Of a stretch of DNA of 64,000 nt, positions 1 through 64,000 are shown in pieces. The translations under genes were made by a program, and so were the position numbers. The notes below the pieces were generated by a model. The model had not been told where the DNA came from, ran no database searches, and saw only the letters and a program-made list of their open reading frames with translations. The stretch comes from a virus (taxonomy: Duplodnaviria; Heunggongvirae; Uroviricota; Caudoviricetes): positions 216,485-280,484 of the IMG/VR virus record IMGVR_UViG_3300028886_000031; one strand, 5' to 3'. Numbering within the stretch: the first letter of the stretch is position 1; each line of letters opens with the position of its first letter.

Positions 1-2
1 CA

Positions 3-185
3 TTCCAATACACATGGAGTTGTTATAAAAAAGGTGATAAACCTTGCGGACAATGCGGACCATGTTTTATGAGAAGAACAGCATTTAGACGTAATGGTCT
101 AGAGGATCCATTAGAATATCCTAAAGATATGATATATGACGAGATAGAAGATATTAAAAAGAATATTGTTAGCAAGGAAGTATAA
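3..185 (+). CDS. queC: 7-cyano-7-deazaguanine synthase QueC, C-terminal fragment (5' end cut by window edge)
   Basis: Frame 3 is open from the window edge to TAA at 183-185. The translation ...[36 protein letters not shown] matches the QueC C-terminal Zn-binding SCY..CGxCxxC..R..AF..G.EDP motif. Confidence 0.5.
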
Positions 186-186
186 G

Positions 187-270
187 ATGATTGACATACT
201 TAAGATTCTTGCTGCTATAACAGTTGGATCATTAATAAGTTTAACTATCATTAAGCTTTTTATGTTATAA
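187..270 (+). CDS. small hydrophobic peptide (27 aa, MIDILKILAAITVGSLISLTIIKLFML)
   Basis: The ATG overlaps the upstream stop (TAAGATGA) and the product is a single-TM-like peptide. It is too short to support strongly. Confidence 0.25.
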   Translation: MIDILKILAAITVGSLISLTIIKLFML

Positions 271-280
271 GGAGTTATAA

Positions 281-550
281 ATGAGAGAGCCAAATTTCTT
301 CAAAAAATGCTACGTTAAAACAAAAATATTTTTTTGGAAGTTATTTACAAAAAATCGCGGAAGTTTATTAGATAATACTCTAGAACGTCTTAATAAAAAT
401 GCTTTAATGTCTGAAGCATCTGAACTTAATAGTTTCTGTAAAAAATCTAATATGGATCCAATTAAGTTTATAAAATGTGATCATATCAACATAAATGGTG
501 ACATCAATGGGAATCGTGAATATATAGATGTAGAAAATAAGGTTGCATAA
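281..550 (+). CDS. hypothetical protein (89 aa)
   Basis: ORF track. RBS ggagttataaATG. Part of the plus-strand run. Confidence 0.45.
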   Translation: MREPNFFKKCYVKTKIFFWKLFTKNRGSLLDNTLERLNKNALMSEASELNSFCKKSNMDPIKFIKCDHININGDINGNREYIDVENKVA

Positions 551-842
551 AATGACATACGAAGAGAAAGTAGAAAAGATAAAGCAAGTATGTGAAGATA
601 TGGATTGCGAATGCCAATTATTTAACAATCCATCATACCAATCAGCGTTAATTGGATATACAGTTAAAAACGATCAAGTAAAGGCTGTATATTCAGAAAA
701 AGGTATTCTTGATGAACTCCAATGGAAAAATAATTGGAATTATCATGAAGCATATGACTGGTATGAATATAACGTTCTAGGGTCTCTTCCAGATTGTATT
801 ATAATAGAATTATTCCCAGAAGAACCTAAGAAATACCACTAG
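543..842 (+). CDS. hypothetical protein (99 aa)
   Basis: ORF track. It overlaps the upstream gene by 8 nt, as is typical of phage operons. Confidence 0.5.
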   Translation: MHKMTYEEKVEKIKQVCEDMDCECQLFNNPSYQSALIGYTVKNDQVKAVYSEKGILDELQWKNNWNYHEAYDWYEYNVLGSLPDCIIIELFPEEPKKYH

Positions 843-882
843 GTTTCGAAAGTTAAATACAATCACATCTTATTTAAAATGT

Positions 883-1521
883 ATGATACCAAAAAGATTA
901 TTTTTTATATGGATAGGTAAAGATATTCCACAATATGTAAATTTCTGTATTAATGCTTTTAGAAAAACAAATCCTGATTTTGAAATAGAATTTGTTCACG
1001 AAAACTCTATCAATAATGATAATTTAGATTTCAAAGAAGTTTCTGATATTTTAAAAGATAAAGAAAGTATATATTATAAAATATGGTCCTCTCCATTTAA
1101 AAAGAGAAATTTAAATCATTCAACAATATCTAGAAATATATGGTTTTCTGATATTTTAAGAATTTATCTTGTTAATAAATATGGCGGTATTTATTTGGAT
1201 TGTGATACTTATCCAATTAAACCATTTGATAATAAATTATTATCTTTAAAATGCTTTAATATAATGACAAAAAATAGAAAAAATGAAGGATACACAGATT
1301 GTTTCTTTATAGGATCACAAATAGGAGAATATTTCAAAAATAAACGAACACATATATTAACAAATGTATTCTCAAACTACGAAATTAAAACTGATAAGGT
1401 TAATTCTGTTTTTTACAAAAATAGAAATAATTTTTTTAATTGTATAGAGGATTTTGATTTAGACTATTGTATGAAGAATAAGTATATTATACATTTTAAA
1501 GCGTTAGAATGGATGAAATAA
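883..1521 (+). CDS. glycosyltransferase, GT32-like (DXD sugar-binding region)
   Basis: N-terminal FIWIGKDIP...NP.FE and SDILRIYLVNKYGGIYLDCD resemble the Gly_transf_sug/GT32 signature, which includes a DxD motif. Confidence 0.5.
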   Translation: MIPKRLFFIWIGKDIPQYVNFCINAFRKTNPDFEIEFVHENSINNDNLDFKEVSDILKDKESIYYKIWSSPFKKRNLNHSTISRNIWFSDILRIYLVNKYGGIYLDCDTYPIKPFDNKLLSLKCFNIMTKNRKNEGYTDCFFIGSQIGEYFKNKRTHILTNVFSNYEIKTDKVNSVFYKNRNNFFNCIEDFDLDYCMKNKYIIHFKALEWMK

Positions 1522-1543
1522 ATTAAAAGGATCTTTTATCAAT

Positions 1544-2266
1544 ATGATCTATATTAGTCGTTTTTTTGGCGGTCTGTGTAATAATTTGTTACAACTTGAT
1601 AATGCATTTAAATTGTTTTATAGATTAAAAATAGATTTAAATTATCTAAAAATTAATCCTAAAACGCGTAATCCAAAATATCGCAATAGAAATGTAAATT
1701 TTTTATTTAAAGAATTAGAAAAGCATTATATACATCCAGAAACAGATAAAATATTTGCTGGATGTAGACCTATTGCATATAGAAGGGGAAAACCGCTTCC
1801 TAAGATTAATCTACAAAAAAGATATCTTTTATCTCCGATTCTTAATCCAAATGCAGATCGTACATATAATTATCTAAATATCTTGGAAAAACAAAAAATA
1901 ATTAAAGAAAAATATAAAGATATTGCTGATGATAATACAATAACTTTCCATATAAGAAGAGGAGATTATTTCTATCACAAAGGTTATAAGAAATTTATAT
2001 TATCAGATAAGTATATTTTAAATGCTATTCATAAATATTCCAAAAATAGAATATTAATTCTTACAAATCCAGAGAGTATAGATTATGTTAAGAACTTAAC
2101 AGGTAATCTTAAAAATATAATATATGCTTATGATCTAAATTTAAATTTAGATGAAGAGTTTTTACTTGGTAGTGTAACTAATTATGTTATAATGAATCCT
2201 AGAAGTAGTTTTTCTAAATTATTAAGAAGTTTCAATGTCAAATATTTAAAAGATAAAAAGAAATAG
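1544..2266 (+). CDS. glycosyltransferase family 11 (alpha-1,2-fucosyltransferase-like)
   Basis: N-terminal FGGLCNNLLQ resembles GGLGNQ(M/L)FQ. FHIRRGDYF matches the GT11 HxRRGDY motif. Confidence 0.5.
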   Translation: MIYISRFFGGLCNNLLQLDNAFKLFYRLKIDLNYLKINPKTRNPKYRNRNVNFLFKELEKHYIHPETDKIFAGCRPIAYRRGKPLPKINLQKRYLLSPILNPNADRTYNYLNILEKQKIIKEKYKDIADDNTITFHIRRGDYFYHKGYKKFILSDKYILNAIHKYSKNRILILTNPESIDYVKNLTGNLKNIIYAYDLNLNLDEEFLLGSVTNYVIMNPRSSFSKLLRSFNVKYLKDKKK

Positions 2267-2333
2267 GTTATTTTTACCTATAATATTTTTAGACTTCTTT
2301 ATTTTCTAACAAAAAAAATTTAAAGGAGTTTTT

Positions 2334-2672
2334 ATGACAAGAAAACAGTTAAGAACATTATTAGAAAGTTTTAAAATCGATCCATCTTTTATTATTGTAG
2401 CTGTACAATATGATAAAGCAACAATTAGATGTAAAGATACAGAACACAGAGAATCTACAGAGAAAATTTTAAAGGAAAATAATTTTCGTTCCATTACACC
2501 TTATAAATACAGAGATAAAAAATGTAGTTCTGAAATTTTTAAAGATATAGAATTTGAGATTCCTGAAAAATATAGAATCAAGAATACTAAAACTTATATG
2601 GATATTTTATGCGATCTAGATAATGCTGTATTAAAGAATGGACAATCTAAAAATATTCTATGTCATGATTAA
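2334..2672 (+). CDS. hypothetical protein (112 aa)
   Basis: ORF track. RBS aaaggagtttttATG. Confidence 0.5.
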   Translation: MTRKQLRTLLESFKIDPSFIIVAVQYDKATIRCKDTEHRESTEKILKENNFRSITPYKYRDKKCSSEIFKDIEFEIPEKYRIKNTKTYMDILCDLDNAVLKNGQSKNILCHD

Positions 2673-2711
2673 AATACTATGCTTTAATAAATATAAAAAG
2701 GTTGTTTTAAT

Positions 2712-3053
2712 ATGAAAAATTTGAATCCTATGTATACACAAGTATATTTACAAGAGAGTCATGCCAATAGAGTTAAGAAATATGGGAAAAAAGCAGCTAA
2801 AAAAATGGAAGAAACATATCGAAAGATAACTGGACATATGAAGGAAATTAAACCAGGAGGAAAGATATATGCTGCAAATTATAATGCTCCAGGAGGAAAT
2901 ACATTTGATACTTTGGTAAAATCTAAAGAAGCTTCAGAAGAGGCATTTTCTGCATTGAAGAGAAATTTAAAAGAAATTAAAAAAGGTGCGGAAAAACAAA
3001 GACAAGCTAGAGAAGCATCAAAATTAAATCCAAAAATTCTCAAGAAATCTTAA
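2712..3053 (+). CDS. hypothetical basic protein (113 aa)
   Basis: ORF track. The product is Lys-rich. Confidence 0.5.
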   Translation: MKNLNPMYTQVYLQESHANRVKKYGKKAAKKMEETYRKITGHMKEIKPGGKIYAANYNAPGGNTFDTLVKSKEASEEAFSALKRNLKEIKKGAEKQRQAREASKLNPKILKKS

Positions 3054-3058
3054 TAGAA

Positions 3059-3820
3059 ATGAAGATATTAGGACTAGATATAGCTACAAATACAGGATAT
3101 TGTATCTTAAATGAAGGAAAGTTGGAAACATATGGAATGTTAAATATTCCAACGGAAATGAATTTACTTCAACGAATTGGATTTTTCGAAAACAACATTA
3201 TTAAACTTCTTTCTGATTATTCTCCAGATTATGTAGCAATAGAAGATTTAATAATGGGAATATCAGGCGTTAAAACATTATCATATTTATCTAGATTAAG
3301 TGGAGTAGCACTATCTTGTTGCTATAAAAAAGTCCAGAATAATATTGCTTTATATACACCATCAGAATGGAAAGCTAACTCATTTGATGATCTGAATGGA
3401 ACGGCAAAAAAATATGAAATACAAATTGCTGTATGTAAACATTTTAAACTGATAGACGAAAATACATTAAATTCAATTACGGAAAAACTAAAAGGTATCA
3501 CGGATAATACAAGTTCAATTAAAAAGAAGATGGAAGTATTATCTTGTGATACAAAGAAATATATAGCGTTTCTTGCTAGAAAAAGAAACGGCTGTAAAAC
3601 AGAATCTGAAAAGAACTCATTCTTAAAACAAATAGAAGAGAATAAGAAGACAATTCAGATTTATAAAAAACAAATAGACGATTCCAAAAAGAATATAGAA
3701 AACACTTATAAAAATATAAGTTTGGAAATAATGTCCAAGTGTGGTTTGACTTGTGATGTCAGTGATTCCATTGGAATTGCCTATTGTTTATGGAAAAAAC
3801 TAAAACCATCTAGGATTTAA
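3059..3820 (+). CDS. RuvC/YqgF-fold nuclease (putative Holliday junction resolvase)
   Basis: The N-terminus MKILGLDIATNTGYCIL resembles the RuvC-family first catalytic Asp motif, but the 253-aa length is longer than typical RuvC. Confidence 0.4.
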   Translation: MKILGLDIATNTGYCILNEGKLETYGMLNIPTEMNLLQRIGFFENNIIKLLSDYSPDYVAIEDLIMGISGVKTLSYLSRLSGVALSCCYKKVQNNIALYTPSEWKANSFDDLNGTAKKYEIQIAVCKHFKLIDENTLNSITEKLKGITDNTSSIKKKMEVLSCDTKKYIAFLARKRNGCKTESEKNSFLKQIEENKKTIQIYKKQIDDSKKNIENTYKNISLEIMSKCGLTCDVSDSIGIAYCLWKKLKPSRI

Positions 3821-3824
3821 ATGT

Positions 3825-4946
3825 ATGACAAACTTAACAACTAGACAACAAGATTTTTTGGATGTCTATAAGAGATGTAATCTAGATATGTCAGCTGCAG
3901 CAAATCTTATGGGCGTCAGTAGAGATGTCTTTAGAATGACAATCTACAGGATAGAAAAAAAGATTGGAAAAATAGAAGATGTGGATAGAATAGATGATAC
4001 GAACATTGTAAAATCTACATCTACACTCTATGATAAAGATGGAAACATTCTCAATAAATGGGTTAAAGCAGATACAAGCAAAAATCAACTAAAACATCTA
4101 GCTAAGAAGTTTATAGCAGAATATTCTAAACAACTCCCAAAGTACAAACCAGGACCGTATGGTAAAAAATATATCTATGATAATAAGTTGATTGTTTATC
4201 CAATTGCCGACGTACATCTTGGAATGTTATCTTGGTTTAATGAAACCAAGAATAATTATAATACGAAAATTGCAGATGATACAGTTAGAAAAGCTGTATC
4301 TGAATTAATTTCTAATTCTCCATGCTGTCAAGAATGTTTGATATGTAATTTAGGTGACTTCTTACATGTAGATAATCTGTTTAACAAAACTCCAAAGAAT
4401 GAAAATATACTAGATGTGGACTCTAGATATGCTAAGATTCTTAACATAGCAATTAAGCTAATGAGATATATTATAGAATATTCTCTTGTTAGACACAGAC
4501 ACGTTACAATTGCTAACTGTATCGGAAACCATGATCCAATAGGGTCTCTATGGTTAAATTCAGCATTACAGAATATATATGAAAAAGAAAAAAGAATTAC
4601 CATATTAGATAACTCATCTCAGAGATTATATTACAGATATGGTAATAACTTATTTGGAATGTCCCATGGATCAGAGATAAAAGAAAAAGATTTACCTCTT
4701 TTAATGGCTACAGAAGAAAGAGAAGATTGGGGTAATACGGACTATCATTATTGGTTTCTTGGTCATTGGCATCACAATAAGTCTGTAGATATATGCGGTT
4801 GTAATGTAGAAGCATTTTCACCTATATGTGCCAAAGATGCTTATGCTGTATCAAAAGGTTATAATTCAAAGAGTAAAATACAATTCATAACATATGATAA
4901 AGATGATGGTGAAAAAGAAAGATATTCTATATATCTCAAATATTAA
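3825..4946 (+). CDS. HTH domain fused to calcineurin-like metallophosphoesterase
   Basis: The N-terminus is HTH-like (AANLMGVSRDVFRMTIYRIEKK). It is followed by the metallophosphoesterase motifs DVHLG, GDFLHVDN, GNHD and GHWHH. Confidence 0.6.
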   Translation: MTNLTTRQQDFLDVYKRCNLDMSAAANLMGVSRDVFRMTIYRIEKKIGKIEDVDRIDDTNIVKSTSTLYDKDGNILNKWVKADTSKNQLKHLAKKFIAEYSKQLPKYKPGPYGKKYIYDNKLIVYPIADVHLGMLSWFNETKNNYNTKIADDTVRKAVSELISNSPCCQECLICNLGDFLHVDNLFNKTPKNENILDVDSRYAKILNIAIKLMRYIIEYSLVRHRHVTIANCIGNHDPIGSLWLNSALQNIYEKEKRITILDNSSQRLYYRYGNNLFGMSHGSEIKEKDLPLLMATEEREDWGNTDYHYWFLGHWHHNKSVDICGCNVEAFSPICAKDAYAVSKGYNSKSKIQFITYDKDDGEKERYSIYLKY

Positions 4947-4978
4947 ATAAATTTAAAACAGATTTTAGAAGGTACAGC

Positions 4979-5710
4979 ATGAATCATTATAATTTTTTAG
5001 CTGAAAATGTCTTGAAAACAAAGACACATTGGTCAAAATCTAATCAAGTCAATGCTATTAATGAACTAGTATTAAAATATCCAACAGCAAAGCAATTTAA
5101 AAATGCTGTTATAAGAAATGGTGATAGAAAATCAATTGAATTAATCCAGAATCTTCCGGATAATGCATCTAGATCTGACTATGTTGATTTCTTACAATCA
5201 GCATTTACGAAATATTCAACTATTGGAAAAAATATACTTTCTGCAGCTGCCGGAGTTGGTATTGGTGCAGCGACAGCATATGCAGCAGGAAAAGCTGTAG
5301 ATGCTAGCACTTCGCCAAGAACAAATTCAACACAAGAAGCACCGACAACGACACAACCACCTACAACTCCTCCAGCAACACCTCCGGCTCCAAATAATCA
5401 AGCACTTATTGATCCAACAAGTTATACTGGACGTGCTTTAAGAGCAATGGGTGCAAAGACAAATAGTCTAGGTGGAATTGTTGGAAATAGAATGAATGCC
5501 ATCGGTTTAAATGGACAGAGACTTTCTAGTATGGCAAGTAGAGCAGCAGCTGATACAAGAGGAGAAATCTTTAGTCAACAAAGAAGAGGTATTCAGGCTC
5601 TTGGTGGCGCAGCTGGATTTGGATTGGGAACTGCTGGAGCTCACGGAATTCAATCTTGGAGGCAGAAGAAACTTCAAGATAGGATAGAAGCACTCAAAAA
5701 TGGATATTAA
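4979..5710 (+). CDS. hypothetical protein with a Gly/Ala-rich segment and a Pro/Thr-rich linker
   Basis: ORF track. It contains low-complexity AAGVGIGAATAYAAG and TTTQPPTTPPATPPAP, so it may be structural. Confidence 0.5.
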   Translation: MNHYNFLAENVLKTKTHWSKSNQVNAINELVLKYPTAKQFKNAVIRNGDRKSIELIQNLPDNASRSDYVDFLQSAFTKYSTIGKNILSAAAGVGIGAATAYAAGKAVDASTSPRTNSTQEAPTTTQPPTTPPATPPAPNNQALIDPTSYTGRALRAMGAKTNSLGGIVGNRMNAIGLNGQRLSSMASRAAADTRGEIFSQQRRGIQALGGAAGFGLGTAGAHGIQSWRQKKLQDRIEALKNGY

Positions 5711-6593
5711 TATGAATAGTGATTATTCATTTCTAGAAGAATTCTTAATTCCTGCATTACTTACGCTTGGTGCATATTCTACTTTTAAAAATATGAGTCA
5801 ATCTGCATTAAACGCTAAAATGATGAATAGTATGCAGAAGGAATTAGGTAGATGTGATCCTAGAAATAGAAAATTAGCATTAAGCATTGTAAATAGATAT
5901 AGTACACAACTTACTCAAATTTATGCTAGAAAACTAGACAAAAAAACTTTAAAAAAATTAGCTGGTGCACAGAATTTAATCAATACTTATTTTAAAAGAC
6001 CACTTGATGAAATTATTAATAGTCCTAATCCAAATTGGAAAAGAGATTTATCGTTTTTCTTACAAAAAAATATTACATCTATTAATAGAAAACAGAATGC
6101 TTCTAATATGCTTACTCTTGCTGCACTTGGAACTGGTGCTGGTATAGCAACCGCTGGTGCCGCTACAGCAACAGGTGCAGCGCTCGGTCAAGTAAGTTTA
6201 TCTTTATTTGGATATAGAGTTATTCAATCTCAGCTTAAACATTTCAATTCTGTATATTACATAAAAAATATGTTGAAAGAAATGGAAGCATGTAATGACA
6301 GACAAACAGCATTAAAAATAGTGGATAAATATTGCTATCAGATATCTCAAGGATTAAATAGTATTGTAATTAAATCCGGAAAAAAAGTTCCTATGGATAT
6401 TCAATTAGAACTTCGAACAAGATTAGCAAAACCATTAATTGATATTATTAATAATCCAAACAACAAATACTGGAAGATATTAGCTATAGATTATATTAAA
6501 TCACATAGAGCACAAGAAACTATACAATATGTTAGCAATACTATATCACAACTCATTATTCCTACTGCAATAAGAAAATCATTAGGAAGATAA
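5700..6593 (+). CDS. hypothetical protein (297 aa) with a Gly/Ala-rich hydrophobic segment
   Basis: ORF track. It overlaps the upstream gene by 11 nt. Confidence 0.5.
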   Translation: MDINMNSDYSFLEEFLIPALLTLGAYSTFKNMSQSALNAKMMNSMQKELGRCDPRNRKLALSIVNRYSTQLTQIYARKLDKKTLKKLAGAQNLINTYFKRPLDEIINSPNPNWKRDLSFFLQKNITSINRKQNASNMLTLAALGTGAGIATAGAATATGAALGQVSLSLFGYRVIQSQLKHFNSVYYIKNMLKEMEACNDRQTALKIVDKYCYQISQGLNSIVIKSGKKVPMDIQLELRTRLAKPLIDIINNPNNKYWKILAIDYIKSHRAQETIQYVSNTISQLIIPTAIRKSLGR

Positions 6594-6645
6594 AATTAAA
6601 GTGATAAATAAAAAATTTACCACTTTAGATTTAAATATCTATTAA

Positions 6646-7047
6646 TTAGATATTGTCACCGATATTATCATCCGGCGTATTAAATGGAACAGCCATAGCT
6701 TGAGCTGTATTTAAAACTGCACTTACTGGTCCAGCAATGGCATGAAGGATATATTTACCAAATCCACTCTTGCAGATATATTTTCTAATAAGTGCTTTAT
6801 ACTCTTCGTATGATGTATCCGCATCAAGTCTCGCAGCAAGCATTTTTGCACTTATATGATTAATTTTCTGCAATCTGGCTTTTAAATCTAATGGATTAGG
6901 ATATTTTCCTATAATTTGATTGACAATTTCTATATCCTTAATCACCTTTGAACCAACGCCAGCTGCCATAGAAGGTCCATACCAGTCCCAGAAGCCTATT
7001 TCCTCTGTTACAATTCTTTTTAATGGATTTTTATTACTCTTTTTCAT
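6646..7047 (-). CDS. hypothetical protein (133 aa)
   Basis: ORF track. It is convergent with the upstream plus-strand block. Confidence 0.5.
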   Translation of the reverse strand: MKKSNKNPLKRIVTEEIGFWDWYGPSMAAGVGSKVIKDIEIVNQIIGKYPNPLDLKARLQKINHISAKMLAARLDADTSYEEYKALIRKYICKSGFGKYILHAIAGPVSAVLNTAQAMAVPFNTPDDNIGDNI

Positions 7048-7085
7048 TTTAAATTTCCTAATACATGTATTTAAAATTTATTAAT

Positions 7086-7790
7086 TTATAACATCGTAAA
7101 TCTCTTCATTAACTTGATGATTTTATTTTCAACAAGATAATCAAGGGCATTACCAGTATATGTATTTCCATTATTTAGCGTATAAAAATTTTTAGCCTCA
7201 TTAAGAATTTTTAATCCTTCTGTATGAGTTAATTCCATACACTTTCCTTCTTGTCTAACTTCTGTTACCTGAGATCCTTTATGTGAAGGTTCAGAAACAG
7301 CATCATAGCTGATAACGATTAAAGGCGCTTGAACATATTGCGCACCACCAGCATCGTTTACGTCAGCTAGACCTCTAAGAGAGAATCCTACTGGTATATG
7401 ATCAGCAATTAGACCACTTAGAATTTTTCCAGAAGCAGAATAAGGAAGGCTTTCTATTACTCCTTTAATTCTATTTCCTTCCCACCACCACTCTCTAACG
7501 ATATGTGATGCGTTTTTATATTCTACCGTTGTTTGCCTAATTTGATTATCGCTAATAGGATGGTCTAGTTCACATACAAATCGTCTATTATCTATTTTTT
7601 CCTGAATAGCTTTCATTCCTTGGTCCAAAACACTTCTTGGATAAACTCTTCTGTTTTGGTTTTTCTCATCAGCTGTTTGTAGATAACATTCGGCAATTAC
7701 TTTACCATCAGTATATTTTTTAAATCTATCAGGAACATCAAAGACTGCTCCTTCTATAACAATTGAAGGCGTTACTTTTGTTTTTGTCAT
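7086..7790 (-). CDS. hypothetical protein (234 aa)
   Basis: ORF track. Confidence 0.5.
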   Translation of the reverse strand: MTKTKVTPSIVIEGAVFDVPDRFKKYTDGKVIAECYLQTADEKNQNRRVYPRSVLDQGMKAIQEKIDNRRFVCELDHPISDNQIRQTTVEYKNASHIVREWWWEGNRIKGVIESLPYSASGKILSGLIADHIPVGFSLRGLADVNDAGGAQYVQAPLIVISYDAVSEPSHKGSQVTEVRQEGKCMELTHTEGLKILNEAKNFYTLNNGNTYTGNALDYLVENKIIKLMKRFTML

Positions 7791-8001
7791 GATTATTCTC
7801 GTTATAAAATAGTTTTAATTTTATTCGATATTAAATATTTAGCTTTTTCTATATATATTCAATATCAAGTTATTAAGGATATTTATCTTTTAAATGTCCT
7901 AAACCGACAACGGTCATAGAAATTAAAAATAAAATGCTTAAAAAAATATCAATAATCATAAATTAATCCTTATTTTGTTTTTATTAAAAAAGGAGTTTTA
8001 A
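7791..8001. promoter_or_regulatory. divergent AT-rich intergenic region (likely promoters for 7790- and 8002+)
   Basis: A 211-nt, very AT-rich spacer lies between divergently oriented genes. It also contains a possible 26-aa hydrophobic minus-strand mini-ORF (7880-7960). Confidence 0.3.
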
Positions 8002-8505
8002 ATGGCTAAACCTAGAATGCTTATTGTTCGTGGTCTTCCAGGATCAGGAAAATCTACGTATGTTAGAAATAACTATACTGGACTTTTTATTTTAGAGACA
8101 GATTGTTTCAATTGTGTTTCTGGACAGTATTATTGGACATCCGATAGAAGTACTGAAGCAATTAGACTTATAGATCGTATAAGTCTCGAGATTATGTCTA
8201 GCTCTAATACTCCAGATTTTGCTATCACTGGAGTCTTTGGTAGACCGTATAGTATGTTAAATCATATATATAGAGCTGAAGAAAATGGATATGATGTCTA
8301 TATCAAAACATTGACAAGTCAATATCCAAATATACATAATGTCCCAAAAGAAACTATTCAGATGTTTAAAAATAATTTTTTGTCAGAAGAACAATTAAAA
8401 GAAACATTTAAATCTTTCCAACATGTACATTATACAGAAATGCCAAAAATAAATTGGGAATTTCACGGAGAACCTGATAATGATTTCTCTAAGAACAAAG
8501 AATGA
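8002..8505 (+). CDS. P-loop kinase (polynucleotide kinase-like / AAA_33-type)
   Basis: Walker A MLIVRGLPGSGKST at the N-terminus, as in the T4 Pnk kinase domain and zeta-like kinases. It is a stand-alone 167-aa protein. Confidence 0.55.
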   Translation: MAKPRMLIVRGLPGSGKSTYVRNNYTGLFILETDCFNCVSGQYYWTSDRSTEAIRLIDRISLEIMSSSNTPDFAITGVFGRPYSMLNHIYRAEENGYDVYIKTLTSQYPNIHNVPKETIQMFKNNFLSEEQLKETFKSFQHVHYTEMPKINWEFHGEPDNDFSKNKE

Positions 8506-8516
8506 GGTAGTTCAGA

Positions 8517-9032
8517 ATGTTTTTGAAAGTTAAACAATGGGTAAATAATACAACAAGAAATATAACTATTAATACGGATCAAATTGCATGTTATTCGGAA
8601 TTTAAACATATAAAAAATTCCACAGAGATTTATCTTTCAAATAACCAATTAATAATAATTCTTCAGCCAGTATCATGGTTTGATGATATACTTGTATATA
8701 AAAATCAAGATCCAACTCCTGTTAAAGAAATAGACGATCATATAATAGTAGAGGGTGATGATAATCCTTTAGGATTTAGTACAGTTCCTAAGTCTGTAGA
8801 AAATGATGACCAAGATTCTAGTGAGCGTATGGCTACAGAAAAACAAATTAGTTATATGAAATCTATTCGTGAAAAGAAAGGTTTAAATGTTAAATTTCCA
8901 AATCATATAACATTTAAATTTGCTAAAGAATTTCTAGATAAATATGCACCAAAGAAAAAACAGAAATCTGAATTTGATTGGGAACAACTAGATGAAGATT
9001 CTGATGGTGAATTCCCTGGATACAGGGATTAG
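8517..9032 (+). CDS. hypothetical protein (171 aa)
   Basis: ORF track. Confidence 0.5.
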   Translation: MFLKVKQWVNNTTRNITINTDQIACYSEFKHIKNSTEIYLSNNQLIIILQPVSWFDDILVYKNQDPTPVKEIDDHIIVEGDDNPLGFSTVPKSVENDDQDSSERMATEKQISYMKSIREKKGLNVKFPNHITFKFAKEFLDKYAPKKKQKSEFDWEQLDEDSDGEFPGYRD

Positions 9033-9046
9033 GAAAGGAGTTTAAA

Positions 9047-9967
9047 ATGTCAAACAAACCATCTTTTAGAATTTTTAAAATGGTTAAAGGAAAAAAGAAA
9101 GTTGTTCATACTTTTGAATCCGATAACTATAACACAGCATATGAATATTTTAATGATTATTTTAAAAGAAATTTAGAAAAACCAGATTGTAAAGATAAAT
9201 ATTATTTTGAAATAATACATGAATACATAGGTCCAGATGGAAAGAAATATGATGATTTACATAAATTTCTTTTTGGAGGACCAGATGATAAATATGATAA
9301 AGAGTCCAGAAATTATGATATATCAAGCATAGATTGTTTTAGAAAGAATACAGATATTAATAAAACTCTTCAAGAATCAAAAGAAGCTGTTCACAAAGTT
9401 ATATCTAAATCTAAAGAAATGATAGATCATTATTGGTATCTTGTAAAACTTCTTGAAAGTACAGATATAAAAACTGCTCCAGAAGAGCAGATGGATGAAA
9501 TAACTCATGGCATTACTAAATTTTATGATCTAGAACATGATGTTGAAAATTATACAAATATGATTAATGACAAGCATCAGATATCTGAATATTGGAGTCT
9601 TGATTATCATATGCTCGAAGATTTAAAATACAATATTCCTTTATTAATTAAGAAAGGACATACATATCCAGCATGTTATGATGAAAAAGTAAAAGGTACA
9701 AATAAAAAACCTTGGGATTTATGGAAAGAAGATCTTAAAAAACTTCTTCTTAATGTAAATCTTTACTTGTATTATAAGAGTTATGGTCATATAGATAAGA
9801 GTGACAAACAATTAGTTGCTATTCATAAAAAATACAAAAATACGATTCCAATACATCCAGGAACAAAACGCGATATAGATCATACTAAATTATATGAGTT
9901 AATGCAAAAACATTGGAATTATGTATGGAATTGGATTAAAGAGTATGGTCAAGCTCTTTGGGATTAA
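9047..9967 (+). CDS. hypothetical protein (306 aa)
   Basis: ORF track. RBS ggaaaggagtttaaaATG. Confidence 0.55.
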   Translation: MSNKPSFRIFKMVKGKKKVVHTFESDNYNTAYEYFNDYFKRNLEKPDCKDKYYFEIIHEYIGPDGKKYDDLHKFLFGGPDDKYDKESRNYDISSIDCFRKNTDINKTLQESKEAVHKVISKSKEMIDHYWYLVKLLESTDIKTAPEEQMDEITHGITKFYDLEHDVENYTNMINDKHQISEYWSLDYHMLEDLKYNIPLLIKKGHTYPACYDEKVKGTNKKPWDLWKEDLKKLLLNVNLYLYYKSYGHIDKSDKQLVAIHKKYKNTIPIHPGTKRDIDHTKLYELMQKHWNYVWNWIKEYGQALWD

Positions 9968-10419
9968 GAAAGGAGTATATTATGGAACTTAAATTCGCTG
10001 GTTGGATAACATATCATGATAGTGATGGTAAGAAAAAACATCCAGAAATACATGATCTATTAGAAATTGCTGGAAAATTAAATCTAGATTCAGAAGCTAA
10101 AAAACATTTATGGTATATGACAGAGAAAATAATCAAAGAAGAAATTATTAAACATAAATATAAGTTTAGTGGTGAATATCATCAATATGGTGAATGTGGA
10201 ATTCCAGTATTTGAGTTAGATGGTGAGCTTGGATATGATATGTGGAGTTTTAGATCATGGGGAGGTATAATGGCTGATTGCTGGAATGAAATAGAACAAA
10301 AATCGGAGTATGATTATATAGATTTTTATATGTGGCCTGATAAAAAAGAATCAGTTTCAGCACATACAGAATTAGAATATTATAATTCTAATAATGGAAA
10401 GGAAATTGAAAAGGACTGA
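9958..10419 (+). CDS. hypothetical protein (153 aa)
   Basis: ORF track. RBS agaaaggagtatattATG. Confidence 0.55.
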   Translation: MGLRKEYIMELKFAGWITYHDSDGKKKHPEIHDLLEIAGKLNLDSEAKKHLWYMTEKIIKEEIIKHKYKFSGEYHQYGECGIPVFELDGELGYDMWSFRSWGGIMADCWNEIEQKSEYDYIDFYMWPDKKESVSAHTELEYYNSNNGKEIEKD

Positions 10420-10434
10420 TGTTTACATCTATCT

Positions 10435-10479
10435 AAAGGAATTCAGTTGTCTAACTTCCTATGACAACTGAATTCCTTT
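10435..10479. terminator. bidirectional hairpin terminator between convergent gene blocks
   Basis: A perfect 17-bp inverted repeat (AAAGGAATTCAGTTGTC ... GACAACTGAATTCCTTT) lies between the end of 9958-10419(+) and the end of 10506-10703(-). Confidence 0.5.
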
Positions 10480-10505
10480 AGGATATTCTTCCGTTTAAAT
10501 TCTAT

Positions 10506-10703
10506 CTATTCAATGTACTCACCTTCTGTTTTATCTAACTTAACTCCAGCAAATTTTTCTATATACATTTCATATAGTCTATCCTGAGTAGATGCAAAGT
10601 GTTTATATTCTTTCAACAATAAGATCTTATTGTTTTCTTCTATTGCTTTATGTATGTCACATAACTTATGGTATATTCTATCTAAATCATGAGGATCGAA
10701 CAT
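10506..10703 (-). CDS. hypothetical protein (65 aa)
   Basis: ORF track. First gene of a long minus-strand run. Confidence 0.45.
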   Translation of the reverse strand: MFDPHDLDRIYHKLCDIHKAIEENNKILLLKEYKHFASTQDRLYEMYIEKFAGVKLDKTEGEYIE

Positions 10704-11160
10704 TTTTTACTTCCCTTCCCGTTAATAGATCATAAGACCATAATATACGCTTTGAATATAAACTACAAATATCTATTATAGAACATTTAAATAATTTTTC
10801 TGAATATTTAAGTAGATCATTAAGTATTCTAATTCTTTCTGTAATGATTTTATGCTTTACTTCTTCAAATACTCTACCGAGAAATACTACACTAGATGAT
10901 GGAATAATACTATTAAAACCACATAAAGTATCTTCTGTTAAATTACAACGTTTTATTTTATATAATGAAAATTTAGCTATTGTTAAAACATCTAGAACCG
11001 TTAAAATTGTAATATTTTTGTGTGATATTTCATTATGAAGAGTTACGAAATAATAATCACTAATTTCTTCTTTTTTATTTTCTTTAGGTTTATCTTTTAT
11101 CTCTTCAATTTTTACGCTAAGCTCTATCTTTGGAATGGTAATTCTAAATGTTTTTGTCAT
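10687..11160 (-). CDS. hypothetical protein (157 aa)
   Basis: ORF track. Confidence 0.5.
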   Translation of the reverse strand: MTKTFRITIPKIELSVKIEEIKDKPKENKKEEISDYYFVTLHNEISHKNITILTVLDVLTIAKFSLYKIKRCNLTEDTLCGFNSIIPSSSVVFLGRVFEEVKHKIITERIRILNDLLKYSEKLFKCSIIDICSLYSKRILWSYDLLTGREVKNVRSS

Positions 11161-11483
11161 GATTTATCCTCAAAATATTCCTCATATAAATCTTCAGACA
11201 TGTATCCTGCTGCAGCATAAAAGAATAGCATAACTTCTTTCTCTAATTCTTCCATTTTTTCATCTTCATCTTTTGGAATATGAACATAAGCTGAACATTC
11301 ATCCACATCCACATCTAAATCCATTATATTTTTATATCTTTCTTTACCAGCTTCCGTTAAATTACAAGGTCCAACAAATGCAATTATGGAATCAAACCAT
11401 CTACCACCATCTTTAAATTGATCTGCATAATCATCTGAAACATCTACATCAATATCTAGTTTAAGAAGTTCTCTAAGTTTCAT
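11157..11483 (-). CDS. hypothetical acidic protein (108 aa)
   Basis: ORF track. ATGA overlap with the neighbouring gene. Confidence 0.5.
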   Translation of the reverse strand: MKLRELLKLDIDVDVSDDYADQFKDGGRWFDSIIAFVGPCNLTEAGKERYKNIMDLDVDVDECSAYVHIPKDEDEKMEELEKEVMLFFYAAAGYMSEDLYEEYFEDKS

Positions 11484-11854
11484 TTGGAGTTCTCTTTAGA
11501 TTTTTTTGGATGCATTTCTTTCATCCAATCCAATGCTAAATCATAAAATTCTTTTCCAACTTCTTGTATCTTTTCATTATTTATAATTTTTGGAATGACA
11601 TACATAGCACATGCTTGTTTTGTATTTGGTGTAAATATTACAGAAAGTGCTGTACTTAGAAAAATAAACAATGATATCTTACAACCTTTTATTTGTCTAT
11701 GATACTCATCATCTTTATCTGCTGCAGTAACTACAGATGTTATTATAAAGATAATTAATGCTATTGCTGAGAATAAACAGATTACTCCAAAGAATGATTT
11801 GATACCATCTAATCTCGTAATCCAGTATATAAAACTAGGTGTGATTTCTGTCAT
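11480..11854 (-). CDS. small membrane protein, paralog of 14758-15147
   Basis: It has two predicted TM segments. The C-terminus CAMYVIPKIINNEKIQEVGKEFYDLALDWMKE aligns with the C-terminus of 14758-15147 (CAVIIIPKIVNNEKLQDVGDKFYNLAIDWMEE). Confidence 0.55.
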   Translation of the reverse strand: MTEITPSFIYWITRLDGIKSFFGVICLFSAIALIIFIITSVVTAADKDDEYHRQIKGCKISLFIFLSTALSVIFTPNTKQACAMYVIPKIINNEKIQEVGKEFYDLALDWMKEMHPKKSKENSK

Positions 11855-11869
11855 GGTTGTTTCTCCTTT

Positions 11870-12199
11870 TTAATCAACTGTTTTTATTACGAATTCATAT
11901 TCTATTAAAAGATTATTTTGTCTTCTACTAAGATATATTTTATCTGGCATAATATTTATATCTATTTCAATAGATTCACCAATATTTGTAGTTTTAATGT
12001 CAGAATCTTTATTCTGACTGGTTTTAATTAAATCTCTGTAGACAAATTTTCTAGGAATCTTATGTAATAATACATCATTTAATATATAATCGAAACATTG
12101 TTTTTGTGTTTTAAATAGAGGGTTTGCAAAAGTATCTAATTCACCATCTATATATAAATCAAATGTGTAGGTCTTACAATTTTCAAATCCCATAATCAA
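11870..12199 (-). CDS. hypothetical protein (109 aa)
   Basis: ORF track. Confidence 0.5.
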   Translation of the reverse strand: MIMGFENCKTYTFDLYIDGELDTFANPLFKTQKQCFDYILNDVLLHKIPRKFVYRDLIKTSQNKDSDIKTTNIGESIEIDINIMPDKIYLSRRQNNLLIEYEFVIKTVD

Positions 12200-12486
12200 T
12201 TCTCCATTAGCTTAACATTCATAAGATGTGTATAAATTGCTTTACCATCTTCTGTTATAACTTGTATAGAATCTGAATTTTCCCAATCTTTCCATGCTTT
12301 AATATTTACCTTTTCCCACTTATTACTATCTCCTAAAATATAAGCAACATTAAATTTTTGATGATTAAAATCTATTATCTGTTTATTTCCAAATATATGT
12401 TTTGAGAAGAATCCAAATAGTACAAGTGCTAGGAATATTAAAATTGTTACAATTACAGCACAACCTTTAAACGATTCTTCATCCAT
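12196..12486 (-). CDS. hypothetical protein with N-terminal TM (96 aa)
   Basis: ORF track. Hydrophobic segment AVIVTILIFLALVLFGFF. Confidence 0.5.
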   Translation of the reverse strand: MDEESFKGCAVIVTILIFLALVLFGFFSKHIFGNKQIIDFNHQKFNVAYILGDSNKWEKVNIKAWKDWENSDSIQVITEDGKAIYTHLMNVKLMEN

Positions 12487-12733
12487 TTTCTCTTCCTTTC
12501 TTTAAAAATAACCAATCTTCAAATGTACAATGAAGATTAATTATAGAATTTTCTAATTCACCTACATATCTAATTGCACTATTAGTATTTCCTATATTAA
12601 TGATCTGAAGCAATTTAAGTTCACATTCTTTAATCTTTTCATTTAAACTTCTTACTAATTCAGAATTCTCCTTTGTCCAGAGACTAAATGCATCTTTAGC
12701 CGAATTTTCTCTATTGTAATTTTTAATATCCAT
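12479..12733 (-). CDS. hypothetical protein (84 aa)
   Basis: ORF track. Confidence 0.45.
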   Translation of the reverse strand: MDIKNYNRENSAKDAFSLWTKENSELVRSLNEKIKECELKLLQIINIGNTNSAIRYVGELENSIINLHCTFEDWLFLKKGRENG

Positions 12734-12735
12734 AT

Positions 12736-13038
12736 TTAAACCTCAGCAAACATCCACTCTTCTGGTGAAATTTCTCCAGCTAAATAGCTTCCCGGATTAT
12801 TTTTCTTAAATTTAAGAATACCTCTAGCAATGTTACTTCTTATAATATAATAGATATCTAACGTTAATTCAAATTCTCTATCTAAAACATCTACAACCTC
12901 TTGAGTTACTTTATCTACTTTTTGATATTTCTTTTGCCATGATTCTTTTGGATGACTGTTCTTTCCAAGAACACCGTCCACAATAACTCTAAAGGCATTC
13001 TTAACTATTCTAGTTGCTTCTTTTGGTGTCATAAACAT
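12736..13038 (-). CDS. hypothetical protein (100 aa)
   Basis: ORF track. Confidence 0.5.
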   Translation of the reverse strand: MFMTPKEATRIVKNAFRVIVDGVLGKNSHPKESWQKKYQKVDKVTQEVVDVLDREFELTLDIYYIIRSNIARGILKFKKNNPGSYLAGEISPEEWMFAEV

Positions 13039-13289
13039 TCTCCAGTAATATCCTTAGATTTACCTTCTATACATGCTTTTTCCATTAAACATACATCATG
13101 ACATGCCTTTTCATTATCATATTCTTTATTTTTATCATCTGGATAAAATGAGGCATGAAAACCTTTTAATCCAAGATGTTCTTTTTGATATTCTATAAGA
13201 TCATTAAGACGTTCTGACCATTTCTTAGAATTGTCATTAATAATTTCTAACATTTTTTGTTTATGTTCATCTGTTGCCGTTTCTATCAT
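13029..13289 (-). CDS. hypothetical protein (86 aa)
   Basis: ORF track. Confidence 0.45.
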   Translation of the reverse strand: MIETATDEHKQKMLEIINDNSKKWSERLNDLIEYQKEHLGLKGFHASFYPDDKNKEYDNEKACHDVCLMEKACIEGKSKDITGECL

Positions 13290-13615
13290 TTTTTGTCCTC
13301 ACTACATTTCATTTCAAATATAGCATCATTTAACTCATTAATTGCTAATGTTTGCTCTGGTTTAAATTCAGACATACCATTTGGAGTTACATAATCAAAT
13401 TTTCCACATAATATTATAAGATCTATATCCTTTATGTTATCGAAGTTGTATTGATGTAGTAAATGTATAAAGAATACTGTATTACTAAATGAAACTCTTC
13501 TATTCTCTATTCCGTCAATCATTAATTTGGTAACTTCAGGTTCAGGAAATTTTTTTAATAAATTCTTAAACTTTTGTATTACATTTTCTCTTACTTTTTT
13601 CTTCAGCTTTACCAT
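13286..13615 (-). CDS. hypothetical protein (about 109 aa; start moved to the internal Met)
   Basis: The ORF-track start at 13663 lacks an RBS. The internal MVKLKKK start at 13615 is preceded by GAGGAG at a good spacing. Confidence 0.45.
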   Translation of the reverse strand: MVKLKKKVRENVIQKFKNLLKKFPEPEVTKLMIDGIENRRVSFSNTVFFIHLLHQYNFDNIKDIDLIILCGKFDYVTPNGMSEFKPEQTLAINELNDAIFEMKCSEDKK

Positions 13616-14141
13616 CGGAATTCTCCTCATTTCGAAGTGATTGCCAATCTTTAAACATTTCAATAATATATTGATTATTTGGATCTTCTTTTTGTAGTAT
13701 TTCCCTAGCTTTATACGTTTTCTCTATCAACGTATCTTTAGTATCATATCTTCCACAATCATATAATACAAGATATGGTAAAGCACCAGCAATTATGGAT
13801 TTATATTTTCTTACATCAAGATCTAATTCGCGAATTTTATCTAATCTTTTAGTTTTATCGAATTCGCTTTCGTTATCTTCAACTAGCATTTTTGTATATT
13901 CTATTGGATCCATATTTTCTTTTTCTGCACAATAGTTGATAAATTTTGGTTCTACAGATGTATATAAAAATCTATATGCGTCATCTAAGAAATCATCCGT
14001 AACTACGGATTTTGAACTATTCCAGTATTCTCTGTAATATTTATATGCAGCAACTCTTTGTCTTACTTCTCTAAATATATCTCCATAACATAAACCTCTA
14101 GTCATATGAGAAATTTTATCTAATATTTCTACGTCGTTCAT
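13566..14141 (-). CDS. hypothetical protein (191 aa)
   Basis: ORF track. Confidence 0.5.
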   Translation of the reverse strand: MNDVEILDKISHMTRGLCYGDIFREVRQRVAAYKYYREYWNSSKSVVTDDFLDDAYRFLYTSVEPKFINYCAEKENMDPIEYTKMLVEDNESEFDKTKRLDKIRELDLDVRKYKSIIAGALPYLVLYDCGRYDTKDTLIEKTYKAREILQKEDPNNQYIIEMFKDWQSLRNEENSDGKAEEKSKRKCNTKV

Positions 14142-14771
14142 TTACTCACACCTCACTTCTGTCATTTTAATTTCATAACAATTTGCTTCTTCTTCATTTC
14201 CATTATCATCTGGAGTTATAAATTGAATCGTTATTTTATCTGGAGTATAATTTACATGTATCTTAGACATATATTTGTCTGGAATAGTTTTTATTGTTGT
14301 ATCATTCTGGAATATTTCCATAGGAGAATATTCAAATAATTCATAATATTCATATCCTATATAATTGCAAGATATGTTCTTCATCTTTATATAACACTCT
14401 TCTTGTGTATCAAACTTTTCGTTGGATTGATCTATAAGCTGACTATTTCTATAGATAGAATAAGAATATTTAAAATTACTATCTATCTGTTGTAAACAAT
14501 ACAAATGACCATCTAAAGTCTTATGTTTTATGAAGTTTGTTAATGACTCATAAGCATTTGTAGTTGTTCTCCATACTTTTTCTGTTGCAGCTTTATCTAT
14601 TGTATAATCTAAAACATCTTGATCCAGTCTTAAAATTCTCATTGTTAATAAGTTCATAAGATAATTTAGAGCATCTGATTTTGAATCAAATTTTTTTGTA
14701 TGAAGTTCTGGTAAAATTTCACCTTTACCGTCTTTAACTGTATATTTTGCTATAAATTCACTTCTTTTCAT
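14142..14771 (-). CDS. hypothetical protein (209 aa)
   Basis: ORF track. Confidence 0.5.
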   Translation of the reverse strand: MKRSEFIAKYTVKDGKGEILPELHTKKFDSKSDALNYLMNLLTMRILRLDQDVLDYTIDKAATEKVWRTTTNAYESLTNFIKHKTLDGHLYCLQQIDSNFKYSYSIYRNSQLIDQSNEKFDTQEECYIKMKNISCNYIGYEYYELFEYSPMEIFQNDTTIKTIPDKYMSKIHVNYTPDKITIQFITPDDNGNEEEANCYEIKMTEVRCE

Positions 14772-15147
14772 TCTTGACCTCTTTCTTTTTTGGACTCAAT
14801 TCTTCCATCCAGTCTATAGCTAGATTATAAAATTTATCTCCAACATCTTGTAGTTTTTCATTATTTACAATCTTTGGTATTATAATTACAGCACACATAT
14901 CTTTTGTGTTTGGAGTTAAAGCAACCAAGACGATAAATATCGGTAAAAATATTATAGGAAGTAATTTAATAAATTTTGGAATTCTACTAGAACACTCTTT
15001 CATATTATCATCCCATATAGCATATTCATTTAATAGAAATACAATAGATAACATAGCAAATATAGCAAATATAAATGCGAAAAGATGTAATACAACAGTT
15101 ATGGAATCTAACCTACTAATCCAATATACAGTCCATGAATCAATCAT
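14758..15147 (-). CDS. small membrane protein, paralog of 11480-11854
   Basis: It shares the TM architecture and a conserved C-terminal block with 11480-11854. Confidence 0.55.
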   Translation of the reverse strand: MIDSWTVYWISRLDSITVVLHLFAFIFAIFAMLSIVFLLNEYAIWDDNMKECSSRIPKFIKLLPIIFLPIFIVLVALTPNTKDMCAVIIIPKIVNNEKLQDVGDKFYNLAIDWMEELSPKKKEVKNEKK

Positions 15148-15451
15148 TTTGTTTCACCTTTTTTTGTTTACAAAATTTACATTCTGGATAATGTGTTATT
15201 GCATACCTACGATATCCATTAACTGTTATGTATTCATGTTTGATTCTATCTATCTCGATTGTTGTTTTATAATAATAAAATCCTTCATGACTGCAAAATA
15301 GTTTCTTATCCGTTTTAAATACGTCGTTTGTATTAATAGTGTCATTTATGGAATGTTGTGATTGAGGTCTATCACAACTTGTCATTGAGAACATCAATAT
15401 TATTGTTATACCAAGTATAAATAAATTAAATTTTGTTTGTGCATTGTTCAT
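15140..15451 (-). CDS. small lipoprotein/TM protein with C-terminal HYPECKFCK Cys motif
   Basis: The N-terminus has a hydrophobic signal with a Cys (LFILGITIILMFSMTSC). The C-terminal motif HYPECKFCKQKK recurs in 18398-18805 as HYPNCKFCKSK. Confidence 0.5.
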   Translation of the reverse strand: MNNAQTKFNLFILGITIILMFSMTSCDRPQSQHSINDTINTNDVFKTDKKLFCSHEGFYYYKTTIEIDRIKHEYITVNGYRRYAITHYPECKFCKQKKVKQND

Positions 15452-15463
15452 TCTTTTTCCTTT

Positions 15464-15664
15464 CTAAGTAATCTCTAACAAGCTAACATTAACTCTAACT
15501 ACTTTAAACTCATCTTTATCAAAACCATAGTCCGAACATCTATCTTTAATTTCATCCATTGCTGCATCTAGACTAGCCCATTGGGCATAATGATGCAATT
15601 TAGATATATCAATATTCTCATATTTTCTTGCAACTATATAAAATTCTTCTGAAGATTCTGTCAT
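15464..15664 (-). CDS. hypothetical protein (66 aa), tandem paralog of 15661-15879
   Basis: IKDRCSDYGFDKDEFKVVRVNV aligns with IKENCEIYGFKRENYTILEVDV of the next gene. Confidence 0.45.
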   Translation of the reverse strand: MTESSEEFYIVARKYENIDISKLHHYAQWASLDAAMDEIKDRCSDYGFDKDEFKVVRVNVSLLEIT

Positions 15665-15879
15665 TGTACTAACTCCTTTACGTTTACATCAACTTCCAGA
15701 ATAGTATAATTCTCTCTTTTAAATCCATATATCTCACAGTTTTCTTTAATTTTATTTTCAGCATCTTCTATTGTTGAATAAGAATCGAATATTTCATTTA
15801 AATCTAAAAGATCTCCAGAATCTAATTCATAAGAATCATTAAATTTTATAATATAATATTTAGCATTCAAATTTGTCAT
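15661..15879 (-). CDS. hypothetical protein (about 72 aa; start moved to an internal Met to avoid a 158-nt overlap)
   Basis: The longest ORF overlaps 15860-16606 extensively. The internal MTNLNAKYY start gives tidy packing. Confidence 0.4.
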   Translation of the reverse strand: MTNLNAKYYIIKFNDSYELDSGDLLDLNEIFDSYSTIEDAENKIKENCEIYGFKRENYTILEVDVNVKELVQ

Positions 15880-16606
15880 TATCCTGCTCCAACTCTTGAT
15901 CTGGTCTACAAGCGTACACAATAGTATCAGCATCAGATTTCCAAATATCTTTAATTGTTTTAAAATATCCTTTATTAACATATTCTTGTAAGATTCTCGG
16001 ATCAAATCCAGGAGCAATTATATGATAACCATTAAATGTAGGATTAATGAAAACCTGTTCTGATTTCTTAGGTTTTTTATCTTTTTTATCTTCAGATTCT
16101 TCTTGTTCTTTATCCTTATTCTTTTTATCTTCCTCTTCTTTTTTCTTTTCTATATCTTTAAACCAATTAACGATTGTATCTTCTATTTCTTTAACTTGTT
16201 CATATGTTATATCATCAAGATCCAGTATAATCCTTTTTGCTCTAGAATCATGAAATCCGCTGATTATCTCGCGTGTAAGAGTGTAGTAATTAAGATCCCA
16301 ATTATCTACCTGATCACACATGAATTTTAATAACTGTCTATTAATGGATTTACCAGATCTAACCTGTGGCTTAATATAACATCTAGCATGAAATTTTTCA
16401 CAGAACTCTTTGATTAGAGGAATCTTATTTTCAAAATATGGCATATTTCTAATATAAGTGTTATATAACATTCTAGCATTTTCATTTGCTGATGTAGATT
16501 CTGGATGATCCTTCTTTCTCTGAAGAATAGAAAGCATATAAAAATCATCCGGTTGTTCAAATTTTAGAACATGGAATTTGATGTTCTCGATGTTATTGAC
16601 TATCAT
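15860..16606 (-). CDS. hypothetical protein with a Lys/Glu-rich low-complexity segment (248 aa)
   Basis: ORF track. Contains the KKKEEEDKKNKDKEQEESEDKKDKKPKK tract. Confidence 0.5.
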   Translation of the reverse strand: MIVNNIENIKFHVLKFEQPDDFYMLSILQRKKDHPESTSANENARMLYNTYIRNMPYFENKIPLIKEFCEKFHARCYIKPQVRSGKSINRQLLKFMCDQVDNWDLNYYTLTREIISGFHDSRAKRIILDLDDITYEQVKEIEDTIVNWFKDIEKKKEEEDKKNKDKEQEESEDKKDKKPKKSEQVFINPTFNGYHIIAPGFDPRILQEYVNKGYFKTIKDIWKSDADTIVYACRPDQELEQDNDKFEC

Positions 16607-16811
16607 CTATTGACTCCATTGTTATTGTTAATTTGATTATTTTGTAATTTTCATTGAGTTTTTTATGAAATTTTACACATTCTTTAGCTTTTTCTATATT
16701 ATCGAATATTTTTCTTTTATATCTATGTGTAAATTCGATATCATTAAATTGCTGTAAGGATGTATTTTTTGGTATACAACAATATCTCTGTTGTTGTCTA
16801 ATTTTAATCAT
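16593..16811 (-). CDS. hypothetical protein (72 aa)
   Basis: ORF track. Confidence 0.4.
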   Translation of the reverse strand: MIKIRQQQRYCCIPKNTSLQQFNDIEFTHRYKRKIFDNIEKAKECVKFHKKLNENYKIIKLTITMESIDDSQ

Positions 16812-17116
16812 TTTTTTACCTCCTCTACTAAAAATACTTTTTCTATAGAATATTTTATAACATAACTCGGCATTTCTTTTCCATCTATTCTCTGATATGC
16901 TGTTATTGTAACGGAAGTTAGTCCTTTATCGTCTTTTTCTGTTTTTATATCTTTCTTTACAATAATATTTCCAGTATGTTGTATATCTATAATTTTCTGT
17001 AATTGCTTTTCAGCCAGTTCTCTTGTGGCATATATGATATAAGGATCATCTTCCCTTATGATATAGAAATGTTTTGCTTTACTTCTACTAAATTCTGTTA
17101 TTGGAAAGTATGTCAT
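16808..17116 (-). CDS. hypothetical protein (about 102 aa; start moved to the internal Met MTYFPITEF)
   Basis: The longest ORF overlaps the upstream gene 17118-17426. The internal start abuts its stop codon. Confidence 0.4.
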   Translation of the reverse strand: MTYFPITEFSRSKAKHFYIIREDDPYIIYATRELAEKQLQKIIDIQHTGNIIVKKDIKTEKDDKGLTSVTITAYQRIDGKEMPSYVIKYSIEKVFLVEEVKK

Positions 17117-17117
17117 T

Positions 17118-17426
17118 CTAGTTCTCCTCCGATGTGTAGTAAATACGGTATAAAATATCATAATCACAATCATCATTATAACATATCTCAACTTCTATTG
17201 GAATAGATTCATTAAAATCTATATACGAATTAATGGCTTTCTGTAATCCTTCTGTGCAACTATTTAAAAAATCATCAACTGTTTTTATATCATCTGAGTG
17301 ATTCTCTGTTCCACACCAAAACAACCATTTATCTCCATATCCATCATTTGTGATAAGTTTAAACCTTATTCTCCCTTTCAGGATGTCTATAGGATTAAGT
17401 GTATCAATAAATGTTCTTACTTTCAT
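17118..17426 (-). CDS. hypothetical protein (102 aa)
   Basis: ORF track. Confidence 0.5.
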   Translation of the reverse strand: MKVRTFIDTLNPIDILKGRIRFKLITNDGYGDKWLFWCGTENHSDDIKTVDDFLNSCTEGLQKAINSYIDFNESIPIEVEICYNDDCDYDILYRIYYTSEEN

Positions 17427-17980
17427 TTCAACTCAACTTCTTTCATGAGAAATTCATATGTATCTGATTTAATACCTTCTGCAAAATTATATATTTGATC
17501 GACAAGTATTTGATGTGGAAGAACAGAAGTTTTTATTTCTATACCTTTTTTTGAAACAAAGAGATGTTCTGAACCAGAATCTTTATAACTATAATTATAA
17601 ACACATTGATATAAACCTGAATGATAAAATCTATCCATCATATCTTTCAACATAGCATCAAAACAATCTTTTTGTGTAAGATATATTGGATTATCTTTGT
17701 TTTCTTTCTCCCCAGAATGCCATACATTATACGTGTATCTAACTTCTTTTAATTCACGTTTTTTAATATAATAATTCTTATTATCTTTCTTATATCCATC
17801 AAATGTGGTGAGTTTATCCTGTATTTCTGTTAATCCACGCCATGTAATTTTATCCTTGTTATCAAATAGAACAAGTTCCATTAATGTATTAACAGCATCC
17901 TCCCTACAATTACATATATTCTGAAGAACTTCACCAAGTCCATCAATTCTAGTATAAGCATTAAAATAACATTTAGCCAT
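17423..17980 (-). CDS. hypothetical protein (185 aa)
   Basis: ORF track. Confidence 0.5.
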   Translation of the reverse strand: MAKCYFNAYTRIDGLGEVLQNICNCREDAVNTLMELVLFDNKDKITWRGLTEIQDKLTTFDGYKKDNKNYYIKKRELKEVRYTYNVWHSGEKENKDNPIYLTQKDCFDAMLKDMMDRFYHSGLYQCVYNYSYKDSGSEHLFVSKKGIEIKTSVLPHQILVDQIYNFAEGIKSDTYEFLMKEVELK

Positions 17981-17991
17981 TTAGAACCTCC

Positions 17992-18414
17992 TTAAGCTTC
18001 GAATAGAATAATTTGATCCTGAACATCTTTCCAAAAATCATCTATTGGTATTTCTACCTCGTCACCATTATAATCTAACATTGTAACTTTAATAATTTTA
18101 ACATGACCATCTGCATCATTTCCCCATCCTATTGAATCTTTCCAATCATCATCTGTACATCCAACGTCACCAGGAACACATTCCTGGATGTTGCCCCAAT
18201 CTTCTTCCGTTCCAATATCTATTGTTCTTCTTCTACCATCAGCTAAGTGTATTACACATATATATGGTTTACAGGCATATCTAACATTTACATTTTCTCT
18301 AAACTGTCCAGGATATATAACAATCTCTCCATTGTTTTCATTTAATTTTTTAAACTTAATATCTCTGCCACAGAATGAAAAAGTATATTCATTTTGATCA
18401 AGTGTCTGGATCAT
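17992..18414 (-). CDS. hypothetical Trp/Cys-containing protein (start moved to MIQTLDQNEY)
   Basis: The internal Met is preceded by AAAGGAGAGG 8 nt upstream. The longer start lacks an RBS. Confidence 0.45.
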   Translation of the reverse strand: MIQTLDQNEYTFSFCGRDIKFKKLNENNGEIVIYPGQFRENVNVRYACKPYICVIHLADGRRRTIDIGTEEDWGNIQECVPGDVGCTDDDWKDSIGWGNDADGHVKIIKVTMLDYNGDEVEIPIDDFWKDVQDQIILFEA

Positions 18415-18805
18415 TCTTTTTATCCTCTCCTTTTTGATAAGCTTCATAATCTTTTATCGTCGCTTTTTGTTTTTCATCTAATTTACTTTTACAAAATTTA
18501 CAATTTGGATAATGAAGAATTTGTGGTGGAGTTTCATCTGTGATGTAAATTTGATGTTTTTCTTCTATTGTACTTGTTTTTACACGACATACTTTTTTGT
18601 TAATGTTACATGGAGGAATATGTACGTAATTCGTACAGACTGGTTCTGGATGTTCTACGAGGTATGTTTCTTGTTTAGTCTGGTTTTTATGAATATGAGA
18701 TTTTTCATATTCACGATATATTATATATCCTATAATACCAGAAATAATCAAGCATAACATTACAAATTGTAATATATCTAGTATACCTTCTTGTGTTATT
18801 TTCAT
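18398..18805 (-). CDS. TM protein with C-terminal HYPNCKFCK Cys motif, paralog of 15140-15451
   Basis: N-terminal TM segment LCLIISGIIGYIIY. Its C-terminal motif is shared with 15140-15451. Confidence 0.5.
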   Translation of the reverse strand: MKITQEGILDILQFVMLCLIISGIIGYIIYREYEKSHIHKNQTKQETYLVEHPEPVCTNYVHIPPCNINKKVCRVKTSTIEEKHQIYITDETPPQILHYPNCKFCKSKLDEKQKATIKDYEAYQKGEDKKNDPDT

Positions 18806-18820
18806 TTTCCCTCCTCACGA

Positions 18821-19189
18821 TCAAGTGTTTGAATCATCAACTATCTCCTTTAATAGCTTTGGAATAGCAATAAGTTGTTCTCTAATCTGTGTATATAAAC
18901 ATACAATATCTTCATATTGACTGTCTGTGAGTTTCTTTTTGTCGTGTAAACTTGTATATATACGTTTTAATGCTCTAAGATAATTCTTATATGATTTTAT
19001 ATCTCGACGTAACACATCTACATCTACAATACCACACATCTGTTTGTTAAAAATATAATATCTATTATATATTTCCAGTAGTATATTATAAATAGAATGA
19101 AAATTATATTTCCTTTTATAATATTTTATAAAACTTAATATTCTTAAAAAGAATAAATATGATCTGCTAGCTTTATCATACGGATGCAT
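18821..19189 (-). CDS. hypothetical protein (122 aa)
   Basis: ORF track. Confidence 0.5.
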   Translation of the reverse strand: MHPYDKASRSYLFFLRILSFIKYYKRKYNFHSIYNILLEIYNRYYIFNKQMCGIVDVDVLRRDIKSYKNYLRALKRIYTSLHDKKKLTDSQYEDIVCLYTQIREQLIAIPKLLKEIVDDSNT

Positions 19190-19204
19190 AAATAAAAACT
19201 CCTT

Positions 19205-19369
19205 TCACTCTGTTAAATCGATTTCGTATGGGATATTTTTATCTATGCAATATCCAATTGCTTCATCTTCGTAAGGACTAGAATAAATATCCTTGTTTTT
19301 ATAACAAACAACAAAATTCCATATATCGTTCTTCCATATTTTATATATGATAGCTGGTTCTTCTAACAT
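19205..19369 (-). CDS. hypothetical small protein (54 aa, MLEEPAIIYKIWKNDIWNF...)
   Basis: This ORF is not in the >=60-aa track. It fills the otherwise empty 19190-19362 gap in the tightly packed minus-strand run and overlaps the upstream stop. Confidence 0.35.
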   Translation of the reverse strand: MLEEPAIIYKIWKNDIWNFVVCYKNKDIYSSPYEDEAIGYCIDKNIPYEIDLTE

Positions 19370-19689
19370 GTTTCCCAATCCGAATTATCTGGCTCAATTC
19401 CTTGTAATAAAAAATTTATCCTTGCTAGAGATTTCGGACCATAATAAATGCTACAAAAATATTTAGTCATGTCCGGACATTTTTCCGTGTGACAATCTTC
19501 ACATATATGATCACATAGTTCATTCCCGGAAATTTCATACAGCTTCTGATGTATATTTTTAATCTCTTCTTGTAAATTTTTAATTTCCCTAAATATTCCG
19601 TTATATTGTTTTAGAAATTTATAATGCTCACCCAATCGATCTAGTCTCTTCTCGATTTGATGTTTAAGTTTTTCTTGTTCAGATGTCAT
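19363..19689 (-). CDS. hypothetical Cys-rich protein (108 aa)
   Basis: ORF track. Contains a CDHICEDCHTEKCPD cluster. Confidence 0.5.
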   Translation of the reverse strand: MTSEQEKLKHQIEKRLDRLGEHYKFLKQYNGIFREIKNLQEEIKNIHQKLYEISGNELCDHICEDCHTEKCPDMTKYFCSIYYGPKSLARINFLLQGIEPDNSDWETC

Positions 19690-19766
19690 GATATCACCTC
19701 ATTGAGAAAAATCCGACTACATCAATACATAATCAAATATTAATATATTTAGAATATCCTATAGAT

Positions 19767-20033
19767 TTAAAGTATAGGATAAGTCGGGAATGTTACGGAA
19801 AGAGGAAATACAAAAGAATATTCATAAGATTCTTTTTTTACAGTCTGTTTCTTTTTAGACTTTTTCTTGCTTGATTTCTTACCGTATGGATTTCCACTAT
19901 GCCAAAAATCATGGAATGTTCCTGGTTTCCCTTGGGCTATCCATATTCCATACACAACTTTAACAAGTTCCCCTTTTGTTTTGCGTTTTATATTTCCCCA
20001 ACGCCAATATCCATCTTCAGTCTGTTCTGGCAT
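19767..20033 (-). CDS. hypothetical protein with basic Lys/Ser tail (88 aa)
   Basis: ORF track. Confidence 0.45.
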   Translation of the reverse strand: MPEQTEDGYWRWGNIKRKTKGELVKVVYGIWIAQGKPGTFHDFWHSGNPYGKKSSKKKSKKKQTVKKESYEYSFVFPLSVTFPTYPIL

Positions 20034-20047
20034 ATAATTATCTCGAT

Positions 20048-20179
20048 TTATAATTGTGTTGTAGCATCTCCACCATCAAGAATAAGTGGCTGTGTATTAC
20101 ATGGGCAATTTGAACATTTACAAATACATCCAGTTAGGAATGTTGTTGTTATAACGATAAGATAAAAAACTGTTTTCAT
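20048..20179 (-). CDS. small Cys-rich lipoprotein (about 43 aa; internal start MKTVFYLIVITTTFLTGC)
   Basis: The internal Met gives a classic signal peptide plus lipobox LTGC. It is followed by CKCSNCPC. Confidence 0.4.
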   Translation of the reverse strand: MKTVFYLIVITTTFLTGCICKCSNCPCNTQPLILDGGDATTQL

Positions 20180-20252
20180 AATTTTATATTTTATTAGATC
20201 CAAAAGCCATGACATATAATAAATATAGTCTAAAACATTAAAGGAGAAACAA

Positions 20253-21491
20253 ATGGCAGAATCCATTCAGACATTTTTAAAATCTGTAGAAAACAATAGT
20301 CTACTCGGAACACTTGTTGGCGGTGGAATTATTGTAACAATATTTAGATATATAGGTCAGATATTCTCTTTTATATCTAGGATACTTTTAAATCTTATTA
20401 GTTTCGAAATAAATGAACGTTTTGATATGCAATATTATGGAAGCAGTCCTATTCAATTTAGAAAATTGATGTACATACTTTCTACAAGGTCTAAGATATT
20501 ATGGATGAAAAACGTAGAAGTTTCTAGTATGTCCAACTCTGAGATAGATTCAGCTTTTTCTTTTATACCGCATGGAAAATCATACCATAGATTATATGGA
20601 AAGTTTATTATGGTAGAAAAATCTTATGATACAAGTGGTATGAAAGTTGTTACTTATGTAAGGATACGTGTGTTCTTTTGTACTAAGAAAAAATTCTCCA
20701 AATTGTTTATGGCTGACATGAATACAATTAATCCAAAGGAATCCAATAACAAGGTAGAAATTAGTTCTCTATCTCTGGATTATGTAAATTCAGTTGGAAA
20801 GAATAAGAGACCAATCTCAACGATTTATAATCCAGATGGTATTCCGCAATTATTATTAGATGATGTTAAATCATTTCTCGCCAATGAAAGAAAATACAGA
20901 CAATTGGATATTCCATACAAAAGAAATTATCTCTTGTATGGACAGCCAGGAACTGGAAAAACAAGTTGTGTAATGGCGTTAGCCAGTGAAATAGATTGGA
21001 ATATTATTGAGATAGATATCAATAAGAATAAAATAGATGATATTATTAGAGCTAGTGCTGGTGCTAAGAATACCATATTCTTATTCGAAGATATAGACTC
21101 TATAGAAAGAAATTTAAAATCTAGGCAGAAGAGAAATAGAAGTTACGCTATTGATTTAAATTCTCCTGAAGTAACACTCGGACAAATTTTAAATTTAACA
21201 GATGGACTTATTACACCCGATAAATCTATCAGCATTTTTACAACAAACCATATAGAAGCTTTAGATGATGCTTTCTTACGTGATGGTAGAATGGATGTTA
21301 AAGTCGAGTTCAGAAACTTTGATTGGAAAACAACATGGAAGATGGTCACAGATAAAACAGATATAGATCTTTCTCTTTATAGCAATTTAATTATTAACAA
21401 TGATATTAAACCAGCCACATTACAAGAAAATATCTTAAAGTACAATCTTGGAAATTTATCTAAAGAAGAATTCATTGAAACAATTAAATGA
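20253..21491 (+). CDS. BCS1-like AAA+ ATPase with N-terminal TM segment
   Basis: Walker A LLYGQPGTGKTS. Walker B and sensor region IFLFEDID. SIFTTNHIEALDDAFLRDGRMDVKVEF closely resembles the BCS1/AAA signature. The N-terminus is hydrophobic (LLGTLVGGGIIVTIF). Confidence 0.65.
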   Translation: MAESIQTFLKSVENNSLLGTLVGGGIIVTIFRYIGQIFSFISRILLNLISFEINERFDMQYYGSSPIQFRKLMYILSTRSKILWMKNVEVSSMSNSEIDSAFSFIPHGKSYHRLYGKFIMVEKSYDTSGMKVVTYVRIRVFFCTKKKFSKLFMADMNTINPKESNNKVEISSLSLDYVNSVGKNKRPISTIYNPDGIPQLLLDDVKSFLANERKYRQLDIPYKRNYLLYGQPGTGKTSCVMALASEIDWNIIEIDINKNKIDDIIRASAGAKNTIFLFEDIDSIERNLKSRQKRNRSYAIDLNSPEVTLGQILNLTDGLITPDKSISIFTTNHIEALDDAFLRDGRMDVKVEFRNFDWKTTWKMVTDKTDIDLSLYSNLIINNDIKPATLQENILKYNLGNLSKEEFIETIK

Positions 21492-21501
21492 GGTATAACA
21501 C

Positions 21502-21690
21502 ATGGAAACACACATCTGTCCACAATGTAGTAAAGAATGTGCATATAAGCATGGAATTATGTGTACAATACAAGGATGTATTAAGGATGGAACGAGTAAT
21601 ACAAGCAATATATTTAGTGATATGTTTAAAATAGATGGTTCTAGAAATAGTAATCTAGATGCACTTAGAAAAATATTCGGTATGAGCTAA
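21502..21690 (+). CDS. small Cys-rich protein (62 aa)
   Basis: CPQCSKEC...CTIQGC is a zinc-ribbon-like pattern. Confidence 0.45.
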   Translation: METHICPQCSKECAYKHGIMCTIQGCIKDGTSNTSNIFSDMFKIDGSRNSNLDALRKIFGMS

Positions 21691-21701
21691 AGGAGATTCG
21701 A

Positions 21702-22226
21702 ATGGAACCGAAGAAATACGAAATGCTTAATCTCACATGGGAACAATGCCAAGATAAGTGTGAAATATTATCTAGATACATTAGTATATCTAGGCATATT
21801 AACAATGATATTGACCCAATAGATATTATTGTTTGTGTTGGTAGAGGTGGAATGATCCCATCTAGGTTAATAGCGGAGTCTTTAAATATTAAAGATATTG
21901 TCATGTACAATATATCATCCTACAACAGTATAGGATTAGAAGGAAAGAGTGAGATTAAAGAAACTATTCCTTTTAATTACTATGATATATTAAGTTATAA
22001 AAATGTATTGATTGTAGATGATGTGGCAACAACAATGTCCTCTATTAACTATATCAGACAGAAAATAATTATGAATAGAGCAGATAATGTAATGTATTGT
22101 AGAGCAATTTACTCAGCAACATTATATTGTAATAAAAACCTTTCTTCTAACAATAGACCAGATTTTATAGCAAGTGAATATGATGCTAATAATACATGGA
22201 TTGTATTTCCATGGGAGAAAAACTAA
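21702..22226 (+). CDS. type I phosphoribosyltransferase-fold protein
   Basis: VLIVDDVATTMSS matches the PRPP-binding motif of PRTases. The 174-aa size is that of a minimal PRTase. Confidence 0.5.
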   Translation: MEPKKYEMLNLTWEQCQDKCEILSRYISISRHINNDIDPIDIIVCVGRGGMIPSRLIAESLNIKDIVMYNISSYNSIGLEGKSEIKETIPFNYYDILSYKNVLIVDDVATTMSSINYIRQKIIMNRADNVMYCRAIYSATLYCNKNLSSNNRPDFIASEYDANNTWIVFPWEKN

Positions 22227-22285
22227 GAATAGATACTTTTCCATTATTACTTAAAAAATAAAAATGAGAAAGGAACTTATACTTA

Positions 22286-22636
22286 ATGGCAAGCTGCTGT
22301 AAGAGAGTTAAATGGTATATAGAAGATTGTATCTTTTGTATACGAATATGGTTTAGCGACTATATTATAGAACCTTTTTACGTATGGTACTTTAAACTTT
22401 TTGGTTGGAAAAAGAAATGGGTTCGAGGTTGCTATTCCATAGAAGATGATACAGATAATTTCTGGCTAACGTTGGGTGATGAAGATATTTATGTAACTCC
22501 AGACGATTTCTACTATAAATATTTTAAAGATTTTAAAAATGGGACGAAGTTTAAATGCCATTTGGTATGGAATTCCAATAAAAACAAACCGAAAAAGATT
22601 AGTGATATTCGAATTATAAAATCAAAGAGACATTGA
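22286..22636 (+). CDS. hypothetical Trp-rich protein (116 aa)
   Basis: ORF track. Confidence 0.5.
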   Translation: MASCCKRVKWYIEDCIFCIRIWFSDYIIEPFYVWYFKLFGWKKKWVRGCYSIEDDTDNFWLTLGDEDIYVTPDDFYYKYFKDFKNGTKFKCHLVWNSNKNKPKKISDIRIIKSKRH

Positions 22637-22642
22637 GGTTAT

Positions 22643-22993
22643 ATGGACATTAGAAAGAAACACAAAGATAATCTTAGAAAAATTTCTAAGAAATATGTTA
22701 GAGAAATATCCAAATATATTAAATCCCATAAATTATATGTATATGACTGTACATATGATTTCTTTGATGATGCCCTTGTAAATAACTTTTCAAGAAAACT
22801 TAATCCAGAATACGTATCTATTCTCTTACTAGATGATCCTATAAGTCTTCATGTTTTTAACGCAGAGGATGTAAAAAAGTCTAGAGAACAAGTTAAACAG
22901 AAGAACATTGACTCTTATAGGGATTCTATAGATTATTTGAAATCAAGAATTAAAGATTATGAAGAAAAAATAAATAAATTAAAGAAAAAATAA
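22643..22993 (+). CDS. hypothetical protein (116 aa)
   Basis: ORF track. Confidence 0.5.
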   Translation: MDIRKKHKDNLRKISKKYVREISKYIKSHKLYVYDCTYDFFDDALVNNFSRKLNPEYVSILLLDDPISLHVFNAEDVKKSREQVKQKNIDSYRDSIDYLKSRIKDYEEKINKLKKK

Positions 22994-23110
22994 ATGCTTT
23001 ATATATTATGTATAGTCTTATTATGTATTATCTTAATGATTGGTGCTGTTTTTTGTTTTTATAAATACATAGAATATTTGACATCTGACGAAAAAGATGA
23101 AGAAGAATAA
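22994..23110 (+). CDS. small single-TM peptide (38 aa, MLYILCIVLLCIILMIGAVFCFYKY...)
   Basis: TAAATG overlap with the upstream gene. The ORF is not in the track because of its size. Confidence 0.35.
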   Translation: MLYILCIVLLCIILMIGAVFCFYKYIEYLTSDEKDEEE

Positions 23111-23557
23111 ATTTTCTCTCGGTTTAAATGTTTAAGTTAGACTATATATATTATATCTCAATGATAGAGAACCCAAGTATTTCATCTTTTAGCACCGAAG
23201 ATGTGAAGGAAAAGACTTCGGAATAACCTTTCCATGATGAAATAGCAACGACTTGTTGAGTCCCTTCGTTGTTGCTGGGCTGTGTTTGAACTAGAACGTC
23301 CTTGAGACGTGTACGCTTATGGTTTAATTTACGATTACTTCACAACGTTGCATGGTAACGTTAGTCATCATAGGATTTTGTCGTAAAAACCAAAAAGACT
23401 TCAAATAGTAAAACATTCAGTTTTCAGTTGTCAAGGAACACAAATGTCTTAGCGTATGTAGTTCAGATGCAACCAATCTTGGGTTATTTTATTACATCCG
23501 ATAAGATGGCAGTCAAAAAAGAAATTTTCTTTGTGTCTACCAGAATAAATTTAAAAT

Positions 23558-23869
23558 GGCCTAGTGGCGAAATGGCATACGCAGCGGAGAATCTGAAAAA
23601 AGAAGAGTCCGCCTTAGTCAGAAATGATTAAGAAAAATGTGGTTGAATTCGGCTGAAGAGAGAAAACTCAGAGGGCGAGCCAAGCATGAGATGGATCTCA
23701 TGAAGGTGTAGAGACTACTGGAGGAATATTATTTCCTTAATTACCAGAATTAGCGACCACTACCTTAGCAAGTAATGTTGAAGGTAAAGAGATAGTCCAA
23801 TCCGAGAGGATGCTTAAAATCCGCCCGCCAGTTTTGGCGATGAGGGTTCGAGTCCCTCCTAGGCCACCA
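23558..23869 (+). ncRNA. tmRNA-like RNA with tRNA-like acceptor/T-arm and encoded CCA (candidate ssrA)
   Basis: 5' GGCCTAG (23558-23564) is exactly complementary to CTAGGCC (23859-23865). That is followed by the ACCA discriminator plus CCA and preceded by a T-arm GAGGG-TTCGAGT-CCCTC. The roughly 300 nt between them are GC-elevated and non-coding. A possible tag frame is ...AENLKKEESALVRND-stop, but it is atypical. Confidence 0.4.
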
Positions 23870-23892
23870 TTTTTTATGAAGGATGAACAATT

Positions 23893-24534
23893 ATGGAAGA
23901 TCGATTATGTGAATATGGTTGTAATCAAAAAGCAAAACATATTTTAAAAAATGGAAAATATTGTTGTTCAGAACATCATAATAAATGTCCAGCGATTAGG
24001 ATAAAAAATTCTAATGGAGTATTAAAAGCTTATAATGATGGAAGACTAAATGCAAAAGAGAATTATCAAAAATTATCCCGAGAAACGAAAGACAATATGG
24101 CTTGGAATAGAGGAAAATGTTTAATAAAACCAGAAGATTTAAAAGATAAAAAAGAAATATGTATAGATACAATAGAAAGAATGATTAAAAATAAACTTAT
24201 TGATCTAGAATATAAATGCTGTATATGTGGTAATATTGGAGAATGGAATGGAAAGCCATTGAAATTAGAAATTCATCATATAGATGGAAATCATCAAAAT
24301 AATTCCATAGAGAATTTAACTTATATATGTCCAAATTGCCATACACAAACAAGAACATATAGAAATAGAGGAACATCTAGATGGTTAAAAGAAGATCAAA
24401 TTAGAATTTTTTTAGATGAAAAATTACCTCTATATAATAATGATATAAATGAACTTCTGCAATATGAAAAAGTTAAAAATCAATCTTATGTATATAGAAA
24501 ATATATAGAATGGTATGTTAATAAAAAAGAATAA
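23893..24534 (+). CDS. HNH homing-type endonuclease with N-terminal Cys-rich zinc finger
   Basis: The HNH core is LEIHHIDGNHQNNSIENLTYICPNCHTQT. The N-terminus has CEYGC...CCSEHHNKC. It lies inside the tRNA island, as do the seg/HNH genes of T4-like phages. Confidence 0.65.
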   Translation: MEDRLCEYGCNQKAKHILKNGKYCCSEHHNKCPAIRIKNSNGVLKAYNDGRLNAKENYQKLSRETKDNMAWNRGKCLIKPEDLKDKKEICIDTIERMIKNKLIDLEYKCCICGNIGEWNGKPLKLEIHHIDGNHQNNSIENLTYICPNCHTQTRTYRNRGTSRWLKEDQIRIFLDEKLPLYNNDINELLQYEKVKNQSYVYRKYIEWYVNKKE

Positions 24535-24568
24535 AAATTAATATATCCGAATATATTATATAACATTT

Positions 24569-24643
24569 GCTGGGTTGGCTCAGTGGTTCAGCACCTTCCT
24601 TGTAAGAAGGATCACGGGGGTTCGAATCCCTCACCCAGCTCCA
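24569..24643 (+). tRNA. tRNA-Thr (anticodon UGU), CCA encoded
   Basis: Acceptor GCTGGGT/ACCCAGC. Anticodon arm CCTTC-CTTGTAA-GAAGG. T-arm GGGGG-TTCGAAT-CCCTC. Confidence 0.8.
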
Positions 24644-24646
24644 TCT

Positions 24647-24724
24647 CGGAGATTAGCTCAGTCTGGCTAGAGCGTTTGTTTTGGGTACAAAATGTCGGGG
24701 GTTCGAATCCCTCATCTCCGACCA
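24647..24724 (+). tRNA. tRNA-Pro (anticodon UGG), CCA encoded
   Basis: Acceptor CGGAGAT/ATCTCCG. D-arm GCTC-AGTCTGGCTA-GAGC. Anticodon arm TTTGT-TTTGGGT-ACAAA. It starts 3 nt after tRNA-Thr. Confidence 0.8.
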
Positions 24725-24957
24725 CTACAAAGATCTTGACCTAATTAGCTATATGTTTTCCGCTATTGTGAAAACGTATAAGGGGTACTATGTATATAAG
24801 TTGCTAAGAATGAAGCATAGTTTGTATCAATCCTATACAACAAGTCAAACTCACCATCGAGTTGGATATGTTCGCTAGAAATACAGCTGGTTCTAGTTAG
24901 AGAGAACATAATGGATTTATTTTTACGATGGTTATTTTTTTACAAGAAAGGTAAGTT

Positions 24958-25905
24958 ATGAGACACTCATCGAAAACACAGAGTATATCTGATGTAATAG
25001 AACTATCGAAAGAATATTATAAAATAGATGGTATTTTCTTTGATGATACTTCTGAACAGAAATATTATAAATTACGTTTTATAGATTCCCGTATTGAAAA
25101 TCCCAAAGAAAATCAGTTCGATATAAATGTCTTTAGAGATTTCGATTATGAATCAAATAAAGAATATGCTCTTATTCATGATTTATTTATACATCATGTT
25201 CGACCATTAAAGTTTGATGTAGTAAAAGAATTTTTTAAAGATTTTACTGTAAAATATCAGGTTGTTACAAAGTGCTCAGGAGAAGAATTTAACAAATGCT
25301 ATAGCATAGAATATCCGGAAGAAGCTAAATACAAGTTAGAGAGAATATACCCGCCTCATATATATTTCTTAGCTGATACACATTTTCATCACGGCACGAG
25401 ACTTAAGAACACTCCATATAAAAGTATGCAAGAATATAATGATAAACTTATACAAAAAATTAACGCAGTTGTTCCTGAATATGCAATTCTCGTTCTTGTT
25501 GGAGATGTTTATGTTCCTAGTGATAGTAAAATGGGAAGACAGGAACAGATAGAAGAATTGACAAATATAAGAAAACAAATTAATTGTGAAAAAATCATAA
25601 TAATTCGAGGAAACCATGATAAATTAACATTAATGGATTATTTAAAATGTGGATTTTATGATGTTAGAGATAACTTGATATTACATGATTATGATGGCAG
25701 TAAAATCATCTCAACACACGAAGAAATACAAGATGATATCGGTGAATATAAAAATATTTTTGGACATATTCACAAACCAGAAATTGCTGTTACTGAATCA
25801 ACGTTTAATTGCTCTGCAAATGTTCTAGATGGAATTCCTAAATCCTTATTAGAAATTTTGGAAATGATGAAGGAAAAGACTAAAAATAAGTTTAAAAACA
25901 TATAA
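24958..25905 (+). CDS. calcineurin-like metallophosphoesterase (paralog 1) with N-terminal extra domain
   Basis: Motifs ADTHFHHG, VGDVY, RGNHDK and GHIHKP. Located between tRNA genes. Confidence 0.6.
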   Translation: MRHSSKTQSISDVIELSKEYYKIDGIFFDDTSEQKYYKLRFIDSRIENPKENQFDINVFRDFDYESNKEYALIHDLFIHHVRPLKFDVVKEFFKDFTVKYQVVTKCSGEEFNKCYSIEYPEEAKYKLERIYPPHIYFLADTHFHHGTRLKNTPYKSMQEYNDKLIQKINAVVPEYAILVLVGDVYVPSDSKMGRQEQIEELTNIRKQINCEKIIIIRGNHDKLTLMDYLKCGFYDVRDNLILHDYDGSKIISTHEEIQDDIGEYKNIFGHIHKPEIAVTESTFNCSANVLDGIPKSLLEILEMMKEKTKNKFKNI

Positions 25906-26112
25906 ATAAATTATATGTTTATATATAAATATTTATTTTTATTTTTGTTTTTACTATTCATATTAATACATATCTTTTTATCCATAGATGATAGATCTCT
26001 GGGATTTCCAACAGATAAAACGAGAATGACTCTTGTAATATCTATAATTAGTTTATTACTTTTTATATTATCGATTTTATTTTCATAGAATAGAATACAT
26101 TGTATATAATTT

Positions 26113-26201
26113 GGAGAGTTACCGAAGTGGCTATAACGGGACGGTCTTGAAAACCGCTGACCCGAAAGGGTCCGGGGGTTCGAATCCCTCACTCTCCGCC
26201 A
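26113..26201 (+). tRNA. tRNA-Ser (anticodon UGA), class II, CCA encoded
   Basis: Acceptor GGAGAGT/ACTCTCC. Anticodon loop CTTGAAA. Long variable arm TGACCCGAAAGGGTCC, close to the E. coli tRNA-Ser(UGA) arm. Discriminator G. Confidence 0.8.
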
Positions 26202-26234
26202 TCTTATCTAAAATAATAAAAAGGAGTAATAAAC

Positions 26235-26930
26235 ATGGGTACGACATCCAGTTTTTTAAAACTTAGATCAAAGAAAACTCCAAAAGTTGGAGAATGGAAC
26301 ATTAATTATGCTGCAGCATTACAGCAGGCTAAAGCAGAAAACAAGTTTATTGTAACGCTGTGGACAAATGGTGATTGTTGTGGCTATTGCGTAACCGCTG
26401 AAAAATGTATGATGACAGACACATTTAAGAATTGGATGAAATCCGTCGATGCATACTTTGTTGTTCAATGTGGGACGGATAAAGATAAAGGTAAAACTAC
26501 TCATGATTGGATATATAAAGGTACTGGCTTGAGATATTATCCTGGATTTAGAGTCACATTATATAATTCAAAGGGTGTAGCTTTATTTGATCAGGCTATT
26601 GAAGGAAATAAACTGAGGAAAAATAAAGTTAATGATGCTGGTGCACGTGAAATGATTAATGGTTTTAATGAAATGTTTGCTAAGAAAACAGTTAAACGTA
26701 GTTTAAAATCTAAGAAGTCTAAACAAGATTATAAGATTAGGTTAAACGAAAAATTAACTGTAGCAAAAGTTAACAAGATTCTTGATGCCATTGATAAGTG
26801 TGATGGATATTGTCCTTGTCAACCAAGGTATGAAGGTTCAAAATGCCATTGTGAAGATTTCTTGGAGAACAAGGGCATTGGTGAACCTTGTATCTGTAAT
26901 ATATATGTAAAACAGAAGAAGGGCAAGTAA
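26235..26930 (+). CDS. hypothetical Cys-rich protein (CxxC near N-terminus, EGF-like Cys cluster at C-terminus)
   Basis: LWTNGDCCGYC is a thioredoxin-like CxxC context. The C-terminus has CDGYCPCQPRYEGSKCHCEDF...CICN. Confidence 0.5.
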   Translation: MGTTSSFLKLRSKKTPKVGEWNINYAAALQQAKAENKFIVTLWTNGDCCGYCVTAEKCMMTDTFKNWMKSVDAYFVVQCGTDKDKGKTTHDWIYKGTGLRYYPGFRVTLYNSKGVALFDQAIEGNKLRKNKVNDAGAREMINGFNEMFAKKTVKRSLKSKKSKQDYKIRLNEKLTVAKVNKILDAIDKCDGYCPCQPRYEGSKCHCEDFLENKGIGEPCICNIYVKQKKGK

Positions 26931-26946
26931 TTAACAATGGATATAG

Positions 26947-27405
26947 ATGTTGGAGGACAAAATAATGTTTAAAGTTATCAACATATTAATACAAAAAATT
27001 AAAAGTTTGTTTAAAGGAAAGAAGCCAGAGGCTAATTCTTCCGAACAAGTGCATTGGATCAATCATATATATGATGAGTCGAAATTCTGGCCTAATACTG
27101 GCGGAATGTATGCTAATGTTCACGGATTTGATGAAGGTCCTGGACAGGTGTATTGGGTTGGAGTTGATATTCGCTCATTCTTCATCAGATGTGCTGATTA
27201 CGTCATTAAATGTAAGAACAAGTCTACATATGATCATTATATAAATATGTGCGCAGAGGATATTCTTCACGCAATAAGGAACGACCCGCGTCTCGATTAC
27301 CACTATGGAAACGATGTGAATGTTGATTTCAAGTTCAGATGGTGTGATAATGAGAAACACTTTGATGTTCATTTGGGAACAGATTCTTACGCTGAAGAGA
27401 AATAA
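26947..27405 (+). CDS. hypothetical protein (152 aa)
   Basis: ORF track. Confidence 0.5.
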   Translation: MLEDKIMFKVINILIQKIKSLFKGKKPEANSSEQVHWINHIYDESKFWPNTGGMYANVHGFDEGPGQVYWVGVDIRSFFIRCADYVIKCKNKSTYDHYINMCAEDILHAIRNDPRLDYHYGNDVNVDFKFRWCDNEKHFDVHLGTDSYAEEK

Positions 27406-27413
27406 ATATTAAA

Positions 27414-27500
27414 CGCCAGTTGCCGGATATGGATAACGGGGCAGACTGTAAATCTGCTGGTTCTTGACCTTAGGTGGTTCAATTCCATCACTGGCGACCA
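27414..27500 (+). tRNA. tRNA-Tyr (anticodon GUA), bacterial class II type, CCA encoded
   Basis: Acceptor CGCCAGT/ACTGGCG. Anticodon arm GCAGA-CTGTAAA-TCTGC. It has a long variable arm. T-arm GGTGG-TTCAATT-CCATC. Confidence 0.75.
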
Positions 27501-27510
27501 TTTTAAAATA

Positions 27511-27544
27511 GACTGGGCAGGAAACTGTCCAGTCAGTTTTTACT
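27511..27544 (+). terminator. rho-independent terminator after tRNA-Tyr
   Basis: GACTGGGCAG-GAAA-CTGTCCAGTC hairpin followed by AGTTTTT. Confidence 0.55.
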
Positions 27545-27556
27545 CGATTTTAATGT

Positions 27557-27841
27557 ATGTCCAATAGAGTTTTAGAGTTTATAAAGAGAAGGTTTCCACA
27601 AGATAGTAATTGGCTTAATGGGAATTGTTATTATTTCGCATTGATATTAAGTGACCGTTTCGATGGTGAAATTCTATATGATGTGATAGACGGGCACTTT
27701 GTGACTTTAATTGATGGAATTAAATACGATTGGGAAGGTATTGTCCCACAAAATGGGATACATAAATACATTAAATGGAATGACTTTGATAAATATGATA
27801 AATATCAAAAGAAATCTGTTATAAGCGGTTGTATTAAGTAA
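27557..27841 (+). CDS. hypothetical protein (94 aa)
   Basis: ORF track. Confidence 0.5.
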   Translation: MSNRVLEFIKRRFPQDSNWLNGNCYYFALILSDRFDGEILYDVIDGHFVTLIDGIKYDWEGIVPQNGIHKYIKWNDFDKYDKYQKKSVISGCIK

Positions 27842-27857
27842 TTAAAAAGGAGAAGTT

Positions 27858-28016
27858 ATGCCAGAATCCAAAGAATTAGACCTTAAAAAGGACATAGAAA
27901 GCTGTATTAATATAATGTATACCCTTTTAGATGATATTTATGATTTATGTAAATACGAAAGTCCGGAAGCAGAAAATTTCCTAAAGGGACTGAAGGAAAA
28001 ATATAATTTTACTTAA
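27858..28016 (+). CDS. hypothetical small protein (52 aa)
   Basis: Strong RBS aaaaggagaagttATG. It is not in the track (<60 aa). Confidence 0.45.
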   Translation: MPESKELDLKKDIESCINIMYTLLDDIYDLCKYESPEAENFLKGLKEKYNFT

Positions 28017-28034
28017 ACATAGAATAAAAAGTAT

Positions 28035-28124
28035 GGAACCTTGGCTGAGTCTGGCTTATAGCAGCAACCTACTAAGTTGCCGAGGGGAAACCCTCCGCTG
28101 GTTCAAATCCAGCAGGTTCCGCCA
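28035..28124 (+). tRNA. class II tRNA-Ser-like with anticodon loop CUACUAA (anticodon ACU), CCA encoded
   Basis: Acceptor GGAACCT/AGGTTCC with G discriminator (Ser identity). D-arm GCTG-AGTCTGGCTTA-TAGC. Anticodon stem GCAAC/GTTGC. The loop differs from the tRNA-Ser(GCU) loop CUGCUAA only by G34 to A. It has a long variable arm. T-arm GCTGG-TTCAAAT-CCAGC. Confidence 0.65.
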
Positions 28125-28128
28125 TTTA

Positions 28129-28203
28129 GCCCTCATCGTCTAACGGTTAGGACATTAGGTTTTCATCCTGATAACAGGAGTTCGACTCTCCTTGAGGGTG
28201 CCA
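28129..28203 (+). tRNA. tRNA-Glu (anticodon UUC), CCA encoded
   Basis: Acceptor GCCCTCA/TGAGGGT. Anticodon arm TTAGG-TTTTCAT-CCTGA. T-arm AGGAG-TTCGACT-CTCCT. Confidence 0.8.
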
Positions 28204-28223
28204 TGATTTCGTAAAGGAGAAAC

Positions 28224-28469
28224 ATGATAGACGAGAAAACAATAGATAATTATTTATCTATATATAGAAATTTACGTCTCACGATGGAAATTTGTGGAAA
28301 TGAAACTATATCATTAGAACCATATAAATGCAGTTTTATTGTCACAATATATAAAAATGATATAGCAATTAACCAGTCCATTTTCACGGACTGGAAAGAA
28401 GCGTATCAAGATTTTGAGAAATTAATTGAAACTGAGATGGTTGACTTTATTCGTAGCAAAAAATACTAG
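28224..28469 (+). CDS. hypothetical protein (81 aa)
   Basis: ORF track. RBS aaaggagaaacATG. Confidence 0.5.
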   Translation: MIDEKTIDNYLSIYRNLRLTMEICGNETISLEPYKCSFIVTIYKNDIAINQSIFTDWKEAYQDFEKLIETEMVDFIRSKKY

Positions 28470-28574
28470 TCGATTTTAAAAACTCATCTAATTCTATATA
28501 TATTAAAAAATGTAGAGTGTTGTAATTTACAGATAAACATTCTACTTTTTGTTTTCTAATCAAACGGAGAAATT

Positions 28575-29201
28575 ATGAGTAAGTTCTTCATTACGAGTGA
28601 TGATCACTTCTACCATAAAAATATAATCAAATATTGTAACAGACCATGGAATCATGGTTTTGATAAAGATGGAAATATGATTATAACAGATGAAGATGTT
28701 CAAAACATGAACAATGAATTAATAGAGAACTGGAATTCTGTTGTAAATAAAGATGATATTGTTTTTAACCTTGGAGACTTTTGTTTCCTTGGCAAGAAAA
28801 CAAGTCCTAAATATTATTCTGAATACTCAAAGATATTCAATTGTTTAAATGGAGTAAAATATCTACTTATTGGAAATCACGATATTCCAGATGTACATGT
28901 TCATTATAAAATTGGATGGAAAGCAGTTTATGACAGACCAATTCTATGGTCAGGGAATATTATATTCTCACATAGACCTTTATGTACAAAATTAAAATGT
29001 GATGTTTCAAAACTTCCATTTATAAACATTTTTGGTCATATACATAACAACGGTTGTGATTTTGTTAATGGTGAATCTGTGGTAATTCCTTCCATTACAA
29101 AAAATACATTTTGTGCCTGTGTAGAATTAACGAACTATAAGCCGATTTTATTAAGTGAAATAGAAGATCGTATAAAAGAAAAGAGTCTGGAGAATGAATA
29201 G
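28575..29201 (+). CDS. calcineurin-like metallophosphoesterase (paralog 2)
   Basis: Motifs SDDHFYH, LGDFCF, IGNHD and GHIHNN. Confidence 0.6.
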   Translation: MSKFFITSDDHFYHKNIIKYCNRPWNHGFDKDGNMIITDEDVQNMNNELIENWNSVVNKDDIVFNLGDFCFLGKKTSPKYYSEYSKIFNCLNGVKYLLIGNHDIPDVHVHYKIGWKAVYDRPILWSGNIIFSHRPLCTKLKCDVSKLPFINIFGHIHNNGCDFVNGESVVIPSITKNTFCACVELTNYKPILLSEIEDRIKEKSLENE

Positions 29202-30018
29202 ATTCTTTACTGCAGATTGGCATCTATTCTCTGAGTCCGTTCGAAAACTTGGAGATAGACCTTATGCTGATATTTTTGCCATGAACAAGGCATTGATTAG
29301 AAATGCTAATCAAAGAACTCATTGTACATATAAAGAGGTATCTATTAAAGATGTTAATGGCAACAATGTTGCTATAAAAGTCCCGATTAAAGAAGATGTA
29401 ATATATCATTTAGGTGATTTCTATAAATATGATTCCCAATTCAAAGTAAAACCGGATGAGATTCTATCACATATAAACTCTAAAGTAATTCTCTTGGAAG
29501 GAAACCATGATAAGAACAATAGAGTAAAGATATTGGCAAATGCACTCACGATGGATATAGGTCCGTTTAAAAACGTTACATTATCACATTATCCATCTTA
29601 CTATGAAGAATCTAAGTTTCTTAATATTCCAAATCATTCTATACATATTTGTGGTCATGTCCACAAACTTTATAAATGGGCATACGATAAGTATAGGGAC
29701 GTTCTTAATATAAATGTTGGTGTAGATGTATGGAATTATAGAATAGTGTCAGAGCGGGAACTTATTACATATATCACATTTATACTTCAAAGATTAGATA
29801 ATAGTTTTATAACAGAGAATATAAATACAACATGTCATAAAGATTTTGTGCTAACAAACAACACTATAGAGCCAAAAAATCTGGAAAAGGAGAAAGATAA
29901 TGGCAAAAGAAAAGCAAGAAAATTCAAACTCGGAATCCAAGATAAACAACAAGAAATGTTGTCGCTGTATTTACAGGCACGAGAAAAAGTGCTCAAACAA
30001 GAAGTCACCGAACTTTGA
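29194..30018 (+). CDS. calcineurin-like metallophosphoesterase (paralog 3)
   Basis: Motifs TADWHLF, HLGDFYKYD, EGNHDKNN and GHVHK. It overlaps the upstream paralog by 8 nt. Confidence 0.6.
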   Translation: MNRFFTADWHLFSESVRKLGDRPYADIFAMNKALIRNANQRTHCTYKEVSIKDVNGNNVAIKVPIKEDVIYHLGDFYKYDSQFKVKPDEILSHINSKVILLEGNHDKNNRVKILANALTMDIGPFKNVTLSHYPSYYEESKFLNIPNHSIHICGHVHKLYKWAYDKYRDVLNINVGVDVWNYRIVSERELITYITFILQRLDNSFITENINTTCHKDFVLTNNTIEPKNLEKEKDNGKRKARKFKLGIQDKQQEMLSLYLQAREKVLKQEVTEL

Positions 30019-30084
30019 TAAGTTTGTTGCTAGAAAAAAGACATGTAATTGTTTTAAATATGATGAATAAAATATACAACAGAA

Positions 30085-30162
30085 GTGGATGTATATCAGC
30101 TGGCTAAGATAGTCGCTCTGATAAAGCGAAGGTCGATGGTTCGAATCCATCCATCCACACCA
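30085..30162 (+). tRNA. tRNA-Ile (anticodon GAU), CCA encoded
   Basis: Acceptor GTGGATG/CATCCAC. D-arm TATC-AGCTGGCTAA-GATA. Anticodon arm TCGCT-CTGATAA-AGCGA. T-arm GATGG-TTCGAAT-CCATC. Confidence 0.8.
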
Positions 30163-30312
30163 GAAAACAATTTTACACAATCGCTTAGAGATTTACAATA
30201 GAGTTTGGATCGTAGAATCTTCTTACACAAGAAGCATTTCACATCCAGAGATAGGATTCTCTCTACCTATACACTCTAAAGCGATTGTGTATTTTTCCAC
30301 GAAAGGAAACTT

Positions 30313-30432
30313 ATGGAAAAACGTAATGTAATGCCATGGCAGAAACAAAATGTACGCATAACATGTGGTTGTAATACAATCTTACTTTTTATAATTGTTA
30401 TCTTGTTAATAGTACTCATCAACAAACGCTAA
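30313..30432 (+). CDS. small TM peptide (39 aa, MEKRNVMPWQKQNVRITCGCNTILLFIIVILLIVLINKR)
   Basis: RBS gaaaggaaacttATG. The C-terminal half is hydrophobic. Confidence 0.35.
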   Translation: MEKRNVMPWQKQNVRITCGCNTILLFIIVILLIVLINKR

Positions 30433-30446
30433 CGAAAGGAACAGCA

Positions 30447-30662
30447 ATGGATAGTCGTGCAGCAACAGATTTTAAAATTAAATATGATTATCGTTTTGCA
30501 CCAAAAAGCAAAAACACATGTGATAAATGTAAGAGACATTATAAAGGTGTTGAGAGAATGATATGCAATGGCAGAACAGAATCAGAATGTTCTAGTACAG
30601 AATACCCTGTTACATTTACAACATACGAAAACCATACATGTAAGAGATTTAAAAGGCAGTAA
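30447..30662 (+). CDS. small Cys-rich protein (71 aa)
   Basis: CDKCKRHYKG...CNGRTESEC...HTCKRFK pattern. Confidence 0.45.
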   Translation: MDSRAATDFKIKYDYRFAPKSKNTCDKCKRHYKGVERMICNGRTESECSSTEYPVTFTTYENHTCKRFKRQ

Positions 30663-31309
30663 TGTTCAGGATACTTGGAAAAATCCCAAATAATTTCTAC
30701 TTAGCATGTTCCGGTGGAACGGACTCAATGGTGTTTTTGGATTTTCTCATGAAATATCCAAAAAATAAAATTACAATTTTACATTTTGATCATGGAACAC
30801 AATATTGTAAGGAAGCACATGAGTTCGTATATCGTTTCTGCATCGAACATAGATTATCTTTTGTAATACAATCTATATTACCTCAAGATAAAAAAGAGAA
30901 GAATGAATCATGGGAAGTTTACTGGAGAAGATGTAGATATAAATTCTTATCAGAATTTAAAGATAAACCGATCGTAATGTGTCATCAATTAAATGACTGC
31001 ATTGAAACTTGGATAATGACGTCTATGTCAGGTCATCCAAGACTGATACCTTATTATAATAGTAAATATAACATTATCAGACCGTTTCTGTGTGTTTCTA
31101 AATCACAGGTGGATGAATGGAGAAAACGACATAATGTGAAATGTGTGATTGATGGATCTAACTATGATCTCAGAGCAAAAAGAAATTATGTTCGACATGT
31201 CATGATGAAGAACATATATGAACTCAATCCTGGAATAGAGAAAACTATAAAAAGACTCATCACAAAACAATATAGTTTAGCTTTGGAGAATGAGTATGAC
31301 AATTCTTAA
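30662..31309 (+). CDS. PP-loop ATPase, tRNA(Ile)-lysidine synthetase (TilS) N-terminal-domain-like
   Basis: The SGGTDS PP-loop, HFDHG and CHQLNDCIETWIMTSMSGHP...IIRPFL parallel the TilS motifs SGGxDS, VDHGLR and HHxDDQAET...RPLL. It has no C-terminal Zn motif, so it is unlike QueC. Confidence 0.5.
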   Translation: MFRILGKIPNNFYLACSGGTDSMVFLDFLMKYPKNKITILHFDHGTQYCKEAHEFVYRFCIEHRLSFVIQSILPQDKKEKNESWEVYWRRCRYKFLSEFKDKPIVMCHQLNDCIETWIMTSMSGHPRLIPYYNSKYNIIRPFLCVSKSQVDEWRKRHNVKCVIDGSNYDLRAKRNYVRHVMMKNIYELNPGIEKTIKRLITKQYSLALENEYDNS

Positions 31310-31445
31310 CATAGTTCTATTTCTAATTATTATAGGAATAATTCTTTACTCGAATAGATCTTTTCTAACATGGTTGGATGATATTGTTGTTAAAATTCAC
31401 AAGTTTCTAGAAGAAAGGATTTCTAAATGCAACAAAAGACCATAA
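31296..31445 (+). CDS. small TM peptide (49 aa, MTILNIVLFLIIIGIILYSN...)
   Basis: It overlaps the end of the upstream gene and the start of the next one. It is not in the track. Confidence 0.3.
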   Translation: MTILNIVLFLIIIGIILYSNRSFLTWLDDIVVKIHKFLEERISKCNKRP

Positions 31446-31609
31446 CAAAAGAACAATTTATGGCGTATAGAAAAGTACAATCTAGTGGAAAATATAACAT
31501 GTTGACGGAATCTGTAAAAGCAGCACAAGCTGCTGGATTACCGCATGATGTATATATGGATATTATATGGAATTATACAGCTTTATATAACAAGTATGTA
31601 AGATACTAA
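31427..31609 (+). CDS. hypothetical protein (60 aa)
   Basis: ORF track. Confidence 0.4.
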   Translation: MQQKTITKEQFMAYRKVQSSGKYNMLTESVKAAQAAGLPHDVYMDIIWNYTALYNKYVRY

Positions 31610-31628
31610 AAACGAAAGGAAACAAACA

Positions 31629-32402
31629 ATGAAAACAATCAAAATTCTTGCAATAATATTATCAACATGTATCATAACTGGATGTTCTCAAGTAGATCTT
31701 GGTGAAGTTGGTATTAAAACAGAATTTGGTAAAATTAAAGAAGGTCCTCTTAAAGAAGGTCTATATTGGTATACATGGTTTGGACAGAATATAGAGACAT
31801 ACAATATTAAGAATCAAACATTTGATACTACAGAAATAGTTTTCTCTAAAGATGCTCAGGAAGCAACAATGATGATATCATTGTTGTATAACTTGGATAG
31901 TTCTAAAATAGTTGATCTACACAAAAACACAGGTATTAAATATTCCGATATTCTAATTAAGCCAAACTTTTCTGATACATTAAAGAATGTTTCTGGAAAG
32001 TGGGAAGCAATGGATATGATTGGAAACAGACAAAGACTTTCTGTTGAAGTCTATACAAATATGGTTGCTTTATTAAAGCCTTATGGTATCAATGTACAGA
32101 AAGTCAATATTACAAATATAGACTTTAAAGATGCGTTTGAAGCTGCTGTAGAAGAAAAACAAGTTGCACTTCAAAAAGCACTTAAAGCAAAGAATGATAC
32201 TGTTCGTATTAAAGAGGAAGCTGAACAGAAATTGTTAACAGCTGAAGCTGAAGCCAAAGCAATGTCTGTTCGTGCCAAGGCTCTTGAACAAAATAAGAGT
32301 TTGGTAGAATACGAAGCTGTTATGAAATGGAATGGAGTTCTGCCTCATTACATGATGGGACAATCTGTTCCATTTATTAACATAGGGAGTATTCAGAAAT
32401 GA
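31629..32402 (+). CDS. SPFH/band-7 (prohibitin-like) domain lipoprotein
   Basis: The signal peptide plus lipobox ITGC at the N-terminus. The C-terminal coiled Ala/Glu-rich segment EEAEQKLLTAEAEAKAMSVRAKALEQN is typical of the SPFH family. Confidence 0.55.
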   Translation: MKTIKILAIILSTCIITGCSQVDLGEVGIKTEFGKIKEGPLKEGLYWYTWFGQNIETYNIKNQTFDTTEIVFSKDAQEATMMISLLYNLDSSKIVDLHKNTGIKYSDILIKPNFSDTLKNVSGKWEAMDMIGNRQRLSVEVYTNMVALLKPYGINVQKVNITNIDFKDAFEAAVEEKQVALQKALKAKNDTVRIKEEAEQKLLTAEAEAKAMSVRAKALEQNKSLVEYEAVMKWNGVLPHYMMGQSVPFINIGSIQK

Positions 32403-32524
32403 TAGGAGTTGCTTGGTTTGTGGCGGTTGTTGTTCTTGGGATTGCTATCTGGCGCTGGCATGTTTCCGATAAGAGATATGAAGAAGAATTTAAGATAAGA
32501 CACGGGAAAAAAGACAGCGAATAA
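32399..32524 (+). CDS. small TM peptide (41 aa, MIGVAWFVAVVVLGIAIWRWHVSDKRYEEEFKIRHGKKDSE)
   Basis: ATGA overlap with the SPFH gene stop. Its local GC is higher than the surroundings. Confidence 0.4.
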   Translation: MIGVAWFVAVVVLGIAIWRWHVSDKRYEEEFKIRHGKKDSE

Positions 32525-32621
32525 AAATTCGTTTTGGGGAACTGGATACATAAATTCCAGTTCCTCAAAACATTTAGAATAATATTAAGTATGATATAAT
32601 AAATCATATAAGATTTTCCAT

Positions 32622-32795
32622 ATGAAGACATATCTCAAAAAGGTTAGAAATTTTTTCCAAGTCTGTCAAGAACAAGAAAATGGAAAAAATAGAGTAATTT
32701 GTACTGTATATAGGGAATCTGATGCCATAGCAATTGCTAAGATGTTTGAATTGCAAAATTTTGTACAGAATAATTATTGTTGTAAATCAACTTAA
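32622..32795 (+). CDS. hypothetical small protein (57 aa)
   Basis: Open frame in an otherwise empty 300-nt stretch before tRNA-Lys. RBS is weak. Confidence 0.3.
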   Translation: MKTYLKKVRNFFQVCQEQENGKNRVICTVYRESDAIAIAKMFELQNFVQNNYCCKST

Positions 32796-32836
32796 AAAGT
32801 TATATGTAAAGTATATATATTAATTTCTGTACTAAT

Positions 32837-32915
32837 GGGAGTGTAGCTCAGTTGGTAGTTTAGCACGATCCTTTTAAGATCGGGGTCGCGGGTTCGATCC
32901 CCGCCACTCCCACCA
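32837..32915 (+). tRNA. tRNA-Lys (anticodon UUU), CCA encoded
   Basis: Acceptor GGGAGTG/CACTCCC. Anticodon arm CGATC-CTTTTAA-GATCG. T-arm GCGGG-TTCGATC-CCCGC. Confidence 0.8.
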
Positions 32916-32927
32916 TTAGTTCTTTAC

Positions 32928-33103
32928 CGCGGTGCTAGTGTAATTGGAAGCACGCTTCATATTCATTCTGTCTGAATCTGCAGATAACGGACAGTTTGGA
33001 AACACGAAGAGGAATGGGAGAGACGATAAGGATGTTCGAAAGAACGCCAGTCTCCAGCGCTTATGTACAAGGCGTTGAGGTTCGAATCCACCCACCGCGA
33101 CCA
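32928..33103 (+). ncRNA. tRNA-like RNA 1 (176 nt) with about 100-nt insertion between D-arm and T-arm, CCA encoded
   Basis: 5' CGCGGTG pairs with 3' CACCGCG, followed by A and CCA. It has a D-arm AGTG-TAATTGGAA-GCAC and a TTCGAAT T-loop. The T-stem is imperfect. Confidence 0.35.
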
Positions 33104-33115
33104 TTGTTCTTTTTA

Positions 33116-33270
33116 CGGGAGACTGGTGTAATGGTAGCACGTCAGGAAGGTACACCCTGAAGGAGTCCGATTGTCGAATTACCCAAACGGATATTCGATA
33201 ATAACAGTTCGTCCGGAAGTTCTGTTATACGGAAGTACTAATCGAGGTTCGAATCCTCATCTCCTGACCA
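33116..33270 (+). ncRNA. tRNA-like RNA 2 (155 nt) with about 80-nt insertion after the anticodon arm, CCA encoded
   Basis: Acceptor CGGGAGA/TCTCCTG (one G-U pair), then A and CCA. D-arm GGTG-TAATGGTA-GCAC. There is a stem TCAGG/CCTGA with a 9-nt loop. The insert has internal hairpins (TCGAAT/ATTCGA, AACAG/CTGTT). T-arm GAGG-TTCGAAT-CCTC. Confidence 0.4.
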
Positions 33271-33273
33271 TAT

Positions 33274-33388
33274 TGCGAGGTAGTGTAACGGTAGCACATC
33301 TCTTAAGGTCATAACCTGCTGCTGGTTGGCAGTGATATATGACACGACATAGAGATAGAGACAGTTCAATTCTGTGCCCTCGCAACCA
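33274..33388 (+). ncRNA. tRNA-like RNA 3 (115 nt) with about 45-nt insertion in the anticodon region, CCA encoded
   Basis: Acceptor TGCGAGG/CCTCGCA, then A and CCA. D-arm GTGT-AACGGTA-GCAC, near-identical to RNA 2. TCTCT pairs with AGAGA across the insert. T-loop TTCAATT. Confidence 0.4.
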
Positions 33389-33435
33389 CAAAAAGTCTAT
33401 GACTTTTTTTTCAAAGTTTTTAGAAAGGAGTAATT

Positions 33436-33747
33436 ATGAATTCAGATATTTCCATAGAAATGACTCATATTTTTAAACCTAGATATCCAAAACTTTCTGG
33501 GAAGAATGAACATCTTGTTTTTAATGCAGATTGTGATGATAAACCTTTCACAATATTTCCAGAAATGCCAGGTTATAAAACTTTATCTAAATTAATATTT
33601 TTAACTGCCACAAATGTAGAATGTAAAATTAGATGGAAACCAATTAATAAAAAATTCAATAGATGTGAAGGATTGGAATTCGATATTGATTTAGAAAGAA
33701 AAATAGATTCTAAATATAACTCGGTAAAAGGTACTAGACCAAAATGA
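33436..33747 (+). CDS. hypothetical protein (103 aa)
   Basis: ORF track. RBS agaaaggagtaattATG. Confidence 0.5.
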   Translation: MNSDISIEMTHIFKPRYPKLSGKNEHLVFNADCDDKPFTIFPEMPGYKTLSKLIFLTATNVECKIRWKPINKKFNRCEGLEFDIDLERKIDSKYNSVKGTRPK

Positions 33748-34355
33748 GCATTGGTTCATCTGATACAAGAAAATTTGGAAAATGGTTTCAAATTAGATGG
33801 GCTGAAAAACTTGGAGATCCAGAGAATCCATATTTAATAAGATGGACGTTAATTTTATTTGGATACTCTATTAGATTACATCATTGGTTGAGGTCAGATG
33901 ATAGAAGATATTTTCATGATCATAGTTCAAATCTTTTAAGCATTGTATTAAAAGGATGGTACATTAACGTAACTCCAAAAGACCCATCAAAAGTACCAGA
34001 CTATAAATATTCGGATAGAAAATATTGGCATACTTTTAGATCTTTAACTGGTGATTTGTATACATCTTTTTATCTTGACGATGATAATAGGGAATTACAT
34101 TTTGTAGAAGGTATATTTAATTCCTTCAAGAATTTTCTTAACATGTTTAAATACTCTATCTGGTATTCTAAAGCCACAGATAGACATTATCTATCTATTC
34201 CAAAAAGTGGAGCATGGACTCTATTGTTTGAGGGTAGAAAATATCATAAATGGGGTTTTTATGTTCCAAAAAATAAACAATCAGAAGTTAGAAAATTAAG
34301 ACCTCTAAGATATTTTCATAAATTCGGAATAATCCAGACAAAAGATTATCAATGA
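33744..34355 (+). CDS. hypothetical protein (203 aa)
   Basis: ORF track. ATGA overlap with the neighbouring gene. Confidence 0.5.
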   Translation: MSIGSSDTRKFGKWFQIRWAEKLGDPENPYLIRWTLILFGYSIRLHHWLRSDDRRYFHDHSSNLLSIVLKGWYINVTPKDPSKVPDYKYSDRKYWHTFRSLTGDLYTSFYLDDDNRELHFVEGIFNSFKNFLNMFKYSIWYSKATDRHYLSIPKSGAWTLLFEGRKYHKWGFYVPKNKQSEVRKLRPLRYFHKFGIIQTKDYQ

Positions 34356-34828
34356 AAGTTTTATTTTTGGATATAGATGGAGTCATTAATAGATTTAAGT
34401 ATTATGATGATGGAAAACTCGACAATGAGTTAGATGAAGATTGTATTAAAAGATTAAGCAACATTATAGAATCTACAAATTGTAAGATTGTTATAAGTTC
34501 TACATGGAAGGCTTCTCCTCATCTAATGGATATTCTAGAAGACGATTTATTTCCACACTTACCCGCTGGCTGTGTCGCTGGATGTACAAAGACACATATT
34601 CCACAAGTGCAACGAGAGACGGAAATTAGGGAGTATTTAGCCGAGCATAAAGACGAGATAGAGAATTATGTTATAGTGGATGATTATGATTTTGAATTAA
34701 AATCCTTCTTAAATGGCGGTCATTGTGTTATCACAGACGCGTTAGATGGACTAACAAAAGAGGATATGGATGAATGTATCAAAATTCTAAACAAAGAAAG
34801 GAATCAAAATGACAGAAGTAAAAAGTGA
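34352..34828 (+). CDS. HAD-superfamily phosphatase (T4 Pnkp phosphatase-domain-like)
   Basis: HAD motif I FLDIDGV at residues 5-11, motif II VISSTW and motif IV YVIVDDYD. It is a stand-alone 158-aa protein. Confidence 0.6.
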   Translation: MKVLFLDIDGVINRFKYYDDGKLDNELDEDCIKRLSNIIESTNCKIVISSTWKASPHLMDILEDDLFPHLPAGCVAGCTKTHIPQVQRETEIREYLAEHKDEIENYVIVDDYDFELKSFLNGGHCVITDALDGLTKEDMDECIKILNKERNQNDRSKK

Positions 34829-35264
34829 ATTATATAACAAGATCTATGAAGATCTTAAAAATTCGATGAAAGAAAAGAATATTCAAAAAAGAGATGTTCT
34901 TAAAATAATTATCTCCGGAGTTAAAAATGAAACAATTAACAACGGGAAAGATATCACAGATGACGCATGTAAATCCGTTCTAAGAAAACTTGTAAAACAA
35001 CATGAAGATTCTATACAGCAGTTCACAGATGCAAATAGAATGGATCTTGTTTCAAAGGAAGCCTTGGAACTTACATATTTGAGGTTTTACCTTCCCAAGA
35101 TGATGTCTGACGAAGAAATGAAATCAGAAATTAATAATATTATTAAGGTAAACAATATACCTTTAGCTAGGCAAAATATGGGTCAGATCATGAAAATTGT
35201 CAAGCAGTATGATAATATAGATATGAAAAAGGCTTCAGAGTATATTAAGTCAATCATGAACTGA
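34809..35264 (+). CDS. GatB/YqeY-domain protein (tRNA-binding helical domain)
   Basis: LKNSMKEKNIQKRDVLKIIISGVKN...LRKLVKQHEDSIQQF...DLVSKEALELTYLRFYLPKMMSDEEM follows the YqeY/GatB C-terminal-domain pattern (K..D..RL..LR.L...IKN...YLP..LSEEE). Confidence 0.5.
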   Translation: MTEVKSELYNKIYEDLKNSMKEKNIQKRDVLKIIISGVKNETINNGKDITDDACKSVLRKLVKQHEDSIQQFTDANRMDLVSKEALELTYLRFYLPKMMSDEEMKSEINNIIKVNNIPLARQNMGQIMKIVKQYDNIDMKKASEYIKSIMN

Positions 35265-35276
35265 AAGAATGTAGTT

Positions 35277-36293
35277 ATGGCTAAGTACACAGACAATCCA
35301 TCTATACACATAGATGAATTTGGACATCCGCATCTAAATATATTCTTGCACTTCTTTTACGAAAAAGATCTACCAAAATATATCCCTGTTCCAAAGGATC
35401 CGGCTGTCGCGGATGAAAAATCCATGGCTGAGGCAGGTTTTGATTCTGAGATAACCTCAGCTATGAGTCCTTCTAGAATTACAAGTTCTGAATGGGGTTA
35501 TAGAAATGCTTTATTGCGAGAAATACAGGAAGAAAACAATAGAAAAAAGAAAAATGTATTTTCTAGGTTGTTCCACAAAATTAAAAGCAAATTTCATAGA
35601 GGTATTCCTGTAGAAGAGATTTTTAGTCAAGCTAAAGATAAACTTAGACTTCCAGTAACGAAAGATCTAGAACAAGCTAGAAAGAGTGCTGAAGCTTTAG
35701 AGAAGTTTTTAGCGTCTAGCGGACAGAAAAAACAAGCTGAGAAAGTTAGACAATATTGTGATATACTTGCTGGTGAGATTATACTTCTCAAGAATGGTAT
35801 AGATAAATATCTTTTAGAAGAAGATATAATTGATTTTATGCTTAAATCCGAAAAAGGTGTTTTTATAGACTTCCTTCGGAATTTCAGCAACATACTTCCG
35901 TTAGATGTAGCCAAGAAGAAGATTGATATAGATAAACTTCTTGTATTTGATAATTATTGCGTAATGTATTACGATCCATCAATAGATCCATTTAGAGAAT
36001 TAAAGGATGAAGAAACAAGACGTAAAACAACCGCTGATCCGATTCTGTTCGGAATGATATTGGGTAGTAATAAACTGTATTACATTACAGATTGGATATA
36101 TAAGGATGACGATCTTACAATGGAAAAGGTAGAGGAAGTAATGGGACGTAAGTCTAGAGCATTACAGAATGCTGAGATCGCTGACACAACATATAACCTA
36201 CATCAGTATATTACAGAAATGTCTGACCAAATAATACTTTCTATAAATTCTAAACCAGCATCATCGGATATAAGTACACAAAAATCAGAATAG
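35277..36293 (+). CDS. hypothetical protein (338 aa)
   Basis: ORF track. Confidence 0.5.
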   Translation: MAKYTDNPSIHIDEFGHPHLNIFLHFFYEKDLPKYIPVPKDPAVADEKSMAEAGFDSEITSAMSPSRITSSEWGYRNALLREIQEENNRKKKNVFSRLFHKIKSKFHRGIPVEEIFSQAKDKLRLPVTKDLEQARKSAEALEKFLASSGQKKQAEKVRQYCDILAGEIILLKNGIDKYLLEEDIIDFMLKSEKGVFIDFLRNFSNILPLDVAKKKIDIDKLLVFDNYCVMYYDPSIDPFRELKDEETRRKTTADPILFGMILGSNKLYYITDWIYKDDDLTMEKVEEVMGRKSRALQNAEIADTTYNLHQYITEMSDQIILSINSKPASSDISTQKSE

Positions 36294-36316
36294 CATCTCT
36301 TTCCAAAAAACCATGT

Positions 36317-36356
36317 AAAACAGGCTCTAATAAGATGTTAGAGCCTGTTTTTTATT
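36317..36356 (+). terminator. rho-independent terminator
   Basis: AAAACAGGCTCTAA-TAAGATGT-TAGAGCCTGTTTT followed by TTATT. Confidence 0.55.
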
Positions 36357-36538
36357 CGATTTACTTAAAATGGAGTGAGAAATACGATATATATAAATGT
36401 TTAGATATAGTGAGAAACTTGACATTGGTGTCTAGTGATTATTATATCTATGGTAATTTTACATTAGAGAAATCTGATGTTCTTGGTGCCATGACATAGT
36501 GTCAAAAAACCAAGATAAGCTTACGAAAGGAGCTAAAA

Positions 36539-36943
36539 ATGAAAATAGAGATCAACATCAGATGGGGTATGGGATCGTGTCGGTGTGGTGATGTAAACGG
36601 TAAGTTTGTCGTAGAAAATGGCTCTATCTTGGAGGATAGGGCGTGGGGAAACGAGCGGTGGCAAAATGGTAAAGCCACAGAAAACCGCTCGTATAATGCG
36701 CACATAATGAATGGCGATAGAATAACGCGCTTCTCGAAAAGTAAATACTTTGCTGCTCTGGATAAGGAAATGCAAAGGATGCTCATCGCGGAGGCGATCG
36801 AATGTCCGCGTGTCAAAGGGGACGGCACCGACCCGCGTCAAAATCACTTCTGGTATCTGATAGCTAAAAAAGATTGCAACTACAATTCTCTGCCTGAATT
36901 AAACGACTACTGGAAATCTGATGAGCACATTAAGATTTCCTAA
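36539..36943 (+). CDS. hypothetical Trp-rich protein in GC-elevated island
   Basis: ORF track. The region is visibly more GC-rich than its flanks (runs such as GGCACCGACCCGCGTC). Both minus-strand ORFs that overlap it are artefacts of the higher GC. Confidence 0.45.
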   Translation: MKIEINIRWGMGSCRCGDVNGKFVVENGSILEDRAWGNERWQNGKATENRSYNAHIMNGDRITRFSKSKYFAALDKEMQRMLIAEAIECPRVKGDGTDPRQNHFWYLIAKKDCNYNSLPELNDYWKSDEHIKIS

Positions 36944-37140
36944 ATGTTGTGCGTCCAGCATGTCCAGCGTATCCTTCCCAAAGGTGCGCTGGATTTTGTT
37001 TGCCAAAAAATATACTATATATTCTACTAACACTATAATGCCACACCATATATAGTGGTATACATTAAATATTTAACAAAATCTAAATATATTAATATTT
37101 AGAAAACGGAAAAACTGGCTTGATGAAAGGAGTGATTGAA

Positions 37141-37284
37141 ATGATTGACGAATCTAATGAACAACTAAAAAACAGATGGCAGGTTATTAAAGACCACATG
37201 CCAATACAGATATGCAATACGATAGAAGAAGCTGAAAAAGTTTATCAAGAGTATGATGCAGATGAAATCAGAAGAGTTGAATAA
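37141..37284 (+). CDS. hypothetical small acidic protein (47 aa)
   Basis: Excellent RBS gaaaggagtgattgaaATG. It is not in the track. Confidence 0.45.
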   Translation: MIDESNEQLKNRWQVIKDHMPIQICNTIEEAEKVYQEYDADEIRRVE

Positions 37285-37300
37285 AGAAAGCAACAAGAAT

Positions 37301-37774
37301 ATGAAATCAAAACTATATGCTACAATTGGAAATTATGAGCAACCTTTATGGTTTGTTATGGTGAAATGTATAGGGACTGGTTTTTTATCCGCTATTCTCT
37401 GTAAAGTTTTAGACATAGAAAACCAATATGGACTTATCTTTACAATAATATTTTGCTGTATCACAATTTTAACAATTGATACTGTTTATTTCCTAATTAA
37501 AAAGTTCATACTTAATAAGAAGTTAAGTTATACTGCTAAGATATACAACGATTTTATTAAAAAAGATCCTGAATACAAAAAATACAATTCAAAGAAATAT
37601 AATGTTTACATGGTATATGCTATGTGTAAGAAAGACGGATTTAAGTTCAAGTTTCCACAATATGGAAACAGTTCAGAAGAGATTTTAAATTTCTGGAACA
37701 GAGATGATTTAGAAGGTGTAAAGGAAAACTATGAAATATATGATTGTGAACTAATACACATGAAAGAAGAGTAA
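37301..37774 (+). CDS. membrane protein (start uncertain; ORF track begins at 37253)
   Basis: Two hydrophobic segments (LWFVMVKCIGTGFLSAILC, LIFTIIFCCITILTI). A start at the internal Met avoids overlap with the upstream mini-gene. Confidence 0.4.
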   Translation: MKSKLYATIGNYEQPLWFVMVKCIGTGFLSAILCKVLDIENQYGLIFTIIFCCITILTIDTVYFLIKKFILNKKLSYTAKIYNDFIKKDPEYKKYNSKKYNVYMVYAMCKKDGFKFKFPQYGNSSEEILNFWNRDDLEGVKENYEIYDCELIHMKEE

Positions 37775-37873
37775 TTTGACTAGAGAATAAAAATATATCT
37801 TTCAAACAATAACCTTAGAGAAAGGAGTTCTACCATGCATTGAATACCTTAACCTAAAAAAAGGAAATTAACC

Positions 37874-38167
37874 ATGAGTAGATCATACAAGAAAAAGAAT
37901 ATAGGCTGGATGGGTTGTAATTCTGAAAAAGAATACAAACAACAGTACCATAGACGTTTTCGTCGTATATATAATCAACTTCTATCTGAAGGTGAAGAGG
38001 AGAATTTTCCACATAGAAACAAATACTATGATTCTTGGTGTAGTCCTGGAGATGGAAAATTCAGAGTAGATGATGATTGGATAATGAGACTTTTAGTAGA
38101 AGAACCAGAATGGATTCTGAAAAAATACAAGAAAGATCCACTTGGACGTTATCGTATGAGAAAATAG
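37874..38167 (+). CDS. hypothetical basic Trp-rich protein (97 aa)
   Basis: ORF track. Confidence 0.5.
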   Translation: MSRSYKKKNIGWMGCNSEKEYKQQYHRRFRRIYNQLLSEGEEENFPHRNKYYDSWCSPGDGKFRVDDDWIMRLLVEEPEWILKKYKKDPLGRYRMRK

Positions 38168-38187
38168 ACTTCAGTTTCCAATAGAGT

Positions 38188-38230
38188 ATGACAGTCACAA
38201 TTTTCTATATTGTGACTGTCATATTTTTTA
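38188..38230 (+). terminator. rho-independent terminator
   Basis: ATGACAGTCACAAT-TTTCTAT-ATTGTGACTGTCAT followed by ATTTTTTA. Confidence 0.6.
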
Positions 38231-38435
38231 ATTTTTTTTCGTTACTTTAATAAATAAAAAGGATTAATCCTTAATTAATAAATGGAGATAAAAATTATGT
38301 CAGATGATAGAAATGCTGTACCAGCAGACGTTCCTGAATCAGAAGACGATCGTCCAGCTAATTCTTAATAACTGGGATTCAGACAAAATAAAACTATAAC
38401 ATAGAAATATGTTATAGTTTTTTAATCTTTTACAG

Positions 38436-39182
38436 TTGAAAGTTGTCATGAGTTGTTTTAATAAAAAGATTAAAAAACTTGTATCCAAAGATATCGTTAC
38501 AGAAGAAAAATGTATTTGTTCTGATAAATTGAAAGCCAAGGAATATGTTAAAAACTTAAATATCAAAGTTGTAAATATTCCAAAGGTTATAGATATCCTA
38601 GGAAAAGAAATAGTTCCAGAGAAAATAGATTTTACAAAATATAATTATCCTATGATGCTTAAATGTAATCATGGATGTAAATTCAATGTTCTATGCAGAA
38701 CAATTAAAAATGTAAATAAAAAAAATATAAAATATCTCAACAACTGTATAAAAATGAATTTCTCTAAAGTTAATGGAGAATTCCAATATTATAATATAGA
38801 TAGAAAAATATTTATAGAAGAATTTCTACCAATAGAGATGACAATTAAATTTCATTGTTTTCATGGTAATCCAATGTTTGTAGAAATTTTTAAAATGTCT
38901 TTTCTAAAACCAATTTGCTGTAACGAATATGATATAAATTTTAATAAATTCGAATTTACAAATGCTTTTAAAAGATATGATTTAACACCAAGAGTTCCAA
39001 GTTATCCTAAGTTGGTGGAAGATACAAAAAAACTATGTCAAAATTTCGATTATGTTAGAGTAGATTACTATATAGATGTATTGAAGAAAATTTGGTTTAG
39101 CGAATTCACTTTTAGTCCAGCAGCTGGAAATTTACATTTTATAAATCGTAAAATGGATCAATATTTTGGAAGTTTAATATGA
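38436..39182 (+). CDS. TupA-like ATP-grasp protein (capsule/teichuronic-acid-locus family)
   Basis: PMMLKCNHGCKFNVLC, EFQYYNIDRKIFIEEFL and IKFHCFHGNPMFVEI parallel the ATPgrasp_TupA blocks (fVlKpnHGsG, EwqYk..p.i.vEe.L, DyKffcFnG.p.f). Confidence 0.45.
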   Translation: MKVVMSCFNKKIKKLVSKDIVTEEKCICSDKLKAKEYVKNLNIKVVNIPKVIDILGKEIVPEKIDFTKYNYPMMLKCNHGCKFNVLCRTIKNVNKKNIKYLNNCIKMNFSKVNGEFQYYNIDRKIFIEEFLPIEMTIKFHCFHGNPMFVEIFKMSFLKPICCNEYDINFNKFEFTNAFKRYDLTPRVPSYPKLVEDTKKLCQNFDYVRVDYYIDVLKKIWFSEFTFSPAAGNLHFINRKMDQYFGSLI

Positions 39183-39856
39183 CGTTGACAAAAGAAGATA
39201 TTTTAAAACATGCTTTTGTTATTTCTATTAGTAATAAAAGATTGAGAACATTCTATGAGAGAATGAATAGTATTGGCTTTAATAACATTCAGCATGTAAT
39301 TGGTTCACAATATTCGGACGATAAAGTTAAGAATATTAATATTACAACAATAAATATTATAAAATATGCTATTAAAAACAATTATAGTAAAATAACAATA
39401 TTTGAAGATGATGCTTTTCCAGTTAAGGATTTTAATAATAGATTTCTAGAAGTTATACAGAATATCCCGGATGATGCTAGATGCTTAGCATTAGGATACA
39501 ATGCTGTAAATAGCATATTTAATAAAAATAAAGATAAAAAATACGATCTTTTAAATCAAGAAGAACTTAAAAATAAAATATTTGTTAATAGAAAATATAT
39601 TAAATCATTCTGGGGTGGTCATAGCTATATTATGTTCAAAAAAGATTATTGGAGATATATAAATCTATTATCAAAATATACTCCAGACAATTCTAAATAT
39701 GAAGTAGATAAATGTATATGGATGAGAAATAATTATTTCTATACTATAAGAATTCCATTATTTGTACAAAAAAATTTTGATGACATACATAATGTTCATA
39801 AATCAGAAGGAAACAAATGTGCTGATATGATTAATAAAGAATATAATATTCTCTAG
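39179..39856 (+). CDS. glycosyltransferase family 25-like (LPS/LOS-type)
   Basis: N-terminal AFVISISNKRLRTFYERMNSIGFNNIQHVIGSQ plus TIFEDDAFP match the GT25 signature. It is a paralog of 42714-43523. Confidence 0.5.
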   Translation: MTLTKEDILKHAFVISISNKRLRTFYERMNSIGFNNIQHVIGSQYSDDKVKNINITTINIIKYAIKNNYSKITIFEDDAFPVKDFNNRFLEVIQNIPDDARCLALGYNAVNSIFNKNKDKKYDLLNQEELKNKIFVNRKYIKSFWGGHSYIMFKKDYWRYINLLSKYTPDNSKYEVDKCIWMRNNYFYTIRIPLFVQKNFDDIHNVHKSEGNKCADMINKEYNIL

Positions 39857-40166
39857 TTTCAATTTCATTTGGAGTTATATAAGAAATATCTCCAGAATAT
39901 AAAATTTCAGTTAGAATAACTTTCTGTGCTTCTGTATAGTCCTCTGGAACCACAGGTCTAGAATATGTATTAGTACCATCTTCTAATTGATAGTATTTTT
40001 TTAAGTCCATAATTACATTTTCATTAGTATTTGTTATATTATTAGCAAATGTATATATGTTCTCGTTTGAATTATCTATTTGCCAATATAATATATCACA
40101 GAAACAGATCATATAAAATAGAATACAAGTTATAAACAATAGAATTTTTTTCATAAACTTCTCCAT
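39831..40166 (-). CDS. hypothetical secreted/TM protein (111 aa)
   Basis: N-terminal hydrophobic segment ILLFITCILFYMICFC. Confidence 0.45.
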   Translation of the reverse strand: MEKFMKKILLFITCILFYMICFCDILYWQIDNSNENIYTFANNITNTNENVIMDLKKYYQLEDGTNTYSRPVVPEDYTEAQKVILTEILYSGDISYITPNEIETREYYILY

Positions 40167-40227
40167 TTGGTAATTAATGAACCATTGTTTATTAAGGCTG
40201 ACATGTAATAATTCTATAATCTAACGA

Positions 40228-40980
40228 TTATATCTTTTCTCCCCATAAAACACAGATCTTATTGTGTTTACTTAAGAATTTCTTTTGATCTTCTGTTAGC
40301 TCATTATAATAAGGATGTTTTTTGATGTTATCTATATTAACTCTTTTAATAATTCTATATTTAACATTCCATGGAGTTTCAACAATATCACCTTCGTAAT
40401 ATCTATCATAATCATTAGAAACTCTTGTAGTAACAAACTTATTCTTTTTAGATAATTCTTCTATTTCATTTTTAGGAAATTCTATCATCTTTACTTTCTG
40501 TTTAACTATAGAATTTGCCAAATATTCACAGAATGATTCTTCTTCCATTTTGTTTGGTCTAACATGATCTAAATATACAGTATGGAAAGCTTCTTTTCTA
40601 ACTTTTACTTTAATTAATCTTTTAAACCATTTATCACAAATATTATTATAAACTTCATGAGCTAGTTCGTGTGCTATAATAATCTTATTGAATACATCTT
40701 TTGAATCTTTTATTTTGTAAAAATCCATTACATCTTCTATATTGGGATTAATTTGAATGTATTTTAACTTTGTCCAAGATCCACCAGATTCTTCTTGTTT
40801 TAATTCATGACATTGTTTTCCATTATTGTAAATTGGTTGAGAATTTATCTTTAATTTCATGTAAGATAAGTCAAAATTGTATACTTGTTTGTAAGCATTA
40901 ATACAATATCTAAAATTCTTTTTAATGAGATCGATATTAGAGTTATTTATAGATTCCATTAAAAAAGAGTATTGTTTCAT
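40228..40980 (-). CDS. CTS-tagged internal-protein candidate with HExxH metallopeptidase motif
   Basis: The true N-terminus is probably the internal MKQYSFLMESINN. It contains IIAHELAHEVYNN (HExxH). Confidence 0.55.
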   Translation of the reverse strand: MKQYSFLMESINNSNIDLIKKNFRYCINAYKQVYNFDLSYMKLKINSQPIYNNGKQCHELKQEESGGSWTKLKYIQINPNIEDVMDFYKIKDSKDVFNKIIIAHELAHEVYNNICDKWFKRLIKVKVRKEAFHTVYLDHVRPNKMEEESFCEYLANSIVKQKVKMIEFPKNEIEELSKKNKFVTTRVSNDYDRYYEGDIVETPWNVKYRIIKRVNIDNIKKHPYYNELTEDQKKFLSKHNKICVLWGEKI

Positions 40981-41306
40981 AACCATTCCTTTAATGATTT
41001 GATTGCACATTTAACATCATTTTCTGTACAATCACGAGATAAAGGACCATTTCTATGTCCTAATAAACCAAATTGTGAAGCACTACTTTGTGCCTTATCT
41101 GGATAAAATGTAAATCCACATCTATGTTTTGTTGGTTCACCTCTATATACAATAATGTATGTTTCTCCTCTAGCATTGTGTTCTGATATATGAACATCCT
41201 TATGGTTAGATATAATATTTTTAATTTCAGAAACACCTTTATCATAAATTGGAAATTCTGATTCTTGTGATGTTACAGATTCTAAAAGGAAAGAGTATTG
41301 TTTCAT
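40977..41306 (-). CDS. CTS-tagged internal-protein candidate (109 aa)
   Basis: N-terminus MKQYSFLLESV. Confidence 0.55.
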   Translation of the reverse strand: MKQYSFLLESVTSQESEFPIYDKGVSEIKNIISNHKDVHISEHNARGETYIIVYRGEPTKHRCGFTFYPDKAQSSASQFGLLGHRNGPLSRDCTENDVKCAIKSLKEWL

Positions 41307-42097
41307 ACATTTTTACCCCATTTTTCACTCATTATCTTTTTATAATTCTCTTCATTGGAACATCCATATAACTCTTTACACTTTTTATCACTTATCTTTT
41401 TCATCTTCGGAGTCATTAATTCCCAATTTTTTCTAACCCTTATCTGTTCTTCTATAGATGGTTCTGGATGTACTAATTCTATTCCTGTTCTTGCACGCCA
41501 TTTATGAACTTTTACTCCAGTAGAATCCTTATCATTTATTTTAAATATATCAGGACCATATGAACCAAGCATTTTTATAATAGTTTCTTTAGGATATTTT
41601 TCTAATATTTGATTTATACAATATGGTGGATCATATTTATTTGATATCCATTCCCATTCATAACTAAAATCCTTGAATTTTTCAAAACCAGTATCAATCA
41701 TTTTAGTTAATTCTTTCGTTTTATCTGGTATTTTGAATATTAATCCAATATATTGGACTTTAACTGGTTTTAAAATCCATACTTCATTTGTACCATCTAT
41801 ATTAAAAACTTGTTTTTTAGATGGTTTATATATGGATTCTGGATCTACATTAATTGCTTTGTGTACATAATATACATTAGATCTATATGGAGGAGCACCA
41901 TGTAAAGCTCTTGATATTGATGTAGAGAAACAAATTCTTTTTGTCACATGATCTTCATCTTTATGATATAAAGATTTTGGAACTCTTGGTGTTAAAATTT
42001 TATTATTTAAATTTTCATAACTCAAATGATAAAGTGTACTTTTTCCATCATTATATTTATAAAATAGATCTTCTGTTAAAAATGAATAATGTTTCAT
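41303..42097 (-). CDS. CTS-tagged internal-protein candidate (264 aa)
   Basis: N-terminus MKHYSFLTEDL. Confidence 0.55.
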   Translation of the reverse strand: MKHYSFLTEDLFYKYNDGKSTLYHLSYENLNNKILTPRVPKSLYHKDEDHVTKRICFSTSISRALHGAPPYRSNVYYVHKAINVDPESIYKPSKKQVFNIDGTNEVWILKPVKVQYIGLIFKIPDKTKELTKMIDTGFEKFKDFSYEWEWISNKYDPPYCINQILEKYPKETIIKMLGSYGPDIFKINDKDSTGVKVHKWRARTGIELVHPEPSIEEQIRVRKNWELMTPKMKKISDKKCKELYGCSNEENYKKIMSEKWGKNV

Positions 42098-42717
42098 TAT
42101 TTATCCTTCTTCCATTCTGTACATTTTATTAAAAACTTTACAGAGATCTTATCAACTTTAAATGGTTTTACATTATCTTTAATGACAAATTCCCAAGGTA
42201 TATCATTATCTTGAAAAGCCTTATCTCTATACTTATTATAATCTATATAATAAACATATCCTGTAAATGTTCTTACGAAATCTTTAAATAGAATTTGTTT
42301 TTTATTTGTGTCAAACATAAAAATATCCACTATACTCTTTTGTGGATATGTTGTTTGCATTTTCTTTTTAAATTCTGGATTATGAACTTTTTCACGTAAT
42401 TTTTGTCTCATTCCATTAGTCTTGAATCCCCAGATAAATTTATCTAACTTAATCTTTTTAAGTTCTGGATATTCTTTTATAATTTCATTATATAGAATCT
42501 TACTATCAAAAATAAAATGTGCTGCTGACCATTTAAAAGGAGTTACAAATACACAATCATAACCAAGTCTTCTATCATGAGTTCTACTTCCTTTGATAAG
42601 TTTCATATTTCCATTCTGACTGCCATGATAAACAGTATTATTAAGAATATAAGATTCCTTATCTTGAGTAATACTCAATTGATTTAAAGACTCTGTTAAA
42701 AATGAATAGTGTTTCAT
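42097..42717 (-). CDS. CTS-tagged internal-protein candidate (206 aa)
   Basis: N-terminus MKHYSFLTESL. Confidence 0.55.
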   Translation of the reverse strand: MKHYSFLTESLNQLSITQDKESYILNNTVYHGSQNGNMKLIKGSRTHDRRLGYDCVFVTPFKWSAAHFIFDSKILYNEIIKEYPELKKIKLDKFIWGFKTNGMRQKLREKVHNPEFKKKMQTTYPQKSIVDIFMFDTNKKQILFKDFVRTFTGYVYYIDYNKYRDKAFQDNDIPWEFVIKDNVKPFKVDKISVKFLIKCTEWKKDK

Positions 42718-43523
42718 AATTTTGATGTATTTATCAATATTGGATCCATAAAAGTTTTATGATTTATTTTATCGAATTGTAATTCATGGTTGAATTCTGG
42801 GAACTTTTTAAATATGGAATTATATAACATATCTATATTCTTTATATGATGAATATGACTTGTTCCAAACCGTCCTGTTTTAAACCATTTTGTTCCATCT
42901 TTCATAAAATCATTTTTAATATAAAAGAATTTCTTTTTATTTATATCAAGCTGTGCAAAATAAGATTCTTTTGTATAATAAATATTTTTACATGATGATA
43001 AAGTAATATCAATAAATATAGGAGCTATTTTTTTCATATATCTCATGTTATTATATGGATATATATGCTTCCTGTTTTTCATTATATCACATACTTCATT
43101 ATAGCAATCTGATGTAATGAGATAAGCCTGTGAACCACCTAATCTTATATAATTATCAGAATAGATACAGCCGCACTCATTATCATGTATTAATGTTTTA
43201 GGATCAAAACCAATCTTTACATACCCAAAAGATAACACTCCTTTAAAATTTTTATTAGATAATATATCTAATGTATTATATAATCCACTTAGGTCATTAC
43301 ATGGCCAAGCATCATCTTCATACATTATAAAATAATCTAATTTATTAGGAATTGCATATCTTTTTATAAAATCATATATATTTTGCGAAAGACCTTTTGC
43401 TGCATATAATATTTTCGGGACCGGAATACCACTCTGTGTAAATACAGTTTTTAAAACATTATATTTATAAGCATTTCTTGTTAAAACAAAAGAATTCTTT
43501 CCTAAACTAAACATATTTAACAA
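42714..43523 (-). CDS. glycosyltransferase family 25-like (paralog of 39179-39856), no CTS
   Basis: SFVLTRNAYKYNVLKTVFTQSGIPVPKILYAAKG and FIMYEDDAWP parallel the 39179-39856 motifs. Confidence 0.45.
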   Translation of the reverse strand: MLNMFSLGKNSFVLTRNAYKYNVLKTVFTQSGIPVPKILYAAKGLSQNIYDFIKRYAIPNKLDYFIMYEDDAWPCNDLSGLYNTLDILSNKNFKGVLSFGYVKIGFDPKTLIHDNECGCIYSDNYIRLGGSQAYLITSDCYNEVCDIMKNRKHIYPYNNMRYMKKIAPIFIDITLSSCKNIYYTKESYFAQLDINKKKFFYIKNDFMKDGTKWFKTGRFGTSHIHHIKNIDMLYNSIFKKFPEFNHELQFDKINHKTFMDPILINTSKL

Positions 43524-43534
43524 TCTTTCTAATT

Positions 43535-43915
43535 TTACACTACATGTCTTCGTTTAATACTATTAACAACATGCTTCACATAATCCGGTGCAAAACATTT
43601 AACCCATCTTTCCTTATCGATATATCCGCACCAAGCATCCAAGCACATTAAATGCGAAACATGCTCTTTAAACACTTTAATAATTTCTTTTAAGAATTCT
43701 TTCTTTGAGTCAGGTAAATTTTTGAAAGAATCTGATCTTGTATAATTATTCTCTAAATAATCAATAGCGTTTCTAATATCTCCTGTACAATCATCTTCGC
43801 TATTAGAATTCTTAATATCATTAGCAACTTTTGCAAATGGAATCATTTCACAATCTTCTTCTGTACAAAAATTAGAGAATGAACTAGATTCTGTTATAAA
43901 TGAATATTGTTTCAT
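43535..43915 (-). CDS. CTS-tagged internal-protein candidate (126 aa)
   Basis: N-terminus MKQYSFITESS. Confidence 0.55.
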   Translation of the reverse strand: MKQYSFITESSSFSNFCTEEDCEMIPFAKVANDIKNSNSEDDCTGDIRNAIDYLENNYTRSDSFKNLPDSKKEFLKEIIKVFKEHVSHLMCLDAWCGYIDKERWVKCFAPDYVKHVVNSIKRRHVV

Positions 43916-43916
43916 A

Positions 43917-44153
43917 TTACTTATTTTCCTTTAAAAAATTTCTATATGATTCTGAAATATCTATCCAACTTGTTCCACTTCTACCAAAATATTGGTTAGA
44001 ATCAGATTTTAGAACAATATATCCAATATTATCCTTGAAATTTGAGGATTCTATCAGTTTATCAAATTCGTCCCAATCTTTAATAGCTCTAAAGAATTCT
44101 GGAGCACCATTTAGATCTTTAAGAGTATATGCCTTATTACTTTCCATTTTCAA
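43917..44153 (-). CDS. hypothetical protein (78 aa), no CTS
   Basis: ORF track. It sits between CTS genes. Confidence 0.45.
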   Translation of the reverse strand: MKMESNKAYTLKDLNGAPEFFRAIKDWDEFDKLIESSNFKDNIGYIVLKSDSNQYFGRSGTSWIDISESYRNFLKENK

Positions 44154-44544
44154 TCTCCTTATTCAACTTAACAATCATCTTATGCATCCAATCAAAATCA
44201 ATATCTTTCCAAGTTTTGCCGGATGGTATTGTTAAATTTCTTTCTATTGGTTTAATGTAATGTTGTACTTCTTTTTCATCACCATGTAAATATGGATTAT
44301 CTTCTGGTGTTTTATACATGTAGAATTTTACATTTAAAGTGTTACCGTTAATACGAATAGAAATTTCTGCTCTATTATGACCTTTTGTTTTGGTGTATGA
44401 ACAATAAGTTTCACCACCATCTCCACCAGAAGAACATTTCCAACCTTTAATGCTTCCTAATGCTTTATCTACAATATCAGTAGTAATTGGAAAATCACCA
44501 AACCAAAGTTTTTCTGATTCCGTTAAAAATGAGTAATATTTCAT
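44137..44544 (-). CDS. CTS-tagged internal-protein candidate (135 aa)
   Basis: N-terminus MKYYSFLTESE. Confidence 0.55.
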   Translation of the reverse strand: MKYYSFLTESEKLWFGDFPITTDIVDKALGSIKGWKCSSGGDGGETYCSYTKTKGHNRAEISIRINGNTLNVKFYMYKTPEDNPYLHGDEKEVQHYIKPIERNLTIPSGKTWKDIDFDWMHKMIVKLNKEIENGK

Positions 44545-44915
44545 ATCGGTATCTCTCCATGTATAGCATCAGAAGCATTTTTTATAAAACCTCTTTTGCC
44601 TTTAGCAGTTTTTAAAATAACATCACCAAGTTCTTTCGTATGCACTACATCTTCCGGTATTATTGTTTCCATACCCATTTTCATCCCTTTTTGTAATTGT
44701 TCTTTCCAATTTACTTTTTTTGTTGGATTTAAGACTCTATGTACAACAGCTGGTCCCAATCTTGTAGGCATATCTGGATGATTCTTTAGATATGATTGAG
44801 GAACTTTAACAGATCCAGCACCAATAGCCCCAAGAAGAGATAATATTCCAGCTACACCACTTTTAATTTTTCCTTCTTCTAATATTGTAGGATCTAAGAA
44901 TGAATATTGTTTCAT
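44541..44915 (-). CDS. CTS-tagged internal-protein candidate (about 124 aa; start at the internal MKQYSFLDPT)
   Basis: The ORF track begins MKAMKQYSFL. The conserved block starts at the second Met. Confidence 0.5.
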   Translation of the reverse strand: MKQYSFLDPTILEEGKIKSGVAGILSLLGAIGAGSVKVPQSYLKNHPDMPTRLGPAVVHRVLNPTKKVNWKEQLQKGMKMGMETIIPEDVVHTKELGDVILKTAKGKRGFIKNASDAIHGEIPI

Positions 44916-44948
44916 AGCTTTCAATCTATAATATAATTTTATAGTATT

Positions 44949-45695
44949 TTAATTTATTTTAGATATTCTTTCTATTTCATTCAGAATAATTTTACAATAA
45001 TCTTCATTTTTATATATTTGACACATTTCACATGGACATTCTGAGATATCCATTCGATATTTATTATTTTTATAATGATATATTATGAATTTCTCAATTT
45101 CTAAACTTTTATATTTATCAAAATCCTTAACAGAAATAACATATCTAAAGTTATTTAAATTAAAATTATTATTTTTTAAATATTGTTCCCATTCTTTTAA
45201 CTGATCTACAGTATAATAATTAAATGGTTTTTGTATTAAATCGATTGTATAAAAAAATTTATACTTATTATCCTGAAAATATTGATATCTCATATTTATA
45301 TATTTAGCTTTAGATAAATATTTTGTTGGAAATGGTGATTTATCTAAATGACAAATATAATAATCAGCATCTAAATTAACGGATGCATTATCATATCTGC
45401 AACGTCTCCATACACATTTTTTAGTTAGTCTTTTTATAAATTCACCGTTAAAAAATTCCATTAACATAAAAATTTTATGTATATAATTCATTTCTATTCT
45501 ATAAAAGAAACTCATTTCGCCAGGAACTAAATATGATTGTAATTTATCAATCATTTCACCATGTTTTATTTTTTTTTGAGTATCTTCTTTATAATTATAT
45601 CTCATAAGATGAAATTGTTTGCATGTATTACCAATAGGATAATAAACATTATAATCTGTATTTATTTTATAACAATCTGGTTTTATTACATACAT
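44949..45695 (-). CDS. hypothetical protein (248 aa)
   Basis: ORF track. Confidence 0.5.
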   Translation of the reverse strand: MYVIKPDCYKINTDYNVYYPIGNTCKQFHLMRYNYKEDTQKKIKHGEMIDKLQSYLVPGEMSFFYRIEMNYIHKIFMLMEFFNGEFIKRLTKKCVWRRCRYDNASVNLDADYYICHLDKSPFPTKYLSKAKYINMRYQYFQDNKYKFFYTIDLIQKPFNYYTVDQLKEWEQYLKNNNFNLNNFRYVISVKDFDKYKSLEIEKFIIYHYKNNKYRMDISECPCEMCQIYKNEDYCKIILNEIERISKIN

Positions 45696-45739
45696 AATTT
45701 AGAAACTTTATTAATTTTAATTTATTTTAAAAAATTAAA

Positions 45740-46378
45740 ATGTATAAAATAACTTTACTTATCCTTTTTCCACTTATTCTATTTGGAAATGAATATTATC
45801 TTCCTACCAATAATCTAATTATTTTGAAACATAATACGTATACTATTGGCTATAATACCAATACACTTCAAGCAGCATGGGTGCAATATGTTTTAACATC
45901 AAATCAACTATGTTCTACAGTTAAATTCAAAAGAACTGATGATTTTAGACCGGATCCTTTATTAACAAACATAAATTGTTTTGTTGTAAAACCTTCTTAT
46001 TATAATAAAACTGGATATGATAAAGGACATTTATGTCCAGCACAAGATAGATCTTATAATAAAGAGGCGACATCAGAAACATTTTACATGTCCAATATGA
46101 GTCCACAACTTCCTGGATTTAACAGAGGGTCTTGGAAAAAATTAGAAGAATGGACTAGACAATATGCAATCACAAACGGAAATCCTGTTACAGTTGTAAC
46201 AGGACCAGTTTTTATGGAATATGAAATACATGATTTACATAAACACATTGAATTAAGAGATGGTCACAAGATATGTGTTCCAAATCAATATTTTAAAATA
46301 TTGTTAACAAAAGAATTGGTAAATGAAAGTGAATGTATTACAAACAAGATTATGTTTCTAATGGAGAATAAACAATGA
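45740..46378 (+). CDS. DNA/RNA non-specific endonuclease (NucA/EndoG beta-beta-alpha-Me family) with signal peptide
   Basis: YDKGHLCPAQD matches the (F/Y)DRGH(L/Q)xPA active-site motif. SNMSPQ resembles the SN(I/M)xPQ block. The N-terminus LLILFPLILFG is hydrophobic. Confidence 0.65.
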   Translation: MYKITLLILFPLILFGNEYYLPTNNLIILKHNTYTIGYNTNTLQAAWVQYVLTSNQLCSTVKFKRTDDFRPDPLLTNINCFVVKPSYYNKTGYDKGHLCPAQDRSYNKEATSETFYMSNMSPQLPGFNRGSWKKLEEWTRQYAITNGNPVTVVTGPVFMEYEIHDLHKHIELRDGHKICVPNQYFKILLTKELVNESECITNKIMFLMENKQ

Positions 46379-47082
46379 CAACATTGCCAATAACATTCAG
46401 TACGCATAACAGAACAGAATATGCAACAACATGTCTTAAAAAATTAATAGAAAATTTGAAATTTGATGGAGATATTTATCTTTATATATGTGACGATAGA
46501 TCCACAAAAGAACACATTAATTCATTAATAGAAACATTAAGAACATGTAATTTTTCAAATTATGAAATAATATCTTGTACAGAAGAACATTATGGTTATG
46601 GATATGTTTTAAATACAGCTTTAGATAAAGCATATTCTTATAGTGACGTAGCATTAACAATGGAAGATGATTGGCTTCTCCAAACTAAAACAGATTTTAA
46701 TATACCAGTTAATATGTTACTTAATAACAGTGATAAATATGCTGGAATTAGATTATGTGTAAAAGAAATAGATGGATTAATTCATAACAATTTACCAAAT
46801 AATTTTTTTATGTTTAAAAATGTTCCGAGATTATATTTTGCACATTATGTTTTTCAATGTATGCTAAGACATAAAAAAATATTTGAAAAAATAAGATTCC
46901 TAGAAAATACATTTCCACAACGTGCAGAGTTAGATTTAAAAGACAAATATAAAAAAATAGTTTTAAAACCTAAATTAAATCATTTATTAATGTTAAATTA
47001 TATTCTTCCCGATGGATCTCCTATATTTAAACATATAGGAAAAATTTCGACAATGCCAGGCAATAGAAATAATTATAGATAA
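46375..47082 (+). CDS. glycosyltransferase family 2-like
   Basis: PITFSTHNRTEY...LYICDDRSTKEH resembles the GT2 N-terminal pattern (xxIPxYN....DDGSTD). Confidence 0.45.
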   Translation: MTTLPITFSTHNRTEYATTCLKKLIENLKFDGDIYLYICDDRSTKEHINSLIETLRTCNFSNYEIISCTEEHYGYGYVLNTALDKAYSYSDVALTMEDDWLLQTKTDFNIPVNMLLNNSDKYAGIRLCVKEIDGLIHNNLPNNFFMFKNVPRLYFAHYVFQCMLRHKKIFEKIRFLENTFPQRAELDLKDKYKKIVLKPKLNHLLMLNYILPDGSPIFKHIGKISTMPGNRNNYR

Positions 47083-47101
47083 CAAATTAAAATTTGAACT
47101 T

Positions 47102-48778
47102 ATGAAAATAGCTGTAATTACTCATTTTAATTATAATTCTAATTATGGACAGAGATTACAAAATATATCTCTTGTTACATATCTTAAAAATATTTATCAA
47201 ACAGAAGATATATATACATTTGCATATGATATTCGCGGCTATAAATTAGAAAAAATAAGACATACGGATATAGAAGATAAATATCTAAAATTAATACAAT
47301 TAGATTTTAAAGATCCAAATACATTTATTAATTATGATTTATATGTATTTGGAAGTGATCAAGTTTTTGCATATGCGAAATGGATGTCACAAAATATTAA
47401 AGATATGTTTTATGGAAATTTATTTATAAGATATGGATTTAAACATTTTATATCATATTCATCATCTGCTAATTCACATTTAGATAATTATAAGAAATAT
47501 GTATGCAGTAATTTTAAATATATTTCATTTAGAGAAAAAAATGATGTATTAAAATATAATATTCCAAATAGTATTTATAATATAGATCCTGTATTTTTAC
47601 AGTCTAAAGAATTCTGGGAAAGTTTAGAAAAGAAACCGAATTTTATTAATGAAAATGAAATATTTGATTTTGAATATTCTATAGGAAGAAAAGATTTTGA
47701 GATTACAAAAAAAGATGGTATAAAATACATACATATTTATTTTAATAATTATATTAAATCTAATTGGGTTGGTTATGGTGAATTCCTTTGGTTGATACAT
47801 CATTGCAGAAAATTAATAACATCTAGTTTTCATGGTTTTGCATTTGGTATCATATATCAAAAACCATATATAGAATTTAAACATAATTATAGAATAGATG
47901 ATTTAATAGAAATTTTAAATATAAAATTTGATAATAATGTTATTAATTATGACGAAATACAAGAGAATATTAAAAAAGAACAAGAACGTTCAAAAGAATA
48001 CTTTTTGAAATCTTCTGTTTTTAATTATTGTTGTTACTCTAAAGATAAATATATACATGATAATTCTACATCTGGTGGAGTTTGCCCAGAATTGGCTAAA
48101 TATGTTTTTAATAACAATGGTATTGTTTATGCTGCTAGATATAATAATGATTTTACAAAAGTAATAATAGATTCTGTGGATAATTTGGAAGATTATTTTA
48201 AATATTTTGTTAAATCAAAATATAATTTTAGTTATATGCCTAAATTATCAATTATTAAAGAACAATTAGAAAATGGAAAATTAATTCTGTATATTGGTAG
48301 TCCATGTCAAATTCTAGCATTAAAAACATATCTTAAAAAAGATTATGATAATTTAATACTTGTAGATTTTGAATGCCGAGGTTTTTCTACATCTAAAAAA
48401 TTAGAAAATTTTACCAAAAATATAGAATCGAAATATGGATCTAAAATTAAAAATATTGATTTTAGACCAGATCATAGAGTTGATGGAGTATTAGTTGAAT
48501 TAAATGATGGTAGAACTATTAAATACAAAGTCTCTGTATTTAGAGACTTTGTATTTAGAAGTTTAGAAAAATGCCAAGAATGTAAATTTGATCATGGAAC
48601 AATATCTTATTCAGATATTACTGTAAGTGATTTTTGGTCTAATTCTAAAAATAAATGGAAGCTCGGCAAAGAATTTACACCAGAAAATGGATGTAATCAT
48701 GTAAGAACAAATACATTAAAAGGTTTTATTTTCTTTAATAAAATCAAAGATAAGATATTCTACAAACAATTAAAATAA
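47102..48778 (+). CDS. polysaccharide pyruvyl transferase-like protein (558 aa, two-domain)
   Basis: N-terminal MKIAVITHFNYNSNYGQRLQNISL resembles the PS_pyruv_trans N-terminus. The C-terminal half has a CxxGF/Cys-containing domain. Confidence 0.4.
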   Translation: MKIAVITHFNYNSNYGQRLQNISLVTYLKNIYQTEDIYTFAYDIRGYKLEKIRHTDIEDKYLKLIQLDFKDPNTFINYDLYVFGSDQVFAYAKWMSQNIKDMFYGNLFIRYGFKHFISYSSSANSHLDNYKKYVCSNFKYISFREKNDVLKYNIPNSIYNIDPVFLQSKEFWESLEKKPNFINENEIFDFEYSIGRKDFEITKKDGIKYIHIYFNNYIKSNWVGYGEFLWLIHHCRKLITSSFHGFAFGIIYQKPYIEFKHNYRIDDLIEILNIKFDNNVINYDEIQENIKKEQERSKEYFLKSSVFNYCCYSKDKYIHDNSTSGGVCPELAKYVFNNNGIVYAARYNNDFTKVIIDSVDNLEDYFKYFVKSKYNFSYMPKLSIIKEQLENGKLILYIGSPCQILALKTYLKKDYDNLILVDFECRGFSTSKKLENFTKNIESKYGSKIKNIDFRPDHRVDGVLVELNDGRTIKYKVSVFRDFVFRSLEKCQECKFDHGTISYSDITVSDFWSNSKNKWKLGKEFTPENGCNHVRTNTLKGFIFFNKIKDKIFYKQLK

Positions 48779-48846
48779 ACAAGATTTGCCATTAGTGATG
48801 GACATAATGAAAACGACTAAATCTAATTAAAATCAACTATGCTCCA

Positions 48847-50652
48847 CTATTGCATTTCATATAAACATTCTAATAATTTATCATTATTATCTTTAGAATT
48901 TATTGCTAATCTTATAAACTCGGAATTAGAAAAACCTTTTTTATGAGAACAATCTTTTATAAGAAATGATTTTTTCCATAATCTTTTTAATAATGATTTT
49001 ACATTAAAAGGTTTATTTACTCTACATAAAACATAATTTCCTTCTGATGGGAAAACAGTTAAGAACTTAATTTTAGAAAGTTCATTAATAAACCTATAGC
49101 GTTCATATATAAGTTTTTTACAACTTATTTTATATTCACTATCATATCTATCTAAAATTTGAAGGAAAAATTCACCTATAGAATTAATATTCCATATAGA
49201 AAGATGTTTTTTTATTGTGGATATTATCTCTTTATTACCGCTTGCTATAAATCCTAATCGTACTCCTGGGATACCATAACTCTTAGATATAGATTTTATA
49301 ATACTGACGTGTTTATTAGCATACAAAAAAACATTATTTAATAATGTATAATTATCAATAGCAAAATCCATAAAAGATTCATCTATTAAAATAGATATAT
49401 TATTATTTTTAGCCCATATTACAAGTTTAAAAATATCTTTTTTAGATATAAAATTTCCAGATGGATTATCTGGATTTATTAGAATAATAGAAGATAATGA
49501 CTTATTATTAAAATATTGTATAATATCATCTACTGTATATCTAAATCCATTAGATTGTGGGGCGTTAAATACAATTTTACGATCGTCACTAATTCTGTTA
49601 GAATATTCTTCAAATGTAGGATATATAAAGCCAACTTTACCTTTGCTATTATTCATCCATATATTAATTATTTCAGATGCGCCATTTCCAACAGCAACAA
49701 ATTCATTTTTTAAATTAAAAATTTTAGATACTAATAAAGAGTTAATGTTTTGACCAGATGGATATTTTCTAATAAGATCATCTAGAGAATTTTTAACTTC
49801 CAAAATCATTTTCTCTGATGGATAATATGGATTAACGAGATACGTATAATCTTTAATATTTGGATATCTCCAATAGCCACCATAACGTTCTGATATTTTT
49901 TTAATTTGTGTATCTGGTTTACAAAATATAGATTCCGCAATATTTAAGTCTTGTATATCATCGATTTCATACCATTTCTCATCATTTAATGGCAATGCTT
50001 TAATTAACTTTTTATCTATAGACGTAATTATTTTTAAAACTTGTTCATAATATTCATTATTACTAATAGACTTAATATATACATCTAAAAATGGTACAAG
50101 ATTATTTTTAGAAAATTCTTTAGAAAATTTATATATATTTACAGTTTTATAATAAGAATCTAAATAATTATAATCAAATTTTGTTTTATCTATAAAATTT
50201 ATAATATTATAATCGTTATCCATTTGAATACAAGTACCATCCATCCAGTTCTGATACTTATCTACAACGGCAACATTTTCATATTTAGATTGAATAAGAT
50301 TTGTAATTATACTATCTTGAAAAATAATATCACTTTCCAATAAAATTGTATCATCTTTAATTAATTCATCAGAAGCTATTTTTAAGGAATATATATTATT
50401 TGTTTTGTGATAATCTAAATTTGAAATATATTGTATTGGAATATTGTTCCATTTATTACCTAGATATTTTTCAAGATTTTCTTTTTTATATCCATCTACT
50501 ATTATTATCTTATCTAGGTTAATTTTGGACAATTGATTTAGCATTCTATCTATTAATCTAACGCCATTAATTTTTACCATACATTTTGTATTATTTTTGG
50601 TAAAATTCTTTAAGCGTTTTCCCATTCCAGCTGCTAATATTAATGCTTGCAT
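48847..50652 (-). CDS. bifunctional sugar-phosphate nucleotidyltransferase / class I-II PLP aminotransferase-fold fusion
   Basis: N-terminal MQALILAAGMGKRL is the nucleotidyltransferase signature. C-terminal AVGNGASEIINIW...KSISKSYGIPGVRLGF is aminotransferase/CobD-like. Confidence 0.5.
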   Translation of the reverse strand: MQALILAAGMGKRLKNFTKNNTKCMVKINGVRLIDRMLNQLSKINLDKIIIVDGYKKENLEKYLGNKWNNIPIQYISNLDYHKTNNIYSLKIASDELIKDDTILLESDIIFQDSIITNLIQSKYENVAVVDKYQNWMDGTCIQMDNDYNIINFIDKTKFDYNYLDSYYKTVNIYKFSKEFSKNNLVPFLDVYIKSISNNEYYEQVLKIITSIDKKLIKALPLNDEKWYEIDDIQDLNIAESIFCKPDTQIKKISERYGGYWRYPNIKDYTYLVNPYYPSEKMILEVKNSLDDLIRKYPSGQNINSLLVSKIFNLKNEFVAVGNGASEIINIWMNNSKGKVGFIYPTFEEYSNRISDDRKIVFNAPQSNGFRYTVDDIIQYFNNKSLSSIILINPDNPSGNFISKKDIFKLVIWAKNNNISILIDESFMDFAIDNYTLLNNVFLYANKHVSIIKSISKSYGIPGVRLGFIASGNKEIISTIKKHLSIWNINSIGEFFLQILDRYDSEYKISCKKLIYERYRFINELSKIKFLTVFPSEGNYVLCRVNKPFNVKSLLKRLWKKSFLIKDCSHKKGFSNSEFIRLAINSKDNNDKLLECLYEMQ

Positions 50653-50697
50653 TTATATCACCTGTATATATTTCTGATGATTTAGCCCATGAAATAT

Positions 50698-51846
50698 TTA
50701 TATTATATAATCTTTATATTCTTCTTGACCCAATATCAAATTAATAATATTATCTGTTGGAGTTTTTCCATTTGGATATTTTTTACAGTATTTTTCTATG
50801 TGTTCTTTTCTAATATCACGCTTTATATCATTTCCATCTATAACATTTTGAACGAATGTTCTTAAACTATCGTTCGGACCACATAATTCATGACTGTTAA
50901 TAGCATCTTTGCATATTTCTGTATGATTAGTTTTTAAGATATTCATAGACAAATCATTTGTCATATAACAAACTGGTTTATCCATATAAAGATATTCACA
51001 TTTAAATGATCCACAATCATGAATCATTGCATCTGAATATCTGAAATATGGAACATAATTTTCGGAACAATCTATAGTGAATAATTCAGCTAAATAATCT
51101 AACTTATTAAATATATCTTTTACAATATTCATTGGCAAAAATTTATATATTCTATTTGTTAGTCTACACCAACTATAATATAATAAAGGATGTGGTCTTA
51201 TTATAAAATCAACTTCTGAGTTAAATTCTTTTAATGAACAAATATCTTTATATCTGTTTAAAAAGTCACTCTTGTCGACTTTGTTACTACGGCCTAATGT
51301 CCAATGAGGACAAATCAATATACGCTTTTTTGTACTTGGTTCTAGTGCATATTCATCTTTCCAAGGATCTTCAAGATGTTCTTTGGGAATATTAAGGACT
51401 TCTTCGAAAGGATTTCCTGTTTCTACTATATGATTAGGTTTTTGATTATAATCTCCTTTTCTACATATACCAATTAAACAATCCTTAAACATCTTATAGT
51501 AAGAGCTATCTGTATCAAAAGCATATGGAACAAATAGAAATTTTCTATTCTTAAGAATAGTATTCATTGTAGAAATATCACAATATCTTTCTTTATGAGG
51601 ATCCGATGGAATTATCAAATCAAAATCATTATAATTATCTATTGTAATATCATATATAGATTTTGTTTCTATAACATTAAAACGCTTATGTTTCTTTAAC
51701 TTTTCAACTAATGGCTCAATTTTAGATTTGAGTTTATCATAAACAAATTGTGTTCCATCTACCTTCGTATTTCCTTTATATCTAATTACACAAACATTGA
51801 TTTTATCTTTAGAACGAATATTGTCTAATATTTCAGATCTTGTCAT
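50698..51846 (-). CDS. CDP-alcohol/glycerophosphotransferase-like (TagB/TagF family?) protein
   Basis: ILICPHWTLG resembles the IL(Y/F)APTWR motif of Glyphos_transf. The start was moved to the internal Met MTRSEILD, which has RBS TGAGGTA 8 nt upstream and avoids an 83-nt overlap. Confidence 0.4.
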   Translation of the reverse strand: MTRSEILDNIRSKDKINVCVIRYKGNTKVDGTQFVYDKLKSKIEPLVEKLKKHKRFNVIETKSIYDITIDNYNDFDLIIPSDPHKERYCDISTMNTILKNRKFLFVPYAFDTDSSYYKMFKDCLIGICRKGDYNQKPNHIVETGNPFEEVLNIPKEHLEDPWKDEYALEPSTKKRILICPHWTLGRSNKVDKSDFLNRYKDICSLKEFNSEVDFIIRPHPLLYYSWCRLTNRIYKFLPMNIVKDIFNKLDYLAELFTIDCSENYVPYFRYSDAMIHDCGSFKCEYLYMDKPVCYMTNDLSMNILKTNHTEICKDAINSHELCGPNDSLRTFVQNVIDGNDIKRDIRKEHIEKYCKKYPNGKTPTDNIINLILGQEEYKDYII

Positions 51847-51862
51847 TTTAAGTACCTCATTT

Positions 51863-52681
51863 TTAACATCTATTAAAGAGTTTATTACATAAATTATGTA
51901 ATTCGTTATGAACATCTGATCCATTGCCAAATATTTCATGTTCAAAATTTTGAATTAATAATGGCTGTATATATTTTATTGTTTGTTTATTAATAATTTT
52001 AACAATGGCAGTTCTTCCATCTATTTTTCCTACATATTTAACTGGTATTCCCATAGCAATACAAGGTAAATATATATGCAATCTAGATGTATATACAATC
52101 TTAGCATTCTCTTTGAGATATTTCAAACGATTATATGCTACACTTTCCATTTCTAATTCTGTTCTATTATGGTGATGAACTAATTGAGTTAAAGAAACAG
52201 AATTTTTTTCTGAATGTGATTTTACAAAATTATTTCCACAATCAATAAAAATAATCTTATCATTTTTCTGATTGATATTTGAAAAATCTAATAAATTAGC
52301 CATTAATGATGGACATAATGAAACATACGAATTCGGACATTGATCCTTAAATAATTCATACGTTTTAAAGTCTCGACAACCAAATCTTTTATTAGTTCTA
52401 AGATCTTTTATTTTATTAGAGCAATGAAATCCTATATAATTATATACATCTTTCTTATTATTCCAAAATTTTGTATTTGAAGTTTCTACAGTTGAAAAAA
52501 ATCCACTCATAATCATTACATCGTTGTCTTTAAAATCAAAACGATCTATTTTATCTCTTCTTACATAATTAGAGTCTATATTATGTTTTTTTATAAAATT
52601 ACGAAGGCATAATATATAAATGAAATCACCTAAATTATGATGACGATACCTGTAATTAGTACATGAAATTGTATATATCAT
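51863..52681 (-). CDS. polysaccharide pyruvyl transferase-like protein
   Basis: YTSRLHIYLPCIAMGIPVKYVG resembles the PS_pyruv_trans C-terminal block (TSRLHAaI.Al..G.P). Confidence 0.4.
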   Translation of the reverse strand: MIYTISCTNYRYRHHNLGDFIYILCLRNFIKKHNIDSNYVRRDKIDRFDFKDNDVMIMSGFFSTVETSNTKFWNNKKDVYNYIGFHCSNKIKDLRTNKRFGCRDFKTYELFKDQCPNSYVSLCPSLMANLLDFSNINQKNDKIIFIDCGNNFVKSHSEKNSVSLTQLVHHHNRTELEMESVAYNRLKYLKENAKIVYTSRLHIYLPCIAMGIPVKYVGKIDGRTAIVKIINKQTIKYIQPLLIQNFEHEIFGNGSDVHNELHNLCNKLFNRC

Positions 52682-52995
52682 AAATCGATCTTCTTAATTA
52701 ATTCACAAAGTCTGTTGTAAACATTATCTTCTTTATATCTCAGACATTCGTTATTGTTATATTTAATACTCAATACACATTGTTTATCATGTTCATTTAA
52801 TGTACATTCTCTAGGTTTTCCGTTTACAACCTCATAACAATGTGGATCATCACATAACAAACTTCTCAAGTGTGCTTGGTTGTTTCCACACAAACCATAC
52901 ACATCTCCTAATCCAATCCACTTTAGAACTTGTCTAATTTCTTTGAGAAGTTCTACATCTTTTTTATTAAAACTTTTCTTTTTAAACCAAAACAT
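52678..52995 (-). CDS. hypothetical Cys-containing protein (105 aa)
   Basis: ORF track. Confidence 0.45.
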   Translation of the reverse strand: MFWFKKKSFNKKDVELLKEIRQVLKWIGLGDVYGLCGNNQAHLRSLLCDDPHCYEVVNGKPRECTLNEHDKQCVLSIKYNNNECLRYKEDNVYNRLCELIKKIDL

Positions 52996-53033
52996 ATTAA
53001 ACTCCTTTTTTTTATTTTTTTTAAAAAGAAAAA

Positions 53034-53339
53034 TTAGAAATCCATACTAATACCAACAACTACGGACGGCTTTTCTTTATAACATTGATTATCAGTTACA
53101 TTAGAACTTGTTTCATCCCACCATTTTTCCTTTTCTGGTTTATTTAAGTCTACAACTTTAACAAATGGTTTAATTTTTAAATCTTTATACCAATCTATAG
53201 CCTTTTTTAATACATTCTTTTCTTTTTTCTCTTTTTTAACAGGTTCTTTAACTAAAGTGAAAATAGTTGTTCCATCAGAATGCTCTGTGATTTTAACACC
53301 ATCTTTTATGGTTTCTTTAATTATCTTTTTCTCTTCCAT
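53034..53339 (-). CDS. hypothetical Lys-rich protein (start moved to the internal MEEKKIIKE)
   Basis: The track ORF extends to 53546 and would overlap tRNA-Gln on the other strand. The internal Met avoids this. Confidence 0.4.
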   Translation of the reverse strand: MEEKKIIKETIKDGVKITEHSDGTTIFTLVKEPVKKEKKEKNVLKKAIDWYKDLKIKPFVKVVDLNKPEKEKWWDETSSNVTDNQCYKEKPSVVVGISMDF

Positions 53340-53475
53340 ATAAATTATGTATTTTATATTTTTTCGATCTAAACTTTTTTGACTTATCATTGAATTTACA
53401 TAATAAATAAAAATATTAAAAGACTTTAAAACATATATAGAGATTATATATATTAATAAATGTTGAATAACAGAT

Positions 53476-53549
53476 TGTCCAGTGATGTAATGGCAGCATA
53501 GGGGTTTTTGATACCCTTCGAGACCGTTCAAATCGGTCCTGGACAACCA
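53476..53549 (+). tRNA. tRNA-Gln (anticodon UUG), CCA encoded
   Basis: Acceptor TGTCCAG/CTGGACA. Anticodon arm GGGGT-TTTTGAT-ACCCT. T-arm GACCG-TTCAAAT-CGGTC. Confidence 0.75.
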
Positions 53550-53696
53550 TTTTTCAAAGGTTATTTACATTTGGATGAGAAAACAAGTTTAACATGTTTT
53601 TGACCCAGCATTGTTAACTCTAATCTAATGAGTTAGATTAGATTTCTCAAAATGGGTCTCTATTTTTTGTCGAAAAATTAATGAAAGGATAATCAC

Positions 53697-54308
53697 ATGA
53701 AAGCTAAAGATTCATTTATAGAGATATTGAAAAAAGTAGATCGTTTTGCTATAAATACAGTAATAGAAAATTTAACAAATGGAGGTTTCTTTGAAGCACC
53801 AGCATCAACAAAATATCATGGTGACTACCCAGGAGGTCTCGTTGAACATTCTTTAAATGTATATGAACAAGCTATGTATCTGTGGAAAGTAGAACAGAAA
53901 GTTAGAAAAGATGTTGTTAAAGATATAACAGAAGAGAACATTATTGTAGCATCATTGCTACATGATGTTTGCAAAATGGATCTTTATCATCTTACAAAGA
54001 AGTGGAAAAAGGATGAAAACAATAAATGGATTCAATATGATGCCTATGAAAAGAAATATGAGGAAATGCCTGTTGGACATGGAGAAAAAAGTGTCATTAG
54101 GTTATTGTCTTGGGGTCTCACATTAATGGAACAAGAAATATTGGCAATTAGATGGCACATGGGAGGATTTGATTTATCGGACTATCAAGACGCTAGAAGA
54201 TGTTTTGAGACAGCTGCAGATAAATATGCTTTAGTTCCAATTATTGTCTCTGCTGATTGGTTAGCAAGTAGAATTAAAGAAAGAGACGACAAAAAAGAAG
54301 GAGAATAA
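53697..54308 (+). CDS. HD-domain phosphohydrolase (YfbR-like)
   Basis: GGLVEHSLNV and ASLLHDVCKMD are the H...HD motifs of the HD superfamily. Confidence 0.55.
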   Translation: MKAKDSFIEILKKVDRFAINTVIENLTNGGFFEAPASTKYHGDYPGGLVEHSLNVYEQAMYLWKVEQKVRKDVVKDITEENIIVASLLHDVCKMDLYHLTKKWKKDENNKWIQYDAYEKKYEEMPVGHGEKSVIRLLSWGLTLMEQEILAIRWHMGGFDLSDYQDARRCFETAADKYALVPIIVSADWLASRIKERDDKKEGE

Positions 54309-54310
54309 CA

Positions 54311-54643
54311 ATGGAAAAGTTCACTTATAAAACACAATATGGTGATTATGAAAATTGTTTCTTTCGAGTTGGTAAATATCCAAATGGCAATATAGCAATC
54401 TCTATCATTAGTGAAAATGATGGTCCAATTACACATTGTACAACAAATACAGGAATGAAACTTTCTGATGATAGAATTGCTGTTAAATATTGGTCAGAAA
54501 ATGAAGGAATGGAAGAATTTCTAATCCAAATGGGAATTATAGAACCAGACCCATGTGATATAGATATAAACTCTCCAATGACTCCAGATATATATAAACT
54601 CACAGAAAAAGGCATAAATCTAATTAAAGAACAACTTAGTTGA
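54311..54643 (+). CDS. hypothetical protein (110 aa)
   Basis: ORF track. It lies between the HD and NMNAT genes. Confidence 0.5.
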   Translation: MEKFTYKTQYGDYENCFFRVGKYPNGNIAISIISENDGPITHCTTNTGMKLSDDRIAVKYWSENEGMEEFLIQMGIIEPDPCDIDINSPMTPDIYKLTEKGINLIKEQLS

Positions 54644-54695
54644 ATAAATGTTCAATAACATTTCAAGTATTTCGTTAACTTGTTAGGAGAAAGAA

Positions 54696-55655
54696 ATGGA
54701 AAACAACAAAGAAAAGATTGCCGTGATAGTCGGCAGATTCCAAGTAGCTGAACTTACTCAAGGTCACTTGGATTTATTTAGAAAAGTTATAGATGATGAC
54801 TATGGAAGTATACTTCTTGTCCTAGGTTTATCACCTACAAAATGTACACAAAGAAATCCATTAGATTTCGAATCTCGTAGATTAATGTTCGAGGAAGAAT
54901 TTCCTGGGAAACTTACTATACAATATCTAAGAGATGAAGCTAGTGATTCTGTATGGTCTGTTAATTTAGATCGTATAATAGATGATATACGCGGAAATAG
55001 AGATGTTGTTCTTATAGGAAGTAGAGATTGTTTCTATGATTGCTATGATGGATGTTATAAAAATAATTTTATAGAATATGTTCCTAAAGTATATACAAGT
55101 GGAAGTGAACAGAGAAAATCACTTTCAAGACAGATTAAATCCAATAAGTATTGGAGAGCTGGTTGTATTTATGCCACAATGAACCAGTATCCATCAGTAT
55201 ATGCTACAGTAGATTGTGCTATATTTAACGATATGTCTCTAGATAAAATTTATTTAGCTAGAAAGGAAAATGAATATTCATATAGATTTGTAGGTGGATT
55301 TAGTTCTCCCACGGATTCTAGTTTTGAAGCAGCAGCTAGAAGAGAGGCAGCAGAGGAAACAAAACTAGAGACTACAATCATTCAATATATTGGAAGTCGT
55401 AAAATAGATGATTGGCGTTATAGATCAGAGACTAATAAAATTATTACCAATTTCTATGCTATGGTAAAGAATTGGGGTAGAGCACAACCTAGTGATGATA
55501 TTAAGGAATTATATCTCGTAGATTTTAATACATTGAGTGAGAATGATATTATGCCAGAGCATAGAGAGTTATTTAATATGCTCTGCAATTGGAGAACCGC
55601 ATATATACTTAAAAATCCAAGTATAAAAGATGCAGTTATTAAACAACTCGATTAA
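54696..55655 (+). CDS. natV: bifunctional NMN adenylyltransferase / Nudix hydrolase (NadM-Nudix, NatV-type)
   Basis: N-terminal IAVIVGRFQVAELTQGH is the archaeal-type NMNAT motif. The C-terminal Nudix box is GGFSSPTDSSFEAAARREAAEETKLE. Confidence 0.7.
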   Translation: MENNKEKIAVIVGRFQVAELTQGHLDLFRKVIDDDYGSILLVLGLSPTKCTQRNPLDFESRRLMFEEEFPGKLTIQYLRDEASDSVWSVNLDRIIDDIRGNRDVVLIGSRDCFYDCYDGCYKNNFIEYVPKVYTSGSEQRKSLSRQIKSNKYWRAGCIYATMNQYPSVYATVDCAIFNDMSLDKIYLARKENEYSYRFVGGFSSPTDSSFEAAARREAAEETKLETTIIQYIGSRKIDDWRYRSETNKIITNFYAMVKNWGRAQPSDDIKELYLVDFNTLSENDIMPEHRELFNMLCNWRTAYILKNPSIKDAVIKQLD

Positions 55656-55700
55656 GTATCTTGTTAAGGTTAATTCGTTACAAAGACAAGGAGAAAAACA

Positions 55701-57149
55701 ATGGAAAATGAATTCAATATTATGTTAGCCAGTGATAGCTATAAGTTCGGTCACTGGAAGGCGTACATGCCAGATACAGAATATGTATATTCTTACTTAG
55801 AAGCACGTAAAGGTGCCAAGTTTAATAAAACATTATGGTTTGGACTTCAATCAATTATTCTAAAATATCTTAGTGGAACAGTTGTAACAGATCAGAAAAT
55901 TAGAGAAGCTAAAAGTTATATTGATTTACATCTTGGTAAAGGTGTTTTTAATGAAGATGGTTGGAGATACGTATTAAACAACTATAACGGTCGCTTACCA
56001 ATTCGTATAAATGCAGTAGAAGAAGGTAAACTTGTAGATGTTGGAAATGTTTTGATGACTGTAGAAAATACAGATCCAAATGTTCCATGGCTTACAAATT
56101 ATCTAGAAACTATATTAATGCAGGTTTGGTATCCTACAACTGTTGCAACACAAGATTGGGAAACAAAACAATTGTTGAAATATTATCTTCAACGTACTGG
56201 ATGTTCTGAAAAAGGACTTCCATTCATGTTGCATGGTTTTGGTATGAGAGCAGCAACTTCTTACGAAAGTTGTGCTCTTGCTGATGCTGCACACTTAATT
56301 AACTTTAAAGGTACAGATACAGTTCCAGCATTAAAATTTATATGCGAATATTATGGAAAAACTTTAACATGTAGAAATATTCAAGAAATACAAGAGAATC
56401 CAAGTATTGATTTTCCCGGATATAGTGTTTTTGCTACAGAACACAGCATTATGACTTCTAGAGGTGAAGCTGGTGAATGGGATGTAGTAGAAAACATATT
56501 TAAGGCATGTCCATCTGGCATATGCAGCATTGTTATTGATAGTTATGATTATAGAAGATTTATCAATACATGTGGTCAAAGATTTTACGAAACAATTATG
56601 AATAGGGATGGCAAAACCGTATTTAGACCGGACTCCGGCGATCCCATTTCTACTACATTAGACGTATTGGAATTGCTAGATAGTCATTTTGGATCCACAA
56701 AAAATGCTGCTGGATTTAAAGTTTTAAATCCAAAAATTGGCGTTTTGTGGGGTGATGGAATAGATTACAATGGTGTTCGTGATATTCTCTTTGCAATGTT
56801 TAATGCTGGATGGGCAGCAGAAAACATTGTATTTGGCATGGGTGGTCACATGGTTCAATCCGGATTAACAAGAGATACAATGCGTTTTGCATTTAAGTGT
56901 TCAGCACAATACTATAAAGGTGAATGGCATGATGTTTGGAAACATCCAATAGATATTACTAAAGCATCTAAGCGTGGTCGTTTAGCATTATTACATGTTA
57001 AAGGACAAGATGGAAATATGTTCTATAAAACCATTAGGGATTTTGAATTAAAGAATCCAAATGATAATCAGTTAAGATGTATATTTGAAAACGGATATTT
57101 ACGTGAGCGTGTATCATTTGATGATGTAAAGATAAATTCTACATTATAG
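55701..57149 (+). CDS. nadV: nicotinamide phosphoribosyltransferase (NAMPT)
   Basis: N-terminus MLASDSYKFGHWKAY and internal GFGMRAATSYESCALADAAHLINFKGTDT are NAMPT family signatures. Length is 482 aa. Confidence 0.75.
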   Translation: MENEFNIMLASDSYKFGHWKAYMPDTEYVYSYLEARKGAKFNKTLWFGLQSIILKYLSGTVVTDQKIREAKSYIDLHLGKGVFNEDGWRYVLNNYNGRLPIRINAVEEGKLVDVGNVLMTVENTDPNVPWLTNYLETILMQVWYPTTVATQDWETKQLLKYYLQRTGCSEKGLPFMLHGFGMRAATSYESCALADAAHLINFKGTDTVPALKFICEYYGKTLTCRNIQEIQENPSIDFPGYSVFATEHSIMTSRGEAGEWDVVENIFKACPSGICSIVIDSYDYRRFINTCGQRFYETIMNRDGKTVFRPDSGDPISTTLDVLELLDSHFGSTKNAAGFKVLNPKIGVLWGDGIDYNGVRDILFAMFNAGWAAENIVFGMGGHMVQSGLTRDTMRFAFKCSAQYYKGEWHDVWKHPIDITKASKRGRLALLHVKGQDGNMFYKTIRDFELKNPNDNQLRCIFENGYLRERVSFDDVKINSTL

Positions 57150-57329
57150 TAGAGTAAAGACAATTTCACTTAGGTTCCCTGCTGTAGTTTAATTAAAACA
57201 TCATTGTCCTTCAATAAACCATGGAGTGTTGAAGGACGGTGAAGATGTCGGTACGATTGCAATCCAGCTGGCTCTGATCGAGTTAATCCAGACTGGCAGG
57301 GAATCTATCTAAAAGAAGGAGAGTGTGGA

Positions 57330-57887
57330 ATGATTCATTTGATAACTGGAGATGGATTAGGTGAAGATTATGAAAAAGAATTACGTTCATATATACAAGA
57401 AACAGATACTTTTGATTTTGAAGAAGTAGAAAAACATTCTATTGAATATATAAATAGATTTTTTGATGTAGAGGATACTAAAGAATTGAAATTTTGTTGT
57501 TTATCACCTTATGGTGATTTAATTACAAAAGCACAGATTCTTGACCTTTGCGTACTTGAAAATTTGCAAAATAAAAAGGCTGTTCTATTTGATCCAATGA
57601 ATTTTGTACATCCATATTATAAAAGAAAATTTACAAATAAAGTATGTGAATTATGTTCTAAGAACAAGCATAATTTTACAATCGTTACAAATGATGTAAA
57701 TATTATGACGGAAATTAGATTATGTGTTAAAGATAAAATTCTAAATTCAACTGATGTAAAAACAACATTCTATTGGAAAGATGAAAAGATAGATCTTAGG
57801 ATTTCTGAATATGGTTGTTATCAAGATTATCCAGACCATTTTTATGATCATGATTATGTAGATCAGTTAACAAGGTTATTTGACTAA
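57330..57887 (+). CDS. hypothetical protein (185 aa)
   Basis: ORF track. RBS aagaaggagagtgtggaATG. Confidence 0.5.
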   Translation: MIHLITGDGLGEDYEKELRSYIQETDTFDFEEVEKHSIEYINRFFDVEDTKELKFCCLSPYGDLITKAQILDLCVLENLQNKKAVLFDPMNFVHPYYKRKFTNKVCELCSKNKHNFTIVTNDVNIMTEIRLCVKDKILNSTDVKTTFYWKDEKIDLRISEYGCYQDYPDHFYDHDYVDQLTRLFD

Positions 57888-57901
57888 TTAGGAGGTAAAG
57901 A

Positions 57902-58459
57902 ATGTTTGATTTTCTATTCAAAAAGAAAGATTCAAAACCTGTAGACAATAATATTGTAAAAGTTGAATTAATTGGGTGTGATGATCAAAATAGATGTAAT
58001 TTATATTATGATTCAAAACAAGATAGATTTTATGATTTTGTAATACCATATAGAGAAGATTGTACTCTGGATATTTTAAAGAAATATTTTTTGGGAATAC
58101 TTCCAATACCATTTGTAAATGGTAGAAGTTATCCTTGGAGGGATCTTATTGGACATAGGGTAGATGATATTAGAAATTTAAAAGTTTTAGATCAAGATAT
58201 TATACAAGAATATTGTAATAAACATCTTGGTGAAAAGATATTTTTAAATAATGGCTGTATGATATTGTCTAGCTGTATAATTGGAAAATGTACTTATAGT
58301 ACATACAGTCGTTCAAAAGAAACAGATTTCTTTAATTATTGGAATTTGAATGGCAATTATCCATTCTCTATGATTCTTAATAAAATGCGCAATCAAGAAG
58401 AAAAAGATAATTTAATGAAAAAACTTCGCGGTATAGAGTATAAAATGGTATACGAATGA
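57902..58459 (+). CDS. hypothetical protein (185 aa)
   Basis: ORF track. RBS ttaggaggtaaagaATG. Confidence 0.5.
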   Translation: MFDFLFKKKDSKPVDNNIVKVELIGCDDQNRCNLYYDSKQDRFYDFVIPYREDCTLDILKKYFLGILPIPFVNGRSYPWRDLIGHRVDDIRNLKVLDQDIIQEYCNKHLGEKIFLNNGCMILSSCIIGKCTYSTYSRSKETDFFNYWNLNGNYPFSMILNKMRNQEEKDNLMKKLRGIEYKMVYE

Positions 58460-58472
58460 AGAGGAGTAAATT

Positions 58473-58700
58473 GTGCAAATTGGTACAAATTACTATAATG
58501 TAAAGTTGGAAAATGATAAAGGTATAGAAGTAAAAGTGAATAATGTATATACAGAAAAGGGTTTTTTTGATGCTGGAGAGAAAGCATTAAAATATGTTAA
58601 TTCCGTGAATAATGAAAATTGTAAAGTAATAGAAATTACAAGAGTTTTAAGAGATGCAACATTAACAGAATGTATGTTAGAAAACGGAAAGGAAAATTAA
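58473..58700 (+). CDS. hypothetical protein (75 aa, GTG start)
   Basis: RBS agaggagtaaattGTG. Confidence 0.45.
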   Translation: MQIGTNYYNVKLENDKGIEVKVNNVYTEKGFFDAGEKALKYVNSVNNENCKVIEITRVLRDATLTECMLENGKEN

Positions 58701-58701
58701 A

Positions 58702-58941
58702 ATGTTGAGAACGTGTGATCGATGTGGTATAGGCGATGATTATTACATGATGTATTTTGGTTTTAATAAAGATGATGTTGTAAATGTTATTTGTGATGAA
58801 TGTGCGATGAATCACAAAGACGAATATACAAATATAGTTTCTGTTCATACAATAGCAAAACTCGTTCCGCCAGTAGAAAATAAAATAAGAAAGGAAGTTT
58901 TAAATGACGATACAGGAAGTGTTCAAAAATCAGGGTCTTAA
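58702..58941 (+). CDS. hypothetical Cys-containing protein (79 aa)
   Basis: CDRC...CDEC pattern. Confidence 0.45.
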   Translation: MLRTCDRCGIGDDYYMMYFGFNKDDVVNVICDECAMNHKDEYTNIVSVHTIAKLVPPVENKIRKEVLNDDTGSVQKSGS

Positions 58942-59485
58942 GGTAGAATCATTTGAAATTAAACAAGAACATGTAGATATTAGAGATTTTAAAAATTTTG
59001 CTATTTATATTCCAGATGCTGGTATGAGTCGTATTTATGTGCTTAAGGCTTTAATTGGTGATAGATTATATACAAAATGTTATGGAGTTATTCCAACACA
59101 TTATACTAAAGAAATTGTTTTTAATTGTATGGTTGGAGACTATGAAGACTATAGAACAAGGATATTAATTAAAAAACCAGATATAGATCCAAGAACGAAT
59201 GTATATAACGAAGTAGTAATAACAGATCGTTGTGGAAGACTTACACAATTTAATGCCAATATATGTTACTGTAATGTAGATGGTATATATTCTACAACAG
59301 TGAGTGATAATTATATAGACAAATTTGTCAAATATGATAATGAATACATTGGTTATTTTCATACGTATGAAAAAGCCAAACATGCCATTTTAAAAATAAG
59401 AGAGGAATATCTCTTAGATTTAGAGATAAAAAAGAAACTTGTATTTTCTGACGAAGACGTAGAAATGGCTCTAAATGGAAATTGA
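58904..59485 (+). CDS. hypothetical protein (193 aa)
   Basis: RBS gaaaggaagttttaaATG. Overlaps the upstream gene by 38 nt. Confidence 0.45.
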   Translation: MTIQEVFKNQGLKVESFEIKQEHVDIRDFKNFAIYIPDAGMSRIYVLKALIGDRLYTKCYGVIPTHYTKEIVFNCMVGDYEDYRTRILIKKPDIDPRTNVYNEVVITDRCGRLTQFNANICYCNVDGIYSTTVSDNYIDKFVKYDNEYIGYFHTYEKAKHAILKIREEYLLDLEIKKKLVFSDEDVEMALNGN

Positions 59486-59644
59486 AGCATTTCGAATCCC
59501 ATATCATAATGGATTAACACACGTAAATGAAGTCATGAAGGTGTTTGCCACGGATAAAAAAACAGCAGAGCATATAGTCGAACATTCATTCACAAACAAA
59601 AACTCATACATTATAAAGGATGAACAAAGAAAGGAAGCAATACG

Positions 59645-59929
59645 ATGAATATTCATTTTACAAATGTCAAATGGGACTGTGATAATAAAAATGATTTAAA
59701 AAAATTAGATAAAGAGTTTACTGTAGACTTATACGATATTATTCCTCAAGATGAATTTGATGATATATTATCCGATTTTATATCAGAAAAATATGGATTC
59801 TGCCACGAAGGTTTCGAATATGACTTTACATCCTCTGAGATAGAACTTGGAAAACAGTTCAAAAAGTTAATTAAGGATGTTGTCAATGAGTTAAAAGGAG
59901 ATCAAAATGAATCAACTCACACAAAATGA
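59645..59929 (+). CDS. hypothetical acidic protein (94 aa)
   Basis: ORF track. Confidence 0.5.
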   Translation: MNIHFTNVKWDCDNKNDLKKLDKEFTVDLYDIIPQDEFDDILSDFISEKYGFCHEGFEYDFTSSEIELGKQFKKLIKDVVNELKGDQNESTHTK

Positions 59930-60500
59930 TATATATCTCGTAACGACAGATTGTGAGAATATTATTAGGAATTTACGCTTAGAGTATAAACAAAAAATAA
60001 AAGAAATTGTCGATAAACAAAATGGCTTAAAACACAAACTCCTTAAACGAGTTTGTGATATAATTAATATGACATATTTAAAAAATATTGATCCAAAAAT
60101 ATTCACATATGAAGACTGCAAAGAAAATCCAGCACTTCTTGATAGGTACTTAGATGAGTCCGATGAAATTAAATATACCAAAGATGGAAAATATATGGTA
60201 TTTAAAGAAAACGGTAATTACGCTTTCAGCTCTTATGTAATACCAATTGAAGTTATATGTAATCCAGAATTGGATGAAAAGTTCTCCAAATATATAGAAG
60301 CAATGCTTAGTAAAACAGATCTAGACTTTTTAGAAAATAGATACCTTACAACTAAAAAAGATTTTGCAAACACTGAGTATGAGTACAACAAAGCAAAATC
60401 CAAATTCATAACACAATACGAAAGTATATTAGAAAATACAAAATGGTATCATCGTTGGGATGAAGTTATAACACAAGATGGTGAAAAGATATTCACATGA
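59907..60500 (+). CDS. A-type module protein (C-terminal-region motif YxxSSYVIPIEV)
   Basis: The internal block FSSYVIPIEVICNPELDEKF parallels YYVFPVEVFRYSNNIKIRDKIF in 62154-62759 and YWIFPVEVFKYPNNYKK in 63578+. Confidence 0.5.
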   Translation: MNQLTQNDIYLVTTDCENIIRNLRLEYKQKIKEIVDKQNGLKHKLLKRVCDIINMTYLKNIDPKIFTYEDCKENPALLDRYLDESDEIKYTKDGKYMVFKENGNYAFSSYVIPIEVICNPELDEKFSKYIEAMLSKTDLDFLENRYLTTKKDFANTEYEYNKAKSKFITQYESILENTKWYHRWDEVITQDGEKIFT

Positions 60501-60787
60501 GTAATAAATCTATAGAAAATTCTATATATAGAGTTTATAAAAAAGATTTACTAAAAGCATTAGAAGATAAAATAGAACGCATTAAAAAACACATAGAAGA
60601 TTTTCCCGAATCTTTCGATTATTGTGTGAGAATTAATACAAATGTATTTATGTTAGATAACAAAGTAACTTATACATCATATAAGGCTCCAACTCAAAAA
60701 GATATAGATATGTTGCTAGAACCTGATATACATATAATTTATGATAGTGTAAACAAGTGTTACATGAGGGAGGTAGTTTTTGACTAG
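60497..60787 (+). CDS. hypothetical protein (96 aa)
   Basis: ORF track. ATGA overlap. Confidence 0.45.
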   Translation: MSNKSIENSIYRVYKKDLLKALEDKIERIKKHIEDFPESFDYCVRINTNVFMLDNKVTYTSYKAPTQKDIDMLLEPDIHIIYDSVNKCYMREVVFD

Positions 60788-61181
60788 GAATGATTTTGTT
60801 TCAAATAGTTCGTCTTGTAGTTTTGTTGTTTATATTGAAACACAACAGGACTTGGATGAACTTTCTAAAATATGGAAAGATGTTAGAAAATTAACAAATA
60901 ACCATGTGGAAGTATATGATAACTTAGAAGATGCCTGCAATAGATGTGGAATGTATTTCACAACTGGATATCTAGATAATAATGATTGGAACATGATAGA
61001 AGTTGGTGAAGCCATCAATGTTTCTAGTGGTGATGATCATTATCTATATTTCGAAAAAAAATTTGATGAATTACGTGATTTGTTTACTAATAATTATAAG
61101 TTTAAATTATATCGGGACTATGATGCCCATTATTCAACAGGAATGGATTACAAAGAAAAGGAGAAAAAATCATGTTCGTAA
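60780..61181 (+). CDS. B-type module protein 1 (N-terminus MTRNDFVSNSSSCSFVV)
   Basis: Shares the N-terminal DFVSNSSS(S/C)SF block with 61384-62142 and 62756-63283. Confidence 0.55.
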   Translation: MTRNDFVSNSSSCSFVVYIETQQDLDELSKIWKDVRKLTNNHVEVYDNLEDACNRCGMYFTTGYLDNNDWNMIEVGEAINVSSGDDHYLYFEKKFDELRDLFTNNYKFKLYRDYDAHYSTGMDYKEKEKKSCS

Positions 61182-61387
61182 AATTCGAAACAGATGAAGG
61201 ATTTATACATATAGAAACATTTCAAAAAATTACGACTGGAGTTGTAGATGCAAAAAGATATACTGAAATTAATGGAATTTGTGTGAGTTCGAAATATTAT
61301 AATGATTACATTAATGCTATAGAAGACGCAATTATTTCAAAACGTCCAATGGTTGATTTAACACCAGAAGGAATGGGAATAATATGA
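61172..61387 (+). CDS. hypothetical protein (71 aa)
   Basis: ORF track. Overlaps its neighbours by a few nt. Confidence 0.4.
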   Translation: MFVKFETDEGFIHIETFQKITTGVVDAKRYTEINGICVSSKYYNDYINAIEDAIISKRPMVDLTPEGMGII

Positions 61388-62142
61388 TTAGAACAGACTT
61401 TGTTTCCAATAGTTCTAGTAGTTCATTTGTGTTAAAAACCACAAAGGACATGACTGATAAAAGTACATATGAGCAGTTTTTAAAATATTTCTCTAGCGGA
61501 AATGTTCTTGATGGATATAATGTAGAGGAATATGAAAATGCTATTGCCGATCGAACTGTATTTAGTATATTTGAGTTTGAATTCTTTACTAAATATGATG
61601 AAAAACAAAAAGTATATGATAAGTATTATAACATTCCACCAATGGAATGTTTAACGGATGGTGAAGATATAGATACAATTATAGAAAATATTTTTAAAGA
61701 TCAGAATGGTGGTTTCGAAAGCAATGGATATTTCTTCGTACACGAGGATTTTGTTTTTGAACATAGAGGGATATCTGTTATAACTCCAAAATCTATAGAA
61801 TATACTAGAAAAATACTTAAATTGATTAGAGACCAAAAATGGCAACCAGAATTATATAAAGAAAATTATTATGTTATTAAAAATCATTTTGATAGATATA
61901 AAGATGATAAAGGAAAAAGTCGTTGTAGAACTCTTAATGTAGATGAAGCAGAAACTGTTCTAAACAAAATAGAAAAAGAACTTAAAAATGGTATAAACTA
62001 CATTGTTATAGCCATGTCTTATTCTGGTGACGGAATGGGTGCTGGAAAGTTATGGTATGACAAAGATTGGGATAAAGAAAAGAGTTGTTATAAAGAAATA
62101 GAAGAAAATAATTTTGGTGAAACTTTCTTCATAGACTGGTAG
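61384..62142 (+). CDS. B-type module protein 2 (N-terminus MIRTDFVSNSSSSSFVL)
   Basis: Conserved N-terminal block. Confidence 0.55.
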   Translation: MIRTDFVSNSSSSSFVLKTTKDMTDKSTYEQFLKYFSSGNVLDGYNVEEYENAIADRTVFSIFEFEFFTKYDEKQKVYDKYYNIPPMECLTDGEDIDTIIENIFKDQNGGFESNGYFFVHEDFVFEHRGISVITPKSIEYTRKILKLIRDQKWQPELYKENYYVIKNHFDRYKDDKGKSRCRTLNVDEAETVLNKIEKELKNGINYIVIAMSYSGDGMGAGKLWYDKDWDKEKSCYKEIEENNFGETFFIDW

Positions 62143-62153
62143 GAGGTGATAGC

Positions 62154-62759
62154 ATGACAAAGAAAACAGAACAAGAACTAGAAAGTTTAAGATGTACTAA
62201 TATTGTATTAAGCATATTACGTGATAGAAGGTCTGAAAAAATTAGACATGAACGTGCTGTCAAAGCATTAGAAATAGACATGTCGAATAAGTATATGGTA
62301 AAGATAGTATCTACAATGTATGAGCTATTAACAAAATTTAAGGTCAAAGAAGATATCTCAAATCCAGTATCCGGAAACGGATTTCTTGCTAATGACAATG
62401 GATATTATACCATACTATATAATACAATAGAATTATCATGTGATGAGAAATATATTAGAATAGACGATACTTGCGGTGATTATTACGTATTTCCAGTCGA
62501 AGTATTTAGATATTCTAACAACATAAAGATAAGAGATAAAATATTTCGTGATTTTCTAGATAGATGTCGAATTGTAACGCTACAGCAATCTATAGGTGAG
62601 TCAAATCGTAGAATAAAATTCTGGGATGAAACTATAACAGATGAAATTAAAAAGAGAAATAAAAACATAGCAAAATTAGACAGACTTACAAAAAAGAAGA
62701 TCGAACCTTTATATTTAACAGAGATTAAATTCGATAACAAAAAAAGGAGAGGAACATGA
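62154..62759 (+). CDS. A-type module protein 2 (FPVEVFRY motif)
   Basis: Shares ...ILYNTIELSCDEKYIRIDDTCGDYYVFPVEVFRYSNN with the partial gene at 63578+. Confidence 0.55.
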   Translation: MTKKTEQELESLRCTNIVLSILRDRRSEKIRHERAVKALEIDMSNKYMVKIVSTMYELLTKFKVKEDISNPVSGNGFLANDNGYYTILYNTIELSCDEKYIRIDDTCGDYYVFPVEVFRYSNNIKIRDKIFRDFLDRCRIVTLQQSIGESNRRIKFWDETITDEIKKRNKNIAKLDRLTKKKIEPLYLTEIKFDNKKRRGT

Positions 62760-63283
62760 TTAGACTGGATTTTGTATCAAATAGCTCATCTAGTAGTCAT
62801 ATTGTTATTGCACATGAAATAAACAATGAGCATTTACCAATAATTATGAATATTAAAAAGATATATGTTCCATCAAAAGATTATGGCACTCATAAATTTG
62901 GCTGGGAATGGATAGATTATAAAGATTTCTGGTCTAAGTTAAACTTCTGTGCTATTCAATTACATGATTTAAAGAAATATTGTAAAGAATGGAATCAATA
63001 CGATATAAAATATTACAGAGAATATTATAAAAGATATAGATTTGATAAATGTTTAAAAATGTTACAGAAGGTATGTAAAGAGAAATTCAATTTGGATGTA
63101 AAACTTAAATTGGAATATGAGAAAAATGAAGAATGGGAATATTATATAGATCATCAATCTTCGATTGTTGAAGCTACTAATATGGACATGTTTGAAAATG
63201 AAGATACATTATATAGGTTTTTGGGTAACGAGAGAGATTCTTATATAGAAGGTGGAAATGACAATGACTGTGGAGGTTATTAA
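62756..63283 (+). CDS. B-type module protein 3 (N-terminus MIRLDFVSNSSSSSHIV)
   Basis: Conserved N-terminal block. Confidence 0.55.
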   Translation: MIRLDFVSNSSSSSHIVIAHEINNEHLPIIMNIKKIYVPSKDYGTHKFGWEWIDYKDFWSKLNFCAIQLHDLKKYCKEWNQYDIKYYREYYKRYRFDKCLKMLQKVCKEKFNLDVKLKLEYEKNEEWEYYIDHQSSIVEATNMDMFENEDTLYRFLGNERDSYIEGGNDNDCGGY

Positions 63284-63285
63284 TT

Positions 63286-63567
63286 ATGAGAAAGTTATCT
63301 AAAATAATAATTTCTATTTCTATTATATTAACAACATTTCATCATGTAAAAAATTTACATCCTACTAATATACATTACCATAATCATCCGGAAACTAATT
63401 ATAATGGCATATATTATAAACAACTTAAACTTAAATGTATAAATTGTAAAGCTACATTCTGGGAAGTTCTGCCACATGAATATGATCCTATCTTACAAAA
63501 ATATGTCTGTATAGTACCAATTCCATTATATTGTAAAAAATGTCGTGGTGAATCTATTAATATGTAG
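63286..63567 (+). CDS. hypothetical Cys-rich protein (93 aa) with N-terminal hydrophobic segment
   Basis: CINCKAT...CKKCRGES zinc-ribbon-like. N-terminal IIISISIILTTF. Confidence 0.45.
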   Translation: MRKLSKIIISISIILTTFHHVKNLHPTNIHYHNHPETNYNGIYYKQLKLKCINCKATFWEVLPHEYDPILQKYVCIVPIPLYCKKCRGESINM

Positions 63568-63577
63568 AAAGGATGTT

Positions 63578-64000
63578 ATGAGTAAGACTTTAATGCCAGC
63601 ACATAAATCTTTCAATTGGACTTCACCATCTGAAGTTTTAGATAAACCAATTCCTGATATAGATGTAGTTCAGAAAATACTTATAGAAAAGAAATGTGTA
63701 GAAGATAGATATAAAAAAGAATGTGAGAATATCAACAATAGTTTAAAAAAGAAATATGTGGCTAATGTTTTATATATAATGTGGGAACTTATTACAACAA
63801 ATAAAGATATTAAATCTAATTTCCTTATACCAATTGATGATAATGGTGAATTGCTAGAATATAGATCTGGAAGATATTTTGATTTTACGTCATTAGAATT
63901 TTCTAAAAACGGTAGATATGTACGAGTTTATGATTCATGGGGAAGTTATTGGATATTTCCAGTAGAAGTATTTAAATATCCAAATAACTATAAAAAAATG
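63578..64000 (+). CDS. A-type module protein 3 (3' end truncated by window edge)
   Basis: Open to the window end. Paralog of 62154-62759 (YWIFPVEVFKYPNNYKK). Confidence 0.5.
   Translation, partial: MSKTLMPAHKSFNWTSPSEVLDKPIPDIDVVQKILIEKKCVEDRYKKECENINNSLKKKYVANVLYIMWELITTNKDIKSNFLIPIDDNGELLEYRSGRYFDFTSLEFSKNGRYVRVYDSWGSYWIFPVEVFKYPNNYKKM

What the first reader, a model, noticed from the sequence alone, without database searches (positions are those of the whole stretch)
23111..23869. 312-nt structured RNA with tRNA-like 5'/3' ends and CCA: candidate phage tmRNA, preceded by a GC-elevated 450-nt non-coding leader
GGCCTAG at 23558 is perfectly complementary to CTAGGCC just before the ACCA at 23866. 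That 3' strand is preceded by a textbook T-arm, GAGGG-TTCGAGT-CCCTC. The layout is that of a tmRNA tRNA-like domain: acceptor plus T-arm with no anticodon arm, enclosing about 290 nt.

One internal frame reads ...AENLKKEESALVRND-stop. This is atypical for a degradation tag, because it does not end in ALAA. The start of that frame is also only about 23 nt from the 5' end, so the call is tentative.

Alternatives are a tRNA with a large insertion, or another tRNA-like ncRNA in the same spirit as the three expanded tRNA-like genes.

The upstream 23111-23557 region has no ORF and is visibly more GC-rich than the flanks. It includes a hairpin AGCAACGA...TCGTTGTTGCT and a degenerate copy of the T-loop (GTTGAGTCCC).
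Basis: partly seen in the sequence, partly recalled or inferred. Interest (0 to 1): 0.6.

Follow-up and report, generated by a model that had tools for sequence, protein, structure and literature searches.

The report
Phage tRNA-Leu gene split by intron
The "312-nt tRNA-like RNA" is not a tmRNA but a jumbo-phage tRNA-Leu(UAA) gene interrupted by a 224-nt group I intron at an unusual site (between nucleotides 31 and 32, with A instead of the near-universal U before the splice site), and it sits in a mobile cassette with a neighbouring HNH homing endonuclease gene.

Summary
The sequence features reported are real, but the tmRNA reading is wrong. Window 23558-23869 (+) is a class II tRNA-Leu(UAA) gene. 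It comprises a 31-nt 5' exon, a 224-nt group I intron (23589-23812) and a 57-nt 3' exon with encoded CCA.

Sister strains of the same phage (L270, L272) carry an intron-less 88-nt tRNA-Leu(UAA) at the same locus and no HNH gene. The exons joined at A31|C32 align with that allele without gaps.

The intron belongs to a family of 56 unique tRNA-Leu genes from phage contigs, metagenomes and Burkholderiales chromosomes. In a 41-sequence alignment, 92% of cells pair and 59 of 80 pairs show compensatory changes. All members share three features:
- The insertion site is 31/32.
- A(-1) pairs with U of the guide sequence, instead of the usual U·G wobble.
- There is an extra P7.1 hairpin and a class-specific G·G mismatch in P4.

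A free-standing HNH gene (23893-24534) travels with the intron in a cassette (23491-24548), which suggests collaborative homing. Self-splicing is inferred, not shown.

The upstream "leader" (23111-23490) is phage backbone. It is non-coding and conserved in patches, and its function is unresolved.

The parts
23558..23588 (+). tRNA-Leu(UAA) 5' exon, 31 nt. It holds the acceptor 5' strand (23558-23564), the D arm (23567-23582) and the anticodon-stem 5' strand GCGGA (23584-23588). It ends in A31.
   Evidence: ARAGORN -i. Aligns without gaps to the intron-less allele L270:3830-3917.
23589..23812 (+). Group I intron, 224 nt, with no ORF. Helices and elements:
- P2 at 23613-23632
- P3 at 23639-23643 with 23756-23760
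- P4 at 23648-23653 with 23674-23679
- P5 at 23658-23669
- P6 at 23685-23702
- P7 at 23711-23717 with 23793-23798
- P7.1 at 23718-23747
- P8 at 23761-23786
- P9 at 23801-23810
- omega-G at 23812
   Evidence: RF00028 at 38.2 bits, E = 5.5e-8. Covariation on 41 homologues gives 92.4% of cells paired and 59 of 80 pairs with compensatory change.
23605..23612 (+). Internal guide sequence GAGUCCGC. UCCGC pairs with the 5' exon GCGGA (P1, with A31-U at the splice site). GAG pairs with CUU of the 3' exon (P10).
   Evidence::
- A31-U, G30-C and G29-C hold in 41 of 41 sequences.
- Position 28 covaries: GC 31, CG 9, AU 1.
- P10 G-C32 holds in 40 of 41, and A-U33 in 33 of 41.

a G lies 5' of UCC in 55 of 56 sequences.
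23652..23675 (+). G·G mismatch inside P4 (G at 23652 opposite G at 23675). It is specific to this intron class.
   Evidence: the P4 3' strand is NGC/NGT-GAG in 53 of the 54 class members where it could be read. It is NCC-GAG in about 97 of 100 other introns with the same core.
23718..23747 (+). Extra hairpin between P7 and P3' (P7.1-like), with a conserved UUAAUNA internal loop.
   Evidence: helices 13 and 14: 100% paired, and 6 of 9 pairs have compensatory change. The hairpin is absent from the canonical phage tRNA-Leu introns.
23813..23869 (+). tRNA-Leu(UAA) 3' exon. Elements:
- whole anticodon loop CUUAAAA (23813-23819), with anticodon UAA at 23815-23817
- anticodon-stem 3' strand (23820-23824)
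- long variable arm (23825-23841)
- T arm (23842-23858)
- acceptor 3' strand (23859-23865)
- discriminator A (23866)
- encoded CCA (23867-23869)
23893..24534 (+). Free-standing HNH homing-endonuclease gene (213 aa), starting 24 nt after the tRNA.
   Evidence: - Pfam HNH_3 scores 26.9 bits against a cut-off of 24.8.
- PHROG HNH endonuclease families match, best E = 1.5e-23.
- The gene is absent together with the intron in L270 and L272.
- Homologues lie next to intron-bearing tRNA genes in many loci.
- It is the only copy of this family in the 64-kb window.
23491..24548 (+). Mobile cassette: 67-nt upstream segment, intron-bearing tRNA-Leu and HNH gene. It replaces an intron-less tRNA-Leu plus about 150 nt in sister strains.
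   Evidence: Homology to L270 and L272 breaks at 23490 and resumes at 24549. The same cassette occurs in the unrelated contig L231 at 75% nucleotide identity, starting at window 23489.
23111..23490 (+). Non-coding, GC-elevated backbone region (the "leader"). Conserved blocks lie at about 23111-23200, 23275-23345 and 23446-23490. Variable, indel-rich patches lie between them. A long-range helix is predicted between about 23171-23181 and 23479-23490.
   Evidence: - Aligns to L270 with indels that are not multiples of three.
- Identity to L270 falls from 0.97 to 0.65 along the region, against about 0.95 in the coding flanks.
- RNAalifold predicts 93 pairs, none broken, 2 compensatory.
- The folding z-score is only -1.8.
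- No Rfam match.
22994..23110 (+). Small ORF of 38 aa (MLYILCIVLLCIILMIGAVFCFYKYIEYLTSDEKDEEE), hydrophobic at the N-terminus. It bounds the leader on the left.
   Evidence: Translation. Called as a gene in L270 and L273. About 98% conserved.

Best explanation
Window 23558-23869 is a phage-encoded class II tRNA-Leu(UAA) gene whose anticodon arm is interrupted by a 224-nt ORF-less group I intron. The intron lies between A31, the last base of the anticodon-stem 5' strand, and C32, the first base of the anticodon loop.

**Proposed mechanism**
1. The gene is transcribed with the surrounding + strand tRNA/protein gene cluster.
2. The intron folds into the P3-P9 catalytic core.
3. Its guide sequence GAG-UCCGC pairs with the 5' exon GCGGA to form P1.
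4. Guanosine attacks after A31.
5. The same guide then aligns C32-U33 of the 3' exon (P10).
6. The 3'-OH of A31 attacks after the terminal G (23812). This gives an 88-nt tRNA-Leu with a normal CUUAAAA loop.

Unlike nearly all group I introns, the splice-site pair is A(-1)-U, not U(-1)·G.

The intron and the adjacent free-standing HNH endonuclease gene (23893-24534) form one mobile cassette. Most likely the HNH enzyme cuts intron-less tRNA-Leu genes of related phages. Repair then copies the intron, the flanking exon sequence and the HNH gene into them (collaborative homing). The intron protects its own genome from cleavage.

**Shown here**
- the gene structure
- the unique exon junction
- the covarying RNA structure
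- family-wide conservation
- joint presence or absence of intron and HNH between strains

**Inferred, not shown**
- actual self-splicing
- the chemistry at an A-U splice site
- the HNH target

The upstream 23111-23490 region is separate phage backbone. It is probably a structured, fast-evolving non-coding spacer or leader of the tRNA-cluster transcript, but confidence in that is low.
For: **In the window**
- ARAGORN -i calls tRNA-Leu(taa) at 23558-23869 with a 224-nt intron at 31-32.
- RF00028 matches 23569-23814 at E = 5.5e-8.
- The junction cannot be shifted: the intron starts with G and the 3' exon with C, while the 5' exon ends with A and the intron ends with G.

**Intron-less allele**
- Strains L270 and L272, about 95% identical in the coding flanks, carry an intron-less 88-nt tRNA-Leu(taa) at the same place.
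- That allele scores 60 bits against the Rfam tRNA model.
- The window exons joined at A31|C32 are also 88 nt and align with it without a gap in the anticodon arm.

**Family**
- 56 unique tRNA-Leu(taa) genes share the same junction.
- On 41 of them, 92.4% of cells pair and 59 of 80 pairs have compensatory change.
- The covariation score is 0.574, against 0.07-0.11 when partners are slid. None of 500 shuffles reaches it.
- The P1 pair at exon position 28 covaries: GC 31, CG 9, AU 1.

**Indirect evidence that the class splices in vivo**
- In Curvibacter isolates the intron-bearing gene sits in a chromosomal ntrB-ntrC / tRNA-Gly(GCC) x2-4 / tRNA-Leu context.

**Mobility**
- The HNH gene is lost together with the intron.
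- The cassette is shared with L231.
- HNH homologues lie within about 500 nt of intron-bearing tRNA genes in at least 15 loci.
- Only one such HNH gene occurs in the 64-kb window.
- Collaborative homing has a described precedent in cyanophage psbA (PMC6083498).
Against: - No RNA data: splicing is not demonstrated.
- The A(-1)-U pair breaks the U(-1)·G rule. That rule holds in 98.5% of mapped bacterial tRNA introns (bioRxiv 10.1101/2020.01.27.920355). Mutating the U·G pair to C-G is reported there to inactivate the Tetrahymena intron.
- The Rfam score of 38.2 bits is below the gathering score of 50. The hit is lost with default filters on the whole window.
- The phage copy need not be functional, because the host presumably has its own tRNA-Leu.
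- The HNH target is unknown.
- The strong exon divergence between alleles (76% in the 3' exon) could reflect ordinary recombination with another phage rather than endonuclease-driven homing.
Confidence: 0.85

Rival explanations
1. Phage tmRNA. An alanine-charged tRNA-like domain made of acceptor and T arm encloses an mRNA-like tag ORF and pseudoknots.
For: Acceptor stem, T arm and CCA are present, and a short internal frame ends in a stop. Phage contigs can carry tmRNA genes: L043 has a permuted beta-type tmRNA 300 nt from its intron-bearing tRNA-Leu.
Against: - ARAGORN -m finds no tmRNA.
- No tmRNA family matches at E <= 10.
- The third acceptor pair is C3-G70, not G3·U70.
- A D arm, an anticodon stem, a 7-nt loop with UAA and a long variable arm are all present.
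- The interior is a covarying group I core.
- The sister strain has a plain tRNA-Leu at this locus.
Confidence: 0.01
2. A dead gene. The tRNA-Leu was inactivated by an intron that can no longer splice, for example because it lacks the U·G pair. It is carried passively with the selfish HNH gene.
For: - A(-1)-U replaces U·G.
- The Rfam score is below the gathering score.
- Phage tRNA genes are dispensable.
- Intron-less strains exist.
Against: - All core helices remain intact, and compensatory changes occur across 56 unique and widely diverged copies.
- The exon-guide pairing co-evolves.
- The same class sits in a chromosomal tRNA operon of Curvibacter isolates.
- The intron-bearing allele is 100% identical on contigs from at least four samples.
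Confidence: 0.08
3. The intron is removed, but not by the canonical route at A31|C32. It might need a protein cofactor, use another 5' cleavage site that gives an 8-nt anticodon loop, or rely on phage RNA-repair or ligase enzymes.
For: - In 18 of 56 members the first intron base is U, which could form U·G with the conserved guide G.
- The window encodes RNA-repair-type domains nearby: HAD_SAK_2 and YqeY.
- Three other oddly expanded tRNA-like genes lie 9 kb downstream.
Against: - The first intron base is A or G in 38 of 56 members, so a U·G there is not conserved.
- An 8-nt loop with a variable extra base is implausible for the chromosomal Curvibacter gene.
- P1 and P10 align the ligated exons contiguously on the guide.
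- The intron-less allele has the standard 7-nt loop.
Confidence: 0.06
4. For the leader only: 23111-23490 is an independent structured non-coding RNA gene rather than a spacer or leader.
For: - GC is elevated in an AT-rich genome.
- The ends are conserved, and no predicted pair is broken between the two strains: 93 pairs, 2 compensatory, 7 one-sided.
- A long-range inverted repeat joins 23278-23293 with 23459-23474.
- In L270 the region abuts the tRNA 5' end directly.
Against: - The z-score is only -1.8, and 2 of 100 shuffles fold as well.
- There is no Rfam match.
- Only two sequences are available, and RNAalifold fits its structure to them.
- The middle evolves faster than coding DNA and has many indels.
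- No homologue was found in L231, in IMG/VR or in ATPase-relative contigs.
Confidence: 0.3

Closest known systems
[quoted passage not shown]
   Same: - Same host gene and anticodon.
- ORF-less intron of 200-250 nt in the anticodon arm.
- Very similar core, including the AAUUCGG...GAGCCAAGC...GAAGGUGUAGAGACUA motifs.
- The guide sequence lines up on the same mature nucleotides: U with A31, G with C32, A with U33.
- The canonical type also occurs in IMG/VR phage contigs.
   Different: - Insertion is 3 nt upstream, at 31/32 instead of 34/35, so the whole anticodon loop lies in the 3' exon.
- The splice-site pair is A(-1)-U, not U(-1)·G.
- P1 uses the anticodon-stem strand (positions 28-31).
- There is an extra P7.1-like hairpin.
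- P4 carries a G·G mismatch.
Group IA introns of phage protein-coding genes (T4 td/nrdB/nrdD type) and related introns in IMG/VR contigs
   Same: - A peripheral hairpin lies between P7 and P3'.
- The motif GTAGAGACTACTRGAG is shared with about 50 introns in viral contigs that are not in tRNA-Leu.
- Both are associated with HNH-type endonucleases.
   Different: - The host gene here is a tRNA, not an ORF.
- No endonuclease ORF lies inside the intron.
- P4 has G·G where those introns have G-C.
- The 2014 review PMC3984707 states that all phage introns known at that time were in protein-coding genes.
Non-classical bacterial tRNA group I intron settings: the 35/36 IA introns of Patescibacteria (PMC13011429), and 'Leu.3Cg' and other settings (bioRxiv 10.1101/2020.01.27.920355)
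   Same: - All are tRNA anticodon-arm introns outside the four classical sites.
- All are missed or mis-called by standard annotation.
- Leu.3Cg is a natural class without U at -1.
   Different: - The Patescibacteria introns have U at -1, and splicing was shown for them.
- Leu.3Cg keeps the 34/35 site and a pyrimidine at -1.
- No text available to me describes a 31/32 site or a purine at -1. The relevant figures and tables could not be read.
Collaborative homing of a free-standing endonuclease with an ORF-less intron (F-CphI and the psbA intron of cyanophage S-PM2; T4 mobE/I-TevIII)
   Same: - An ORF-less intron lies next to a free-standing endonuclease gene.
- Both are present or absent together between related phages.
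- The flanking exon sequence is replaced (PMC6083498, PMC2790892).
   Different: - The target gene is a tRNA.
- The endonuclease is of the HNH family.
- Cleavage specificity is untested here.
tmRNA
   Same: Acceptor stem, T arm and CCA end enclose a few hundred nucleotides.
   Different: - No match to a tmRNA covariance model.
- No G3·U70 pair.
- A full D arm and anticodon arm are present.
- The interior is a ribozyme core, not a tag ORF with pseudoknots.

Membership tests
tmRNA | Recognised by tmRNA detectors or covariance models | tested here: not met
   ARAGORN -m finds 0 genes. No tmRNA family appears among Rfam matches at E <= 10 in 23000-24000.
tmRNA | G3·U70 pair in the acceptor stem (alanine identity) | tested here: not met
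   The pairs are G1-C, G2-C and C3-G.
tmRNA | tRNA-like domain lacking an anticodon stem-loop | tested here: not met
   The anticodon stem GCGGA/UCCGC and the loop CUUAAAA are present once the intron is removed.
tmRNA | Tag reading frame with a resume codon after PK1, ending in a hydrophobic degradation signal | tested here: not met
   The only frame (23581-23631) ends in ...VRND and overlaps the covarying helices P1 and P2.
tRNA-Leu (class II tRNA) | Cloverleaf with a 7-nt anticodon loop, U33 and anticodon UAA after intron removal | tested here: met
   ARAGORN drawing. The 88-nt product aligns with the intron-less tRNA-Leu(taa) of L270, which scores 60.3 bits on RF00005.
tRNA-Leu (class II tRNA) | Long variable arm and discriminator A73 | tested here: met
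   The variable arm is at 23825-23841 and its stem covaries (helices 18-19). A lies at 23866.
tRNA-Leu (class II tRNA) | Aminoacylation with leucine and use in translation | not testable with these tools
   Needs biochemistry.
Group I intron | Conserved P3-P9 core fold, including the P3/P7 pseudoknot | tested here: met
   In one search, P3, P4, P6, P7 and P7.1 are 98-100% paired and P8 is 82% paired. All but the invariant P7 show compensatory change. P9 is too variable in length for the alignment to test (about 40% paired).
Group I intron | Match to the Rfam model RF00028 at the gathering score | tested here: inconclusive
   The window scores 38.2 bits against a gathering score of 50, E = 5.5e-8. 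Family members L123 (63 bits) and L043 (59.6 bits) pass. The Curvibacter copies score 47 bits.
Group I intron | Terminal guanosine (omega-G) before the 3' splice site | tested here: met
   G at 23812. In the set found without constraining this base, 9 of 9 sequences have G.
Group I intron | U(-1)·G wobble pair at the 5' splice site in P1 | tested here: not met
   The -1 base is A31, paired with U of the guide, in 41 of 41 sequences and in all 56 unique genes. None of the 8 possible anticodon-loop registers gives both U(-1) and omega-G in the window. This feature is typical rather than absolute: C(-1) exceptions are described in bioRxiv 10.1101/2020.01.27.920355 and PMC11915505.
Group I intron | Guide sequence pairing with both exons (P1 and P10) | tested here: met
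   GAGUCCGC (23605-23612) is complementary to the ligated GCGGA|CUU.
Group I intron | Guanosine-dependent self-splicing | not testable with these tools
   Needs an in vitro splicing assay.
Subgroup IC3 (classical bacterial tRNA introns) | No peripheral element between P7 and P3'; insertion at 33/34, 34/35 or 36/37 | tested here: not met
   A covarying hairpin lies at 23718-23747. Insertion is at 31/32.
HNH homing endonuclease (free-standing) | HNH catalytic domain | tested here: met
   PF13392 scores 26.9 bits against a cut-off of 24.8. phrog_10822 matches at E = 1.5e-23.
HNH homing endonuclease (free-standing) | Optional gene, present or absent between otherwise collinear genomes | tested here: met
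   Present in L269, L271 and L273. Absent in L270 and L272.
HNH homing endonuclease (free-standing) | Cleaves the allele that lacks it (the intron-less tRNA-Leu) | not testable with these tools
   Needs an enzyme assay.

The most novel reading that the evidence does not exclude
This is a natural, widespread class of group I ribozymes that splices accurately with a Watson-Crick A(-1)-U pair in place of the near-universal U(-1)·G wobble at the 5' splice site. The purine is on the exon side. The class uses a previously undescribed insertion site at the stem/loop boundary of tRNA-Leu (31/32). A class-specific G·G mismatch in P4 may be the compensating change in the substrate-docking region. The class spreads among phage tRNA genes, long thought to be intron-free, by collaborating with a free-standing HNH endonuclease.
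Probability: 0.5. Interest if true: 0.75.

Novelty: new variant of a known kind. Interest (0 to 1): 0.6.

Why it matters
**Annotation.** Default ARAGORN and Rfam at gathering score both miss this gene. Phage tRNA repertoires, and therefore codon-usage or anti-defence arguments built on them, are probably under-counted. At least 30 IMG/VR contigs in one scan carry intron-split tRNA genes.

**Ribozyme mechanism.** The family is a natural exception to the U·G splice-site rule. It offers 56 sequence variants and a correlated core substitution. Together these make the question "what does the wobble pair really do?" testable with a small, easily transcribed RNA.

**Mobile DNA.** The two-allele polymorphism within one jumbo-phage population is a clean natural example of an intron plus free-standing endonuclease cassette replacing a tRNA gene.

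If splicing fails in vitro, the finding reduces to a decaying selfish insertion and is of modest interest.

Tried and rejected
**Searches that found nothing useful**
- An exact-match scan of IMG/VR with the 5' exon (GGCCTAGTGGCGAAATGG) gave 0 hits.
- A scan for relatives of the AAA ATPase in IMG/VR gave none.
- An IMG/VR scan with a conserved leader block (CCTTGAGACGTGTACGC) gave 0 hits.
- A homologue search with the 116-aa upstream ORF returned only the protein itself.
- Contigs carrying ATPase relatives of 44-61% identity (L277-L281) have neither the leader nor tRNA genes, so they gave no comparative power for the leader.
- Phage GenBank records share only the intron core, in crAss-like phages cr128_1 and cr6_1. 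The best protein matches are about 36% identical, so the phage is novel.
- Rfam at E <= 10 finds nothing credible in the leader on either strand.
- A whole-window permissive Rfam run lost even the intron hit to its filters.
- One call exceeded the query length limit.

**Pattern hits that were chance.** Nine of the 12 genome-contig hits, including Methanolobus, Bathyarchaeia, Lachnospiraceae and Bacillota, are coincidental matches in coding DNA and not introns. So are several metagenome hits.

**Readings considered and rejected**
- A shifted P1 register (guide U·G30 with G·A31) fails for the 9 sequences that have C28.
- A 5' splice site one base downstream with U·G fits only 18 of 56 sequences and would give an 8-nt loop.
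- The leader's T-loop-like motif is not conserved.
- RNase P RNA or a two-piece tmRNA for the leader has no model match.

**Literature limits**
- The stored supplementary tables of PMC13011429 are cut short. I could not check whether a 31/32 tRNA-Leu intron is listed there.
- Table 1 of the tFind preprint is an image.
Full report
**1. The observation**

- GGCCTAG (23558-23564) pairs perfectly with CTAGGCC (23859-23865).
- A-CCA follows at 23866-23869.
- The T arm GAGGG-TTCGAGT-CCCTC lies at 23842-23858.
- The frame AAENLKKEESALVRND-stop lies at 23581-23631.
- An ORF-free upstream stretch has GC of 0.35-0.40. The flanks are 0.21-0.28 and the whole window is 0.286.

One description is wrong. In fact the 5' part continues with a D arm and the strand GCGGA (23584-23588). 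The 3' part begins with a complete anticodon loop CTTAAAA (23813-23819), the complementary strand TCCGC, and a long variable arm.

**2. What it is**

Default ARAGORN and Rfam at gathering thresholds report nothing here. ARAGORN in tmRNA mode also finds nothing in the window.

When introns are allowed, ARAGORN calls tRNA-Leu(taa) at exactly 23558-23869. It places a 224-nt intron between positions 31 and 32, and the spliced product is an 88-nt class II cloverleaf.

A permissive Rfam scan of 23000-24000 gives one credible match. This is the group I intron model RF00028 over 23569-23814, at 38.2 bits against a gathering score of 50, E = 5.5e-8. No tmRNA family appears even at E <= 10.

The acceptor stem has C3-G70 rather than G3·U70. 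The tmRNA reading is therefore rejected.

**3. The intron-less allele**

I looked up the upstream 116-aa ORF by exact sequence. This returned contigs of the same phage from several samples, one of them 321,653 bp long, so this is a jumbo phage.
- L269, L271 and L273 are identical to the window.
- L270 and L272 are about 95% identical in the coding flanks. At the same position they carry an ordinary, uninterrupted 88-nt tRNA-Leu(taa), and they have no HNH gene.

Homology to the window stops at 23490 and resumes at 24549. The window's exons joined at A31|C32 are also 88 nt. They align with the intron-less gene without a gap in the anticodon arm...ACGGACTTAAAATCCGT... against ...GCGGA|CTTAAAATCCGC....

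The junction cannot be slid. The intron begins with G and the 3' exon with C, while the 5' exon ends with A and the intron ends with G.

**4. A family, with covariation**

Scans of IMG/VR with core motifs showed that many viral contigs carry intron-split tRNA genes. The tRNA-Leu(UAA) genes fall into two kinds:
- A canonical kind, ...GGACUU|intron|AAAAUCC, at 34/35.
- A second kind, identical in layout to the window, ...GGA|intron-G|CUUAAAAUCC.

A pattern specific to the second kind found further copies in metagenomes, viral contigs and species-representative genomes. After chance matches in coding DNA were removed, 56 unique genes remain. All are tRNA-Leu(taa) and all have a 5' exon ending in ...GGA.

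The cellular members are Burkholderiales, plus one goat-colon MAG.

In two Curvibacter isolates the gene lies in an ntrB-ntrC / tRNA-Gly(GCC) repeats / tRNA-Leu context on contigs of 0.7-0.9 Mb. This looks like a normal chromosomal tRNA operon. It argues that the intron is removed accurately in vivo. That is an inference, because I could not check for a second tRNA-Leu(UAA) gene.

I laid a hand-built group I plus cloverleaf structure on a 41-sequence alignment (A1). The results:
- 92.4% of cells form standard pairs.
- 59 of 80 pairs show compensatory change.
- The covariation score is 0.574, against 0.07-0.11 when partners are slid by 1-3 columns. None of 500 shuffles reaches it.
- P7 is invariant.
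- P2, P3, P4, P6, P8, the acceptor, the T stem and an extra hairpin between P7 and P3' (window 23718-23747) all covary.

**5. How it most likely works, and what is odd**

The guide sequence GAG-UCCGC (23605-23612) is complementary to the ligated exons GCGGA|CUU. Across the family:
- U pairs with A31, C with G30 and C with G29 in 41 of 41 sequences.
- The next pair covaries with exon position 28: GC 31, CG 9, AU 1.
- The G just 5' of UCC pairs with C32 of the 3' exon in 40 of 41 sequences.
- The preceding A pairs with U33 in 33 of 41.

P1 and P10 therefore align the two exons contiguously, as in any group I intron, and the intron ends in G.

The pair at the 5' splice site, however, is A(-1)-U rather than U(-1)·G.
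- The first intron base is A, U or G (21, 18 and 17 of 56) and never C. A conserved wobble one base downstream is therefore excluded.
- A shifted register fails for the sequences that have C28.

The literature I could read treats U(-1)·G as the rule. It holds in 98.5% of 5,292 mapped bacterial tRNA introns. The only sizeable exception there has C at -1 (bioRxiv 10.1101/2020.01.27.920355). A further 15 tmRNA introns have C(-1) paired with A (PMC11915505).

One core feature correlates strictly with the odd splice site. The P4 3' strand reads NGC/NGT-GAG in 53 of the 54 family members where it could be read. It reads NCC-GAG in about 97 of 100 other introns with the same core. This creates a conserved G·G mismatch, at window 23652 opposite 23675. 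Whether this is an adaptation of the substrate-docking region is speculation.

Self-splicing itself is inferred and has not been shown.

**6. Mobility**

The ORF 24 nt downstream (23893-24534) is an HNH endonuclease:
- HNH_3 scores above the Pfam cut-off.
- It matches PHROG HNH families.

It is the only member of its family in the 64-kb window. It is absent together with the intron in L270 and L272.

The whole block 23491-24548 comprises 67 nt of upstream sequence, the split tRNA and the HNH gene. It recurs at 75% nucleotide identity in an unrelated short contig, L231, whose upstream gene is different. The HNH protein there is 73% identical.

Homologues of this HNH lie within about 500 nt of intron-bearing tRNA genes in many other loci, both of this class and of the canonical class.

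In the window the exons themselves differ from the intron-less allele (76% identity in the 3' exon). This is what co-conversion during homing would produce.

The pattern matches "collaborative homing" of an ORF-less intron and a free-standing endonuclease, as described for cyanophage psbA (PMC6083498). The endonuclease target here is untested.

**7. The upstream "leader"**

Bases 23491-23557 belong to the cassette. Bases 23111-23490 are backbone.
- The backbone part is present in L270, where it abuts the tRNA directly.
- Its indels are not multiples of three, so it is non-coding.
- Blocks at both ends and in the middle are 97-100% conserved. Two patches have diverged far more than the neighbouring genes.
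- RNAalifold on the two strains predicts a closed structure. The end helix joins about 23171-23181 with 23479-23490. None of 93 pairs is broken, 2 are compensatory and 7 have one-sided changes.

This evidence is weak:
- Two sequences cannot establish a structure.
- The folding z-score is only -1.8.
- Rfam has no match.
- No homologue was found elsewhere.
- The T-loop-like motif is not conserved.

My best guess is a structured spacer or leader of the tRNA-cluster transcript. An independent ncRNA is a live alternative.

**8. Comparison with what is known**

[quoted passage not shown] It has the same gene, the same guide register and a similar core.

The window's intron differs in four ways:
- the insertion site (31/32)
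- the splice-site pair
- the P7.1-like hairpin
- the P4 mismatch

By its peripheral hairpin and core motif it resembles introns of phage protein-coding genes.

A 2014 review states that all phage introns then known lay in protein genes, despite the many phage tRNA genes (PMC3984707). My literature searches found no later report of phage tRNA introns or of a 31/32 site. However, key figures and tables of the two most relevant papers could not be read. Prior listing of such an intron therefore cannot be excluded.

I classify it as a new variant of a known kind.

**9. Verdict**

The object is real and the tmRNA interpretation is wrong. It is a group I intron-split tRNA-Leu in a homing cassette. 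Interest is moderate to high because of the non-canonical splice-site pair and the phage tRNA context. It is tempered by the absence of any splicing data.

Noticed in passing
window 32921-33105, 33116-33270, 33276-33390 (+): Three tandem tRNA-like genes have acceptor stem, D arm, T arm and CCA, but carry 40-110 extra nucleotides in the anticodon/variable region. The inserts are too short for group I introns. ARAGORN forces the middle one into tRNA-Asn with a 57-nt intron. They lie next to RNA-repair-type ORFs (HAD_SAK_2 at 34352-34828, YqeY at 34809-35264).
   Followed up: partly
L203 (Ga0247611_10002699), reverse strand, about 4566-5220: A single tRNA-Leu(UAA) gene appears to carry two group I introns. 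One of about 320 nt lies in the D loop (GGCGGAACGGT|...CCTG|AGACGC). The other is the 31/32 intron described here.
   Followed up: partly
L043:204-564 (-): An IMG/VR phage contig encodes a permuted beta-proteobacterial-type tmRNA (RF01850 at 144 bits, RF04321 at 140 bits). It lies about 300 nt from its intron-bearing tRNA-Leu.
   Followed up: no
L154, L167, L171 (IMG/VR contigs): The same intron core follows ...GGGGTTCG, as if inserted in the T loop of a tRNA- or tmRNA-like gene on phage contigs.
   Followed up: no
IMG/VR loci L014, L051, L054, L056, L062, L067, L076, L094, L096, L101, L107, L109, L119, L120: ARAGORN -i calls group I-split tRNA genes of other isotypes (Tyr, Lys, Phe, Ser, Thr, Met, Gln) on viral contigs. 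Phage tRNA introns therefore seem common. The isotype calls were not verified.
   Followed up: no
L093:2048-2133 (+): A RAGATH-27-like RNA match (59.5 bits against a gathering score of 76.1, E = 1.3e-5) lies about 350 nt upstream of an intron-bearing tRNA-Leu on a 158-kb viral contig.
   Followed up: no
window 30662-31309, 34352-35264, 54696-57149: The tRNA-rich region also encodes several metabolic or RNA-related proteins:
- a PP-loop (TilS-like) ATPase
- an RNA-repair HAD domain
- a YqeY-like protein
- a NUDIX/cytidylyltransferase
- nicotinamide phosphoribosyltransferase
- three paralogous metallophosphoesterases (24958-25905, 28575-29201, 29194-30018)
   Followed up: no
window 22994-23110 (+): An unannotated-looking 38-aa ORF has a hydrophobic N-terminus and an acidic tail. 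It is conserved in the sister strain and was called as a gene there.
   Followed up: partly

What the first reader, a model, noticed from the sequence alone, without database searches (positions are those of the whole stretch)
24958..30018. Three paralogous calcineurin-like phosphoesterases interleaved with tRNA genes (plus a fourth HTH-fused copy at 3825-4946)
Genes 24958-25905, 28575-29201 and 29194-30018 each carry the full metallophosphoesterase motif set (D-x-H, G-D, G-N-H-D, G-H-x-H). They sit between tRNA-Pro, -Ser, -Tyr, -Glu and -Ile.

Bacterial Pnkp-type RNA repair enzymes use a calcineurin-like phosphoesterase domain to remove 2',3'-cyclic or 3'-phosphate ends. T4 uses Pnkp and Rnl1 to heal tRNA-Lys cut by the PrrC anticodon nuclease. 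This phage encodes its own tRNA-Lys(UUU).

Triplicated end-healing enzymes embedded in the tRNA island could be a counter-defense against host anticodon nucleases (PrrC, RloC, colicin-like). Alternatively they could be nucleotide or dNTP phosphatases.
Basis: inference. Interest (0 to 1): 0.6.

Follow-up and report, generated by a model that had tools for sequence, protein, structure and literature searches.

The report
Triplicated phage phosphoesterases in tRNA island
A 322-kb gut or rumen-type jumbo phage carries three diverged copies of a widespread but untested phage phosphoesterase inside its tRNA gene cluster, and fusions and gene neighbours elsewhere suggest they clean up the ends of cut tRNAs, although no RNA-joining enzyme was found nearby.

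Summary
ORFs 24958-25905 (A), 28575-29201 (B) and 29194-30018 (C) are intact binuclear metallophosphoesterases of one family (phrog_547; closest structure Aquifex aq_1665, function unknown). They lie among eight same-strand tRNA genes. The "fourth copy" (3825-4946) belongs to a different family (phrog_704) and sits next to a RuvC-like gene.

The RNA end-healing idea is partly supported, by association only:
- Many B homologs are fused to HAD_SAK_2, a phosphatase domain predicted for RNA repair. Others keep a degenerate remnant of it.
- The window encodes a free-standing HAD_SAK_2 (34352-34828).
- Orthologs lie next to Rnl1-type RNA ligase and a small P-loop kinase in four unrelated phage groups, and near RtcB, Thg1-like or Rnl1 genes in others.
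- The window also holds that kinase family (8002-8505).

Against it:
- No RNA ligase lies in the window or in 10 kb on either side. About 237 kb of the 322-kb genome could not be read.
- A dereplicated survey of 39 phage lineages found a ligase nearby in only five.
- No family member has been assayed.

Aravind-group surveys already predicted calcineurin-like enzymes in phage RNA repair. I rate this a new variant of a known kind, of moderate interest.

The parts
24958..25905 (+). Paralog A. A 315-aa metallophosphoesterase with the catalytic domain at residues ~135-310 and an orphan N-terminal domain of ~134 aa.
   Evidence: phrog_547 E 4e-28. Pfam Metallophos 28.6 bits. B-family profile E 1e-49. 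All metal ligands are kept, but it diverges at the family-specific positions N16 and R23. Only one other homolog cluster was found for the full protein (83% identical) and for the N-terminal domain.
28575..29201 (+). Paralog B. A 208-aa canonical family member that is the catalytic domain only.
29194..30018 (+). Paralog C. A 274-aa protein with the catalytic domain followed by a Lys/Arg-rich C-terminal tail of ~70 aa. Its start overlaps the stop codon of B by 8 nt, with GGAG upstream, which suggests translational coupling.
   Evidence: phrog_547 E 3e-25. Pfam Metallophos_2 28.4 bits. B-family profile E 2e-36. Metal ligands are kept, but the family positions H14 and N16 are replaced by Ser. The overlap sequence is shown. 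The B-C tandem is conserved in the relative L001 at 56% and 59% identity.
34352..34828 (+). Free-standing HAD_SAK_2 phosphatase, the predicted polynucleotide 3'- or 2'-phosphomonoesterase partner.
8002..8505 (+). Small P-loop kinase, the candidate polynucleotide 5'-kinase.
   Evidence: Walker A motif GLPGSGKS. Weak AAA_33 hit, E 5e-4, below threshold. E 7e-12 against a profile of the kinases that sit beside Rnl1 and the phosphoesterase in FFH2, ESCO8, PaP1 and Thalassa. E 9e-10 to the AAA_33 kinase of locus L106. Shared motifs ExD and H(D/N)VP.
24569..24724 (+). tRNA-Thr(UGU) 24569-24643 and tRNA-Pro(UGG) 24647-24724.
   Evidence: ARAGORN. Rfam tRNA 58 and 64 bits. CCA is encoded.
26113..26201 (+). 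tRNA-Ser(UGA).
27414..27500 (+). tRNA-Tyr(GUA), followed by a terminator-like hairpin at 27511-27534.
28035..28203 (+). tRNA-Ser(ACU) 28035-28124 and tRNA-Glu(UUC) 28129-28203.
30085..30162 (+). tRNA-Ile(GAU).
32837..32915 (+). tRNA-Lys(UUU).
30662..31309 (+). TilS-like PP-loop ATPase with the N-terminal catalytic domain only. It is a likely tRNA-modifying member of the island.
   Evidence: Pfam ATP_bind_3 E 6e-30. NCBIfam TIGR02432 lysidine_TilS_N at 116 bits, above the cut-off of 93.6. Syntenic in L001.
31629..32402 (+). SPFH/Band_7 lipoprotein. It is conserved with the island, and its role is unknown.
   Evidence: phrog_200 E 5e-50. Pfam Band_7 on the source contigs. 74% identical in L001. 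Band_7 also lies within 8 kb of family members in L107, L118, L120 and L152.
34809..35264 (+). YqeY/GatB-type domain protein, overlapping the end of the HAD gene.
   Evidence: Pfam YqeY E 3e-30. phrog_1460 'tRNA amidotransferase'. A YqeY homolog lies within 10 kb of family members in 16 of 80 IMG/VR loci, which form 3 clusters.

Best explanation
A, B and C are active two-metal phosphoesterases. I propose they act on damaged RNA 3' ends as part of a dispersed tRNA-repair toolkit of this ~322-kb jumbo phage.

Proposed steps:
1. [quoted passage not shown]
2. The metallophosphoesterases open the cyclic phosphate, and may also remove the resulting monoester.
3. The capless HAD_SAK_2 enzyme (34352-34828) removes the remaining 3'- or 2'-phosphate.
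4. The small P-loop kinase (8002-8505) phosphorylates the 5'-OH.
5. A ligase encoded elsewhere, or a host enzyme, seals the break.

The three paralogs would then differ in end chemistry or in RNA substrate. B is the canonical enzyme. A and C have changed family-specific substrate-side residues and gained an orphan N-terminal domain and a basic C-terminal tail respectively.

Shown: family membership, intact catalytic residues, the fold, the fusions and the gene neighbourhoods.
Inferred: the substrate, the order of the steps, the division of labour among the paralogs, and the link to host nucleases.
For: 1. Fusion evidence. Among 190 homologs of B, at least 25 cluster representatives are N-terminal HAD_SAK_2 plus C-terminal phosphoesterase. 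About 35 more carry a ~100-aa N-terminal remnant of that HAD domain that has lost the DxD motif. Here the two domains are separate genes 5 kb apart in one island.

2. Orthologs sit beside an Rnl1-type ligase and an AAA_33 kinase in four different phage groups, in different gene orders. The orthologs score 1e-36 to 1e-60 against the B-family profile. The groups are Vequintavirus FFH2, Justusliebigvirus ESCO8, Pakpunavirus PaP1 and the T5-like Vibrio phage Thalassa. Domains were checked.

3. Other contexts:
- RtcB in Listeria phage VAfA18 and Caulobacter phage CcrPW.
- Two RNA ligases, HAD_SAK_2 and a Thg1-like gene in a 315-kb phage contig.
- HAD_SAK_2, Rnl1 and AAA_33 in L106.

4. The window encodes that kinase family and an intact HAD_SAK_2.

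5. The island also holds eight tRNAs and TilS-like and YqeY genes. It is syntenic in a relative at 56-80% protein identity.

6. In IMG/VR, family members lie inside tRNA arrays in at least five further lineages: L113, L120, the L125 group, L142 and L150. In L120 a HAD_SAK_2 gene lies 60 nt from the phosphoesterase inside a 14-tRNA array.

7. Published comparative genomics already places calcineurin-like phosphoesterases in phage RNA-repair neighbourhoods (PMC9503650; PMC7824862).
Against: - No RNA ligase is present in the window or in 10 kb on either side, about 84 kb in all.
- In the less biased IMG/VR survey, only 5 of 39 dereplicated lineages have Rnl1 or RtcB within 10 kb, 2 have HAD_SAK_2 and 1 has the kinase. 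About half show none of the RNA-related markers I could detect. My earlier figure of 8 of 14 came from contexts I chose myself.
- No background control was run, so enrichment near tRNAs is not established.
- Bastille-like Bacillus phages, which hold the closest named homologs at 35% identity, place the gene beside Mre11/SbcC in the replication module.
- Several contexts link the gene equally well to NAD+ salvage genes.
- Structure gives no substrate clue. aq_1665 is uncharacterised and Pnkp ranks low.
- HAD_SAK_2's role in RNA repair is itself a prediction.
- No family member has been assayed; I found no paper reporting one.
Confidence: 0.45

Rival explanations
1. The paralogs are small-molecule phosphodiesterases or phosphatases. 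They would hydrolyse nucleotide-derived immune signals or by-products, such as cyclic oligonucleotides, cyclic ADP-ribose isomers, ADP-ribose 1'',2''-cyclic phosphate or 2',3'-cNMPs. They would work with the phage's NAD+ salvage genes rather than on RNA ends.
For: - Family members lie within 6 kb of NAMPT and PRPP-synthetase or NMNAT genes in Staphylococcus phage 812, PaP1, Thalassa, ESCO8 and CcrPW.
- They lie next to Nudix in Enterococcus phage EFDG1 and near Sir2 and MazG in FFH2.
- The window has NAMPT, NMNAT/Nudix and an HD protein at 53.7-57.1 kb.
- Structural neighbours YfcE, MJ0936, LpxH and GpdQ act on small substrates.
- Iyer et al. 2022 allow that such enzymes process ADPr>P.
Against: - Fusion to a capless HAD (best match MDP-1) and operons with Rnl1 and a polynucleotide-type kinase point to polymer ends.
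- In this window the NAD genes are 25 kb from the paralogs.
- This reading gives no reason for three copies inside a tRNA array.
Confidence: 0.2
2. The paralogs are nucleases or DNA-end processing enzymes, like Mre11/SbcD, the ligase-associated PdeM/MPE endonuclease or the mycobacteriophage gp48 that damages host DNA. They would serve replication, recombination or host DNA breakdown.
For: - In Bacillus phage Chotacabras, one of the closest named homologs lies directly upstream of Mre11 and SbcC between helicase and primase.
- The weak best NCBIfam hits are PdeM and an SbcD-related family.
- A phage metallophosphoesterase with phosphodiesterase activity that disrupts host DNA integrity is documented (PMC12287305).
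Against: - All these matches are far below family thresholds: 17-33 bits against cut-offs of 115-150.
- Bxb1 gp47, of the mycobacteriophage type, scores E 0.24 against the family profile.
- B is a bare 208-aa catalytic domain with no capping domain, and no SbcC partner lies nearby.
- The window has a separate exonuclease-type metallophosphoesterase (3825-4946) beside RuvC for DNA work.
Confidence: 0.12
3. The paralogs process the phage's own tRNA transcripts, or are early genes carried along in the tRNA transcription unit. Their place among tRNAs would then reflect shared expression timing rather than counter-defence.
For: - All genes and tRNAs of the island are on the same strand with short spacers. 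C ends 67 nt before tRNA-Ile.
- Only one convincing terminator-like hairpin lies in the island, at 27511-27534.
- tRNA islands of large phages commonly collect small accessory genes and homing endonucleases, such as the HNH gene at 23893-24534.
Against: - Pre-tRNA processing by RNase P and RNase Z leaves ends that need no phosphoesterase (established knowledge).
- All nine tRNAs encode CCA.
- Most family members are not near tRNAs.
Confidence: 0.08
4. The paralogs are Ser/Thr or Tyr protein phosphatases that reprogram host proteins.
For: - Some database records label homologs as Ser/Thr phosphatase.
Against: - The PPP signature motifs (GDxHG, GDxVDRG, GNHE) are absent. These proteins have DxH, GD and GNHD.
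- NinI-like and Ser/Thr phosphatases encoded in the same phages are separate genes that score E 0.06 and 4e-4 against the family profile.
Confidence: 0.04

Closest known systems
Phage 'Rnl1 - small kinase - phosphoesterase' neighbourhoods (rV5/FFH2, phi92-like ESCO8, PAK_P1-like PaP1, T5-like Vibrio phage Thalassa). Iyer et al. [quoted passage not shown]
   Same: The phosphoesterase is orthologous, scoring 1e-36 to 1e-43 against the profile. The kinase family is the same. NAD+ salvage genes occur in the same genome region.
   Different: Here there are three diverged paralogs instead of one. They are embedded in a tRNA array and accompanied by HAD_SAK_2. The kinase is 20 kb away. No Rnl1 was found in 84 kb.
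T4 Pnkp plus Rnl1 repair of tRNA-Lys cut by PrrC
   Same: The logic is the same: heal the 3' end, phosphorylate the 5' end, then seal. A DxDxT-type HAD phosphatase and a P-loop kinase are both present as candidates. The phage also carries tRNA-Lys(UUU).
   Different: T4 uses one bifunctional kinase-HAD protein and no metallophosphoesterase (PMC3592404). Here the activities are on separate genes, the HAD is of the SAK_2 family, metallophosphoesterases are added, and no ligase was located.
Bacterial Pnkp (Clostridium thermocellum Pnkp/Hen1), phosphatase domain PDB 4j6o
   Same: It is a binuclear metallophosphoesterase used for 2',3'-cyclic-phosphate and 3'-phosphate end healing (PMC1920235).
Aquifex aeolicus aq_1665 (PDB 1xm7), a structural-genomics protein of unknown function
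   Different: It is a cellular protein with no known activity or context, so it adds no functional information.
HAD_SAK_2-phosphoesterase fusion proteins from metagenomes (for example P0009, P0048, P0057, P0067)
   Same: They contain the same two domains that this phage encodes as separate genes. The phosphoesterase part is 38-43% identical to B.
   Different: They are single polypeptides of 340-360 aa. Many relatives have a decayed HAD part. Here HAD is intact and free-standing.
Mycobacteriophage A10ZJ24 gp48 / Bxb1 gp47 metallophosphoesterase
   Same: It is a phage-encoded metallophosphoesterase with a counter-defence role and measured phosphodiesterase activity (PMC12287305).
   Different: It is a different family, scoring E 0.24 against the B-family profile. 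It acts on host DNA.

Membership tests
Calcineurin-like binuclear metallophosphoesterase superfamily | Motif set DxH, GD, GNH(D/E), H, GHxH that supplies the metal ligands | tested here: met
   All motifs are present in A, B and C at aligned positions. Pfam Metallophos or Metallophos_2 is above or near threshold for A and C.
Calcineurin-like binuclear metallophosphoesterase superfamily | Two-sheet beta-sandwich phosphoesterase fold | tested here: met
phrog_547 / aq_1665-like phosphoesterase family | Significant full-length match to the family profile | tested here: met
   phrog_547 E 4e-28, 4e-36 and 3e-25. The local family profile gives 1e-49, 3e-72 and 2e-36. 1xm7 is the top PDB hit for all three.
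phrog_547 / aq_1665-like phosphoesterase family | Family-specific extended motif I: D-x-H-F-x-H-x-N-I-I-K-Y-C-N-R-P | tested here: inconclusive
   B has it in full. A keeps H14 and P24 but has T at N16 and at R23. C keeps R23 and P24 but has S at H14 and at N16.
Bacterial Pnkp-type end-healing phosphatase (lambda-phosphatase-like clade) | Closest structural and sequence kinship to the Pnkp phosphatase domain or lambda phosphatase | tested here: not met
Bacterial Pnkp-type end-healing phosphatase (lambda-phosphatase-like clade) | Fusion with a 5'-kinase and an adenylyltransferase/ligase domain, with a Hen1 partner | tested here: not met
   A, B and C are free-standing. The extra domains of A and C match nothing known. 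No Hen1 or ligase is in the window.
Bacterial Pnkp-type end-healing phosphatase (lambda-phosphatase-like clade) | 2',3'-cyclic phosphodiesterase and 3'-phosphatase activity on RNA ends | not testable with these tools
   This needs an enzyme assay.
T4-type healing-and-sealing RNA repair system | Polynucleotide 5'-kinase | tested here: inconclusive
   8002-8505 belongs to the small kinase family that accompanies Rnl1 in five phage contexts. Its Pfam AAA_33 match is below threshold and its substrate is unknown.
T4-type healing-and-sealing RNA repair system | DxDxT (HAD) 3'-phosphatase | tested here: met
   34352-34828 matches HAD_SAK_2 at E 1e-27, has the DIDGV motif and conserved S50 and D110-D111, and has a capless HAD fold. 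It is not the Pnkp HAD family itself.
T4-type healing-and-sealing RNA repair system | RNA ligase (Rnl1, Rnl2 or RtcB) in the same genome | tested here: inconclusive
   None lies in the window or in 10 kb on either side. About 237 kb of the genome could not be read. A capped metagenome scan did not return the source contig.
Mre11/SbcD nucleases | Phosphoesterase domain plus capping domain, with an SbcC/Rad50 partner | tested here: not met
   B is 208 aa with no capping domain. The Mre11 of Bacillus phage Chotacabras scores E 0.006 against the family profile. No SbcC-like gene was seen near A, B or C.
PPP Ser/Thr phosphatases (lambda NinI type) | Motifs GDxHG, GDxVDRG and GNHE | tested here: not met
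   These motifs are absent. NinI-like proteins from the same kinds of phage do not match the profile.

The most novel reading that the evidence does not exclude
The three paralogs and the HAD enzyme form a ligase-independent tRNA end-repair system. Each paralog would be tuned to a different end chemistry or tRNA site. Together they would strip 2',3'-cyclic, 3'- or 2'-phosphates from tRNAs whose 3' CCA tails or loops were clipped by host immune nucleases. The host CCA-adding enzyme or aminoacyl-tRNA synthetases could then restore function without any sealing step. That would explain why the genes sit in the tRNA island, why they have multiplied, and why no ligase is nearby. Immune cleavage of tRNA tails has been reported (title of PMC12851939).
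Probability: 0.1. Interest if true: 0.75.

Novelty: new variant of a known kind. Interest (0 to 1): 0.42.

Why it matters
- This phosphoesterase family occurs in at least 1371 deposited phage genomes, including Kayvirus, P100-like, rV5-like, phi92-like, PAK_P1-like and T5-like therapeutic or model phages. No tested function turned up in my literature searches.
- The evidence here turns a vague 'phosphoesterase' label into a specific hypothesis that can be tested at the bench: a cyclic-phosphodiesterase/phosphatase pair that prepares cut tRNA ends. That evidence is the fusion to HAD_SAK_2, the operons with Rnl1 and a small kinase, and the repeated placement inside tRNA arrays.
- If the hypothesis is right, phage tRNA islands are repair stations as well as spare-part depots. 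That bears on how phages escape the fast-growing list of tRNA-targeting defences.
- If the enzymes instead act on nucleotide signals or DNA, the same assays would show it.

Tried and rejected
- **Near-identical DNA in the phage collection:** no match. An exact 42-mer from B was not in IMG/VR.
- **Search for the phage's RNA ligase:**
  - Pfam or PHROGs on most ORFs of 200 aa or more.
  - Local Rnl1 profiles on all six frames of the window and both 10-kb flanks.
  - hhalign of the Rnl1 alignment against the unannotated 306-aa and 338-aa ORFs: probability below 1%.
  - Motif scan for KxDG: none.
  - Viral and metagenome scans with Rnl1 and a 5.8-billion-protein search. None returned the 321-kb source contig, but all were capped, so the result is inconclusive.
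- **Walking along the genome** was limited to one step each way by the look-up rules.
- **The kinase candidate against the PDB** gave only artefactual polyubiquitin repeat hits.
- **A's N-terminal domain:** an orphan in both large protein searches.
- **HAD model against the PDB:** generic capless HADs, with no specific match to T4 Pnkp.
- **NCBIfam:** only sub-threshold PdeM/SbcD-like hits.
- **A neutral control for neighbourhood enrichment** (NrdD query) returned one locus and was abandoned.
- **Repeated 14-mers** to fish out other genome parts: none present.
- **The key review** (Burroughs and Aravind 2016) is not in the library. What I say about it is from memory.
- **Rejected ideas:** the fourth copy as a paralog, and kinship with mycobacteriophage gp47/gp48.

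Full report
**What is there**

The window has 28.6% G+C. It is part of a ~321.6-kb phage genome that was recovered twice, as JGI 3300032007 Ga0310695_10000037 (321,631 bp) and as ENA k141_2997416 (321,653 bp). The two contigs break at different points, which fits a complete circular or circularly permuted genome. It has no close DNA relative among deposited phages.

All three match phrog_547 'phosphoesterase' at E 1e-25 to 1e-36. All three keep every metal-binding motif and all eight columns that are invariant in a 105-member family alignment.

They are old paralogs at 25-28% identity. B is the canonical form. A has an orphan 134-aa N-terminal domain, for which two very large protein searches found only one close relative. 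C has a basic C-terminal tail. The start of C overlaps the stop of B by 8 nt, behind a GGAG.

A and C have lost some family-specific residues next to motif I. This suggests altered substrate contacts rather than loss of catalysis.

Eight same-strand tRNA genes surround them, and all encode CCA.

The 'fourth copy' at 3825-4946 is a different metallophosphoesterase family (phrog_704, E 2e-97). It scores E 0.7 against the B-family profile and sits beside a RuvC-like gene. I leave it out of the feature.

**Fold**

So the proteins are not members of the Pnkp/lambda-phosphatase clade. Structure alone does not identify the substrate.

**Evidence from fusions**

A search of 5.8 billion proteins found 190 homologs of B. 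Many are two-domain proteins, with an N-terminal HAD_SAK_2 (Pfam PF18143, named for predicted 'Swiss Army Knife' RNA-repair proteins) and a C-terminal phosphoesterase. Most of the ~280-300-aa homologs carry an N-terminal remnant of that same HAD domain that has lost its catalytic DxD segment.

The fusion argues that the two enzymes act in sequence on one substrate.

**Evidence from neighbourhoods**

Orthologs (1e-36 to 1e-60 against the family profile) sit next to an Rnl1-type RNA ligase and a ~135-aa AAA_33 kinase in four unrelated phage groups. Gene order differs among the groups:
- E. coli phage FFH2 (rV5-like), where six annotated tRNAs (ARAGORN finds a seventh) lie 3 kb away
- ESCO8 (phi92-like), where phosphoesterase, Rnl1 and kinase are contiguous
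- Pseudomonas phage PaP1
- The T5-like Vibrio phage Thalassa

These come, with domains checked.

Other contexts:
- Listeria phage VAfA18 and Caulobacter phage CcrPW have RtcB nearby.
- A 315-kb phage contig has two RNA ligases, HAD_SAK_2 and a Thg1-like gene around the ortholog.
- Locus L106 has HAD_SAK_2, Rnl1, the ortholog and an AAA_33 kinase.

The window's ORF 8002-8505 belongs to that same kinase family. It scores E 7e-12 against their profile and shares the ExD and H(D/N)VP motifs. The phage therefore has candidates for three of the four activities of a heal-and-seal pathway.

The island itself is conserved in a relative at 56-80% protein identity. The conserved set is the B-C tandem, the TilS-like PP-loop gene, Band_7, HAD_SAK_2, YqeY and the tRNAs.

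**Limits**

The contexts above were picked by me from a ranked list; 8 of 14 had a ligase nearby.

A less biased sample of 80 IMG/VR loci collapses to 39 lineages at 60% identity. Within 10 kb of the phosphoesterase, the counts by lineage were:
- tRNAs: 12
- Rnl1 or RtcB: 5
- Band_7: 3
- YqeY: 3
- HAD_SAK_2: 2
- Thg1-like: 2

About half the lineages show none of these. My ligase detectors were limited to Rnl1 and RtcB. I could not build a neutral control, so enrichment is not demonstrated.

In at least five lineages the gene does lie inside a tRNA array, as it does here. In one of them (L120) a HAD_SAK_2 gene lies 60 nt away. Among ten known-phage contexts, however, only FFH2 has tRNAs nearby.

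Counter-examples exist. Bastille-like Bacillus phages put the gene beside Mre11/SbcC. Kayvirus and Enterococcus phages put it near NAD-salvage or Nudix genes.

No RNA ligase is present in the window or in 10 kb on either side. About 237 kb of the genome was out of reach.

**Literature**

- T4 Pnkp's phosphatase is a HAD enzyme, while bacterial Pnkp uses a metallophosphoesterase (PMC3592404 and PMC1920235).
- Iyer et al. 2021 describe the SAK HAD as the usual free-standing end phosphatase of jumbo phages, with calcineurin-like enzymes 'in a small number' (PMC7824862).
- Iyer et al. 2022 list a calcineurin-like phosphoesterase as an occasional member of the rV5/Mydo ligase-kinase-sirtuin neighbourhood (PMC9503650).

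The general idea has therefore been predicted already. I found no assay of this family.

The one characterised phage metallophosphoesterase with a counter-defence role is A10ZJ24 gp48, which damages host DNA (PMC12287305). It belongs to another family.

**Verdict**

The most likely function is RNA 3'-end healing. The metallophosphoesterases would open cyclic phosphates, the HAD enzyme would remove the monoester, and the small kinase would prepare the 5' end. I put this at about 0.45.

The rivals are a role on nucleotide or ADP-ribose-derived small molecules (0.2), a nuclease role (0.12), co-expression or own-tRNA processing (0.08) and protein phosphatase activity (0.04).

This is a new variant of a predicted kind of phage RNA-repair module: triplicated, embedded in tRNAs, split from HAD_SAK_2, and with no ligase in view. 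Interest is moderate. The main value is a sharp, testable hypothesis for a very common unannotated phage gene family.

Noticed in passing
window 30662-31309: A 215-aa PP-loop protein passes the NCBIfam cut-off for the TilS N-terminal (lysidine synthetase) domain but lacks the TilS C-terminal tRNA-binding domains. It lies 500 nt after tRNA-Ile(GAU). No tRNA with a CAU anticodon was seen in the window. It is conserved in the relative L001.
   Followed up: partly
window 28035-28124: A long-variable-arm tRNA-Ser has anticodon ACU (A at position 34). That is unusual for bacteria and phages and would need A-to-I editing or strict AGU reading. It is supported by ARAGORN and by Rfam at 49 bits.
   Followed up: partly
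window 31629-32402: An SPFH/Band_7 lipoprotein sits inside the tRNA island and is 74% identical in L001. Band_7 genes also lie within 8 kb of family phosphoesterases in four other phage loci (L107, L118, L120, L152). From memory, Burroughs and Aravind 2016 proposed SPFH/Band-7 modules as scaffolds of RNA-repair systems with a tRNA-like RNA. I could not check the paper.
   Followed up: partly
window 53476-57149: This stretch holds tRNA-Gln, an HD-domain protein (53697-54308), an NMNAT/Nudix fusion (54696-55655) and NAMPT (55701-57149). Together they form an NAD+ salvage pair of the kind phages use against NAD-depleting defences. Similar genes sit near the phosphoesterase family in five other phages.
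   Followed up: partly
window 38436-52681, and 883-2266: A large surface-polysaccharide or teichoic-acid-like gene set. It includes a TupA-like ATP-grasp, a GT25, a pyruvyl transferase fused to FrhB-like domains (47102-48778), a nucleotidyltransferase-aminotransferase fusion (48847-50652), a glycerophosphotransferase (50698-51945), and two glycosyltransferases at 883-2266. This is unusual cargo for a phage.
   Followed up: no
window 3825-4946: A metallophosphoesterase of phrog_704 ('DNA repair exonuclease') with a weakly supported N-terminal HTH, directly after a RuvC-like resolvase gene (3059-3820). It is probably a DNA-processing enzyme and is not related to the tRNA-island paralogs at family level.
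   Followed up: partly
window 8002-10419: The small kinase is followed on the same strand by three tightly packed ORFs of 171, 306 and 153 aa that have no detectable homologs or domains. The 306-aa ORF is the size of the small phage Rnl1 ligases but shows no similarity to them.
   Followed up: partly
window 45740-46378: A DNA/RNA non-specific endonuclease (Pfam Endonuclease_NS, E 9e-39).
   Followed up: no
window 23893-24534: An HNH homing-type endonuclease at the upstream edge of the tRNA island. The stretch from A to tRNA-Ser(ACU) (about 24.9-28.1 kb) is absent from the relative L001, where tRNA-Pro and tRNA-Glu are only ~175 nt apart. Paralog A therefore lies in a variable insert.
   Followed up: partly
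L025 1-9300 (10 kb upstream of the window): Anaerobic ribonucleotide reductase NrdD with its activase, a QueC-amidotransferase fusion (possible 7-deazaguanine pathway) and a sugar epimerase/dehydratase.
   Followed up: no
L120 (IMG/VR UViG_3300045988_125276) 1019-11000: An unrelated 117-kb phage has a family phosphoesterase and a HAD_SAK_2 gene 60 nt apart inside a 14-tRNA array, with a Band_7 gene 7.5 kb away. This is the same gene set as the window, in a lineage whose phosphoesterase is only 33% identical to B.
   Followed up: partly
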